In this document: piece by piece, positions 1-32,000 of the stretch | Layout of the letters: each line of letters opens with the position of its first letter | How positions within the stretch are numbered: the stretch's first letter is position 1 | DNA from: Nonlabens ponticola | GTDB taxonomy: Bacteria > Bacteroidota > Bacteroidia > Flavobacteriales > Flavobacteriaceae | Reading direction: 5' to 3' | Length of the DNA stretch: 32,000 bases | Assembly (NCBI RefSeq): GCF_003966335.1 | Contig: NZ_CP034549.1 | Span: forward strand, 1,530,001 to 1,562,000 | The notes under the pieces: generated by a model | The model's database searches: none | What the model was told of the DNA's origin: nothing | What the model saw: the letters and a program-made list of their open reading frames with translations, nothing else | Translations under genes and position numbers: made by a program

Positions 1-245
1 TGGATGTCGTGATAAAGTCAGAGCAAGAACAGGTACCGCAACAGCAAGATGCACAATTGCAGCGCATGGCGGCTCAATTGGCAGGACAAATGGCGATTAA
101 GACAGGTGAGCAATTACGAGTAGAGCAAATGCAGCAAGTCATTGACGAGCTTTTTGCTTGCGAGGAACCAGCGCTATCACCAGCTGGTAAAAAAGTATTT
201 ATTACGATTACGGGCGATACGCTCAGTTCAAAATTTGACCATTAA
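1..245 (+). CDS. mutL: DNA mismatch repair protein MutL, C-terminal fragment (5' end lies outside the window)
   Basis: The frame is open from the window edge to TAA at 243-245, with no stop upstream of the GTG at 9. The tail ...ELFACEEPALSPAGKKVFITI... resembles bacteroidete MutL C-termini. mutL followed by two rhomboid genes is a synteny I recall from Flavobacteriaceae. This rests on memory only. Confidence 0.5.
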   Translation, partial: DVVIKSEQEQVPQQQDAQLQRMAAQLAGQMAIKTGEQLRVEQMQQVIDELFACEEPALSPAGKKVFITITGDTLSSKFDH

Positions 246-940
246 TGTTTAGTAATATCACACCTGTAGTACGCAATTTGATCATCTTGAATGTCGTGAT
301 GTACATAGGTACCGTTTTTCTCGCGCCACAGCTGTATTATGATTTCAGTTTATGGTTTTTTAAACATCCTGAATTCGATTTCTGGCAAATCTTCTCGCAT
401 ATGTTTATGCATGATTCGCGCAGTTTCATGCATATCCTTTTTAATATGTATGGTTTGCTATTATTCGGGCCACTGTTGGAACGATGGATGGGATCCAACC
501 GATTTATATTTTTTTATCTCGCTTCAGGAATTGGTGCTTATTTATTAACGACAGGAATAGATTATTTTCAATACGTTCAGACCGTTGCCGAATTAGAATC
601 TAAAGGCTACAGCGCTAATGAAATACCTAATATCCTTTTCACCAAAACCTCACTGGCAGTTCCTATGGTAGGAGCAAGTGGTTGTCTCTTTGGTGTATTG
701 GCAGGGTTTGCTTATTTGTATCCCAATCTAAAGTTGCAATTGCTGTTTATACCAGTACCAATTGCTGCAAAATGGTTGATAGGCGCTTACGTCGCTTATG
801 AAACACTTGCCACCATTGGAATCATTAATTTACAAGACAATATTGGTCATGCAGCACACCTAGGTGGTGCGATATTTGGCTTTATTATGGTATGGTATTG
901 GAAACGTAACGACTACGATCAATATAGAATAGACAACTGA
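245..940 (+). CDS. Rhomboid family intramembrane serine protease
   Basis: Multi-TM protein with GASGCLFG (GxSG catalytic Ser) and HAAHLGG (catalytic His). Its ATG overlaps the mutL stop (TAATG). Confidence 0.85.
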   Translation: MFSNITPVVRNLIILNVVMYIGTVFLAPQLYYDFSLWFFKHPEFDFWQIFSHMFMHDSRSFMHILFNMYGLLLFGPLLERWMGSNRFIFFYLASGIGAYLLTTGIDYFQYVQTVAELESKGYSANEIPNILFTKTSLAVPMVGASGCLFGVLAGFAYLYPNLKLQLLFIPVPIAAKWLIGAYVAYETLATIGIINLQDNIGHAAHLGGAIFGFIMVWYWKRNDYDQYRIDN

Positions 941-1803
941 TGGATTTTATAGATTCTGTAAAACTTAAATATAAACAGCTTGACGTACTAGGTCAGCTCA
1001 TTGCCACGGTGGTAGTAGTGAATCTGGTTATATATCTGGCTTCTTTATTGTATCAACCCATCTGGAGTTGGTTTGCGTTGCCCGCTGGCTTCATTGAACC
1101 ATTATTGCAACCATGGGCTTTTATCACCTATGGGTTCTTGCATGGTGGCATTTTTCATCTATTGATAAACATGTACATCTTGTACATTATGGGTCAGTTT
1201 TTACTCAATTTATTTACTGGTAAACAATTACTATCGCTGTTTTGGGCAGGCGTTCTTGCCGGTGGTCTTGCATTTACGGCTGTCAGCGCCATTTTCACCG
1301 AATTTTTATTCAATACCCAATTAGTGGGTGCCAGCGCTGGTGTTTTTGCAGTGGTGTTTTTTGTATGCACCTATATGCCTGATCATGAGATACGCCTATT
1401 TTTTGTACTCAACGTTAAGCTCAAGTATTTGGCATTAGTGTTTTTAGGTTTTGACCTTATCGCCATTTTCACTGGCGTCAATGCTGGTGGTAGTATCGCT
1501 CATTTAGGTGGCGCCGCTTTGGGATATTATGCTGCAACGCGCATGAAAGATGGTATTGATGTATTGACAGGAGTTTCTGCTGCTGGTGATTGGTTAGGTA
1601 ATTTATTCAAGTCATCTGGTAAGCCTGCCAAAAAATCCAAAATGAAAACCGTTTACAAAAGTGCCAACAAGAAAAAAGCCGCCGGAAATCCAAAAGATCA
1701 ACAAGCGCGCATTGACGCTATACTTGACAAGATCAGTGCTTCTGGTTATGACAGCTTGAGCCGTGCCGAGAAGGATTTTCTCTTCAAGGCTGGAAAGGAG
1801 TAA
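940..1803 (+). CDS. Rhomboid family protein with a Lys-rich C-terminal tail
   Basis: Carries GASAGVFA and IAHLGGA motifs in TM helices, followed by a basic, soluble tail of about 90 aa. Its ATG overlaps the upstream stop (TGATG). Confidence 0.8.
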   Translation: MDFIDSVKLKYKQLDVLGQLIATVVVVNLVIYLASLLYQPIWSWFALPAGFIEPLLQPWAFITYGFLHGGIFHLLINMYILYIMGQFLLNLFTGKQLLSLFWAGVLAGGLAFTAVSAIFTEFLFNTQLVGASAGVFAVVFFVCTYMPDHEIRLFFVLNVKLKYLALVFLGFDLIAIFTGVNAGGSIAHLGGAALGYYAATRMKDGIDVLTGVSAAGDWLGNLFKSSGKPAKKSKMKTVYKSANKKKAAGNPKDQQARIDAILDKISASGYDSLSRAEKDFLFKAGKE

Positions 1804-1821
1804 AGTTGTTTTTTTGTTTAC

Positions 1822-1835
1822 GCTTTCGCGAAAGC
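1822..1835. repeat. Copy 1 of the dispersed palindrome GCTTTCGCGAAAGC (context tTACGCTTTCGCGAAAGCGTGa)
   Basis: Perfect 14-bp palindrome read directly from the sequence. It lies between convergent 3' ends (rhomboid on +, lipoprotein on -). Confidence 0.95.
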
Positions 1836-1897
1836 GTGATAACAAGAACTTCAACATTTTAGTAATGTCATTAATTCTTGTGCCTTCTTTATTACTG

Positions 1898-2488
1898 CTA
1901 ATTTACACGTGGGTCTATACCACCCATCTTAGAATGGCTATAATTATATCCAAAAACGCTTTTAAGTTCACTACCGTCTTCCTTATACGGCTTGTAAAAT
2001 TTCAAATGATCAATTGTTTCTTCAAAACTTTGGTCAGTCCACTCAAAGTCAATTTTGTAATATTGTTTGATGTCGATAATTTGATTATCAGAATTTAATT
2101 GATAAACGTGGCGATAGGGTACTTCTGAAGTTTGAAAGTCGTTCGCAATTTCATTTTCTGCGCTAAAAAATGTCTCGATTATTTTTTGATCAGTATAGTC
2201 ATATCTTATTATAGGACCGCCGTAGAATCCAGATCCTGCCCAGTCTAATTCGTGTTTATAGTTGTAAAATCTTAATTCTGTAACTCTTCCTTTCTCATCG
2301 ATCGTTTCTTGTACGTAGGAGATAGAATCAATGCTGTCCACATTCCATTTTTCTAAAATAATATTTGATGCCGTAAAGCTAATTTCATGATACTTCTTAC
2401 TCTCGTTTTTTTCGCTTTCGCACGAAATGGTCGATAGAATAACAAAGAGCCACATTATTACAGTAGAAGTTCTAAATTTCTTTTTCAA
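1898..2488 (-). CDS. Hypothetical lipoprotein
   Basis: Long ORF. A TTG at 2488 gives MKKKFRTSTVIMWLFVILSTISC, a classic lipobox signal, and sits 13 nt after the upstream gene's stop. An alternative ATG is at 2455. The annotated ATG at 2575 would overlap the upstream gene and lacks a signal peptide. Confidence 0.6.
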   Translation of the reverse strand: MKKKFRTSTVIMWLFVILSTISCESEKNESKKYHEISFTASNIILEKWNVDSIDSISYVQETIDEKGRVTELRFYNYKHELDWAGSGFYGGPIIRYDYTDQKIIETFFSAENEIANDFQTSEVPYRHVYQLNSDNQIIDIKQYYKIDFEWTDQSFEETIDHLKFYKPYKEDGSELKSVFGYNYSHSKMGGIDPRVN

Positions 2489-2501
2489 ATCTTTCTTTCC
2501 T

Positions 2502-3143
2502 TTAAAACCTAGTCTGCATTCCTTGTGCACCACCAGCCTTGCCATACGGGCTAGGTAGCTGCCATTTGAAGACAACCGCTAGCACGCGCATGGCAATAAC
2601 GGCAATGGCAGATATAGGAAACACAAATTGCTCTAGCATACCTACTTTCAATAATAAAAAGTAAACGCCACCACCAAAAATACAGGCCGTAGCATACACA
2701 TTTTTACGGAAGATTACTGGAATCTCATTAACGAGAATATCACGTATCACACCACCAAAACAGGCCGTGATACAACCCAATGTAATACAGATAAATGGAT
2801 GGAGTCCTGTTTGGATTCCCATTTCGACACCAACGATGGTATAAAGACCTATACCTATGGCGTCAAATAGGAATAAGGTTTTACGCAGCTTGAGTAACCA
2901 GGTTCTAAAGATAAAAGTGATTACCACACATATCAATATGGTGTACACTAGGTTCATATTTGTCATCCAGGAAACAGGTTTGACACCTATCAATATGTCG
3001 CGCAACGTACCACCACCAGCTGATGTGACAAATGCAATAATCACGATACCAAAGGCATCCAGTCGTTTTGAAAATGCAGCAAGTGCGCCCGAGACTGCAA
3101 AGGCGATCGTGCCCAGCAAGTCCATAATTTCTATGATATTCAT
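2502..3143 (-). CDS. Trimeric intracellular cation channel (TRIC / UPF0126, YadS-YicG type) family membrane protein
   Basis: Two internal repeats each carry the glycine-rich motif (SAGGGTLRD and CFGGVIRD). About 7 TM helices. Typical length of 213 aa. Confidence 0.8.
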   Translation of the reverse strand: MNIIEIMDLLGTIAFAVSGALAAFSKRLDAFGIVIIAFVTSAGGGTLRDILIGVKPVSWMTNMNLVYTILICVVITFIFRTWLLKLRKTLFLFDAIGIGLYTIVGVEMGIQTGLHPFICITLGCITACFGGVIRDILVNEIPVIFRKNVYATACIFGGGVYFLLLKVGMLEQFVFPISAIAVIAMRVLAVVFKWQLPSPYGKAGGAQGMQTRF

Positions 3144-3866
3144 TTAATTTCCTTGTGTGAGATAAGTGTAATCCTTGAGCAGCGTACGTACAAATTCACC
3201 ATCGCGCAGCTCTGATTTGATGCCCAATAATTCTTCCAGGCGCAAGCGTAGCAATTTGAGCGCTGCATAATCACGGCTTTGCCCGGCAAGACGATAGATT
3301 TCCTTTGCCTCGTTTATTGTGGGATCTGTCAATTGATGTGCGGTAATGAAAGTAGGCTTATAGTCCTCGCGTACTTGTTCAAGTATAGTGTGAGAGATTT
3401 TGGTCTTCTTGCGTGTGTCAATGACGATCGTATTTGATGCGATGCCGCCCAATCGTTGGTTTTTATCGGTAAAAATAATTGAGATGATTGCAACTCCAGG
3501 TCCAGTAAGCCATAAATCAACTAGCCGCATGATCCAGGTGATAAAATAATCGCTCCACGTGGCAGGTGAGCCGTCAACCTTTACCGTGCGCAACTGTAAA
3601 ACAAATTTTCCAACCGTTTTACCGTTAAAAATGATGTTGAAGATGAGTGAGTAAAAGGCAATGGGTAAAAACAATAGTTGATACAATCCAATAGAGGTGA
3701 ATCGGTCTAGAGCATTTTCAAGGTTAGAAAACACATATGCTAGGGCAGATACGTAAACTCCCAAGACGACGAGATCGATCAAAAACGCCAGTATACGATA
3801 GCCCAGACTGGCAACTGTGTAGTTGATGTTTACATTTTGGGCAGTATTTACGGCAGTGTTTGACAT
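3144..3866 (-). CDS. RDD family membrane protein
   Basis: N-terminal YRILAFLIDLVV... RDD-type TM domain plus a soluble tail of about 90 aa. Its stop abuts the TRIC gene start with a 0-nt gap. Confidence 0.75.
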   Translation of the reverse strand: MSNTAVNTAQNVNINYTVASLGYRILAFLIDLVVLGVYVSALAYVFSNLENALDRFTSIGLYQLLFLPIAFYSLIFNIIFNGKTVGKFVLQLRTVKVDGSPATWSDYFITWIMRLVDLWLTGPGVAIISIIFTDKNQRLGGIASNTIVIDTRKKTKISHTILEQVREDYKPTFITAHQLTDPTINEAKEIYRLAGQSRDYAALKLLRLRLEELLGIKSELRDGEFVRTLLKDYTYLTQGN

Positions 3867-3891
3867 GCTGTATTTAGTTTTTATCTTTAGC

Positions 3892-3899
3892 CAAAACTA
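3892..3899 (-). promoter_or_regulatory. Candidate Bacteroidota -7 promoter box (TAGTTTTG) for the RDD operon
   Basis: The reverse complement of caaaacta matches TAnnTTTG. It lies 26 nt upstream of the RDD ATG and only 6 nt from the divergent ATG at 3905. Confidence 0.35.
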
Positions 3900-3904
3900 C
3901 AAGA

Positions 3905-4882
3905 ATGCGTGAGGCTGCTTTTGTGAAGCAAAATAAAGAAAAATGGATCGCATTTGAGCGCGCGCTGGATGCTAATTCTAACATTGCCGCAGATCGCCTT
4001 GCAGATCTTTACATACAGTTAACCAACGACCTCTCGTTTGCACAGACTTACTATCAAGAAAGTAAGACACTGCTGTATCTCAACTCGCTGGCATCACAGG
4101 CGCACCAGAAGATTTATAAGAATAAGAAAGAAAGTGGTAATAAGATATGGGACTTTTTCTCCTATGAATTCCCATTGTTTTTCGCAGACCATTTAAAGAC
4201 CTTAGGATTTGCCTTTTTGATATTTATGGTGGCAGTAGCCATAGGAACGATCAGTACATTAAATGACGATTCTTTCTCGCGATTGATCTTGGGTGATAGT
4301 TACGTCAACATGACGCTTGAAAATATACGTGATGGTAATCCTACAGGCGTTTATCAGCAGGATGGTGCGTTTGGGATGTTTATCGCGATCACGGTCAATA
4401 ATATCAAAGTAGGCATGTTCTGTTTTGCATTGGGTATCCTTACTTCTATAGGGACCAGTTACATTTTGTTTTCAAATGGAATTATGGTTGGAACATTTTT
4501 CAGTCTTTTTGCGCTTGAGAATGTAAGTCTAGAATCATGGAGTGTGATCATGTTGCACGGTACCATTGAGCTATCAGTTATTGTAGTATGTGGTGCCGCA
4601 GGAATGATCATGGGTAACTCGCTACTGTTTCCTAAAACGTATAGCAGGATTACTTCATTTACTCGTGGTGCAAAAAATGGGCTCAAGGTCATGATGAGTA
4701 CGGTACCTTTATTTATCATTGCAGGCTTTATCGAGGGCTTTGTAACCAGATATGCGTTCATGCCATCGATTATCAAGTACGCTATTCTCCTTGTGAGCGC
4801 GGCAATCATTTTAGGGTATTATGTACTCTACCCTTTATATCTCAAGAAAAAACATGCAACCATACATAGAACCACGGCTTAG
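3905..4882 (+). CDS. Stage II sporulation protein M-like (DUF95) membrane protein
   Basis: Soluble N-terminal domain of about 90 aa followed by 5-6 TM helices. The layout and length match proteins annotated as SpoIIM-like in Bacteroidota and Actinobacteria. It is the first gene of the plus-strand operon. Confidence 0.65.
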   Translation: MREAAFVKQNKEKWIAFERALDANSNIAADRLADLYIQLTNDLSFAQTYYQESKTLLYLNSLASQAHQKIYKNKKESGNKIWDFFSYEFPLFFADHLKTLGFAFLIFMVAVAIGTISTLNDDSFSRLILGDSYVNMTLENIRDGNPTGVYQQDGAFGMFIAITVNNIKVGMFCFALGILTSIGTSYILFSNGIMVGTFFSLFALENVSLESWSVIMLHGTIELSVIVVCGAAGMIMGNSLLFPKTYSRITSFTRGAKNGLKVMMSTVPLFIIAGFIEGFVTRYAFMPSIIKYAILLVSAAIILGYYVLYPLYLKKKHATIHRTTA

Positions 4883-5771
4883 AAGAGACTTTGGTGGCGT
4901 CATCTCGGCCTTTTTTGAATTTTTAAGAGGAAACCTACGCGGTCTCATCAGTGTGTTTATAGGTTATAATGGGATATTTTTCATCCTGTTTCTCATCAGC
5001 GTTTATTTCTTAATAACGGGAATAGTTGATGTAACGATGATCTCGATTACCGGCGGCGACGAGGATACGGCCTTTATTTTAATTGCAGTTTCTCTCATCG
5101 CTTTGTTTGGTTTTATCATTTTGGCCTCCATGTTTAATTATGCGCTATCCAGTGCATATGTGTCATTATATGAGCAAGAAAAGGTCAACAATCTAGATCG
5201 TAAGAAAGTGTGGAGACTTGCCAAAGGTCATCTGTTCGGTATGTTCTTGTTCATGTTGTGTCTGGTGGTCATTTATTTTATCAACGCGATATTACAAGTC
5301 GTATTAGGCTTTATTCCTGTTTTAGGATTATTAGCATCGTTGGTAGTAAGTTTTGGTCTCAATAGCTGGATTAGTATGAGTATTTTTAGCTACGTGCATA
5401 ATGAGAATCACAACGTTTTTGATGCTTTTGGCGAGGTATGGACGCTTTTATTTTCAGGATTTTGGAAAGCAATTGGCGCCAATTTTATCGTTGGAATTTT
5501 ACTGCAACTAGGTTTTGCAGCTATGAGCATCGTACCTACTATTTTGTTGGGTACCACCGCATATTTAGTCATTGACTCACCACAGGAATTTGGTGATAAC
5601 TTGTTTTTACAGATCTTAATCATACTTGTGGTAACTGCATTTTGTGTCATCGTTATGTTTATACAGATGCTGTCACAGATCATGAATGCTTTTCTATATT
5701 TCAACCTGCACGAGACAAAGAATAACATCTATTTACGCTCGCGTATTGAAAAATTGGGAACTACCGCATGA
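4854..5771 (+). CDS. Multi-pass membrane protein of unknown function
   Basis: ORF with about 6 hydrophobic helices. The ATG at 4854 (MQPYIEPRLRRDFGG...) is preferred over 4821. It overlaps the upstream gene by 29 nt and the downstream gene by ATGA. Confidence 0.55.
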   Translation: MQPYIEPRLRRDFGGVISAFFEFLRGNLRGLISVFIGYNGIFFILFLISVYFLITGIVDVTMISITGGDEDTAFILIAVSLIALFGFIILASMFNYALSSAYVSLYEQEKVNNLDRKKVWRLAKGHLFGMFLFMLCLVVIYFINAILQVVLGFIPVLGLLASLVVSFGLNSWISMSIFSYVHNENHNVFDAFGEVWTLLFSGFWKAIGANFIVGILLQLGFAAMSIVPTILLGTTAYLVIDSPQEFGDNLFLQILIILVVTAFCVIVMFIQMLSQIMNAFLYFNLHETKNNIYLRSRIEKLGTTA

Positions 5772-6526
5772 AATATATAATGTTCATGTTGATTGTTTTG
5801 GGTTCCGCTTTCGCGAAAGCGCAATCACTACAAGATCTAGTGCCACAAATAGAGCAACGTCCTCGACAAATCACTGACACGCTGGATCGTGACTACGACC
5901 AAAGAGCCGTTGAGGCACGAGCATTACCAGCCGATCTTGCAGATAATTATACGGGTGCCGATTTTGACTACACAGACACCACAAACGACGTCAACAATGT
6001 GTTTGAAGAGTTTTTTGAATGGTTGTTCCAGGGTATTGCATCCATTTTTGGTGTAGAGCTCAGTCCGTTTTGGCTTAAGTTTTTACAATACACGGTATAT
6101 GTATTATTTGCTGCACTGGCTATTTATTTATTGGTTAGATTACTAGGTAAGGAACAGGCGTCTGGGCTTACCATCAAAGCAGGTAAGAAAAAAGCCAGCA
6201 TACGAGCTGGAGAGACGCACATTGAAGAAATCGATTTAAACAAATTGATCGCCGATGCGGTAAATGGTAACGATTATCGCAGCGCCATACGTTATCAATA
6301 TCTCAACGTCCTCAAAAAATTAAGTGCCGCTGGCGTGATTGTTTGGGATTATCAAAAGACCAATGCCGACTATTATCGAGAGATTAAAAAACAAGAAGTA
6401 AAGGATCAATTCAAACGCATTTCATATCTATACGATCATGTATGGTATGGTGAATTTGCAGTGGATAGAAAAGTGTATGATCAGGCGTTGGTGCAGTTTA
6501 ATGACATTAAGAAAACAGCTGCTTGA
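5768..6526 (+). CDS. DUF4129 domain-containing protein (signal peptide, one TM, cytoplasmic DUF4129)
   Basis: Signal peptide MKYIMFMLIVLGSAFAKAQS. TM helix FLQYTVYVLFAALAIYLLV. C-terminal ...YRSAIRYQYLNVLKKL...KTNADYYREI...YLYDHVWYGEF is the DUF4129 pattern as I recall it. Confidence 0.65.
   Translation: MKYIMFMLIVLGSAFAKAQSLQDLVPQIEQRPRQITDTLDRDYDQRAVEARALPADLADNYTGADFDYTDTTNDVNNVFEEFFEWLFQGIASIFGVELSPFWLKFLQYTVYVLFAALAIYLLVRLLGKEQASGLTIKAGKKKASIRAGETHIEEIDLNKLIADAVNGNDYRSAIRYQYLNVLKKLSAAGVIVWDYQKTNADYYREIKKQEVKDQFKRISYLYDHVWYGEFAVDRKVYDQALVQFNDIKKTAA
5807..5820. repeat. Copy 2 of the GCTTTCGCGAAAGC palindrome, in frame (A-F-A-K-A) in the signal peptide of the DUF4129 gene
   Basis: Read directly: tcc gct ttc gcg aaa gcg caa = S A F A K A Q. 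Confidence 0.95.
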
Positions 6527-7866
6527 TGGATAAACGTACCAAATTCATTCTATACGCTATGCTAGTTGTCCTGATAGGTCTGGTAGTGTTAGAAAGCACA
6601 CGTCCCAAGCCTGTAAATTGGAGGCCCAGTTACACCAGCGGTGATAAAATCCCATTAGGCGGTTATGTTTTTTATGATAATCTAGATGAGATGTTTCCCG
6701 ATGCTCAGGTAAAAGCCATCGATCAGGTTCCTATTGATTTCTTGCGAGAGAATATTGATCTGACTGATGCTAACTATATTTTCTTGAATGACTATCTCGT
6801 TTTTGATGAGGTAGAGACTGATTATTTGATGGAATTTGCAGCTCGTGGTAATAAGGTTTTTATCTCTGCAGGATCCGCTTTTGGTGCTATGGCAGATACC
6901 TTGAAGCTAGAAACTAATTCTGGATCTTTTTACAGTTATGGAGCAGAAGATACGTTGCGCACAAGACTAGTCAATGAGAAATTCAAGGATCGTAGCTATG
7001 TGTATTCACGTGAAGGCTCATACCGATATTTTGAGAGTTATGATACGCTCAATTCTAAGGTATTAGGTGAGGTACTAGCTTTCAACCCTCAATCAACCTA
7101 TCTGGAAGAATTGATCATGGGCGATAGCGACGATGAAGAAGAACTAGATAGAGAAGACTGGACAGACGAGGAAAAGGAAGAACAGGAAGAAGCAGAACAG
7201 TCTTTTGAGGAAATGCAACTGGCAGAGCTTAAAACTCGCAAAACACCACAGGTAAACTTTGTAGAGACTAGAGTAGGTGATGGTGCTATCTATTATCACT
7301 TGAATCCTATTGCATTTTCTAACTATTATATGCTCAATGGTAAGGAAAACTATGTGGCCGAGGCTATGTCTTACCTTAACGATGGCGATGTGTATTTTGA
7401 TGATTATGGTAAGTCCGGTCGCAAGGTGATACAATCGCCTGTGCGATTTATACTATCAGATAGTGCATTGAGTGCCGCTTATTACCTGGCGATCGTCGCG
7501 ATTTTATTATATATAATTTTTGTAAGCAAGCGAGAGCAACGTATTGTGCCTGTGGTAAAACCGTTAGAGAATGCAACAGTTGATTTCACTAAAACCATAG
7601 GCGATCTTTATTTTGAAAGTGGTGATTATGACGCGATCGTCGATAAGAAAATATTGTTTTTTCTAGAGAATATACGATCGCGATATTATCTGAATACTCA
7701 AGAATTGAACGACGTGTTTATGAATAGACTAGCGGTCAAATCAGGAAAGTCAGTCAAGCAAACGGCAGACATTATTAACTATATCAAATTACTTAAATCT
7801 AAAAGTATCAATTATGAGCATGAGTTGACACAACTCACCAGACGTATTGAAGCTTTTAATTCATAA
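6526..7866 (+). CDS. DUF4350-like membrane-anchored protein
   Basis: N-terminal TM, a large extracytoplasmic domain with an acidic insert, a second TM (AAYYLAIVAILLYIIFV) and a cytoplasmic tail. The ATG at 6526 overlaps the upstream TGA, and a TTG lies at 6523. The family call is from memory of this conserved neighbourhood. Confidence 0.5.
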   Translation: MDKRTKFILYAMLVVLIGLVVLESTRPKPVNWRPSYTSGDKIPLGGYVFYDNLDEMFPDAQVKAIDQVPIDFLRENIDLTDANYIFLNDYLVFDEVETDYLMEFAARGNKVFISAGSAFGAMADTLKLETNSGSFYSYGAEDTLRTRLVNEKFKDRSYVYSREGSYRYFESYDTLNSKVLGEVLAFNPQSTYLEELIMGDSDDEEELDREDWTDEEKEEQEEAEQSFEEMQLAELKTRKTPQVNFVETRVGDGAIYYHLNPIAFSNYYMLNGKENYVAEAMSYLNDGDVYFDDYGKSGRKVIQSPVRFILSDSALSAAYYLAIVAILLYIIFVSKREQRIVPVVKPLENATVDFTKTIGDLYFESGDYDAIVDKKILFFLENIRSRYYLNTQELNDVFMNRLAVKSGKSVKQTADIINYIKLLKSKSINYEHELTQLTRRIEAFNS

Positions 7867-7871
7867 AAATC

Positions 7872-9017
7872 ATGCAAGATCACGACAATACCAACCCATC
7901 AAGCAATGATGAGGAAAACAAATTACCAGATGCTGCACAACAGCAGCATGTACACAAACCAGATGACGGTAATAACGCTTTAAAGGATAGCCCGATAGCG
8001 GACGAGATTGTTTCTGATGTACCTAAGGAAGATACAGAGGATAACGAGATAAACTTCTCATCAAGAGTTGATCTTTCTCAATTATCTAATGCGGTAAAGC
8101 AAATCAAAGAAGAGTTGCGCAAGGTGATCGTAGGTCAAGAAGAAATGATTGATTTGTTGATTGTATCCATCCTTGCCAATGGACACTCACTAATAGAAGG
8201 TGTACCAGGTGTGGCAAAAACTGTGACTGCTAAGTTACTTGCCAAAACCATGCAAGTAGACTTCTCAAGAATCCAATTCACGCCAGATTTAATGCCTAGT
8301 GATATTTTGGGAACTTCAGTTTTCTCCATGAAGGATAATGAATTTGAGTTTAAGGCTGGGCCTATTTTCTCAAACATCATTCTTATTGATGAGATCAATC
8401 GCGCACCAGCCAAAACACAGGCTGCGCTCTTTGAAGCAATGGCAGAACGCCAAGTAACCATTGATGGTAAGGAATATGCATTAGAGAATCCTTTTCTAGT
8501 ATTTGCTACACAAAATCCAGTAGAACAAGAAGGAACCTACAGACTGCCAGAAGCCCAGCTAGACCGTTTCTTATTCAAGATCAATGTGGATTACCCAGAT
8601 CTAGATGAAGAAATCCAAATTCTTGAAGGGAATCATAACCGTAAAAACGCTGATCCTGAATCCATGATTACAGGCATCATGACAGCACAGGAAATTGCTG
8701 ATCATCAGCTAACTGTGAAAGGAATAATAGTTGAGCCAGCCTTGATCAAATACATCGCACAAATTGTATTGAATACTCGCAATAATGCCAATCTGTATTT
8801 AGGCGCATCACCAAGAGCATCCATTGCTATCATGAATGGTTCAAAGGCGTATGCAGCGATAATGGGTCGTGATTTTGTCACACCAGACGATGTGAAGTAC
8901 ATCGCCAAGGCTGTCATGAGACATCGTATCATTCTCACACCAGAACGTGAGATGGAAGGCTTCACGGCAGACAAAGCTATCGCTCAAATCCTAGAAACGA
9001 TTGAAATACCTCGCTAG
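7872..9017 (+). CDS. moxR: MoxR-family AAA+ ATPase
   Basis: Walker A GVPGVAKT, Walker B ILIDEINR, and the sensor and arginine regions of the MoxR type (FATQNPVEQEGTYRLPEAQLDRF). It has an acidic N-terminal extension of about 60 aa. Confidence 0.9.
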   Translation: MQDHDNTNPSSNDEENKLPDAAQQQHVHKPDDGNNALKDSPIADEIVSDVPKEDTEDNEINFSSRVDLSQLSNAVKQIKEELRKVIVGQEEMIDLLIVSILANGHSLIEGVPGVAKTVTAKLLAKTMQVDFSRIQFTPDLMPSDILGTSVFSMKDNEFEFKAGPIFSNIILIDEINRAPAKTQAALFEAMAERQVTIDGKEYALENPFLVFATQNPVEQEGTYRLPEAQLDRFLFKINVDYPDLDEEIQILEGNHNRKNADPESMITGIMTAQEIADHQLTVKGIIVEPALIKYIAQIVLNTRNNANLYLGASPRASIAIMNGSKAYAAIMGRDFVTPDDVKYIAKAVMRHRIILTPEREMEGFTADKAIAQILETIEIPR

Positions 9018-10348
9018 TGAAGAGATTTTATAAGAGCATTTATTTAACGCCTAGATTATTCACGGTCATCATTTGTCAGGTGGTATTCTTTATTCTAAGT
9101 TTTTTCTTTAGAAGATTAGAAGGATACGCCATGATAGGTGTTTACATTCTGCTGGGATTATTTCTAGTGGATATGCTTTTATTATATCGTGCTAGCGGCA
9201 TTGACGCAACTCGCATATTGCCAGAGAAATTTTCCAATGGTGATGATAATCCAGTTCATATAACCGTAGTCAATAATTATCCTTACAAGATCAAAGTAGA
9301 GATCGTGGATGAATTGCCCGTTCAATTCCAGAAGCGTGATTTTAAATTAATGAATGATCTAGCCGCTGGCGGTACACATACTTCTATGTATGAGGCAAGA
9401 CCAGTGGATCGAGGTGAGTACCATTTTGGGTCACTAAACATTTATGCAATCAGCGACATAGGTTTTATCAAGCGTCGATATCGATTTGATAGCGATGCAA
9501 TGGTGCCCAATTATCCGTCATTTCTTCAAATGCGTAAGTATGAGCTCATGGCCTTCACCAACAAACTGCGTGATTATGGTATAAAAAAAATACGCAGGAT
9601 AGGGCACACCATGGAATTTGAGCAGATTAAGGATTACACACAAGGTGATGACGTGCGCAATATCAATTGGAAAGCATCAGCTAAGCGTAATTCCTTGATG
9701 ATCAATCAATATCAGGATGAGAAATCACAACCGGTATATAGCGTGATTGACAAAGGCCGCGTGATGAAAATGCCTTTTGAAGGCATGAAACTTGTCGATT
9801 ATGCAATAAATGCAACGCTAGTCATATCTAATATCGCCTTGAAAAAAGGTGATAAGGCAGGAATGTTTAGTTTCTCAGATAAGGTTCAAAATCAAGTGAT
9901 GGCTCAAAAACGCTCCTCACAAATGAATGTCATCCTTGAAACGCTTTACAATTTGGATACAGATTTTAAAGAGAGTGATTTCTCAAGATTATACATCGAT
10001 ATCAAACGTAGAATTACACAACGCAGTTTGCTATTGTTGTACAGTAATTTTGAAACACTAGACGCTCTACATAGACAATTGCCATACTTACAGGCTATTG
10101 CAAAGAACCATTTGTTGGTAGTTATTTTCTTTGAAAATACAGAGCTTAAAAAGCTTACCGATCTAGAAACTGAAAATACCCGACAGGTATTTCAACAAAC
10201 GATTGCCCAAAAGTTTAGGTATGAAAAAAAGCTCGTTGTAAATGAGCTAAATAATTATGGTATTCAAACGATCCTTACAAAACCACAGGATCTTACAGTG
10301 AATACGATTAATAAATATTTAGAGATAAAAGCTAGAGGCTTGCTCTAA
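9017..10348 (+). CDS. DUF58 (vWA-like) domain protein, the usual MoxR partner
   Basis: Two N-terminal TM helices. DUF58 signature ...GDDVRNINWKASAKRNSLMINQYQDEK.... The GTG start overlaps the moxR TAG (TAGTG). Confidence 0.85.
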   Translation: MKRFYKSIYLTPRLFTVIICQVVFFILSFFFRRLEGYAMIGVYILLGLFLVDMLLLYRASGIDATRILPEKFSNGDDNPVHITVVNNYPYKIKVEIVDELPVQFQKRDFKLMNDLAAGGTHTSMYEARPVDRGEYHFGSLNIYAISDIGFIKRRYRFDSDAMVPNYPSFLQMRKYELMAFTNKLRDYGIKKIRRIGHTMEFEQIKDYTQGDDVRNINWKASAKRNSLMINQYQDEKSQPVYSVIDKGRVMKMPFEGMKLVDYAINATLVISNIALKKGDKAGMFSFSDKVQNQVMAQKRSSQMNVILETLYNLDTDFKESDFSRLYIDIKRRITQRSLLLLYSNFETLDALHRQLPYLQAIAKNHLLVVIFFENTELKKLTDLETENTRQVFQQTIAQKFRYEKKLVVNELNNYGIQTILTKPQDLTVNTINKYLEIKARGLL

Positions 10349-10359
10349 TCTCCATGAGA

Positions 10360-10548
10360 TTAAGCGTAGTCTAGCTTTCTTTTAGCTTCAGTTATTTCAC
10401 GGAAAATTTGCATTGCTCTTTCGTGAATTTGGTTACTCTTCTCTCTATTAGTAGCAGCAACCTCAAACGATTTTCTCATTAAGTTGCAGTACTTAGATTC
10501 TTTCTTTGCTATTTGATCTTGTACCTCTTTCTTTTCCTCTATGCTCAT
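10360..10548 (-). CDS. Small hypothetical helical protein (62 aa)
   Basis: This is an ORF only. It is Lys/Glu-rich and predicted helical, and it is convergent with the DUF58 gene. I recognised no motif. Confidence 0.3.
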   Translation of the reverse strand: MSIEEKKEVQDQIAKKESKYCNLMRKSFEVAATNREKSNQIHERAMQIFREITEAKRKLDYA

Positions 10549-10648
10549 GGATACTTCTTACTCAGTTCAGGAACGAATGTAAATTTATTGTTAGATATCT
10601 CTAGCTAACACTTTAACAATTGATTGTTAAAAAACATTTAAAACGTTG

Positions 10649-11353
10649 TTAGTCCTGCAATGCAAAGACTCTTCTCAATAAATCGGTAGTACGTTGATTG
10701 ACATTTTCACGTATCAATATTTCCTCTTGAGCGATCATAGTGAATACACCTTCCAGCGCTTTTTGAGTGACATAATTTGTCAAATCAGGATCAACGTCAT
10801 TCAATAAAGGAATGGTGTTGTATCTAGAAATTGCATCGCCCCATAACTTTGTGGCACCTACTTCACTCAGGTTGCGATCAATCACTGGTGAGAATTTGCT
10901 ATATAAAGTCTCTAACGTCTTTTGTTCCAGATAGCTGGTGGCGGCACGTTGATCACCTAATAATATGTTCTTGGCATCATTGAATGTGATGTCCTTCACG
11001 GCATCTACAAAAATTGGTAGTGCCTCTTTGGTGGCCTCTTCAGCAGCACGGTTGAGTAGTTTGAGACCTTCATCTGCAACGCTGCCTAGACCTATTTTGC
11101 GCAGTCCGCTATCTACGTCCTGTAATTCTTGCGGTAATAAAATCTTTACCAGATCATTCTTATAAAAACCATCTGTACGCATGAGCGTGGTTACCTGCTG
11201 ATTAATTCCCTTATCTAATGCCTGGCGTAAACCATTTCCTATGTCCGCTTGAGATAATGCTCCACCTTGTGGCAACTGGCTGGCGATTTGTTGCAGCTCA
11301 GCACAGGATTGCAAGGTAAATACAGCTATGAATAGTAGGGTAATTCTTTTCAT
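10649..11353 (-). CDS. DUF4197-like lipoprotein
   Basis: An internal ATG at 11353 gives MKRITLLFIAVFTLQSC (lipobox). The helical body with ...GNGLRQALDKGI... resembles DUF4197 as I remember it. Confidence 0.55.
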   Translation of the reverse strand: MKRITLLFIAVFTLQSCAELQQIASQLPQGGALSQADIGNGLRQALDKGINQQVTTLMRTDGFYKNDLVKILLPQELQDVDSGLRKIGLGSVADEGLKLLNRAAEEATKEALPIFVDAVKDITFNDAKNILLGDQRAATSYLEQKTLETLYSKFSPVIDRNLSEVGATKLWGDAISRYNTIPLLNDVDPDLTNYVTQKALEGVFTMIAQEEILIRENVNQRTTDLLRRVFALQD

Positions 11354-11466
11354 GATCTTAGGCTTTACCCAAAGGTATGCTTTCAATCAAGTCGAAATGA
11401 TTAAAGTGGCGTTAACACCGCGGCATGCGATTTGATACAGATCTTGCCTATTTGAAATCCATCACC

Positions 11467-12003
11467 ATGCCCAGAATTATACTCTTGCTGCTCACTATTA
11501 CCATTGTAAGCAGCTGTACCAGCTATAAACAACTAGCCAAGCAAGATCCTAACGAGACCACATACTACTATGATAAGAACCTAGAGGGCAGCTATGAAAA
11601 CGAAGTCTCAGAAAATCAAAAAGTTAGTTTGTGGCAAGATTTGTATCGCGCCAGATACAATAAAGATATCCCGCACAGCGCCTACCGCACACAGGTCAAG
11701 ATTAATGTGCCATCTGATCGCGAACTTATTGCAACGCTCTATCGAGATGGTCGTAAAGAGGATAGCCTACTATTTAAAGGCAAGCAAAAAGGTAAATACT
11801 TTGTCTTGCGTAAACGTAGCCGATTCTTACCATTATTTCCAATCTTACTAGCTTCCGAAGGCACGAAGACGATCATAGGCAACGACCTTGAAGGCAACCT
11901 CACATTGGTTCAAAAAATTTCTAGCTCTTCATCGTCACCTTTATTGAACACATCTTCAGGAATAGACGCAGAGGTGATCACCGCAGTTTATGCCAGAAAA
12001 TAA
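11467..12003 (+). CDS. Hypothetical lipoprotein
   Basis: The ATG at 11467 gives MPRIILLLLTITIVSSC (lipobox). A terminator follows the gene. Confidence 0.55.
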   Translation: MPRIILLLLTITIVSSCTSYKQLAKQDPNETTYYYDKNLEGSYENEVSENQKVSLWQDLYRARYNKDIPHSAYRTQVKINVPSDRELIATLYRDGRKEDSLLFKGKQKGKYFVLRKRSRFLPLFPILLASEGTKTIIGNDLEGNLTLVQKISSSSSSPLLNTSSGIDAEVITAVYARK

Positions 12004-12006
12004 AAA

Positions 12007-12038
12007 CCCAACCATTGCTGGTTGGGCTTCCTATTTTT
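12007..12038. terminator. Bidirectional rho-independent terminator
   Basis: Stem CCCAACCA / TGGTTGGG (12007-12014 / 12019-12026) with loop TTGC. T-runs lie on both sides (cttcctattttt on +, ttttta on -). It sits between convergent genes. Confidence 0.6.
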
Positions 12039-12068
12039 AATAAGTGTTGATATGCTCGTCGTGATTAC

Positions 12069-12082
12069 GCTTTCGCGAAAGC
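12069..12082. repeat. Copy 3 of the GCTTTCGCGAAAGC palindrome (context tTACGCTTTCGCGAAAGCGGTAAca)
   Basis: Read directly. It is intergenic, 29 nt downstream of the stop of the minus-strand 82-aa gene. Confidence 0.95.
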
Positions 12083-12110
12083 GGTAACAGACAAACATCT
12101 TACAACTTAT

Positions 12111-12359
12111 TTATCTATCGATGCTACCCATCACTTTTTGGGCAAAAGCATTGGACGCCTCAACGCCGCTCATTCCTTGCTCCACATTATGGTGAACCTC
12201 AATAGCACCACAAATGTTTGTTACGAGTTCACCTACCACGTCCATTTCCTCATCGGTCACAGATCTGTGCTCTGTAAAGTGCTCGAGAACTTCTAGCGTA
12301 GTTTCAAGTTGCTCCTTGGTAGCGCCTTTTTGAAGGTGTCTAATTACTGGTAACTTCAT
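12111..12359 (-). CDS. Small conserved hypothetical protein co-transcribed with thioredoxin
   Basis: 82-aa acidic helical ORF. Its ATG lies inside the last 20 nt of the thioredoxin gene, suggesting translational coupling. Confidence 0.55.
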   Translation of the reverse strand: MKLPVIRHLQKGATKEQLETTLEVLEHFTEHRSVTDEEMDVVGELVTNICGAIEVHHNVEQGMSGVEASNAFAQKVMGSIDR

Positions 12360-12651
12360 TGACTAAGTCTTTAAGGTTATCAAATTTGTTAGTCTGCAAT
12401 TGGTTTACAAAGCTTCCGTTTTTGAAAGTTGCAAAGGTTGGTAAATTGTCTACCGTTGCTAGTTTGCGTGATTCTGGAAACTTCTCGGCATCGGCAAGGA
12501 TAAAAATGGTGTCTTCATTCTCACCGGCCAATTTTTTAAATTTTGGTTTCATCAATCGACAGTTACCGCACCAACTAGCCATGTATTGCACGACTACTTT
12601 ATCATTGCTGGCAACGATTTCCTGTAGGTTATCTTGTTCAAGAGTTTTCAT
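12340..12651 (-). CDS. Thioredoxin family protein
   Basis: WCGNC active site in a thioredoxin fold of about 100 aa. Confidence 0.85.
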   Translation of the reverse strand: MKTLEQDNLQEIVASNDKVVVQYMASWCGNCRLMKPKFKKLAGENEDTIFILADAEKFPESRKLATVDNLPTFATFKNGSFVNQLQTNKFDNLKDLVNEVTSN

Positions 12652-12672
12652 ATATTATAAATTTATTATTAA

Positions 12673-12705
12673 ACAAAAAGCGATAGGTAAAGAATCACCT
12701 ATCGC
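12673..12705 (-). terminator. Rho-independent terminator or attenuator downstream of the peroxiredoxin gene
   Basis: Minus-strand stem GCGATAGGT / ACCTATCGC (12680-12688 / 12697-12705) followed by TTTTTGTTT. Confidence 0.6.
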
Positions 12706-12721
12706 CTTGATTAAAGTCAAC

Positions 12722-13357
12722 TTAGTTGGCAGAAAGATACTCTGCGGTCGCCTTGCGGTTTGCCTGCATAGCGTCTTTTCCTTCTTCCCAGTTTGCTGGA
12801 CATACCTCACCGTTTTTCTGCACGTGAGCATACGCGTCTATCATGCGCAAGAATTCATTCACATTGCGTCCTACAGGCATGTGGTTTACACCTTCATGAA
12901 ATACGGTACCTTCTTCATCAATTAGGTAAGTCGCACGGTAAGTCACGTTATCACCTGTAAGTAGGTAACCTTCTAAATCGTCATTGTACTCTTGCTCAAC
13001 ATCTAGAATGTCTAATAAATTAGCAAGGTTGCGATTGGTATCTGCAAGTATTGGGTAAGTCACACCTTCGATTCCACCATCATCCTTGGCAGTGTTCAAC
13101 CAGGCAAAATGCACCTCTGGCGTGTCACATGACGCACCTATAACGATCGTGTTTCTTTTCTCAAACTCACCTAGAGCTTCTTGAAAAGCGTGGAGTTCCG
13201 TTGGGCATACAAAGGTGAAATCCTTTGGATACCAGAATAAAAGTACTTTCTTGTTATTGTTTTTTGCTTCCTCGAGCACATTCAATTTAAAGGTATCACC
13301 CATTTCATTCATTGCATCCACGTGTACATCTGGAAACTGTCTTCCTACTATAGCCAT
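12722..13357 (-). CDS. Typical 2-Cys peroxiredoxin
   Basis: Peroxidatic motif DFTFVCPTE and resolving GEVCPANW. The start at ATG 13357 (MAIVGRQFPD) is preferred to 13393. Confidence 0.9.
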   Translation of the reverse strand: MAIVGRQFPDVHVDAMNEMGDTFKLNVLEEAKNNNKKVLLFWYPKDFTFVCPTELHAFQEALGEFEKRNTIVIGASCDTPEVHFAWLNTAKDDGGIEGVTYPILADTNRNLANLLDILDVEQEYNDDLEGYLLTGDNVTYRATYLIDEEGTVFHEGVNHMPVGRNVNEFLRMIDAYAHVQKNGEVCPANWEEGKDAMQANRKATAEYLSAN

Positions 13358-13390
13358 TTTGTAATTTTTATTATGTTGTTTGTAATGCTG

Positions 13391-13398
13391 CAAATTTA
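13391..13398 (-). promoter_or_regulatory. Candidate -7 promoter box (TAAATTTG) for the peroxiredoxin gene
   Basis: Matches the Bacteroidota TAnnTTTG consensus 34 nt upstream of the ATG. Palindrome copy 4 sits immediately upstream of it. Confidence 0.4.
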
Positions 13399-13404
13399 GG
13401 TCAC

Positions 13405-13418
13405 GCTTTCGCGAAAGC
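13405..13418. repeat. Copy 4 of the GCTTTCGCGAAAGC palindrome (context gTCACGCTTTCGCGAAAGCTAAaa)
   Basis: Read directly. It is intergenic, between the patatin 3' end and the peroxiredoxin promoter. Confidence 0.95.
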
Positions 13419-13501
13419 TAAAACATCACAATCTTATAAGATAATAAAGCGATAGCCAGTATCTATAAGGAGTATTAAACACGATAGCTTATTGCTATCA
13501 A

Positions 13502-14413
13502 TCAAGATTCAGGTTTGATCTCGTTGAGGTCTATATTTTTTTGCGCGGCATAGTCATAGCCGCGCTGCCACCATTGCGTCATCTTCTCTTTTTTAAAGAT
13601 TAATGAATTGACAGTGAGTACCGTAGGCGTGTAGTATAGATTGATGATAGCGTCGTGATTATTTGCCGCAAACTTGCCTATGGCGATGTTTTGTTTCTCA
13701 ATGCGATCCATCATAAAGCCATGTAGACTTGTGAGTAACGAGAATACATTGGTGGATGGTAACGAGTTGTAATAGGTGACCTCTGTCTCAAGAATGATAA
13801 CATCAACCACAGTAGCGCCGCGATCAATGGCTTCTTTGATAGGCACCATACTGCCAAAACCGCCATCTGCATACTCGCAGCCATTCTTCTTGACTAGACT
13901 CATAAATGGTATGTAATTGCATGAGATCCAGATCCAGTCAATGAAATCCCCATAGGTAACATCCTTAATGGATTTATACTCTACCTCGTTGAGTGATAGG
14001 TTGCTCACGGTAACTACCACCTCTTTACCAGATTGCTGCAATTGTTGAAACTCTGCAACAGTCAGTGTTTTTTTGATTAGTTTTCTTAAATTATGACTCT
14101 CGCCAAAGGTCTTGCTGCCCTTCATAAAATTGCGCAGCACTTTCCAGTGATTGATGCTTATGCTTTGGTCTTGGAATTTATCGATTTTGGTTATAAAGGG
14201 TCGCGAGCTAAAAATAGAATCCTGGTTCACATGAGTATAGACATGCTTGATCTTATCGATCATGCCTAGTGCGAGGTGCGATATCAAGAGGCTACCAGTG
14301 CTGGTGCCTAGATAAAGATCATACTCATGCTTGAGTTCTTCAATGAGGTATTGGGCGACGCCACCGGCAAATGCGCCCTTGCTGCCGCCACCAGAAATGA
14401 CTAGGGCTCGCAT
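13502..14413 (-). CDS. Patatin-like phospholipase
   Basis: GGGSKGAFAGG oxyanion motif, GTSTGS (GxSxG) and ADGGF (the DG of the catalytic dyad). Confidence 0.85.
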   Translation of the reverse strand: MRALVISGGGSKGAFAGGVAQYLIEELKHEYDLYLGTSTGSLLISHLALGMIDKIKHVYTHVNQDSIFSSRPFITKIDKFQDQSISINHWKVLRNFMKGSKTFGESHNLRKLIKKTLTVAEFQQLQQSGKEVVVTVSNLSLNEVEYKSIKDVTYGDFIDWIWISCNYIPFMSLVKKNGCEYADGGFGSMVPIKEAIDRGATVVDVIILETEVTYYNSLPSTNVFSLLTSLHGFMMDRIEKQNIAIGKFAANNHDAIINLYYTPTVLTVNSLIFKKEKMTQWWQRGYDYAAQKNIDLNEIKPES

Positions 14414-14416
14414 GTT

Positions 14417-15313
14417 TTAGTTTTTAGATTCTTGATCTACTTCTTCTAGGGAAATCAAGCTGTCATAAAAGGTACCACGCAAACGTTCTGGATTGATAAA
14501 GCCATTGCCATAGCCTTGAGCGTCATATCTTTTGGTGATTTTCTCATCTGCAAGGATGCGCTCACGTGATTTCTCTTGTGCTATTGCCAGTTTTACCTGA
14601 CTGCGTATGTCCATAAGCATATTTACATGAGCTACAAGATCTTTATAGGTTCCCAAGTTACCATGGCCTGGAACGATTTGGGTGTCTGGATTAATGGTGG
14701 CCAGTACCCGCTGTTGTGCTTCTATGTATCCATTAACGCTACCGCCAGACTTAAGATCTATGTACGGATAACGACCATTAAAGAAAACATCGCCCATGTG
14801 CACGACATTACTCTTTGGGAAATAGACAAAGCTATCGCCATCTGTATGAGCATTGTGTACATGGATGATCATAGCATTCTCGTCTGGTAGATCAATGCGC
14901 ATTTCTTCAACTAGAGTTATTTCAGGCAAATAACCATCTGGCTTATTAGCTTCTTGAAGTCGCTTAAGTACGTTTGCCTGAGCAACGATATTTAGGTTCT
15001 CGTTATTAAAGTTTTCATTACCACCAGTGTGATCGCCATGGTGATGCGTGTTGACAAGATAGGTGAGTGGCTTGTCAGTAATTGCAGCGATGGCCGTTTT
15101 AAGTTTATCACTCAATGGTGCAAATTGGGAATCAATCATCATGACCTCATCACTAGCTACTGCAATGAGAATGTTGCCGCCTCGACCTTCCAGCATGTAG
15201 AAATTATCTGTGAGTTGGGTTGTCTTTATTTCTACTTGATCTGGATTGATTTGGGCGATTGTAGAAGTAGCGAATAAAAGGCTGCAAGCTATGATTTGTA
15301 ATGAATGTTTCAT
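14417..15313 (-). CDS. Secreted MBL-fold metallo-hydrolase
   Basis: Signal peptide, HHHGDH (HxHxDH) and downstream His/Asp ligands. Confidence 0.85.
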   Translation of the reverse strand: MKHSLQIIACSLLFATSTIAQINPDQVEIKTTQLTDNFYMLEGRGGNILIAVASDEVMMIDSQFAPLSDKLKTAIAAITDKPLTYLVNTHHHGDHTGGNENFNNENLNIVAQANVLKRLQEANKPDGYLPEITLVEEMRIDLPDENAMIIHVHNAHTDGDSFVYFPKSNVVHMGDVFFNGRYPYIDLKSGGSVNGYIEAQQRVLATINPDTQIVPGHGNLGTYKDLVAHVNMLMDIRSQVKLAIAQEKSRERILADEKITKRYDAQGYGNGFINPERLRGTFYDSLISLEEVDQESKN

Positions 15314-15332
15314 TCTCGATTGTTTATTGACA

Positions 15333-15366
15333 AAATTAAAGATGCATCACTTTTAAGTGATGCATC
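15333..15366 (-). terminator. Rho-independent terminator after the sugar dehydrogenase gene
   Basis: 10-bp stem GATGCATCAC / GTGATGCATC (15341-15350 / 15357-15366), followed on the minus strand by TTTAATTTTG. Confidence 0.65.
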
Positions 15367-15394
15367 ATAGTTCCTTACAAGTTAATCATTTTTC

Positions 15395-16678
15395 CTATTT
15401 CGCACTCACGCGCCAGACGATACCGCTATCATCATCATTAACAAGCAAACTACCGTCGTTATGAACGGTAACACCTACAGGACGACCATAGACATCCTTC
15501 TCACTATCAGGATCTGTAAAACCTGTCAAGAAATCCTGCGGCGGTTGCGGATTACCGGCCGCATCAAACGGAATGAAAACCACTTTGTAACCACTCAATG
15601 GCTTGCGGTTCCATGATCCATGTTGTCCTATGAAAGCTCCATTTTTATAGGTTGCTGGAAATTGATCTGCCGTGTAAAATTCAAAACCTAGGGACGCTGT
15701 ATGAGATCCCAATGGCACATCTGGAACGATAGCTATATCTACAAGTTCTTGATGTGGATCATTTCTCCATCGTGGATCATTTATTTCACCGTAATAGGAG
15801 TATGGCCAGCCATACCAACCACCTTTCTTGACGCTCGTGGCATAATCTGGAACTAGATTATTACCCAATTTATCGCGCTCATTGACCGCTGTCCAAAGCT
15901 CACCAGTGATAGGATTCCAATCCATTCCTACTGGATTTCTCAAGCCTGTTGCATATTCTATCTCACCAGAACCATCAGGATTGATTTCAAGAATGGTAGC
16001 GCGACGCACCTCGTATTCCATGCCATTTTCACCGACATTGCTACCTGAACCTACAGAGATATAGATCTTGGATTGATCTGCATTGGTGATCAAATTACGC
16101 GTCCAGTGATTGTTGTAACCACCAGCTGGTAGGTCCAGAATTTTCTCGCCAGCACCAGTCAATTTTTCTTGACCTGTCTTGTAGGCATAGCGGTACAAAC
16201 CATCGGTATTGGCTACATAGAAATAGTCATCAATGATCAACATTCCAAATGGCTGATTCAAACCACTTAAAAAGACTTCTCGATAATCTGCGGTGCCATC
16301 GCCGTTGGAATCGCGCAAGAGAGAGATTTGGTTAGCACTGTTGCGCGTGTTGCTTTCTACAACAAAAATGTCATTGTTTTCATGCACATACGTCCATCGC
16401 GGATGTTTTAAATCCGTTGCAAAAGCATTGACTTGAAATCCTGCTGGTGCGATGGGTTTATTGCCATCTTTCCAGCCTACTACATTGCTCACCAATACTT
16501 CAGATTCACTGTGATAGGGTGGTGGTAGTTCTAAATCACCAATGCTTGTTTCTACTATGGCGTTGTCGTTATCGCCTAGATTTTCCTTGAAGACTTCTGG
16601 AGTATTATCAGTTGCATTTTTGGTTTTGCAGGATGTAAAGGCTGCAAGAGCGAGCGATAGTAGTAATATTTTTTTCAT
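15395..16678 (-). CDS. PQQ-dependent sugar (glucose/sorbosone) dehydrogenase family lipoprotein
   Basis: Beta-propeller-like sequence with family-typical segments (...NHWTRNL..., ...GLRNPVGMDWNP..., ...DYATSV...GGWYGWPY...). The ATG at 16678 gives MKKILLLSLALAAFTSC. The track start at 16696 is a TTG. Confidence 0.75.
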   Translation of the reverse strand: MKKILLLSLALAAFTSCKTKNATDNTPEVFKENLGDNDNAIVETSIGDLELPPPYHSESEVLVSNVVGWKDGNKPIAPAGFQVNAFATDLKHPRWTYVHENNDIFVVESNTRNSANQISLLRDSNGDGTADYREVFLSGLNQPFGMLIIDDYFYVANTDGLYRYAYKTGQEKLTGAGEKILDLPAGGYNNHWTRNLITNADQSKIYISVGSGSNVGENGMEYEVRRATILEINPDGSGEIEYATGLRNPVGMDWNPITGELWTAVNERDKLGNNLVPDYATSVKKGGWYGWPYSYYGEINDPRWRNDPHQELVDIAIVPDVPLGSHTASLGFEFYTADQFPATYKNGAFIGQHGSWNRKPLSGYKVVFIPFDAAGNPQPPQDFLTGFTDPDSEKDVYGRPVGVTVHNDGSLLVNDDDSGIVWRVSAK

Positions 16679-16692
16679 GGTATTTTTTGTGT

Positions 16693-17112
16693 TCAAACCT
16701 TACCACTTGCTAGATATTCGCCAGCATTCATGATAGGTAAGTTTGTTGATTTAAAATCTTTCTTATTTCTAGTTATAATAATGTCCAGCTGATTTTCAAC
16801 CGCTGTGTAATACTGCAGTCCGTCTTCAAAATCTTTGAAATTATTGTCGTTTAATGCCAACTCGATAATTTTCTCATCTAAAGATAAGACACCTACTATG
16901 ATTTTGAATTTTCGTAAGATAGATCGAGCGTCACGAGCCGCCATGGATTTAGACAAAATATAGTTTGTATTGGCAAATGATAGTGATGATATAAATAACG
17001 AAACCTCTTGTCTATCTGCCTTTGAAAACAATAATGCAGCATCCTTGTAAAACGGTTCTCTTTGTGCTAATAGATCAATAACGATATTGGTGTCAACTAG
17101 CAAGCGTTTCAT
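16693..17112 (-). CDS. PIN-domain (VapC-like) toxin
   Basis: N-terminal LLVDTNIVIDLL with acidic residues spaced as in PIN nucleases. 139 aa. Its ATG overlaps the antitoxin stop (ATGA). Confidence 0.8.
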   Translation of the reverse strand: MKRLLVDTNIVIDLLAQREPFYKDAALLFSKADRQEVSLFISSLSFANTNYILSKSMAARDARSILRKFKIIVGVLSLDEKIIELALNDNNFKDFEDGLQYYTAVENQLDIIITRNKKDFKSTNLPIMNAGEYLASGKV

Positions 17113-17354
17113 TGATACTTCTTTTCTAGATGATCAGTATAATCACTGGCGACATCTAGATCGTTCTCCAATTCTATCACACCGCTCAAACTTTGAATCA
17201 ATGGTGTGATTTGGTTCTCTTCTTGGTCTTGCTTAGTCACGGATTGCAGATAAGACTCTATAAGTTTTGAAAGGCTCGTCTTATTCTTTTTGGCATATAG
17301 TTTTGCCTGTTCAATAATCAATTGATTCAAGCTTAAGGTGAGTTTCTTGTCCAT
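17109..17354 (-). CDS. Putative antitoxin (DUF6364-like) of the PIN toxin
   Basis: 81-aa ORF directly upstream of and overlapping the PIN gene. The N-terminus KLTLSLNQLIIEQAKLYAKKNKTSLSKLIESYL has an RHH-like pattern. Confidence 0.6.
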   Translation of the reverse strand: MDKKLTLSLNQLIIEQAKLYAKKNKTSLSKLIESYLQSVTKQDQEENQITPLIQSLSGVIELENDLDVASDYTDHLEKKYQ

Positions 17355-17363
17355 AACAAAAAA

Positions 17364-17396
17364 TTACGTACAAAAATACAAAAAGTTTACGTAAAC
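17364..17396 (-). promoter_or_regulatory. Candidate toxin-antitoxin promoter and operator: -7 box TATTTTTG flanked by two TACGTA palindromes
   Basis: The reverse complement of 17371-17378 is TATTTTTG, 17 nt from the ATG. TACGTA occurs at 17365-17370 and inside the 12-bp palindrome GTTTACGTAAAC (17385-17396). Confidence 0.3.
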
Positions 17397-17399
17397 TGT

Positions 17400-18902
17400 T
17401 TAGTCGATAGCTTGCGTACCGCTCAATTGCCTAATTTTAATCCTAAACGCAGCAAACAACAAGGTCATAAAAGGTGATAGCCAATTGAATATGGCGTAAA
17501 CAAAATATTCGCCTACGCTCACTCCTAATGTTTCACTCTGGTATGCACCACAGGTGTTCCAAGGAATAAGTGCACTAGTAACGGTTCCACTGTCTTCAAG
17601 TGTACGAGAAAGATTTTCTGGCGCCAATCCTTTATCACGGAATGCACTCGAATACATCTTGCCAGGTACTACTAGTGCTAGGTATTGATCACTAGCTGTG
17701 ACATTGATCGCTAAACAGCTCACCACAGTACTTGCAAATAAACCGAAAACACTGTCAAACAAATTTAGCAGTGCCCTACTTATAGTTGCTAAGGCCCCAA
17801 TAGCATCCATGATACCACCAAATACCATAGCGCAGATGATTAGCCAAATAGTTCCTAGCATCTCTGCCATTCCTTTACCTTTAAATAAATCACTCATTTC
17901 TTCCGCAAGAACAGAATCATTTGTGATTGGTGGCACTTCCACTTTTACAGTAATACTATTCATAATGCCTTTATACATGCTCATGGCGTTCCAGTCTTCC
18001 ATACCAGAAACTAAAAGAACCAATTCAGGTTGAAAGAATAGTGCAAATATTCCAGCTAAAAGAGTCCCAATGAGCAAGGCAAGCAATGGTGAGACTTTCT
18101 TTACTATCAATCCTATAACGATAACAGGCACCAGTAGTAACCATGGCGTGATATTAAATGTATCATCTAGCACCTTTTGGTATTTAGTTACGTCCGCATC
18201 ACCGACTGAATCAAAAGTTAATCCTATAATTATAAAGGCTGTTAAGGTGACCAATATAGTGGGAACAGTCGTTAAACTCATATATTTTATATGTGTAAAC
18301 AAATCAGTTCCAGCCATTGCTGGTGCCAGATTTGTCGTGTCGCTCAAAGGGCTTAATTTATCGCCAAAATAAGCGCCACTCAACACAGCACCAGCAGTCA
18401 TTCCTGCGCTTATGTCTAAGGCAGCTGCAATTCCAATCAAGGCAATACCTACGGTCGCGGTGGTCGTCCAGCTACTTCCAGTGGAAACGCTTATCACCGC
18501 ACAAATGATTACACAGGCAGCTAAAAAAATTGTGGGATTTAAGATTTCCATCCCATAATAAATCATGCTAGGAATAATACCGCTAATAAACCAGGTTCCA
18601 GCAAGCGCACCTACCATCAATAGAATTAATATTGCACCAGTAGTTGACTTCAAATTTTGAGCTACTTCTTCTATCATGGACTTGTAACTAACCTTATTAA
18701 AGTAACCTATAATCCCAGCGACTGTTGCTCCTAAGAGTAGTACAAACTGATTGGAACCTCCAAGACTATCATCCTCAAAAATGTAGACGTTGATAGCTAG
18801 CATAATTACCAGCGCAACAACGGGTATCAAAGCTTCCCAAATATTCAGCTTTCTGTTCTCTATAATTTTCTCGTCCTCGTGGTTGATATTTTGACTTTCC
18901 AT
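17400..18902 (-). CDS. nhaC: Na+/H+ antiporter NhaC family protein
   Basis: 500 aa with about 12 TM helices. Overall sequence character matches NhaC-type transporters (recognition only). Confidence 0.75.
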   Translation of the reverse strand: MESQNINHEDEKIIENRKLNIWEALIPVVALVIMLAINVYIFEDDSLGGSNQFVLLLGATVAGIIGYFNKVSYKSMIEEVAQNLKSTTGAILILLMVGALAGTWFISGIIPSMIYYGMEILNPTIFLAACVIICAVISVSTGSSWTTTATVGIALIGIAAALDISAGMTAGAVLSGAYFGDKLSPLSDTTNLAPAMAGTDLFTHIKYMSLTTVPTILVTLTAFIIIGLTFDSVGDADVTKYQKVLDDTFNITPWLLLVPVIVIGLIVKKVSPLLALLIGTLLAGIFALFFQPELVLLVSGMEDWNAMSMYKGIMNSITVKVEVPPITNDSVLAEEMSDLFKGKGMAEMLGTIWLIICAMVFGGIMDAIGALATISRALLNLFDSVFGLFASTVVSCLAINVTASDQYLALVVPGKMYSSAFRDKGLAPENLSRTLEDSGTVTSALIPWNTCGAYQSETLGVSVGEYFVYAIFNWLSPFMTLLFAAFRIKIRQLSGTQAID

Positions 18903-18993
18903 GGAAAAATTTAGTTAACGTAATGTTACAACTTTGCGCGAGTTGTTGCAAACAGGAATGTTGGTCGGTGGTTAATCTATTTCTAGATATACC

Positions 18994-19027
18994 GCTTTCC
19001 TGCCTGCCGGCAGGCAGGCGCGAAAGC
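18994..19027. repeat. Copy 5 of the palindrome, split by a nested 20-bp GC-rich palindrome (GCTTTC-CTGCCTGCCGGCAGGCAGGC-GCGAAAGC)
   Basis: Read directly. Half-sites are at 18994-18999 and 19020-19027. CCTGCCTGCCGGCAGGCAGG at 18999-19018 is itself a perfect palindrome. Confidence 0.9.
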
Positions 19028-19134
19028 GTAATCATTCAAATAATGAATCTTTAATCCTTGCAGGATCGTCCTTTAAAAAATCCCTGCAAGCTGTTTCTAA
19101 TTACAAAACTCACTTGCAGAGAAGCCTGATAGTC

Positions 19135-19683
19135 TTACTGCTTCACATATTTATTGTAAAGCTTTTTTTCAAAACCTAGCTTTCGCGAAAGCGTAAACAA
19201 CACATTCAACAAAGGAAGCATCAGTCTAAACGGTAGTGAGTCGACTTGTGTGTCGCCCCATTTGAGTAATATGATGGCATAAAACGGATTGTAGGGAATC
19301 TGGTTGCTGCTGAAGGTTTTGCCGTCTCGCACCAATCCAAAAAGTGCCGCCATAAAATTTTCAAATCCGGGCGACCCTGGTTCCAGCCGCGCTTGAAAAA
19401 CGATGGGCCTGTCCGTAGGATTGTAGAATCTATGGTTATCCGGCACGGGCACCTTGAAATCTTGACCTGGCGACAGCCTCAATTCCTTGCCTAGATAGTG
19501 CACTCCTAGTGTTCCTTTTTGCGGAATAAAGTGTTCAGTAAATCGTTTGTGATAATGAATGGGATTGCCGCCATCGGGCTGTAGTTCTACTTCGATTAAG
19601 GTGTATGCGCCATTGGTTTCGGCACTGGTTTCAAGGATGGTGGCTTGCTCTTTTGTAATAGGATTGATGTAGGTGGTAGGCAT
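19135..19683 (-). CDS. Cupin domain-containing protein
   Basis: GGNPIHYHKRFTEHF... and ...HRFYNP... form a two-motif cupin barrel. A hydrophobic C-terminal tail carries palindrome copy 6. Confidence 0.7.
   Translation of the reverse strand: MPTTYINPITKEQATILETSAETNGAYTLIEVELQPDGGNPIHYHKRFTEHFIPQKGTLGVHYLGKELRLSPGQDFKVPVPDNHRFYNPTDRPIVFQARLEPGSPGFENFMAALFGLVRDGKTFSSNQIPYNPFYAIILLKWGDTQVDSLPFRLMLPLLNVLFTLSRKLGFEKKLYNKYVKQ
19179..19192. repeat. Copy 6 of the GCTTTCGCGAAAGC palindrome, inside the 3' end of the cupin gene (frame L-S-R-K)
   Basis: Read directly. The minus strand reads acg ctt tcg cga aag cta = T L S R K L. Confidence 0.95.
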
Positions 19684-19723
19684 GTTTCAAAAGTAGGGTA
19701 GCGGCATGAGGTTGTTTGATAAA

Positions 19724-19747
19724 GTGATAATAAATAACAATTATCAC
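19724..19747. promoter_or_regulatory. Inverted repeat GTGATAAT-N8-ATTATCAC in the cupin/trxB divergent region (candidate operator)
   Basis: Perfect 8-bp arms read directly. It lies between divergent genes, 27 nt upstream of the trxB -7 box. Confidence 0.3.
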
Positions 19748-19773
19748 GACCCTAGATCGCGGTAGAAGTATCT

Positions 19774-19781
19774 TATTTTTG
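19774..19781 (+). promoter_or_regulatory. Candidate -7 promoter box (TATTTTTG) for trxB
   Basis: Matches TAnnTTTG 16 nt upstream of the ATG at 19797. Confidence 0.4.
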
Positions 19782-19796
19782 TATGACAAAATTTGA

Positions 19797-20786
19797 ATGA
19801 TGGCAGATACAATTGAAAGAATCAAATGTTTGATTATAGGTTCTGGTCCTGCAGGTTATACAGCGGCGATCTATGCAGCTCGTGCAGATATGAAACCTGT
19901 GATGTACACGGGTATGGAGCCTGGTGGTCAATTGACTACTACAACCGAGGTGGATAATTTCCCTGGCTATCCTGACGGAATAGACGGACCAGCCATGATG
20001 GAAGATTTGAAGAAGCAGGCAGAGCGTTTTGGCACTGAAGTACGTTTTGGCATGGCAACCGAAGTTGATTTTGCCAGCGAAGAAGGTGGAATACACAAAG
20101 TGGTGATTGATGGTAAAACTACCGTAGAGGCAAACACGGTAATCATTTCTACTGGAGCATCCGCTAAATACTTAGGCTTACCTAGTGAGCAACGATTGCG
20201 CGGTGGTGGCGTTAGTGCCTGTGCCGTATGCGATGGTTTCTTTTATAAAGGACAAGATGTTGCGATAGTTGGTGCTGGCGATACAGCGGCAGAAGAGGCA
20301 TCGTATCTCGCCAAAATCTGTAAATCTGTAACGATGCTAGTCCGTAAAGACTACATGAAAGCATCGAAAGCGATGCAACATCGCGTCAATAGTCTTGACA
20401 ACATAACAGTAATGTACAACACAGAAGTTGATGAGGTTCTAGGCGATCAAGTGGTCGAAGGTTTGCGTATGGTCAACAACCAAACCAACGAGAAAACTGA
20501 AATTGAGATCACTGGTATCTTCATTGCGATAGGACACAAGCCTAATACAGATATATTCAAGGGCCAATTGGACATGGGTGAAGATGGTTATTTGAAAACA
20601 ATACCAGGATCTACCAAAACAAACTTACCAGGTGTTTTTGCCAGTGGTGATGTACAAGATAAAATTTACAGACAGGCCATTACCGCTGCAGGAACTGGCT
20701 GTATGGCAGCCCTAGATGCAGAGCGCTACCTTGCTGAAATAGGTGTGGTAGAAGAAATGACGGCTGGTGATTACTATGTGGAGTAA
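19797..20786 (+). CDS. trxB: Thioredoxin-disulfide reductase
   Basis: GSGPAGYTAAIYAARA FAD site, CAVCDG redox centre and GAGDTAAEEA NADPH site. About 320 aa. Confidence 0.95.
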   Translation: MMADTIERIKCLIIGSGPAGYTAAIYAARADMKPVMYTGMEPGGQLTTTTEVDNFPGYPDGIDGPAMMEDLKKQAERFGTEVRFGMATEVDFASEEGGIHKVVIDGKTTVEANTVIISTGASAKYLGLPSEQRLRGGGVSACAVCDGFFYKGQDVAIVGAGDTAAEEASYLAKICKSVTMLVRKDYMKASKAMQHRVNSLDNITVMYNTEVDEVLGDQVVEGLRMVNNQTNEKTEIEITGIFIAIGHKPNTDIFKGQLDMGEDGYLKTIPGSTKTNLPGVFASGDVQDKIYRQAITAAGTGCMAALDAERYLAEIGVVEEMTAGDYYVE

Positions 20787-20805
20787 ACACGATATAACGT
20801 ATAAA

Positions 20806-20838
20806 AAAAATGCCTTAAGGTTTTCTCAAGGCATTTTT
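20806..20838. terminator. Bidirectional rho-independent terminator
   Basis: AAAAATGCCTT / AAGGCATTTTT arms around an 11-nt loop, between convergent trxB and the 499-aa gene. Confidence 0.6.
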
Positions 20839-20859
20839 TAATTCTATCAAATCTTTATT

Positions 20860-22359
20860 TTACTCCAAAGTCAGAAATGTTTTTTTTGTACCACCATCAC
20901 TTATCATAACAAACCTTTGATAATCAAATGAGCCATAGTATGGTCGGTAAAAATGATTTCCTGCATTATCCTGTATTTTATTATAGGACGGCTCGCCATC
21001 ACTTTCGAAGTCTATATCATATAACGCAGTGGTTTCAAACCAGCCTTTTGATAGCTTTGTTCTTCCGTCATTTTTTTCTGTAAGGTTTTTGCCAGAATTT
21101 AAAAGAACGTGTAACTGATCGTCGATTATAAAAGCATTATAAGAAGGGCTTTGTGATCTTTTAAATATGCTGCGACCCCATTCCAGTTTGCCTGTAGGAT
21201 CAAATTTCAATATCAAGATGTCATCATAGTTGGGCGTGGTTCTCGTGAAACCTCCATTCATGCCATTTGCAACATACGTGGTGGAAAGATAAAATTCCTC
21301 GGCAATGAGATAGGCATTTCCAGCCGTGTCAGTAAGTATATAATCAATGTCAAAATTTCCCAGTTCTTTCTTCTTTTTGTTTTTCCTGTCGGCTCTTGCC
21401 TCGCCATAAAGATCTTCATAAACCTGTTTAGGTAATACTTGACTTTTTCTAGAAATCACTTTAAGGGCATCTTTATCTATACTAAATACACAACCGCCTT
21501 TTACCCAACGCTCTTGATTTTCTGAGTATAAACCGACTAGATTGAATTGGCCATCAACACTTGAGAAGCCCAGCGACTGGATCAACATATCCTGACCTAA
21601 ATCAATCTTGAGGGTTTCATTAAGATCAGCCGCGATTTTATTAAGCACGATCTCATAGTTAGCGTCACCATCTTTATTCTTTTTTCTTGAGCCGTTTTCA
21701 AATAGCTTACCCAAAGAGTAAACATTCAGGTCATCATCGATGAAAAGATCATTATGTTCATAAAGGATTTCTTCTCCTTCCTGATATGATTTTTGATACA
21801 CCAGCTTGCTACTGGCTGCCTCAAAAACACGTATGGTATGAGAGTTCTTATTCTTACGGTTGTTATCAGTGGCAATGGCAAAGTGAGCGCCATCTGGCGT
21901 TACTGAAAAGTTAGTGCGATGATTGCGACGAGAACCAAACAGACTTTGTTTTTTCTCAACTTCTTGCTCAAAAAGTGTTCTTGTAGTAACGTTTTTACTC
22001 GCCATATCGATCGTGTGAGAATACACGATTCGCTCATCTTTTTTGGGCGAGTAAACCGTAAAGAATCTCAACAAATCATCGGTTTTTATCGCACCGATAA
22101 ATTTTTGCTTGCGTTCTCTATCGACAATTTGATGGTTAAGCTCACTAAAATTTTCATCGTAAAAGTGGACATGATATTTGCGCTTTGACCCGCGCACGGT
22201 CACGACATTGCCGTTTGCAGCAGAATGTATGGCGAGTATGCTTTCTGCTTTTGATTTGTCATCAAAAACTTTGCTTTTTGTGATTTCTAATTTACTGGCT
22301 TCCTGCGCACATAGCACTTGCGAGGCTAGAACGGACAATAGTAGAAATATGATTCTCAT
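20860..22359 (-). CDS. Secreted hypothetical protein (499 aa), possibly beta-propeller-like
   Basis: Signal peptide MRIIFLLLSVLASQVLCAQE. Long uninterrupted ORF. I recognised no motif. Confidence 0.65.
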   Translation of the reverse strand: MRIIFLLLSVLASQVLCAQEASKLEITKSKVFDDKSKAESILAIHSAANGNVVTVRGSKRKYHVHFYDENFSELNHQIVDRERKQKFIGAIKTDDLLRFFTVYSPKKDERIVYSHTIDMASKNVTTRTLFEQEVEKKQSLFGSRRNHRTNFSVTPDGAHFAIATDNNRKNKNSHTIRVFEAASSKLVYQKSYQEGEEILYEHNDLFIDDDLNVYSLGKLFENGSRKKNKDGDANYEIVLNKIAADLNETLKIDLGQDMLIQSLGFSSVDGQFNLVGLYSENQERWVKGGCVFSIDKDALKVISRKSQVLPKQVYEDLYGEARADRKNKKKKELGNFDIDYILTDTAGNAYLIAEEFYLSTTYVANGMNGGFTRTTPNYDDILILKFDPTGKLEWGRSIFKRSQSPSYNAFIIDDQLHVLLNSGKNLTEKNDGRTKLSKGWFETTALYDIDFESDGEPSYNKIQDNAGNHFYRPYYGSFDYQRFVMISDGGTKKTFLTLE

Positions 22360-22394
22360 TTAAAAGTATTATAAAAGGCGGCAAAATACGCATA

Positions 22395-22429
22395 AATAAA
22401 AATCCTTACCACGTTGCCGTGATAAGGAT
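22395..22429 (-). terminator. Rho-independent terminator after the DUF2807 gene
   Basis: Minus-strand 12-bp stem AUCCUUAUCACG / CGUGGUAAGGAU (one G-U pair) with loop GCAA, followed by UUUUUAUUUAU. Confidence 0.7.
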
Positions 22430-22452
22430 AGATATGATTTAATAAGGATGTT

Positions 22453-23277
22453 TTACTTTTTCATCAACATGGCTTTGCCAGTGAACTCTGCCATCCCGAT
22501 TTTTGGATTGTTGTAAAGTTCCACTTTTGCATCGCCGCTAGCTCTCAATTCTAGATTGTCTTTAGCATTCACTTGCGCATCGGCATTTCTAGTAATTTTT
22601 AGTTTAAGATCTTTAACTTCTAAATTCTTTCCTTCCATTTTTGATCTGCCCTCAAGCACCATCGTACTATTGTCTAGATCGCCTTCCATTCGACTCTCTG
22701 CGCGGTCAGTCAACATAAAGTCAACACGATCATACATAGTCAAGGCTTTAAGATTACTAGAACCAGATAAGTTGATCTGTGCACTAGAACCAGACAGATT
22801 ACATTCTGCTCTAGAGTCTGCGCTACCATTAAAGACAAGCTCGTCCACCTGACCAGTGAGATAGACTCGTGCGTCATCCTTAAGGTTCACCTGCAGATTA
22901 TCCATACGTAGATCGGTTAACGAACTCAACTGCGCATCGTCTTTGACATTAATAGTTGTAAACTCTTCTGTATAAATAATGTTGATCTTCAATTCCTTGC
23001 TACGACGTATCTCTGCCGTTTGATTGATGGTAAGGTTACCGTTTTGCACTAGAATGTTAATGAACGGCTGTATGTTAGAATCTGTAATGATCTCCACTTG
23101 CGGACTCGTTCCTTGAGCAATGGCAATTTCATAATCGCCACCTATTTCTATGGACTCAAACATGTCCACATCTATGATGCGTTTAGTAACTTCTTTATTT
23201 CCTTTGATTTTTGTGCGGTCTTGCGCTTTCGCGAAAGCGAAACTCAACAACAACATCACAACAACTATCTTTTTCAT
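22453..23277 (-). CDS. DUF2807 (head GIN / 'Toastrack'-type) domain secreted protein
   Basis: Signal peptide MKKIVVVMLLLSFAFAKAQD. Repetitive beta-helix-like segments (LSGSSAQINLSGSSNLKA, ASGDAKVELY) are typical of DUF2807. Confidence 0.65.
   Translation of the reverse strand: MKKIVVVMLLLSFAFAKAQDRTKIKGNKEVTKRIIDVDMFESIEIGGDYEIAIAQGTSPQVEIITDSNIQPFINILVQNGNLTINQTAEIRRSKELKINIIYTEEFTTINVKDDAQLSSLTDLRMDNLQVNLKDDARVYLTGQVDELVFNGSADSRAECNLSGSSAQINLSGSSNLKALTMYDRVDFMLTDRAESRMEGDLDNSTMVLEGRSKMEGKNLEVKDLKLKITRNADAQVNAKDNLELRASGDAKVELYNNPKIGMAEFTGKAMLMKK
23225..23238. repeat. Copy 7 of the GCTTTCGCGAAAGC palindrome, in frame (A-F-A-K-A) in the signal peptide of the DUF2807 gene
   Basis: Read directly. 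The minus strand reads ttc gct ttc gcg aaa gcg caa = F A F A K A Q. Confidence 0.95.
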
Positions 23278-23391
23278 GTAATTATTTTAAGGTAAAAGTA
23301 ACCAAAAACCGCTCCACAAACGTGAAACGGTTCTTAAGGTATTGCGCTATTTAACAGCAAATACAATGCAATATGTAAAAAATAAGTGCGA

Positions 23392-25068
23392 TCATGGTTG
23401 GTTGTTTTTTTCTACACCGTCGTTGCCGTCGTATTTCCAATTGGCGTTTTCGGTAGTAGGTTCATCTGTGGTTTCTTTTGCCTGTGTTTCTTCAACGGGA
23501 CAATCAACGCAAACAGCTTTTCCATTCTTGATTTGATACGTGTAGTCAATGTTATTTCCCAGCGTGATGGCGTCACGATTCATGTTTGATCGATAACGTT
23601 GCCCAAATCTTCTATTGAATCGAGCCTTTGTGCCTTCTGGTAAATAAATCGTCATTTGAAGATTGTGTTTAGGTATTCCAGAACCTTCTTGAACCAATAC
23701 ATAATCAGCACCCGTAAAGGTCGAATCTGTCAATTCATAATTGTATTTAATCAAATCTGCCTTGTTGCGTGCCTCATCAAAACTAGATCCATAGGCTTCA
23801 TAAATCATCTCGACGCTCGCAAGACTATCAGTAGTGGTGCCTACAGCGACCCGAACATCATAAACCTTTAAGTAATTGATGCCGTCTTGCTCGCTCACTT
23901 CAAAGCCTATCTCATTATTATTGAGATTCATTGTGCGATCGTTACTAGTCTCCAACGCCATTTCAAAAACGATGTTATCGTCAATATTTGCCGTGTCAAC
24001 TCGTTGCACGGTCGCGCTTGTCGCAGTGCTAGCAGCTAATTGACCTACCATAACACTGAGTACAATAACCGCTATAATCCAGACGCCAGTGAGTGACAAA
24101 TAGGTTTTGCCACCTATAGATTTTAGTCTACTCACGAGCATTTTAAGTCCCAAAATAGCGAGTAGGAACAATGGTATTCCAGCCGCAAGGATGATGGCAA
24201 GTACAAACCACCAGCTTGCCTGCTCCGCAGGTATCACTACATTAAAAAATCTCAATAAGCTGTTGCCATCAACGTTCACAGCACTGGCAGTAATGGTAGA
24301 TACAACAAGAGCAACTAGAGCAATTGACCCAGCAAGGAATAGGATAAGACCTAAAATCTTGACAAAAGCGATGGCAATACCCTTGATCAACCTACCCAAA
24401 AAGCTGAAGAACTTAACCGTACCTCGCTTTCCTCTTTGACCTACTACATTGCTGTGGCTGGCGTCGGTCTGCCCATCAGCCACGGGCTCAAAACCCGCTT
24501 TGAAGTTCTCTTCTATATTGGAGATATTAACTTCCTTACCCATCATGGTAAGACGTTGGTTTGTAGTTACCGCGTCTGGCACAAAAATCCACAATACTAT
24601 ATATCCTAAAATTGAATAACCGGCAGTCAAAAAGGCGAGTAGAACCATGAGTACACGCACCCATATCATCTCAATACCCAGATAGTAACTCAAACCAGCA
24701 CTAACGCCACCTATGTATCCATTTTGGGTATCTCTAAACAATTGCTTGTTTGCGCCGCTGTACGATTTTCTTGATCGATTTTTAGGCTCGTCAAAGATTT
24801 CCTCGTCAACCTCATAATCTTCAGGTTGACCCATGATGGTGATCACTTCTTCTACATGTGACGCGCTAATGACCTGTTGATCGTTTGCTCTACGTTCGAG
24901 AAAAAGCTCTGCAATTCTCGATTCTATGTCGCTCATGATCTCATCGCTTCCAGTAGATCCTGCAAAGGATTTGCGTACGGCAGCGAGATATCGCTGTAAT
25001 CTCAAGTAGGCATCTTCATCAATATGGAAGAACAACCCAGCGAGGTTTATGTTGATGGTCTTGTTCAT
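23392..25068 (-). CDS. PspC domain-containing membrane protein with an N-terminal helical (DUF1700/HAAS-like) domain and a large C-terminal extracytoplasmic domain
   Basis: PspC motif YIGGVSAGLSYYLGIEMIWVRVLMVLLAF and several additional TM helices. The N-terminus ...YLRLQRYLAAVRKSF...SDIESRIAELF resembles sensor domains that partner with PadR. Its ATG overlaps the PadR stop (ATGA). Confidence 0.8.
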   Translation of the reverse strand: MNKTININLAGLFFHIDEDAYLRLQRYLAAVRKSFAGSTGSDEIMSDIESRIAELFLERRANDQQVISASHVEEVITIMGQPEDYEVDEEIFDEPKNRSRKSYSGANKQLFRDTQNGYIGGVSAGLSYYLGIEMIWVRVLMVLLAFLTAGYSILGYIVLWIFVPDAVTTNQRLTMMGKEVNISNIEENFKAGFEPVADGQTDASHSNVVGQRGKRGTVKFFSFLGRLIKGIAIAFVKILGLILFLAGSIALVALVVSTITASAVNVDGNSLLRFFNVVIPAEQASWWFVLAIILAAGIPLFLLAILGLKMLVSRLKSIGGKTYLSLTGVWIIAVIVLSVMVGQLAASTATSATVQRVDTANIDDNIVFEMALETSNDRTMNLNNNEIGFEVSEQDGINYLKVYDVRVAVGTTTDSLASVEMIYEAYGSSFDEARNKADLIKYNYELTDSTFTGADYVLVQEGSGIPKHNLQMTIYLPEGTKARFNRRFGQRYRSNMNRDAITLGNNIDYTYQIKNGKAVCVDCPVEETQAKETTDEPTTENANWKYDGNDGVEKNNQP

Positions 25069-25406
25069 GATTTTTTGGTTTTAGGTGTGGTAACAATGTT
25101 TACTGCGTTCTTTAGGTCTTCCCAGGTTCCAGACAATTCTGTCAAAAAAATACGTCCAGTCTCGGTGAGGCCGTAATATTTTCTAGGCGGTCCGCTGGTA
25201 CTTTCTTCCCACCTGTAACCTAGTAGTCCAGCATTTTTAAGTCTGGTAAGCAATGGGTATATGGTACCTTCTACGACCAGCAACTTAGCGTCTTTGAGCT
25301 TCTCTAGAATCTCTGCCACATAAGCATCTTCTTCCTTGAGGATGGATAGGATGCAGTACTCGAGCACGCCTTTGCGCATTTGCGCTTTTGTGTTTTCTAT
25401 CTTCAT
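25065..25406 (-). CDS. PadR family transcriptional regulator
   Basis: Winged-helix pattern VLEYCILSIL...EGTIYPLLTRLKNAGLL...YYGLTETG. 113 aa. Confidence 0.9.
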   Translation of the reverse strand: MKIENTKAQMRKGVLEYCILSILKEEDAYVAEILEKLKDAKLLVVEGTIYPLLTRLKNAGLLGYRWEESTSGPPRKYYGLTETGRIFLTELSGTWEDLKNAVNIVTTPKTKKS

Positions 25407-25407
25407 C

Positions 25408-25905
25408 TTATATGTTTTTATAATCTTCCTGAGCGGTGTCTTCTCTCAAGAAATTGATCGTTAATGGATAGCGGTAAATCTCGCCCTCATGAGCTCTAAT
25501 AGCTGCTTTAACTGTACAGAACAAATCCACAACAGCAAGTGCAAAAATGATCGTTCCCGCAATGATACCGCTAGCTACAATAGTTGAGAAGGTTCCTAAA
25601 TCCTGTGCAAAAGGAAAATCATTACCGTCCATGTGTTCCCATAGAGTAGGACCGCCAGAAATCATGCTTCCTATAATCACGCCACCACCTATGAAAGCGA
25701 GGATGACTGTGTATAAGGTAATGCTCAACTGGAAGTTGATCGCCTGTTTTCCATGCGTATCAATAAAGGATGATTTTTTAGAATGAATCATCCATAAGAG
25801 AATGGGTAGTATAAAATTCCCAAGTGGTATGAGCCATTTGCCAAAAGTGAGCAAATGGATCCCAGCGGCGATATTAAGATGATTTGAAGATGGTAAATTT
25901 TCCAT
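25408..25905 (-). CDS. DUF4870-like small membrane protein
   Basis: Four TM helices with ...ILPILLWMIHSKKSSFIDTHGKQAINFQLS..., typical of DUF4870. Its stop is 1 nt from the PadR ATG. Confidence 0.6.
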   Translation of the reverse strand: MENLPSSNHLNIAAGIHLLTFGKWLIPLGNFILPILLWMIHSKKSSFIDTHGKQAINFQLSITLYTVILAFIGGGVIIGSMISGGPTLWEHMDGNDFPFAQDLGTFSTIVASGIIAGTIIFALAVVDLFCTVKAAIRAHEGEIYRYPLTINFLREDTAQEDYKNI

Positions 25906-25924
25906 GACCTATTATTTTCTTATG

Positions 25925-25932
25925 CAAATATA
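25925..25932 (-). promoter_or_regulatory. Candidate -7 promoter box (TATATTTG) for the DUF4870-PadR-PspC operon
   Basis: Matches TAnnTTTG 20 nt upstream of the ATG at 25905. TTATGCAA occurs twice nearby, starting at 25920 and 25960. Confidence 0.35.
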
Positions 25933-26004
25933 TGTCTAAAAGATAGTATTATGCAATACAAAGTACCATATATTTTTGAAAAGAAGTTTGATTTTGAGGA
26001 GTAC

Positions 26005-26018
26005 GCTTTCGCGAAAGC
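26005..26018. repeat. Copy 8 of the palindrome, the full 20-bp perfect form TACGCTTTCGCGAAAGCGTA (26002-26021)
   Basis: Read directly. It lies in the 303-bp divergent intergenic region. Confidence 0.95.
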
Positions 26019-26208
26019 GTAACAATAGCAAGCCTTTTAACAAGAAATGAGCCCATGAAAAAAGTTATACTTTCTTCTAACGATTTTTTAGTATTATCCA
26101 GATATGAGAGATTTTGACTACAATTCGAAGTAATAAGTCAATCTCCAAATGCTATAAATAGATTAAAGATGTGTTCACGTATCTTCGTGCTTAATACAAA
26201 TTACCATC

Positions 26209-26661
26209 ATGATTTCAGCCTCTAAGATCAATACGTTTACCTTTTTTAAATTACCTAGTTGTTGGTGGTCTGGTGTACGAGCTATCCGTATTAGTGAGAA
26301 AGCTTGCGAGGTAAGCGTTAAGCACCGCTGGTTCAATCAAAACCCTTTTAATAGTATGTACTTTGCCGTGCAAGCAATGGCTGCGGAGCTTTCCACAGGC
26401 GCATTAGTAATGTCTTACATCAAGGAATCAAATGCTCGTGTATCGATGCTCGTGGCAAACAATGAGGCGACATTTACTAAAAAAGCTACCGGTCGCATCA
26501 CTTTTACATGTGACGATGGATTAGCTATAAAAGAGGCGATAGAAGCAACTGTTGCTACTGGCGATGGTCAAACCGTATGGATGGAAGCTACTGGGGTCAA
26601 TCAAGATGGCGTACAAGTGAGTAAGTTCAGGTTTGAATGGACGGTAAAGAAAAAGGGCTAG
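26209..26661 (+). CDS. DUF4442-like hot-dog fold protein (possible acyl-CoA thioesterase)
   Basis: 150 aa. ...NPFNSMYFAVQAMAAELSTG... resembles DUF4442/PaaI-like proteins. It lies directly upstream of menC. Confidence 0.5.
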   Translation: MISASKINTFTFFKLPSCWWSGVRAIRISEKACEVSVKHRWFNQNPFNSMYFAVQAMAAELSTGALVMSYIKESNARVSMLVANNEATFTKKATGRITFTCDDGLAIKEAIEATVATGDGQTVWMEATGVNQDGVQVSKFRFEWTVKKKG

Positions 26662-26723
26662 TTGCATACAATTTGCCATTATTCTAACATCTCGCGGCAG
26701 TCACAGCAGTTATCTTGCTGGTC

Positions 26724-27803
26724 ATGAAGGCAACTTTTCACAAATACAATTTGGAATTTAAGCAACCTGCAGGAACCTCTCGCGGCGTCTTAAAAACGAA
26801 AGACACCTACTTTCTTGTCATTGATAACGGTGACGAGAAAGGAATAGGTGAGTGTAATCTTTTTAAAGGTTTGTCATACGATGACCGTCCAGATTATAAG
26901 CAAAAGCTACAATGGACCTGCGATAATATCGGGATGAAACCTAGCGAGATGCTCGATGAATTAGTTGAATGGCCGTCGATACGCTTTGGGTATGAGATGG
27001 CGATGAAATCTTTGCAATCTGCCACACCATATGAATTATTCCCGTCGCCATTCACGCAAGGTGAGGATTTTATCCCTATTAATGGACTGGTCTGGATGGG
27101 CGATGAGCAATTCATGCAACAACAGCTTGAGGATAAACTAGCGGCTGGATTTGATTGTATAAAAATGAAGATAGGAGCCATTGATTTTGAAGCAGAAATG
27201 AAACTGCTCAAATCCATCAGGTCAAGATTTAGCAAGAATGAAGTCACGATTAGAGTAGATGCTAACGGCGCGTTCCAACCAGACGAGGCGCTTGAGAAAC
27301 TGGAACAACTTGCAGCTTACGACATTCATAGTATCGAGCAACCCATTAAACAAGGTCAATGGCAGGAGATGGCTAGGCTTTGCGAGCAGACTCCAGTTGA
27401 TATTGCGCTCGACGAGGAGCTCATAGGAATTAACTACATGGATAAAATGGAAAATTGCCTTGAGACGATCAAACCTCAATACATCATCTTGAAACCAGCA
27501 CTAGTTGGCGGATTTATGAGTTCCAGACAATGGATCAATCTTGCTACAGAGAAAAACATAGGTTGGTGGATCACCAGCGCACTAGAATCTAATGTAGGCC
27601 TAAATGCCATTGCGCAATTTACCTATACGCTGGGTGTCAAGCGGCCACAAGGACTGGGAACTGGTGGTTTGTTTGTCAATAATATTGATGCTCCATTAGA
27701 GATCATAAACGGATCTCTTACTTGTAACACGAGTAAGGAATGGGCTACTAACCTTTTAAAAAAGATAGATGTTCATAAAAAGAGCGGCAAATGCGCAAAA
27801 TGA
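26724..27803 (+). CDS. menC: o-Succinylbenzoate synthase (enolase superfamily)
   Basis: Enolase-superfamily catalytic pattern: CIKMKIG, RVDANGAF, SIEQP, ALDEEL and ILKPALVGG. Sits next to menE. ATG at 26724 (TTG at 26715). Confidence 0.8.
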   Translation: MKATFHKYNLEFKQPAGTSRGVLKTKDTYFLVIDNGDEKGIGECNLFKGLSYDDRPDYKQKLQWTCDNIGMKPSEMLDELVEWPSIRFGYEMAMKSLQSATPYELFPSPFTQGEDFIPINGLVWMGDEQFMQQQLEDKLAAGFDCIKMKIGAIDFEAEMKLLKSIRSRFSKNEVTIRVDANGAFQPDEALEKLEQLAAYDIHSIEQPIKQGQWQEMARLCEQTPVDIALDEELIGINYMDKMENCLETIKPQYIILKPALVGGFMSSRQWINLATEKNIGWWITSALESNVGLNAIAQFTYTLGVKRPQGLGTGGLFVNNIDAPLEIINGSLTCNTSKEWATNLLKKIDVHKKSGKCAK

Positions 27804-28731
27804 GTCATGGCGCTGGATACTTGGTTTTATAGCCATATTTGTAGGCTGCCAAGTTTTTGGTGCCTTTCCTTTTGTTTTAGCCTTGATTGTGAAAACTATT
27901 CAAGATGGAGGAAACTCTATGATGTTAGATGAAAGCAGTATGATGCAAGTATTCTCTCCTAACACTACATTGTTTCTACTTATGTTGACCTTTGTAATAG
28001 GTACCATCGTTTGGTATTTGTGGATCAAATATGTACATAAACTTAATTGGCATGAAGCAACGACTTCGCGATCTAAGTTTGACTGGAGTCGCGCATGGTT
28101 TGCATTTGCTGTGGTAGGAATTGTTTCAATAGTATTAACAGCTGTTGGCTATTATCTAGAACCTGAGATTTTCATATGGAATTATCAGCCAGATAAATTC
28201 TGGATTCTTGTCATCATTGCGGTAGCGTTGGTTCCTATTCAAACTACTTGGGAAGAACTGTATTTCAGATCCTACATGATGCAAGGATTAGGACTTATGG
28301 CAGGAAACAGAGCTGTACCCTACATTGTGACTTCAGTCATATTTGGAATGATGCATATTTTCAATCCAGAGGTAGCAAAACTGGGCTACGTGGTGATGTT
28401 TTGGTATGTTGGTACAGGATTCTTACTTGGAACATTCACGCTAATGGATGAAGGAACGGAGCTGGCCATAGGATTTCACGCGGCAAATAATCTTTTCATC
28501 GCATTGCTAGTCACCGCTGACTGGACAGCTTTTCAAACAGATTCCTTGCTTATTGACATCAGCGATCCAGAGGCTACTTTCACGACATTTTTACCTTTAT
28601 TGATGTATTATCCGTTATTGATTTTGTTATTTAGCTGGAAGTATAAATGGAGCAATTGGAAAGAACGATTGCTAGGGCCAGTTCATTTAGACAAGCCTGT
28701 TGAAGATCCAGAATTTGAACAATTAAACTAA
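27769..28731 (+). CDS. CPBP family intramembrane glutamic endopeptidase (CAAX protease-like)
   Basis: Motifs EELYFRS, FGMMH and FHAANN in TM helices. It overlaps the menC 3' end by 35 nt, so the start is uncertain. Confidence 0.8.
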   Translation: MFIKRAANAQNESWRWILGFIAIFVGCQVFGAFPFVLALIVKTIQDGGNSMMLDESSMMQVFSPNTTLFLLMLTFVIGTIVWYLWIKYVHKLNWHEATTSRSKFDWSRAWFAFAVVGIVSIVLTAVGYYLEPEIFIWNYQPDKFWILVIIAVALVPIQTTWEELYFRSYMMQGLGLMAGNRAVPYIVTSVIFGMMHIFNPEVAKLGYVVMFWYVGTGFLLGTFTLMDEGTELAIGFHAANNLFIALLVTADWTAFQTDSLLIDISDPEATFTTFLPLLMYYPLLILLFSWKYKWSNWKERLLGPVHLDKPVEDPEFEQLN

Positions 28732-28738
28732 TTATTAC

Positions 28739-29785
28739 ATGATACCAAAGGTTCATCCTACATTTAAATTAAACGGTAAATCGCTTGACCACAATGGTCT
28801 TATGACCGTTGCCTACAGCTATGTAAAAGAAGGTGAGTTATGGGAAAAACAAGTAGGTGATTTTATTCTCAACTGGCTGGATGATTTTGACTTTCATACC
28901 GTATATACCAGCGGTTCCACAGGAACACCCAAGGAAACAAGACTCGACAAGCAGCACATGATTAATAGTGCACAACTCACAGGTGAGCGATTCAATCTTG
29001 CTGCTGAAAGTGATGTGTTATGCTGTTTACCATTAAGCTATATCGCTGGTAAAATGATGATGGTACGAGCCATACATCTAGGATGGCATCTAGATCTCGT
29101 GCAGCCACAACGTGAGCCGCTGGAACATGTGGAAAAGCGCTACGATTTCACCGCTCTGACAGCATATCAGGCAAAGCACTCGATCGATTACCTATACAAG
29201 AGCCGCAAAACTATCATAGGTGGTGGCCCAGTAGATGATTTATTAATTAAAGCGTTGAATGGACGTCACACAAGAGCCTATCATACTTATGGAATGACCG
29301 AGACGTGCACTCACGTAGGTATCAAAGAATTGTACCCTAACAAGGAAGATCATTTTACCACCTTACCCAACATCAAGGTAGCTGCCAGCGACGATGGCTG
29401 TCTAATTGTTCACGCACCAGAGCTTGCCAGCGATCCTGTCCATACAAATGATCTGGTAGAGATTATTGATGAGCACTCTTTCAAAATTTTAGGTAGAGCA
29501 GACGATGTCATCATTACCGGTGGCGTCAAGGTGCATCCTGATGTGGTAGAAAACAAACTGTCCGCCATCATCGACCAGCGTTTCTTTATAGCTGGTTTAC
29601 CCGACAATGACTTAGGAAATGAGGTTGTGTTAATTGTAGAAGGGCAGGAACAGGATTACGCTTTCGCGAAAGCTAAACTAGACAAATACGAGAAACCACG
29701 ACAGGTTTTATTTGCAAACAAATTTACCGAGACCCATACAGGTAAAATTGATAAAATCGCAGTCTTGAAGTCGGTAACCGCTTAA
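28739..29785 (+). CDS. menE: o-Succinylbenzoate-CoA ligase (short bacteroidete form)
   Basis: AMP-binding motifs YTSGSTGTPKE, YGMTET and GRADDVIITGGVKVHP. Sits next to menC. Confidence 0.8.
   Translation: MIPKVHPTFKLNGKSLDHNGLMTVAYSYVKEGELWEKQVGDFILNWLDDFDFHTVYTSGSTGTPKETRLDKQHMINSAQLTGERFNLAAESDVLCCLPLSYIAGKMMMVRAIHLGWHLDLVQPQREPLEHVEKRYDFTALTAYQAKHSIDYLYKSRKTIIGGGPVDDLLIKALNGRHTRAYHTYGMTETCTHVGIKELYPNKEDHFTTLPNIKVAASDDGCLIVHAPELASDPVHTNDLVEIIDEHSFKILGRADDVIITGGVKVHPDVVENKLSAIIDQRFFIAGLPDNDLGNEVVLIVEGQEQDYAFAKAKLDKYEKPRQVLFANKFTETHTGKIDKIAVLKSVTA
29660..29673. repeat. Copy 9 of the GCTTTCGCGAAAGC palindrome, in frame (Y-A-F-A-K-A-K) inside menE
   Basis: Read directly: tac gct ttc gcg aaa gct aaa. 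Confidence 0.95.
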
Positions 29786-29809
29786 TTTGAGAGAATAAGG
29801 AATAGCTAA

Positions 29810-30277
29810 TTATTTGCTTTCTAGCTCCTGTGCTATAACATCGGTAGCGCGATCTAGCATGGTATAGACATTTTGAAAGCCTTGTTCACCACCATAGTAA
29901 GGATCGGGAACATCCAGGTTTTCACCAGGAAAAGCCTGCTCTAATATTTTGTGCACCTTCTGCTTTTGTTCATCATTATGAGCTAATGCAACTACATCGT
30001 CATAATTGGATTGATCCATCACAAAAATGTGATCAAAATCCTCAAAATCGTTTTTGGTAAACTTTCTACTGCGTTGGCTAGAGATATCAATATCATGTTT
30101 GCGTGCAACGTCAATTGATCTTTTATCTGGAGCTTCACCCTTATGACCACCACTGGTACCAGCGCTGTCCACCGTGTACTTGGTGAAATTGAGTTTGCGT
30201 CGCATTAATCCTTCGGCGAGTGGTGAGCGACAAATGTTGCCCAAACATACCATTAGGATTCCTGTTTTATCAGCCAT
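29810..30277 (-). CDS. Low-molecular-weight protein-tyrosine phosphatase
   Basis: CLGNICRSP (CX5R P-loop) and the DPYYG acid loop. 155 aa. Confidence 0.9.
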   Translation of the reverse strand: MADKTGILMVCLGNICRSPLAEGLMRRKLNFTKYTVDSAGTSGGHKGEAPDKRSIDVARKHDIDISSQRSRKFTKNDFEDFDHIFVMDQSNYDDVVALAHNDEQKQKVHKILEQAFPGENLDVPDPYYGGEQGFQNVYTMLDRATDVIAQELESK

Positions 30278-30279
30278 GT

Positions 30280-31707
30280 CTAGTTAGACAGTTTTTTACG
30301 CAGGTCTTCTACGTACTTATTGAATTGTTTATCTGTACTGGCAAGATTATCAACCGTTTTACAAGCGTGTAACACGGTAGCGTGATCGCGTTTTCCTATT
30401 TGAGAACCTATGCTTGCAAGTGAAGCTTTGGTCATTTTTTTGGAAAAGTACATAGCTAGTTGTCTTGCTTGTACAATATGACGCTTTCTAGTTTTAGATT
30501 GCAACGTCTCCACATCCATCTGGAAGTAATCACTTACCACTTTCTGGATTTGATCAATACTTATTTCACGCTTGGTATTCTTAACGTAGTTCTCAACTAT
30601 TTTTTTAGCTAGTTCTATCGTGATTTCCTTGCGGTTAAAAGAAGAGTGAGCAATCAACGAAATGATAGCACCTTCCAACTCACGTATGTTAGTCTTGATG
30701 TTATCTGCAAGGTAGTTGATGATGTCCTCATCCATTTCTACACCGTCGCGGTATAGTTTGTTCTTGATGATGGATACACGAGTTTCATAATCAGGATGGT
30801 TAAGCTCTGCACTTAAACCCCATTTAAAACGTGACAATAGGCGCTGCTCTATATCTTGCATGTCCACTGGCTTCTTATCGCTAGTAAGAATTACCTGCTT
30901 GCCATTTTGATGCAAGTGATTGAATATGTGGAAGAAGACGTCTTGCGTTCCTGCCTTACCAGCAAAAAACTGTATGTCATCCACGATCAACACATCGACG
31001 ATCTGATAGAAGTGAATAAAATCATTTCTGTTATTCTTACGTACAGACTCTATAAACTGCTGTGTAAATTTCTCTGCACTTATATATAAGACTGTCTTGT
31101 CAGGATAGTTTTCCTTGATGCCTACACCTATGGCATGAGCAAGGTGTGTCTTACCCAATCCTACACCACCAAATATCAATAACGGATTAAAAGAAGTACC
31201 ACCTGGCTTATTGGCTACGGCCATACCTGCGCTACGAGCTAATCTATTTGAATCACCTTCTAGAAAGCTATCAAAATTATACGATGGATTAAGTTGTGAC
31301 TCAATCTTTACATTACGTATTCCAGGAATCACAAATGGGTTCTTGAGCTCTGGACTTTTACTGCGCACTGGCGCATCTACTGATTGTGAATTTTTGATCG
31401 CACGATTGCTACTAGGAATCTTTTCGGTAAATGGTTCCATGCCTTTTAGGGCATTTTCCATTTTAATCGCATAGATCAATTTTGCACCTTCACCTAGCTC
31501 TTTTGTAAGGGCCGTCTTTAATAATTTGATGTAGTGCTCTTCTAACCATTCATAGAAAAAACGGCTAGGTACCTGAATACTTAAAGCGGTATCAGTAAGC
31601 TTAACGGCTTTAATAGGAGCAAACCATGTTCTATATGCTTGCGGGTTTATATTGTCCTTTATAAACGTGAGACAATTTTCCCATACCGATTCTGCCGTCG
31701 ATGCCAT
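30280..31707 (-). CDS. dnaA: Chromosomal replication initiator protein DnaA
   Basis: Walker A GGVGLGKTHL, Walker B LIVDDIQF and the C-terminal DNA-binding signature ...IGKRDHATVLHACK.... Confidence 0.97.
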   Translation of the reverse strand: MASTAESVWENCLTFIKDNINPQAYRTWFAPIKAVKLTDTALSIQVPSRFFYEWLEEHYIKLLKTALTKELGEGAKLIYAIKMENALKGMEPFTEKIPSSNRAIKNSQSVDAPVRSKSPELKNPFVIPGIRNVKIESQLNPSYNFDSFLEGDSNRLARSAGMAVANKPGGTSFNPLLIFGGVGLGKTHLAHAIGVGIKENYPDKTVLYISAEKFTQQFIESVRKNNRNDFIHFYQIVDVLIVDDIQFFAGKAGTQDVFFHIFNHLHQNGKQVILTSDKKPVDMQDIEQRLLSRFKWGLSAELNHPDYETRVSIIKNKLYRDGVEMDEDIINYLADNIKTNIRELEGAIISLIAHSSFNRKEITIELAKKIVENYVKNTKREISIDQIQKVVSDYFQMDVETLQSKTRKRHIVQARQLAMYFSKKMTKASLASIGSQIGKRDHATVLHACKTVDNLASTDKQFNKYVEDLRKKLSN

Positions 31708-31791
31708 AAAATCTTTTTTTCGTGGTTAGATTTGACCATCAAGAATAGAAAACGACACTATAAAAATGCCCTCTCGATGATGACGCAAATA

Positions 31792-31800
31792 TGTGTATAA
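31792..31800 (-). promoter_or_regulatory. Single relaxed-consensus DnaA box (TTATACACA) upstream of dnaA
   Basis: The reverse complement of tgtgtataa fits TTATNCACA and lies 85-93 nt upstream of the dnaA ATG. I saw no cluster of boxes. Confidence 0.3.
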
Positions 31801-31897
31801 AAAAGCTCAAAAAAAACCGAAATTGGGTTTGATTTTTTACAAATTTAATTGCATGCAGGATAGAAGTCGAACTACCTAATTTTAATCCTTAAATTCT

Positions 31898-32000
31898 ATG
31901 AAAACATCGTACATCGATATACTGCCTAGGTATTCAGAAACAGATCAAATGGGCATAGTTCATCATTCTAACTATTTGATATACATGGAACAAGCTAGAC
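31898..32000 (+). CDS. Acyl-CoA thioesterase (4HBT/YbgC-like), N-terminal fragment (3' end lies outside the window)
   Basis: MKTSYIDILPRYSETDQMGIVHHSNYLIYMEQAR matches the R-x-x-ETD-x-MG-x-V-x-H-x-NY start typical of 4HBT thioesterases. Confidence 0.6.
   Translation, partial: MKTSYIDILPRYSETDQMGIVHHSNYLIYMEQAR

Follow-up and report, generated by a model that had tools for sequence, protein, structure and literature searches.

The question raised by this locus of Nonlabens ponticola was what task could bring a MoxR ATPase and a DUF58 protein together with a set of membrane proteins. The locus lies in a 32,000-nt stretch of contig NZ_CP034549.1 (positions 1,530,001 to 1,562,000), the whole of which is called the window here. 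A sequence-only reading of this DNA had described six tightly packed plus-strand genes and an RDD-protein gene divergent from them, and the seven ORFs and their junctions were as described (Table 1). The SpoIIM-like gene ends in a stop codon at 4880-4882, 29 nt into the memb3 gene as counted from its ATG at 4854; with the alternative ATG at 4821, the overlap would be 62 nt. The memb3 and DUF4129 genes meet in ATGA (5768-5771), and the DUF4129 and DUF4350 genes in TGATG (6524-6528), where the ATG at 6526 is the start of the 446-aa NCBI DUF4350 protein. A 5-nt gap (7867-7871) separates the DUF4350 and MoxR genes, and the MoxR and DUF58 genes are joined in TAGTG (9015-9019). The number of promoter-like sites in the 38-nt intergenic region between the RDD and SpoIIM-like genes was not above the shuffled expectation.

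Table 1. Features of the cluster, numbered from the first nucleotide of the window
Feature	Position	Strand	Basis and remarks
RDD-family membrane protein, 240 aa	3144..3866	-	Pfam and hydropathy; divergent from the operon
Candidate promoter-like site, TTGACA-16-TATCTT, 10/12	3860..3887	+	Consensus match only; RDD/SpoIIM intergenic region
SpoIIM-family (PF01944/COG1300) membrane protein, 325 aa	3905..4882	+	Pfam
memb3, polytopic membrane protein, 305 aa from ATG 4854	4854 (or 4821)..5771	+	Weak DUF4013 and orthologue matches
DUF4129 protein, 252 aa	5768..6526	+	Pfam
DUF4350 protein, 446 aa	6526..7866	+	Pfam
MoxR AAA+ ATPase, 381 aa, soluble	7872..9017	+	Pfam
Long-form DUF58 protein, 443 aa	9017..10348	+	Pfam

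Six of the seven domain calls made in that reading were borne out by Pfam matches whose scores exceeded the gathering cut-offs: RDD (55 bits), SpoIIM (122 bits), DUF4129 (26.7 bits at residues 178-240; cut-off, 24.8), DUF4350 (34.7 bits; cut-off, 30.4), AAA_3 and AAA_lid_2 of MoxR (212 and 81 bits), and DUF58 (68 bits). The memb3 protein gave only a sub-threshold DUF4013 match, and its orthologues elsewhere matched GPDPase_memb, DUF7544, and DUF7847; an iterated HMM collected 39 family members. These matches place memb3 among the GPDPase_memb/DUF975/DUF4013-like polytopic proteins. Hydropathy of the seven proteins agreed that all products except MoxR have TM segments, and the proposed location of soluble domains on both faces of the membrane fitted the charge distribution and the AF2 models.

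The N. ponticola locus is an ordinary copy of a widespread seven-gene, MoxR-centred membrane-protein cluster. In a species-wide genome scan, partners were counted within +/-10 kb of the best 80 MoxR loci. At least two system-specific partners were present in 55 of these 80 loci, from about 13 phyla (at least a dozen), so that co-conservation reaches beyond close relatives, as the earlier reading had supposed. Both DUF4129 and DUF4350 were found in 51 of the 80 loci, and all seven genes in 17. A gene set that comes back in 55 of 80 loci, spread over many phyla, goes far beyond what chance would give. Besides Bacteroidota, it was found in Actinomycetota, Alpha-, Beta-, and Gammaproteobacteria, Acidobacteriota, Chloroflexota, Gemmatimonadota, Planctomycetota, Verrucomicrobiota, Poribacteria, and others, and the partner domains were independently confirmed by Pfam in other phyla. 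The order memb3–DUF4129–DUF4350–MoxR–DUF58 was constant wherever these genes were detected. The memb3 gene is optional, with no separate copy in Chitinophagaceae and with its product joined to DUF4129 in Gammaproteobacteria. An RDD orthologue adjoins the SpoIIM-like gene in 35 of the 80 loci, and this pair travels as one unit.

Natural fusions link the products into a chain, RDD::SpoIIM::memb3::DUF4129::DUF4350. RDD is fused to SpoIIM in locus L042, SpoIIM to memb3 in Bernardetia (an annotated 617-aa CDS) and, as memb3::SpoIIM, in Haladaptatus, and DUF4129 to DUF4350 in loci L053 and L007; the L042 and L053 fusions, on single MAG contigs, and that in L007, an ORF with a partial DUF4350, could be assembly errors. 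Fusions of a memb3-like protein with DUF4129 occur in Gammaproteobacteria, Acidobacteriota, Verrucomicrobiota, and Planctomycetota, and memb3 aligned with the N-terminal half of long DUF4129 proteins with an hhalign probability of 95% (E 2e-8).

The MoxR protein matched PDB 2R44 (E 5.5e-83) and carried an N-terminal low-complexity extension of about 70 aa. Its Walker A (GVPGVAKT, nt 8199-8222) and Walker B (DE, nt 8388-8393) motifs were intact, and the motif residues were conserved in 63-64 of 64 sequences; the system MoxRs did not form one clade in a simple NJ tree. The DUF58 protein consists of a TM hairpin (about 13-58), an Ig-like region (about 63-190), and a vWA-like domain. It had been read as the vWA-like partner of MoxR; the vWA-like domain was present, but the canonical MIDAS was replaced by a pseudo-MIDAS, D245-K-G-R248-V-M (nt 9749-9766), with the pattern D-x-G/S-R instead of DxSxS. 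D245 was retained in 58/58 and R248 in 55/58 system DUF58s, and an N-terminal TM segment was found in 45/57 of them compared with 5/19 non-system proteins. The TM hairpin, the Ig-like region, and D-x-G/S-R are typical, system-specific features of this DUF58. Since the canonical MIDAS is missing, the term vWA-like partner should not be taken to mean a standard metal-dependent adaptor.

The DUF4350 protein begins with a TM segment (3-25), followed by an alpha/beta domain in the periplasm (about 45-300) that contains an acidic insert (about 196-240), a second TM segment (313-337), a juxtamembrane peptide (335-354), and a five-helix cytoplasmic domain (353-445). The AF2 model of the protein had a pLDDT of 78, with low confidence at the juxtamembrane peptide, which was conserved. 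The best Foldseek matches were the GH42 beta-galactosidase middle domain and GH164 (E about 5e-4), and conserved catalytic residues were absent from the DUF4350 protein, in which N266 and R336 alone reached 85%. As modeled, the periplasmic domain has a non-catalytic GH42-middle-domain/GldG-like fold. A DUF4350 profile search collected 4,197 50%-identity clusters at E<=1e-3. For the DUF4129 protein, hydropathy and charge predicted a signal peptide or anchor, an acidic periplasmic stretch (20-103), a TM segment (104-127), and a cytoplasmic DUF4129 helical domain, and the orthologues repeated the same TM pattern. DUF4129 also accompanies MoxR–DUF58 in other architectures, TgpA-like (locus L046) and a minimal archaeal form (locus L085), and, because it recurs with this pair in another architecture, it is the likely docking module.

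In the SpoIIM-like protein, an N-terminal cytoplasmic three-helix domain (1-73; extra region, about 90 aa) precedes six TM helices. Residues N166, N191, H218, G219, E222, R248, and E277 did not vary among the nine sequences of a cross-phylum alignment (A1), and 51-54 of 56 system sequences have them; R248 lies in a cytoplasmic loop and the other six in TM helices. Its AF2 model (pLDDT 78) matched no fold in the PDB (best E 0.67) and resembled no known transporter, secretion, or protease fold. B. subtilis SpoIIM of the DMP engulfment complex belongs to the same Pfam family but lacks the extra N-terminal domain, and neither SpoIID nor SpoIIP is encoded in our locus; to our knowledge, N. ponticola forms no spores. 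The RDD protein has three TM segments followed by a C-terminal domain of about 100 aa, and the third residue of the RDD signature columns is G, not D (residue 141, nt 3444-3446).

Several known systems resemble parts of this cluster. The Bacteroides aerotolerance (Bat) operon, which occurs in Bacteroidota, likewise has an MRP-type MoxR gene followed by a DUF58 gene and is membrane-associated (PMC11834572); however, its DUF58 is a short form with canonical DxSxS, its MoxR gene comes first rather than fifth of six, and its partners are vWA (BatA/B) and TPR (BatC-E) proteins. As the sequence-only reading had noted for BatA-E, no vWA or TPR Bat gene was present anywhere in the window. In the MoxR–DUF58–TgpA/YebA triad, the pair is followed by a polytopic membrane protein with a cytoplasmic C-terminal DUF4129. 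That protein has a transglutaminase-like core, whereas our cluster encodes no transglutaminase or peptidase core, carries DUF4129 on a small bitopic protein (fused elsewhere in the system to a GPDPase_memb-like domain), and has DUF4350, SpoIIM, and RDD in addition. Archaeal DUF4350–MoxR–vWA and bacterial SpoIIM–vWA–COG0714 neighborhoods have been noted before, and the archaeal one (arCOG01314) was predicted to be a secretion or membrane-remodeling complex (Makarova et al. 2015, PMC5898192). Both our cluster and the archaeal one encode a COG0714 MoxR, a vWA-type protein, and a DUF4350 protein that is TM-anchored at its N and C termini and has a flavodoxin-like/GldG-like domain outside the cytoplasm, but the archaeal S-layer or Ig-like partners (arCOG02884 and others) are not conserved here, and RDD, DUF4129, and the GPDPase_memb-like protein lie outside the published description. 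MoxR proteins with a vWA partner act as dedicated assembly chaperones in NorQD, CbbQO, and RavA–ViaA (cited in PMC11834572 and PMC3893208). These pairs, each an AAA+ MoxR with a vWA-fold adaptor for one client complex, provide our working analogy for the mechanism, although their adaptors are soluble, have a functional MIDAS, and serve known enzyme clients, whereas the adaptor here is membrane-anchored with a pseudo-MIDAS and its putative clients are membrane proteins.

The explanation that we tentatively prefer is an ancient inner-membrane system of two linked modules, remodeled by MoxR and DUF58, with a periplasmic output and a role in the envelope. The first module would comprise, in fixed order, the GPDPase_memb-like polytopic protein, DUF4129, DUF4350, MoxR, and long-form DUF58, and the second the mobile SpoIIM-family/RDD pair. 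The TM-anchored DUF58, with the metal site of its vWA-like domain exchanged for arginine, would tether the cytoplasmic MoxR hexamer to the membrane and offer the cytoplasmic helical domains of DUF4129 and DUF4350 and the juxtamembrane peptide to the ATPase. ATP-driven remodeling of these bitopic proteins would then build a membrane complex, or flip its state, that also holds the polytopic SpoIIM-like, RDD, and memb3 subunits. The output would be periplasmic, via the non-catalytic GldG/GH42-middle-domain-like module of DUF4350, and the role would be cell-envelope homeostasis or remodeling. Translational coupling of the six genes and the acidic periplasmic and basic cytoplasmic parts of the products count in favor of this explanation; what we infer is that the subunits form a physical complex, which way it acts, and that it serves the envelope. 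Counted against it, the modules are separable, the MIDAS loss may void the usual vWA-ligand logic, and apart from the ATPase the cluster encodes no enzyme.

The separability could mean two independent, often neighboring units, a MoxR–DUF58 chaperone for DUF4129 and DUF4350 (with memb3) and a MoxR-independent RDD/SpoIIM transporter or scaffold, an arrangement that we consider unlikely. Bernardetia, Arthrobacter, and Haladaptatus have RDD and SpoIIM side by side with no MoxR nearby, loci of Streptomyces, Kribbella, and Nesterenkonia have the five-gene core with neither SpoIIM nor RDD within 10 kb, the position and strand of the pair relative to the core vary between loci, and the SpoIIM polar residues are equally invariant in stand-alone copies without a MoxR neighbor (alignment A1). 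However, SpoIIM lies within 10 kb in 46 of the 80 MoxR-anchored loci, in many phyla, the SpoIIM::memb3 and memb3::DUF4129 fusions span both units, and absent partners may be encoded elsewhere in those genomes. Because the pair and the core also occur apart, a single seven-subunit complex is likely, but no firmer. A novel secretion or export system, in which the polytopic subunits form a conduit that MoxR powers or assembles, seems rather improbable. Such a system was predicted for the archaeal DUF4350 (arCOG01314) neighborhood on the strength of its GldG-like domain and of partners in the membrane and outside the cell (Makarova et al. 2015, PMC5898192), the DUF4350 Foldseek match agrees with the HHpred result of those authors, and several proteins of the cluster are polytopic. 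Nevertheless, neighbor clustering of the bacterial loci found no conserved substrate-like secreted, S-layer, Ig-like, or outer-membrane protein, and the SpoIIM-like model matched no known transporter or secretion fold. We also know of no MoxR ATPase that acts as a translocase.

Membrane-proximal quality control or degradation, with DUF58 recruiting, MoxR unfolding, and a membrane subunit (perhaps a SpoIIM-like His/Glu site) processing, is improbable as well. This would follow the model for the TgpA/YebA triad (Zhang and Aravind 2012, PMC3495828), with DUF4129 common to TgpA-like proteins after MoxR–DUF58 and with H218, E222, E277, N166, and N191 of the SpoIIM-like protein conserved within TM helices; but no peptidase or transglutaminase domain was detected in the seven proteins, motifs known from intramembrane proteases, such as HExxH, were absent, and the SpoIIM-like fold search gave no protease match. 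The same intramembrane His, two Glu, and two Asn, or a site in RDD, could instead be loaded by MoxR–DUF58 through NorQ/NorD-like cofactor or metal insertion, as there are MoxR/vWA pairs, such as NorQD, through which membrane or large enzymes acquire mature metal sites (cited in PMC11834572). We think this very doubtful: the system DUF58 lacks the metal-binding MIDAS serines, the polar residues are as conserved in SpoIIM-like proteins without a MoxR neighbor, and neighbor clustering found no metal-related genes in the conserved neighborhood. Least to be expected, with hardly any probability, is a conflict system of the MoxR-vWA type, whether against phage or of another kind. MoxR gave a bpMoxR sub-match (54 bits) and weak PADLOC matches to DolB and IetA, and MoxR-vWA ternary conflict systems reportedly exist (Kaur et al. 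2020), but 0/6 partner proteins matched PADLOC, no effector domain was detected in the cluster, and the cluster and its flanks do not differ in G+C content. The position is stable, adjoining a Gly_transporter gene in Flavobacteriaceae (neighbor clustering) or mtrAB–lpqB in Actinomycetota, and copies reside on chromosomes or on non-mobilizable 0.19-1.8 Mb replicons filed as plasmids (chromids; annotated chromid or plasmid copies in Catenovulum, Paracoccus, and Rhizobium), with none of those found on small mobile elements.

Hints for the envelope role of the preferred two-module system come from B. subtilis and from Actinomycetota, where the earlier reading had pointed to a similar neighborhood. 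Loci of Nocardia, Nonomuraea, Streptomyces, Kribbella, and Bifidobacterium showed the cluster on direct analysis, with all seven genes in Nocardia and Nonomuraea. Mycobacterial Rv3689-Rv3695 (the copy of the tuberculosis bacillus, with M. chelonae and M. abscessus orthologues) comprises the same families, namely Rv3689 (membrane protein), Rv3691 (DUF4350), Rv3692 (MoxR2), Rv3693 (DUF58), Rv3694c (SpoIIM), and Rv3695 (RDD), and Rv3690 is presumably the DUF4129 member; the actinobacterial loci have the SpoIIM/RDD pair downstream of DUF58, whereas here it is upstream. An apparent co-regulation in M. chelonae, with a log2FC of -6 to -9 across one contiguous stretch, probably reflects a deletion. 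Both Rv3694c and Rv3695 were recovered with the divisome protein Rv0954 (PMC8093794), in a pull-down that contains many membrane proteins. SpoIIM is the scaffold of the DMP cell-wall hydrolase complex in B. subtilis (PMC5898192). In eight Actinomycetota loci, the core is divergent to mtrA–mtrB–lpqB, an adjacency that may be inherited synteny. Apart from the partial mention of the neighborhood in 2015 (PMC5898192), the literature yielded no functional study of, or experimentally assigned function for, the cluster, as had been anticipated. Whereas the neighborhood was thus known in part, the fusions, the DUF58 features, the DUF4350 fold, DUF4129 in TgpA-type triads, and the mtrA–mtrB–lpqB adjacency are new, and would fit into an ancient inner-membrane system that may serve the cell envelope.

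Seven genes had been described between window positions 3144 and 10348 in the sequence-only reading, and ORF calls on the window placed seven ORFs at those positions, with the RDD gene on the minus strand and the SpoIIM-like, memb3 (a polytopic membrane protein), DUF4129, DUF4350, MoxR, and DUF58 genes on the plus strand. The tight junctions reported there were all seen in the sequence, including the overlap of memb3 with the SpoIIM-like gene, which would be longer with an alternative ATG. The operon was translationally coupled, and the G+C content of the locus was uniform and the same as that of its flanks. Six of the seven proteins matched the expected Pfam families above the curated cut-offs (RDD, SpoIIM, DUF4129, DUF4350, AAA_3 with AAA_lid_2, and DUF58). 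NCBIfam had no model for six of the seven, and PDB sequence searches with the DUF4350, DUF58, and DUF4129 proteins gave no match. Hydropathy analysis placed transmembrane (TM) segments in every product but MoxR, as had been stated, and the proposal that soluble parts lie on both faces of the membrane held because charge counts put acidic parts outside and basic parts inside. The copy in the window was a typical member of the system, unremarkable by itself.

Positions of features in the window and in comparison loci from other genomes (L numbers)
Feature	Sequence	Nucleotides	Residues	Strand	Remark
Two tandem rhomboid-family genes	window	245–1803		+	left window end
ORF	window	1898–2575		−	225 aa
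Gly_transporter (PF03458)	window	2502–3143		−	start codon 3141–3143
RDD stop codon	window	3144–3146		−
Third RDD signature position	window	3444–3446	141	−	Gly
Alternative memb3 start, ATG	window	4821		+	62-nt overlap with SpoIIM-like gene
memb3, start ATG 4854	window	4854–5771		+	29-nt overlap with SpoIIM-like gene
ATGA junction	window	5768		+
TGATG junction	window	6524–6528		+
DUF4350 acidic low-complexity insert	window	7111–7245		+	DSDDEEELDREDWTDEEKEEQEEAEQ...; periplasmic domain
DUF4350 N-terminal TM helix	window			+	AF2
DUF4350 alpha/beta domain	window		~45–300	+	AF2
DUF4350 second TM helix	window		313–337	+	AF2
DUF4350 juxtamembrane cytoplasmic stretch	window	7528–7587	335–354	+	KREQRIVPVVKPLENATVDF
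DUF4350 cytoplasmic five-helix bundle	window		353–445	+	AF2, modelled confidently
5-nt gap	window	5' of 7872		+
MoxR N-terminal extension	window	7872–8081		+	~70 aa
TAGTG junction	window	9015–9019		+
ORF	window	11425–12003		+	192 aa
ORF	window	20860–22359		−	499 aa
DUF2807 protein flanking PspC gene	window	22453–23277		−
PspC-domain protein, toast-rack C-terminus	window	23392–25068		−
DUF4870 protein flanking PspC gene	window	25408–25905		−
dnaA	window	30280–31707		−	near right window end
RDD/SpoIIM	L004, Bernardetia plasmid	8076–10854
RDD/SpoIIM	L009, Arthrobacter	8071–9984
memb3::SpoIIM fusion	L005, Haladaptatus	7930–9399
Two-component-system block with OmpR-type regulator	L006, Nonomuraea	15740–18184
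Regulator, kinase, LpqB	L083, Kribbella	2659–6943

Elsewhere in the window, two rhomboid-family genes lay at the left end, and dnaA at the right end placed the probable replication origin no farther than ~20 kb from the system. The PspC, DUF2807, and DUF4870 genes (22453–25905) are possibly an envelope-stress module unrelated to the seven-gene system. The three ORFs listed without a name matched no Pfam family at E ≤ 1e-4.

By its sequence, MoxR is a predicted MRP-like AAA+ ATPase. It matched AAA_3 at 212 bits, AAA_lid_2 at 81 bits, and PDB entry 2R44 with an E value of 5.5e-83, and its ATPase motifs were intact: a GxxGxxKT Walker A, a DE Walker B, and the conserved Arg and sensor residues, with G110–T117, D173/E174, N215, and R232 kept in 63–64 of 64 sequences. 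Its N-terminal extension was of low complexity and rich in Asp, Asn, Gln, and Pro. In neighbor-joining trees, 17 Bat-type MoxRs formed a pure clade and monophyly of the system MoxRs was not recovered; identity among system MoxRs (0.51) versus that between system and other MoxRs (0.47) was not decisive. The DUF58 gene (68 bits in Pfam) followed moxR directly at the TAGTG junction, and its product was shown to be membrane-anchored with an arginine pseudo-MIDAS. The canonical MIDAS motif DxSxS was missing from the window DUF58, which had D245-K-G-R248-V-M instead; at this position system DUF58s had D-x-(G/S)-R, with the aspartate in 58 of 58 and the arginine in 55 of 58, whereas the short DUF58s of non-system loci kept DxSxS. 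An N-terminal TM segment was found in 45 of 57 system DUF58s versus 5 of 19 non-system DUF58s of the sample, and the system form carried an N-terminal TM hairpin and an Ig-like region, both absent from most of the sampled non-system proteins.

The DUF4350 protein (PF14258 / arCOG01314; 34.7 bits against a cut-off of 30.4) is, as modelled by AF2 (mean pLDDT 78), anchored by its N-terminus, with a flavodoxin-like domain outside the cytoplasm ahead of a C-terminal TM helix. Its alpha/beta domain resembled the middle domain of GH42 beta-galactosidases and GH164 mannosidases (E ~5e-4), a trimerisation domain that is glutamine-amidotransferase-like, and the DUF4350–GldG relation obtained by HHpred in 2015 (Makarova et al., PMC5898192) is consistent with this match. 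The periplasmic module was shown to be non-catalytic; DUF4350 had no conserved catalytic residues, and across phyla only N266 and R336 reached 85%. The juxtamembrane cytoplasmic stretch was near-invariant in Flavobacteriaceae, with pLDDT below 50, and R336 and an acidic residue at 353 persisted across phyla; being conserved yet modelled with low confidence, it looks like a candidate linear docking peptide. Comparison of the C-terminal cytoplasmic domain with DUF4129 by hhalign (E 1.2e-3, probability 19%, 87 columns) was suggestive of a relationship that we do not claim. Searched against 1.84 billion representatives, a flavobacterial DUF4350 profile retrieved 4,197 clusters at 50% identity (E ≤ 1e-3), and tblastn of the protein on plasmids matched Prevotella alone; the family is too divergent for BLAST.

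The DUF4129 protein began with a signal peptide or anchor, followed by an acidic stretch in the periplasm, a single TM helix (104–127), and a cytoplasmic DUF4129 domain (PF13559, residues 178–240; 26.7 bits against a cut-off of 24.8, with orthologues reaching 40–45 bits). Transglut_core was matched in none of the seven window proteins and was present in a Bacillus ndiopicus locus (L046), where DUF4129 ends a TgpA-like transglutaminase protein 3' of MoxR–DUF58. A small DUF4129 protein lay 5' of MoxR–DUF58 in a Bathyarchaeia contig (L085), and DUF4129 is therefore an element common to different MoxR–DUF58 systems. From these occurrences, it is the best candidate for a docking domain.

The SpoIIM-like protein (PF01944 / COG1300) matched its Pfam family at 122 bits over profile positions 1–163 of 163, and in its AF2 model (pLDDT 78) an N-domain of three cytoplasmic helices preceded six TM helices. 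Five residues in these helices (N166, N191, H218, E222, and E277) and R248 in a cytoplasmic loop were invariant in a nine-sequence cross-phylum alignment and kept in 52–54 of 56 system sequences. No solved fold matched the model in Foldseek, and for this reason no transporter or enzyme analogy could be drawn. SpoIID and SpoIIP of the DMP complex were absent from the window and were not conserved in system loci. Precomputed Pfam annotation of every SpoIIM-like homologue listed PF28475 beside the SpoIIM family; PF28475 may cover the N-terminal cytoplasmic domain. The RDD protein (PF06271, 55 bits) had R24 and D31 of the signature, and the third residue was replaced by glycine in this genome only, since N. 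ponticola had RLGG versus RLGD in 47 of 50 system RDD proteins. The window memb3 gave a weak DUF4013 match alone; its orthologues in other phyla matched the GPDPase_memb, DUF7544, and DUF7847 models, which places memb3 in that polytopic membrane-domain superfamily.

Co-conservation beyond close relatives was confirmed by a scan in which a cross-phylum MoxR alignment was searched against one genome per GTDB species, and the best 80 of the first 600 matches were annotated with profiles iterated from the window proteins and spot-checked with Pfam. At least two system-specific families were present in 55 of these 80 loci (the system loci), DUF4129 with DUF4350 in 51, SpoIIM in 46, and RDD in 35, and all seven families lay within ±10 kb in 17; the sample was anchored on relatives of the window MoxR and many contigs were cut, so these fractions are descriptive and do not give prevalence. 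The remaining loci mostly had MoxR with a short, Bat-like DUF58 or with a TgpA-like protein. System loci came from Bacteroidota, Actinomycetota, Acidobacteriota, Chloroflexota, Gemmatimonadota, Planctomycetota, Verrucomicrobiota, Poribacteria, an Ignavibacteriales-labelled MAG, and Alpha-, Beta-, and Gammaproteobacteria, and the seven-gene form was also found in mycobacteria (Rv3689–Rv3695), bifidobacteria, Prevotella, rhizobia, and pseudomonads. The core order memb3–DUF4129–DUF4350–MoxR–DUF58 was constant wherever these genes were detected. The RDD/SpoIIM pair was a mobile unit: divergent upstream in Bacteroidota, co-directional upstream in Gammaproteobacteria, and downstream elsewhere. A tblastn search of PLSDB with the SpoIIM-like protein found annotated copies on large secondary replicons, with the order RDD–SpoIIM–hypothetical (515 aa)–DUF4350–MoxR–DUF58 in Catenovulum (Gammaproteobacteria), DUF805–hypothetical–hypothetical–MoxR–DUF58–SpoIIM–RDD in Paracoccus and Rhizobium (Alphaproteobacteria), the window order in Prevotella, and all seven families in Nocardia and Nonomuraea. 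The Gly_transporter gene abutted the RDD gene in the window with zero gap; as a conserved neighbour it was confined to Flavobacteriaceae (L011, L013, L014, and L015), and its adjacency probably reflects lineage synteny and not membership of the system.

Every component other than the ATPase had one or more natural fusions with a neighbour, seen as a stop-free ORF or annotated CDS: RDD::SpoIIM in a Gemmatimonadaceae MAG (L042), SpoIIM::memb3 in an annotated 617-aa CDS of Bernardetia, memb3::SpoIIM in Haladaptatus, and DUF4129::DUF4350, complete in L053 and partial in Nocardia (L007). Moreover, the DUF4129 protein was 510–590 aa long in Gammaproteobacteria and in Acidobacteriota, Verrucomicrobiota, and Planctomycetota loci, and the N-terminal polytopic half of these long proteins was homologous to memb3 (hhalign probability 95%, E 2e-8).

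A similar actinobacterial neighbourhood had been mentioned in the sequence-only reading. This was correct, because a table in PMC8191103 maps the M. chelonae membrane protein, DUF4350, MoxR, DUF58, SpoIIM, and RDD genes to Rv3689 and Rv3691–Rv3695. Table 4 of the same paper lists ~15 contiguous M. chelonae genes (BB28_RS01830–RS01900), including glpF, glpK, padR, and the entire MoxR cluster, with log2FC of −6 to −9 in one strain; this uniform contiguous drop suggests a genomic deletion rather than regulation, and the block was not used as evidence of co-regulation. The M. smegmatis MoxR/DUF58 genes of the SigF regulon were also set aside, as no tie to this cluster was established. A pull-down of the divisome-associated Rv0954 contained Rv3694c and Rv3695 (PMC8093794), a weak hint of division or the envelope. 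Neighbour clustering showed that the five-gene core divergently adjoined a conserved two-component-system block in eight Actinomycetota loci (L006, L083, L053, L067, L071, L072, L076, and L079), from Nonomuraea, four Streptomyces, Kribbella, Nesterenkonia, and a palsa MAG. The block was identified in detail in two of them: the Nonomuraea locus had an OmpR-type regulator whose best PDB match was MtrA (2GWR, 371 bits; next match 211), and the Kribbella locus had an OmpR-type regulator, a HAMP/HisKA/HATPase kinase, and an LpqB protein (Germane and Gmad1).

MoxR–vWA/DUF58 operons are among the commonest unexplained ATPase systems in prokaryotes, and the present one is a kind of MoxR/vWA-type chaperone system, not surprising in kind to a specialist. 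All of its families are already catalogued, part of the neighbourhood has been on record since 2015, and the mycobacterial copy carries annotation. In the literature searched, we found no functional characterisation of this exact cluster, as the sequence-only reading had supposed, and no name or assigned function for the system; nor did we find there any description of the complete set of seven families, of its spread across phyla, of the chained fusions, of the arginine pseudo-MIDAS, of DUF4129 as a docking module common to several systems, or of the mtrAB–lpqB adjacency. Mentions of DUF4350 in B. fragilis and Geobacter gave no functional information. The Bat operon differs in having BatA–E with its MoxR and DUF58: the 32-kb window had no vWA or TPR Bat genes, and neither BatA/BatB vWA nor BatC–E proteins (TPR and other) were found in the window or the 55 system loci. 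A Riemerella MoxR paper (PMC11834572) concerns that operon and was not taken as evidence here.

These results showed that seven families form a conserved set, with a core of five genes in fixed order, a defined topology, and fusion-linked partners. MoxR would be held at the membrane by DUF58 and would remodel or assemble two bitopic proteins, DUF4129 and DUF4350, by way of their cytoplasmic domains. Through these two it would act on a complex that includes the SpoIIM-like, RDD, and memb3 proteins; the effect would fall on the periplasmic side and be tied to envelope homeostasis. Taken as a whole, this layered reading of a MoxR/DUF58-remodelled membrane complex with periplasmic output and an envelope role is tentative, at slightly under an even chance, and a single MoxR-serviced membrane complex is much more likely than the part concerning envelope remodelling. 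It is unlikely that the system goes further and works as a transmembrane mechanotransmission machine driven by an AAA+ ATPase, with MoxR powering an equivalent of ABC systems of the FtsEX/MacB type, in which cytoplasmic ATP hydrolysis would act through DUF58 and the DUF4129-type cytoplasmic domains to move the bitopic DUF4350 and DUF4129 proteins, this movement would switch the periplasmic GldG-like module and a SpoIIM/RDD scaffold for cell-wall or envelope remodelling, and a link to the MtrAB–LpqB pathway would exist in Actinomycetota.

Of five alternatives, most weight falls on two separable modules. The RDD/SpoIIM module can stand alone or apart from the core, because the Bernardetia plasmid and Arthrobacter had RDD/SpoIIM and Haladaptatus a lone memb3::SpoIIM fusion with no RDD detected, all with no MoxR, DUF58, or DUF4350 gene within 9 kb; the fusions, some from single MAG contigs, are the strongest computational argument that the components act together. 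An export system comes second: Makarova et al. (PMC5898192) predicted a secretion or membrane-remodelling complex from an archaeal DUF4350 (arCOG01314)–MoxR–vWA neighbourhood and noted bacterial SpoIIM homologues beside a vWA protein and a COG0714 ATPase. The archaeal system, however, shares the DUF4350/MoxR/vWA core and nothing else, and S-layer or Ig-like membrane proteins (arCOG02884 and related) were not conserved neighbours in our loci. Membrane-proximal proteolysis, ranked third, was the interpretation given by Zhang and Aravind in 2012 (PMC3495828) to the TgpA/YebA triad, which differs in its transglutaminase-like core, absent from the seven window proteins. Cofactor loading of the NorQD kind ranks fourth. 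Phage defence is very unlikely, as MoxR gave weak generic AAA+ matches only in PADLOC (DolB 29.5 bits, IetA 17 bits), the six partner proteins gave none, the chromosomal context was stable, and an effector domain was absent.

The analysis turns a list of DUFs into testable statements on protein contacts, from the fusion chain, and on the membrane side of each part. The likely docking site would be where DUF4129-type domains and the juxtamembrane peptide meet the DUF58 arginine pseudo-MIDAS, and the pathways to examine first are envelope and division, and MtrAB–LpqB in actinomycetes. If the envelope role is true in M. tuberculosis, the system would be a new conserved membrane machine for cell-wall biology; as a target it is well defined, conserved broadly, of medical relevance, and open to direct testing.

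Follow-up and report, generated by a model that had tools for sequence, protein, structure and literature searches.

The signal-peptide cleavage regions of two unrelated Nonlabens proteins probably share 19 bases as copies of a genus-wide iterated palindrome

Dispersed palindromes in bacteria include the REP/RAYT elements and the Rickettsia palindromic elements (RPE), the latter of which also sit in frame within protein-coding genes. In cyanobacteria, on the other hand, the palindromic word HIP1 (GCGATCGC) is hugely over-represented within as well as between genes, is distributed with a non-random, quasi-regular spacing and is kept at orthologous sites to a degree that codon usage does not explain. 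Its coding copies commonly read AIA, the translation of GCG ATC GC, an Ala-x-Ala peptide like the AFAKA considered here. Recent data point to a role of HIP1 in transformation or to a Chi-like role (PMC5861425, PMC4390886, bioRxiv 10.1101/2024.09.10.611283). Uptake sequences such as USS of Pasteurellaceae and DUS of Neisseriaceae are lineage-specific words whose exact copies far exceed near-misses, which accumulate in place by point mutation and are enriched between genes; within coding DNA they favour certain frames and residues of low conservation, and particular peptides are inflated (PMC2817400). Natural competence with a preference for own DNA exists in some Flavobacteriales, with Riemerella as precedent (PMC7965970). 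Chi, the word read by RecBCD and AddAB, is again taxon-specific, occurs about once per 4-5 kb, also in coding DNA, and is useful to phages, and RecA prefers TGG/GT-rich DNA, sequences which resemble Chi (PMC3763553).

The window, that is the whole 32-kb stretch of Nonlabens ponticola DNA analysed here, carries CGCTTTCGCGAAAGCGCAA exactly at 5806-5824 on the forward strand and at 23221-23239 on the reverse strand, an identity of 19 nt that is far above chance. The forward site belongs to a gene for a DUF4129-domain protein of 252 aa (5768-6526, forward strand; PF13559, E = 6e-06) with orthologues in Nonlabens spp., and the reverse site to a gene for a DUF2807/GIN-domain protein of 274 aa (22453-23277, reverse strand; PF10988, E = 1.9e-30). 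The first-pass annotation had described the two sites as identical and as the signal-peptide ends of unrelated proteins, and its description holds: both sites are found exactly as claimed, the 19-mer encodes residues 14-19 (A14-F-A-K-A18-Q19) in both proteins, and their similarity is confined to the signal peptide. The latter comprises M1-A18 in either case, MKYIMFMLIVLGSAFAKA/Q in the DUF4129 protein (5768-5821, forward strand, with the Q19 codon at 5822-5824) and MKKIVVVMLLLSFAFAKA/Q in the DUF2807 protein (23224-23277, reverse strand, with the Q19 codon at 23221-23223).

Both N-termini fit the Sec/signal peptidase I type with a Lys-containing n-region, a hydrophobic h-region, Ala at -3 and -1 and Gln at +1, and divide into MK-YIMFMLIVLG-SAFAKA/Q for the DUF4129 and MKK-IVVVMLLLSF-AFAKA/Q for the DUF2807 protein. 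The Gln is invariant at the Q19 column of 37 DUF4129 orthologues and equally so in the DUF2807 orthologues. By the Bacteroidetes Q-rule, Gln is exposed at +1 after the cut of signal peptidase I, and both window genes resemble such sites in Ala -3, Ala -1 and invariant Gln +1 (PMC5837995). Taken together, these features predict a signal peptidase I cut at AKA/Q.

The 19 bases are common to two unrelated secreted proteins because each signal peptide holds a copy of a palindrome, and the link is not private to these two genes. The element consists of an invariant core of 14 nt, GCTTTCGCGAAAGC, which is a perfect palindrome and occurs in eight exact copies in the 32 kb as compared to 0.13 expected, and of an extended form of 22 nt, TTNC-core-GNAA, following the flank consensus T-T-N-C to the left and G-N-A-A to the right of the core. 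The extended copy in the DUF4129 gene (5803-5824, forward strand, core 5807-5820) reads TTCC-GCTTTCGCGAAAGC-GCAA and encodes S13-A-F-A-K-A-Q19, the one in the DUF2807 gene (23221-23242, reverse strand, core 23225-23238) reads TTTC-GCTTTCGCGAAAGC-GCAA and encodes F13-A-F-A-K-A-Q19; flanks counted, 21 of 22 positions are identical. Because these outer bases conform to the flank consensus, the Gln codon CAA is itself part of the 22-nt element.

Four of the remaining copies in the window are intergenic, namely at 1822-1835 between convergent genes, 3' of the second rhomboid gene (most Nonlabens loci hold an orthologous copy, near locus coordinate 6700), at 12069-12082, distinct from a genuine terminator hairpin at 12002-12031, at 13405-13418 in the patatin/AhpC spacer, an orthologous position kept across the genus, and at 26005-26018 in a divergent promoter region, where it belongs to the longest perfect palindrome of the window, TACGCTTTCGCGAAAGCGTA. 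Two further copies are coding: one in the C-terminal tail of a cupin gene (19135-19683, reverse strand; copy at 19179-19192), read in the LSRK frame and kept in six orthologues, and one near the C-terminus of an AMP-binding enzyme gene (28739-29785, forward strand; copy at 29660-29673), read in the AFAKA frame with K as the next residue and also kept in the orthologues. In Nonlabens sp. Hel1_33_55, exact copies occupy the orthologous positions of six of the eight. No further iterated word was found in a search within the window, and Rfam covariance models gave no match to the element in it, the sole hit being a chance one to mir-927 elsewhere in the window (E = 0.63). The Bacteroidetes LexA-like operators (CTAA-N5-TTAG and GGA-N5-TCC) are unrelated to the palindrome.

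Beyond the window, 642 kb of Nonlabens loci hold 142 exact copies, where far less than one is expected, besides 14 with one and seven with two mismatches, while the orthologous loci of 53 other Flavobacteriaceae genomes, sister genera included and 1.02 Mb in all, hold no exact and no one-mismatch copy and two copies with two mismatches. The full-length Nonlabens loci examined carry three to eight copies per approximately 20 kb, about one per 4.5 kb in the sampled regions; as these loci are about 20 kb each, all near dnaA and many of them orthologous, they do not count as independent, and a genome-wide number of about 600-700 copies is an extrapolation from them and from the 32-kb window. Among the other genera examined, only Patiriisocius has a word of its own, TTTCCGAAG, possibly a second dialect of such words.

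A metagenome sample of 170 copies, which is independent of the genome loci, of unassigned taxonomy and composed of loci picked for holding a copy, comprises 103 copies in coding sequences (ORFs of at least 150 aa) and 59 intergenic-like copies. Three frames are used by the coding copies, AFAKA in 56, RFRES in 27 and LSRK in 20 cases; besides signal peptides, coding copies of the element reside in linkers, C-terminal tails and at the ends of membrane helices, and intergenic DNA is the niche above all. Spacing is more even than chance (coefficient of variation 0.55 versus 0.86 in simulations). Copies are also found within the terminase and portal genes of a phage contig, on which tail sheath and baseplate genes are encoded as well. 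Each copy lies, in addition, within a mirror-symmetric skew of about 60-70 nt: its 5' side is rich in G and T and poor in C, its 3' side rich in A and C and poor in G. This skew extends to about 30 nt on either side of coding and intergenic copies alike and is absent from control palindromes; it could be an imprint left by mutation instead of belonging to a functional site.

That these coding positions are under selection as DNA, one of two explanations offered by the first-pass annotation, is strongly supported by the orthologues, in which exact codons are kept while synonymous sites elsewhere are saturated. In orthologues of 44-62% identity, the palindrome codons of the signal peptide are unchanged, whereas flanking codons and those of other invariant residues vary. 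Among the 14 AFAKA-bearing DUF4129 orthologues, 12 keep GCT TTC GCG AAA GCG and the other two show one synonymous change each; identity of the palindrome codons amounts to 90-100%, while most of the 55 other invariant residues range between about 0.3 and 0.9 with a median of about 0.55. For DUF2807 (the window gene and seven orthologues), six of eight share the codons exactly, one carries a decayed copy (AYAKA) and another is without a copy. Genomes free of the repeat, where AFAKA with varied codons would have spoken for conservation of the peptide, have no AFAKA at these sites. The evidence thus strongly supports the DNA, and not the peptide, as the object of the constraint.

Selection on the peptide, by which AFAKAQ, as a good signal peptidase I site, would have arisen convergently and codon bias would have made the DNA identical, can draw on the fact that the canonical cleavage context of Bacteroidota is A-x-A with a subsequent Q and that many orthologues keep AFAKAQ, but it is contradicted by codon statistics already and its probability is negligible. 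Nonlabens has 49 AFAKA peptides, as compared to 0.23 expected, of which 46 (94%) are encoded by the exact core, while codon usage, with GCG as a minor Ala codon (15%), predicts a frequency of 0.0076 (0.8%) per peptide; the single AFAKA of the other genera is encoded by different codons. The 14-mer is, moreover, about four times denser in intergenic than in coding DNA (0.57-0.66 per kb in every intergenic class versus 0.15 per kb in the metagenome sample) and is read in two other frames as well, the signal peptides of sister genera function without AFAKA, and a Nonlabens clade with ordinary GKAQ or GNAQ sites holds the palindrome elsewhere. In-frame insertion of a small mobile element, similar to REP/RAYT or to the Rickettsia palindromic elements, would agree with a hairpin-capable palindrome whose flanks covary at positions +-2 and +-4 in the metagenome copies, with hundreds of genus-specific copies and with the intergenic enrichment, yet is very unlikely. 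About 60% of the copies are coding, at variance with an extragenic repeat; they do not cluster or pair in the manner of BIMEs or REPINs, as spacings below 1 kb are in deficit (six seen versus 19.3 expected), and they hold orthologous positions across deeply diverged species. An insertion, which the first-pass annotation wanted told apart from a replacement, is not what orthologue alignments display: the ancestral forms end in ..GKAQ or ..GNAQ, the replacement of GKAQ by AKAQ leaves the length of the signal peptide unchanged, without indels, and a half-site intermediate exists in one orthologous locus (GGG ATC GCG AAA GCG CAA); length-matched alternatives such as RKVYDQA for ESAFAKA and SAFVPDQ for NAFAKAE are found elsewhere. 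Folding does not help a mobile element either, given a weak hairpin of -8.3 kcal/mol for the 22-mer. An extended hairpin specific to each copy can be discarded, as chimeric arms fold just as well as real ones and in-register covariation ends at +-4. Of the proposal that a mobile repeat was exapted as a ready-made cleavage cassette there remains that the element supplies A-x-A/Q in two genes, but it arose there by substitution.

Some copies lie 10-30 nt past both stop codons of convergent genes and a hairpin is possible, which would suit an element acting in RNA, be it an intrinsic terminator working in both directions, an mRNA stabiliser or a hairpin with a regulatory role; such a role is nevertheless very unlikely, given that the hairpin of the core reaches just -1.9 kcal/mol, no Rfam family matches, loop and stem are invariant in sequence and not in structure alone, and density is equal among convergent, divergent and tandem spacers. 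For a terminator the polarity of the arms is wrong, being T-rich upstream and A-rich downstream; no copy is flagged as terminator-like, and it is a canonical terminator that adjoins the copy at 12069. The combination of a G+C-rich hairpin and a T-run is lacking, the downstream arm being A/C-rich, and the intrinsic terminator was rejected, as was an RNA motif in general. More serious, if still unlikely, is a binding site for an abundant dimeric chromosome-organising protein (nucleoid-associated, Noc-, SlmA- or ParB-like, or marking domain boundaries) with no part in recombination or uptake. Perfect dyad symmetry over 14-22 bp and regular spacing speak for it. Counter to it, parS and the Noc-binding consensus differ from TTTC-GC-GAAA in half-site spacing. 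The periodicity of HIP1 has been read as pointing to such a protein (PMC5861425); protein sites are usually degenerate, however, while here there are ten exact copies for each one with a single mismatch, and neither a strand-asymmetric flank skew nor copies in phage structural genes are expected for a dimer that binds duplex DNA. Somewhat less probable again would be a functionless word, left behind by a sequence-specific bias of mutation or repair, either through a methyltransferase coupled to short-patch repair or through template switching that perfects quasi-palindromes. Such a bias would act on any DNA that replicates in the cell, phage DNA included, and the covarying flanks as well as the G/T skew would be compatible with single-strand or templated processes, but a specificity of 14 nt far exceeds any known repair-biased word, even spacing is not predicted by bias alone, and conservation analysis of HIP1 favoured selection over neutral replenishment (PMC5861425). 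The inner TCGCGA, which would be the restriction-modification signature of the NruI type, is neither enriched nor avoided outside the element (72 seen versus 79 expected), and this signature was rejected.

In all probability, then, the shared 19 bases are two copies of a palindrome that is iterated throughout the genus Nonlabens, is kept as DNA and has arisen in place. The palindrome is maintained by selection or by sequence-specific molecular drive, and new copies form by point substitution wherever the gene product tolerates the change. Frame 0 of the extended element reads [F/S]-A-F-A-K-A-[Q/E/K], and within genes the skewed arms specify hydrophobic residues upstream and polar residues downstream. 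Since the arms translate into hydrophobic and then polar residues, the junction of signal peptide and mature protein is a natural coding niche. Consistent with this, mean hydropathy of the 10 residues upstream of a copy exceeds that of the 10 residues downstream by 0.50 units (p = 0.0006), and a signal-peptide-like upstream context, as called by a heuristic, accompanies 7.8% of the coding copies versus 1.6% of ORF positions (4.8-fold, p = 0.0003). In both window genes, the element has replaced an ordinary ..xKAQ cleavage region and now provides Ala at -3 and -1 of the predicted site; the Gln behind it is presumably the residue that, in Bacteroidota, is exposed by the signal peptidase I cut and then cyclised. 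Copies do not always form the site, as in five of eight independent metagenome signal peptides AFAKA is located upstream of a later ..xQ site.

What reads the palindrome may be a factor acting on DNA ends or on incoming DNA, for which it would be a bidirectional self-DNA signal of a Chi-like or uptake-like kind, a possibility advanced with low confidence. A palindrome would be read from both directions. More specifically, and equally tentatively, the 5' arm, G/T-rich on either strand, might serve as a zone of RecA loading or of single-stranded DNA persistence next to a palindromic Chi- or uptake-like signal that would recur evenly, about every 4.5 kb, along the chromosome, be copied by the phages of the genus and have a sister dialect, TTTCCGAAG, in Patiriisocius. 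The likeness to Chi is circumstantial, consisting of density, the phage copies and a strand that is G/T-rich 5' of the word, like the Chi-resembling DNA preferred by RecA (PMC3763553). In form the two differ, Chi being asymmetric, 5-8 nt long and co-oriented with replication, and a sequence with 14 exact bases and the capacity to form a hairpin is unlike any known Chi.

In the literature searched, no prior description of this sequence or of a Nonlabens palindrome was found. Independently of what reads the word, it illustrates that a protein-sorting signal can have its sequence fixed by a DNA signal of the genome: while ordinary c-regions drift freely, the c-region nucleotides of DUF4129, DUF2807 and their orthologues are fixed by a signal unrelated to secretion, resulting in an identical cleavage region of two unrelated secreted proteins across much of the genus. 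The palindrome must therefore be reckoned with wherever signal-peptide conservation, codon usage or dN/dS are read in Nonlabens genomes. Among the genera sampled, it marks the lineage almost perfectly, so that metagenomic contigs and phages can be assigned by it, and it is a candidate aid for the genetic manipulation of Nonlabens-type marine flavobacteria.

Compared to described systems, the Nonlabens palindrome appears to be an undescribed counterpart of HIP1 and of genome words of the DNA-uptake type. REPs are extragenic, imperfect and clustered and RPEs are insertions of 100-150 nt, whereas the Nonlabens copies measure 14-22 nt, are born by substitution, evenly spaced and kept at orthologous positions. 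With uptake sequences the word shares restriction to a lineage, coding copies at tolerant positions and preferred frames, although USS and DUS are asymmetric, 9-12 nt long and three to four times denser. With HIP1 it shares lineage-specific over-representation by orders of magnitude and the conservation of orthologous sites beyond codon usage, which was tested and found in Nonlabens as well. It is not HIP1 in the strict sense, defined by GCGATCGC and orphan methyltransferases, as the sequence differs and the internal TCGCGA is neither enriched nor avoided; phylum and length also differ (8 nt in HIP1, a 14-nt core extended to 22 nt in Nonlabens), and the palindrome is, at about one copy per 4.5 kb, approximately 10 times sparser and confined to one genus, while HIP1 is phylum-wide. 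A strand-asymmetric flank skew such as that of Nonlabens finds no mention in the HIP1 abstracts consulted. The exactness over 14 nt, the regular spacing, the mirror skew and the phage copies provide handles on the function and spread of HIP-, USS- and Chi-like words. If the Chi- or uptake-like reading were true, the system would be without precedent in Bacteroidota and constitute a HIP1 counterpart that is independent, longer and more specific, by which the 30-year-old question of HIP1 function could become experimentally tractable.

The exact 19-mer CGCTTTCGCGAAAGCGCAA, noticed in the first-pass annotation as shared by two genes, is found at 5806-5824 (+) inside an ORF at 5768-6526 (Pfam DUF4129) and at 23221-23239 (-) inside an ORF at 22453-23277 (-; Pfam DUF2807/GIN), and codes in both proteins for A-F-A-K-A-Q (residues 14-19), where a typical signal peptide ends (MKYIMFMLIVLGSAFAKA|Q and MKKIVVVMLLLSFAFAKA|Q respectively). 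The two proteins are unrelated, as also stated there, with BLASTP similarity restricted to the signal peptide. We infer cleavage at AKA|Q, given alanine at positions -3 and -1, a Gln column without variation and the Q-rule of Bacteroidetes (PMC5837995). The shared bases belong to a dispersed element and are no private link between the DUF4129 and DUF2807 genes: eight exact copies of a perfect 14-nt palindrome, GCTTTCGCGAAAGC, are present in the 32-kb window versus 0.13 expected. Four of them are intergenic (1822, 12069, 13405 and 26005). Of the four within ORFs, two fall in the signal peptides, one in the C-terminal tail of a cupin gene (19179) and one in the C-terminal part of a gene for an AMP-binding enzyme (29660). 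No other strongly repeated word was found in the window. Both flanks match a symmetric consensus (T-T-N-C to the left, G-N-A-A to the right), which brings the Gln codon CAA and the TCC/TTC codon before AFAKA into a 22-nt element; the identity between the two genes therefore extends past the palindrome.

Homologues assign the window to Nonlabens (Flavobacteriaceae), and among the genera sampled the element is specific to this genus. In a scan of DUF4129 orthologues with one genome per species (80 loci with 10-kb flanks), each full-length (~20 kb) Nonlabens-type locus carries 3-6 exact copies and the shorter ones 0-3 (none in L003, a locus of 3.1 kb), and exact or one-mismatch copies are absent from all 53 loci of Maribacter, Arenibacter, Croceitalea, Muriicola, Aquimarina, Patiriisocius, Allomuricauda and others. 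Pooled, exact copies number 142 in 642 kb of Nonlabens sequence, with 14 more at one mismatch and 7 at two, as compared to 0, 0 and 2 in 1.02 Mb of other genera. Since dnaA (30280-31707, -) closes the window on the right, the window and all the orthologous loci that this regional census covers are located near the replication origin, and element densities may differ in the remaining chromosome. In the Nonlabens loci, each of the 149 TTCGCGAA octamers belongs to an exact or degenerate copy of the element. The inner hexamer TCGCGA occurs outside the element at the expected frequency (72 versus 79 expected), so that a restriction-modification signature was rejected.

The constraint on the element is on DNA and not on the peptide, which bears out one of the two explanations initially offered, selection at the DNA level on coding positions. 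Long ORFs at the Nonlabens loci contain AFAKA 49 times versus 0.23 expected from amino-acid composition, and 46 of the 49 are encoded by the exact palindromic core, the other three being one synonymous base off, where codon usage predicts the exact core for 0.8% of such peptides. Among orthologues of the DUF4129 protein (44-58% protein identity), 12 of the 14 that bear AFAKA encode it as GCT TTC GCG AAA GCG and the other two show one synonymous change each; in the DUF2807 signal peptide, the codons are identical in six of eight sequences (the window and seven orthologues), besides one decayed copy (GCT TAT GCG AAA GCT) and one sequence without a copy. When ten orthologues of the DUF4129 protein are compared, the five codons of AFAKA and the next CAA are 90-100% identical, whereas in most of 55 further columns with an invariant residue the most frequent codon has a share of ~0.3-0.9 (median ~0.55), which indicates that synonymous sites there are largely saturated. 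Recurrence of the peptide in varied codons in genomes without the repeat, which would have spoken for ordinary conservation of the peptide, was looked for and not found; the larger sample of other genera holds a single AFAKA, in codons different from the core.

The other explanation, exaptation of the repeat as a ready-made cleavage cassette, holds in so far as the element now forms the cleavage site, but not with respect to an insertion. In a second clade of Nonlabens, the same alignment column shows ordinary cleavage regions (..NIGKAQ, ..GNAQ, ..SSAQ), with signal peptides that are no shorter, and the signal peptide of the Nonlabens-type locus L014 contains half an element, GGG ATC GCG AAA GCG CAA. 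Similarly, a copy in the DUF4129 C-terminus of other species (..DESAFAKAK..) aligns without gaps to ..DRKVYDQAL.. of the window, and a copy in the MoxR linker (..NAFAKAE..) aligns to ..SAFVPDQ... At the sites orthologous to the eight window copies, Nonlabens sp. Hel1_33_55 has six exact copies, one degenerate copy and one absence. Such a pattern is expected of gain by point mutation followed by long retention, and not of transposition.

Where copies reside was assessed in a metagenome scan with the 16-mer, which yielded 170 non-redundant copies on low-GC contigs, taken irrespective of taxon. ORFs of at least 150 aa hold 103 of them, in the AFAKA (56), RFRES (27) and LSRK (20) frames, and 59 of the 170 are intergenic-like. 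Spacers between convergent, divergent and tandem genes are alike in density (0.57-0.66 per kb), that is without preference for terminator or promoter regions across these spacer classes, and coding sequence has a fourfold lower density (0.15 per kb). The spacing is even, with a coefficient of variation of 0.55 versus 0.86 for random placement and six spacings below 1 kb versus 19.3 expected, as also observed in the window and ten diverse genomes. The hairpin of the 22-mer amounts to only -8.3 kcal/mol, the element has no Rfam match, and none of the copies is terminator-like; a canonical bidirectional intrinsic terminator (GGAAGCCCAACC..GGTTGGGTTTTT, 12002-12031), 38 nt from the copy at 12069, shows that the genome uses ordinary terminators, from which the palindrome is separate. 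Readings as a REP/RAYT element, RPE, terminator or LexA operator failed their defining tests and were rejected.

Signal peptides are a preferred coding niche. With one heuristic for signal-peptide calls applied to copies and all ORF positions, a signal-peptide-like upstream context precedes 7.8% of coding copies versus 1.6% of all ORF positions (4.8-fold, p = 0.0003). Among eight independent metagenomic copies within signal peptides, AFAKA is directly followed by Q in three, as in the window genes, and by Gln 2-4 residues later in four (AFAKA-HAQ, -LTAQ, -NSQ, -YSQ), while the remaining one, before Cys, suggests a possible lipoprotein. The 25-30 nt 5' of each copy, on either strand, are G/T-rich and C-poor (C share 0.05-0.09 versus a background of 0.19), with a GC skew of +0.56, +0.46 and +0.20 in successive bins and of ~0 past 31 nt, and the 3' side mirrors this, being A/C-rich and G-poor. 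The skew is common to coding and intergenic copies, recurs in the independent metagenome sample and is absent around control palindromic hexamers. It is also seen within +-30 nt of all eight window copies, for example at 1792-1865 and 23195-23268. Flank positions +-2 and +-4 covary; beyond +-4, real and chimeric arms fold equally well, so composition and not copy-specific pairing is kept. The skew could stem from mutation of single-stranded DNA, from a zone where RecA loads or from the footprint of a protein. When the domain is read as codons, in either orientation, its upstream part is T-rich and hydrophobic and its downstream part A-rich and polar: the 10 residues upstream exceed the 10 downstream by 0.50 hydropathy units (p = 0.0006), strongly hydrophobic upstream segments are enriched three times, and frame 0 of the 22-mer reads [F/S]-AFAKA-[Q/E/K]. 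The whole element matches a signal-peptide junction with its h-region, c-region and polar mature N-terminus, so that this skewed domain can explain the preference for signal peptides.

The 16-mer was also found in 40 stretches of viral contigs. One contig of 37 kb, encoding terminase, portal, head protease, major head protein, tail sheath and baseplate hub, has at least six copies, including copies in the terminase gene (AFAKA frame) and in the portal gene (RFRES frame), and such sites, those in these two genes included, are conserved among related viral contigs. Whatever maintains the word thus also acts on phage DNA, or the phage exploits it. IMGVR_UViG_3300040781_000495 is a genuine tailed-phage genome with these genes and one for thymidylate synthase, and has a host-like palindrome density.

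Patiriisocius has an over-represented word of its own, the non-palindromic TTTCCGAAG/CTTCGGAAA, with 8 copies in P. marinistellae KK4 (L044; for example 10024-10032) and 11 in a Patiriisocius MAG (L050) per ~20.7 kb, where ~0.13 are expected. Its copies occur in both orientations and several frames, mostly within ORFs, and one falls in the DUF4129 orthologue's signal peptide (..LLSIYFGNLLRAQD); the flanks are weakly T-rich upstream and A-rich downstream. The word may represent another dialect of the Nonlabens phenomenon; no comparable word was found in the other genera sampled. Six Maribacter loci (L031, L034, L038, L049, L052 and L074) flanking the DUF4129 orthologue contain hexanucleotide tandem repeats of up to ~19 units (AAAGCC, CAACCAT-type and ACAGCC), unrelated to the palindrome and suspected to lie in a low-complexity N-terminal linker of the downstream MoxR-like ATPase. 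In the window, a PIN-domain toxin (16693-17112) and its DUF6364 partner (17109-17354) on the minus strand occupy a position held by a HepT/nucleotidyltransferase pair in Nonlabens sp. Hel1_33_55 and a metagenomic relative, so that the interval between the GSDH-like and Na+/H+ antiporter genes looks like a hotspot of toxin-antitoxin exchange.

In the literature searched, the 14-mer was not found, nor was an iterated palindrome described for Nonlabens or Flavobacteriaceae. The element's closest analogues are HIP1 of cyanobacteria and the uptake sequences known from Pasteurellaceae and Neisseriaceae. The over-represented palindrome HIP1 is conserved both inside ORFs and between them, is spaced non-randomly and was recently tied to transformation efficiency and a Chi-like role (PMC5861425, PMC4390886, bioRxiv 10.1101/2024.09.10.611283), and uptake sequences accumulate at tolerant coding positions, where they inflate particular peptides (PMC2817400). 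Within the Flavobacteriales, Riemerella shows natural competence favouring self DNA by an unknown mechanism (PMC7965970). RecA prefers GT-rich DNA resembling Chi, which the G/T-rich 5' arm of the element recalls (PMC3763553). By sequence, the element is outside the HIP1, uptake-sequence and Chi families; what underlies the shared 19-mer is a new HIP/USS/Chi-like genome word, specific to the genus and unusual for its symmetric flank skew.
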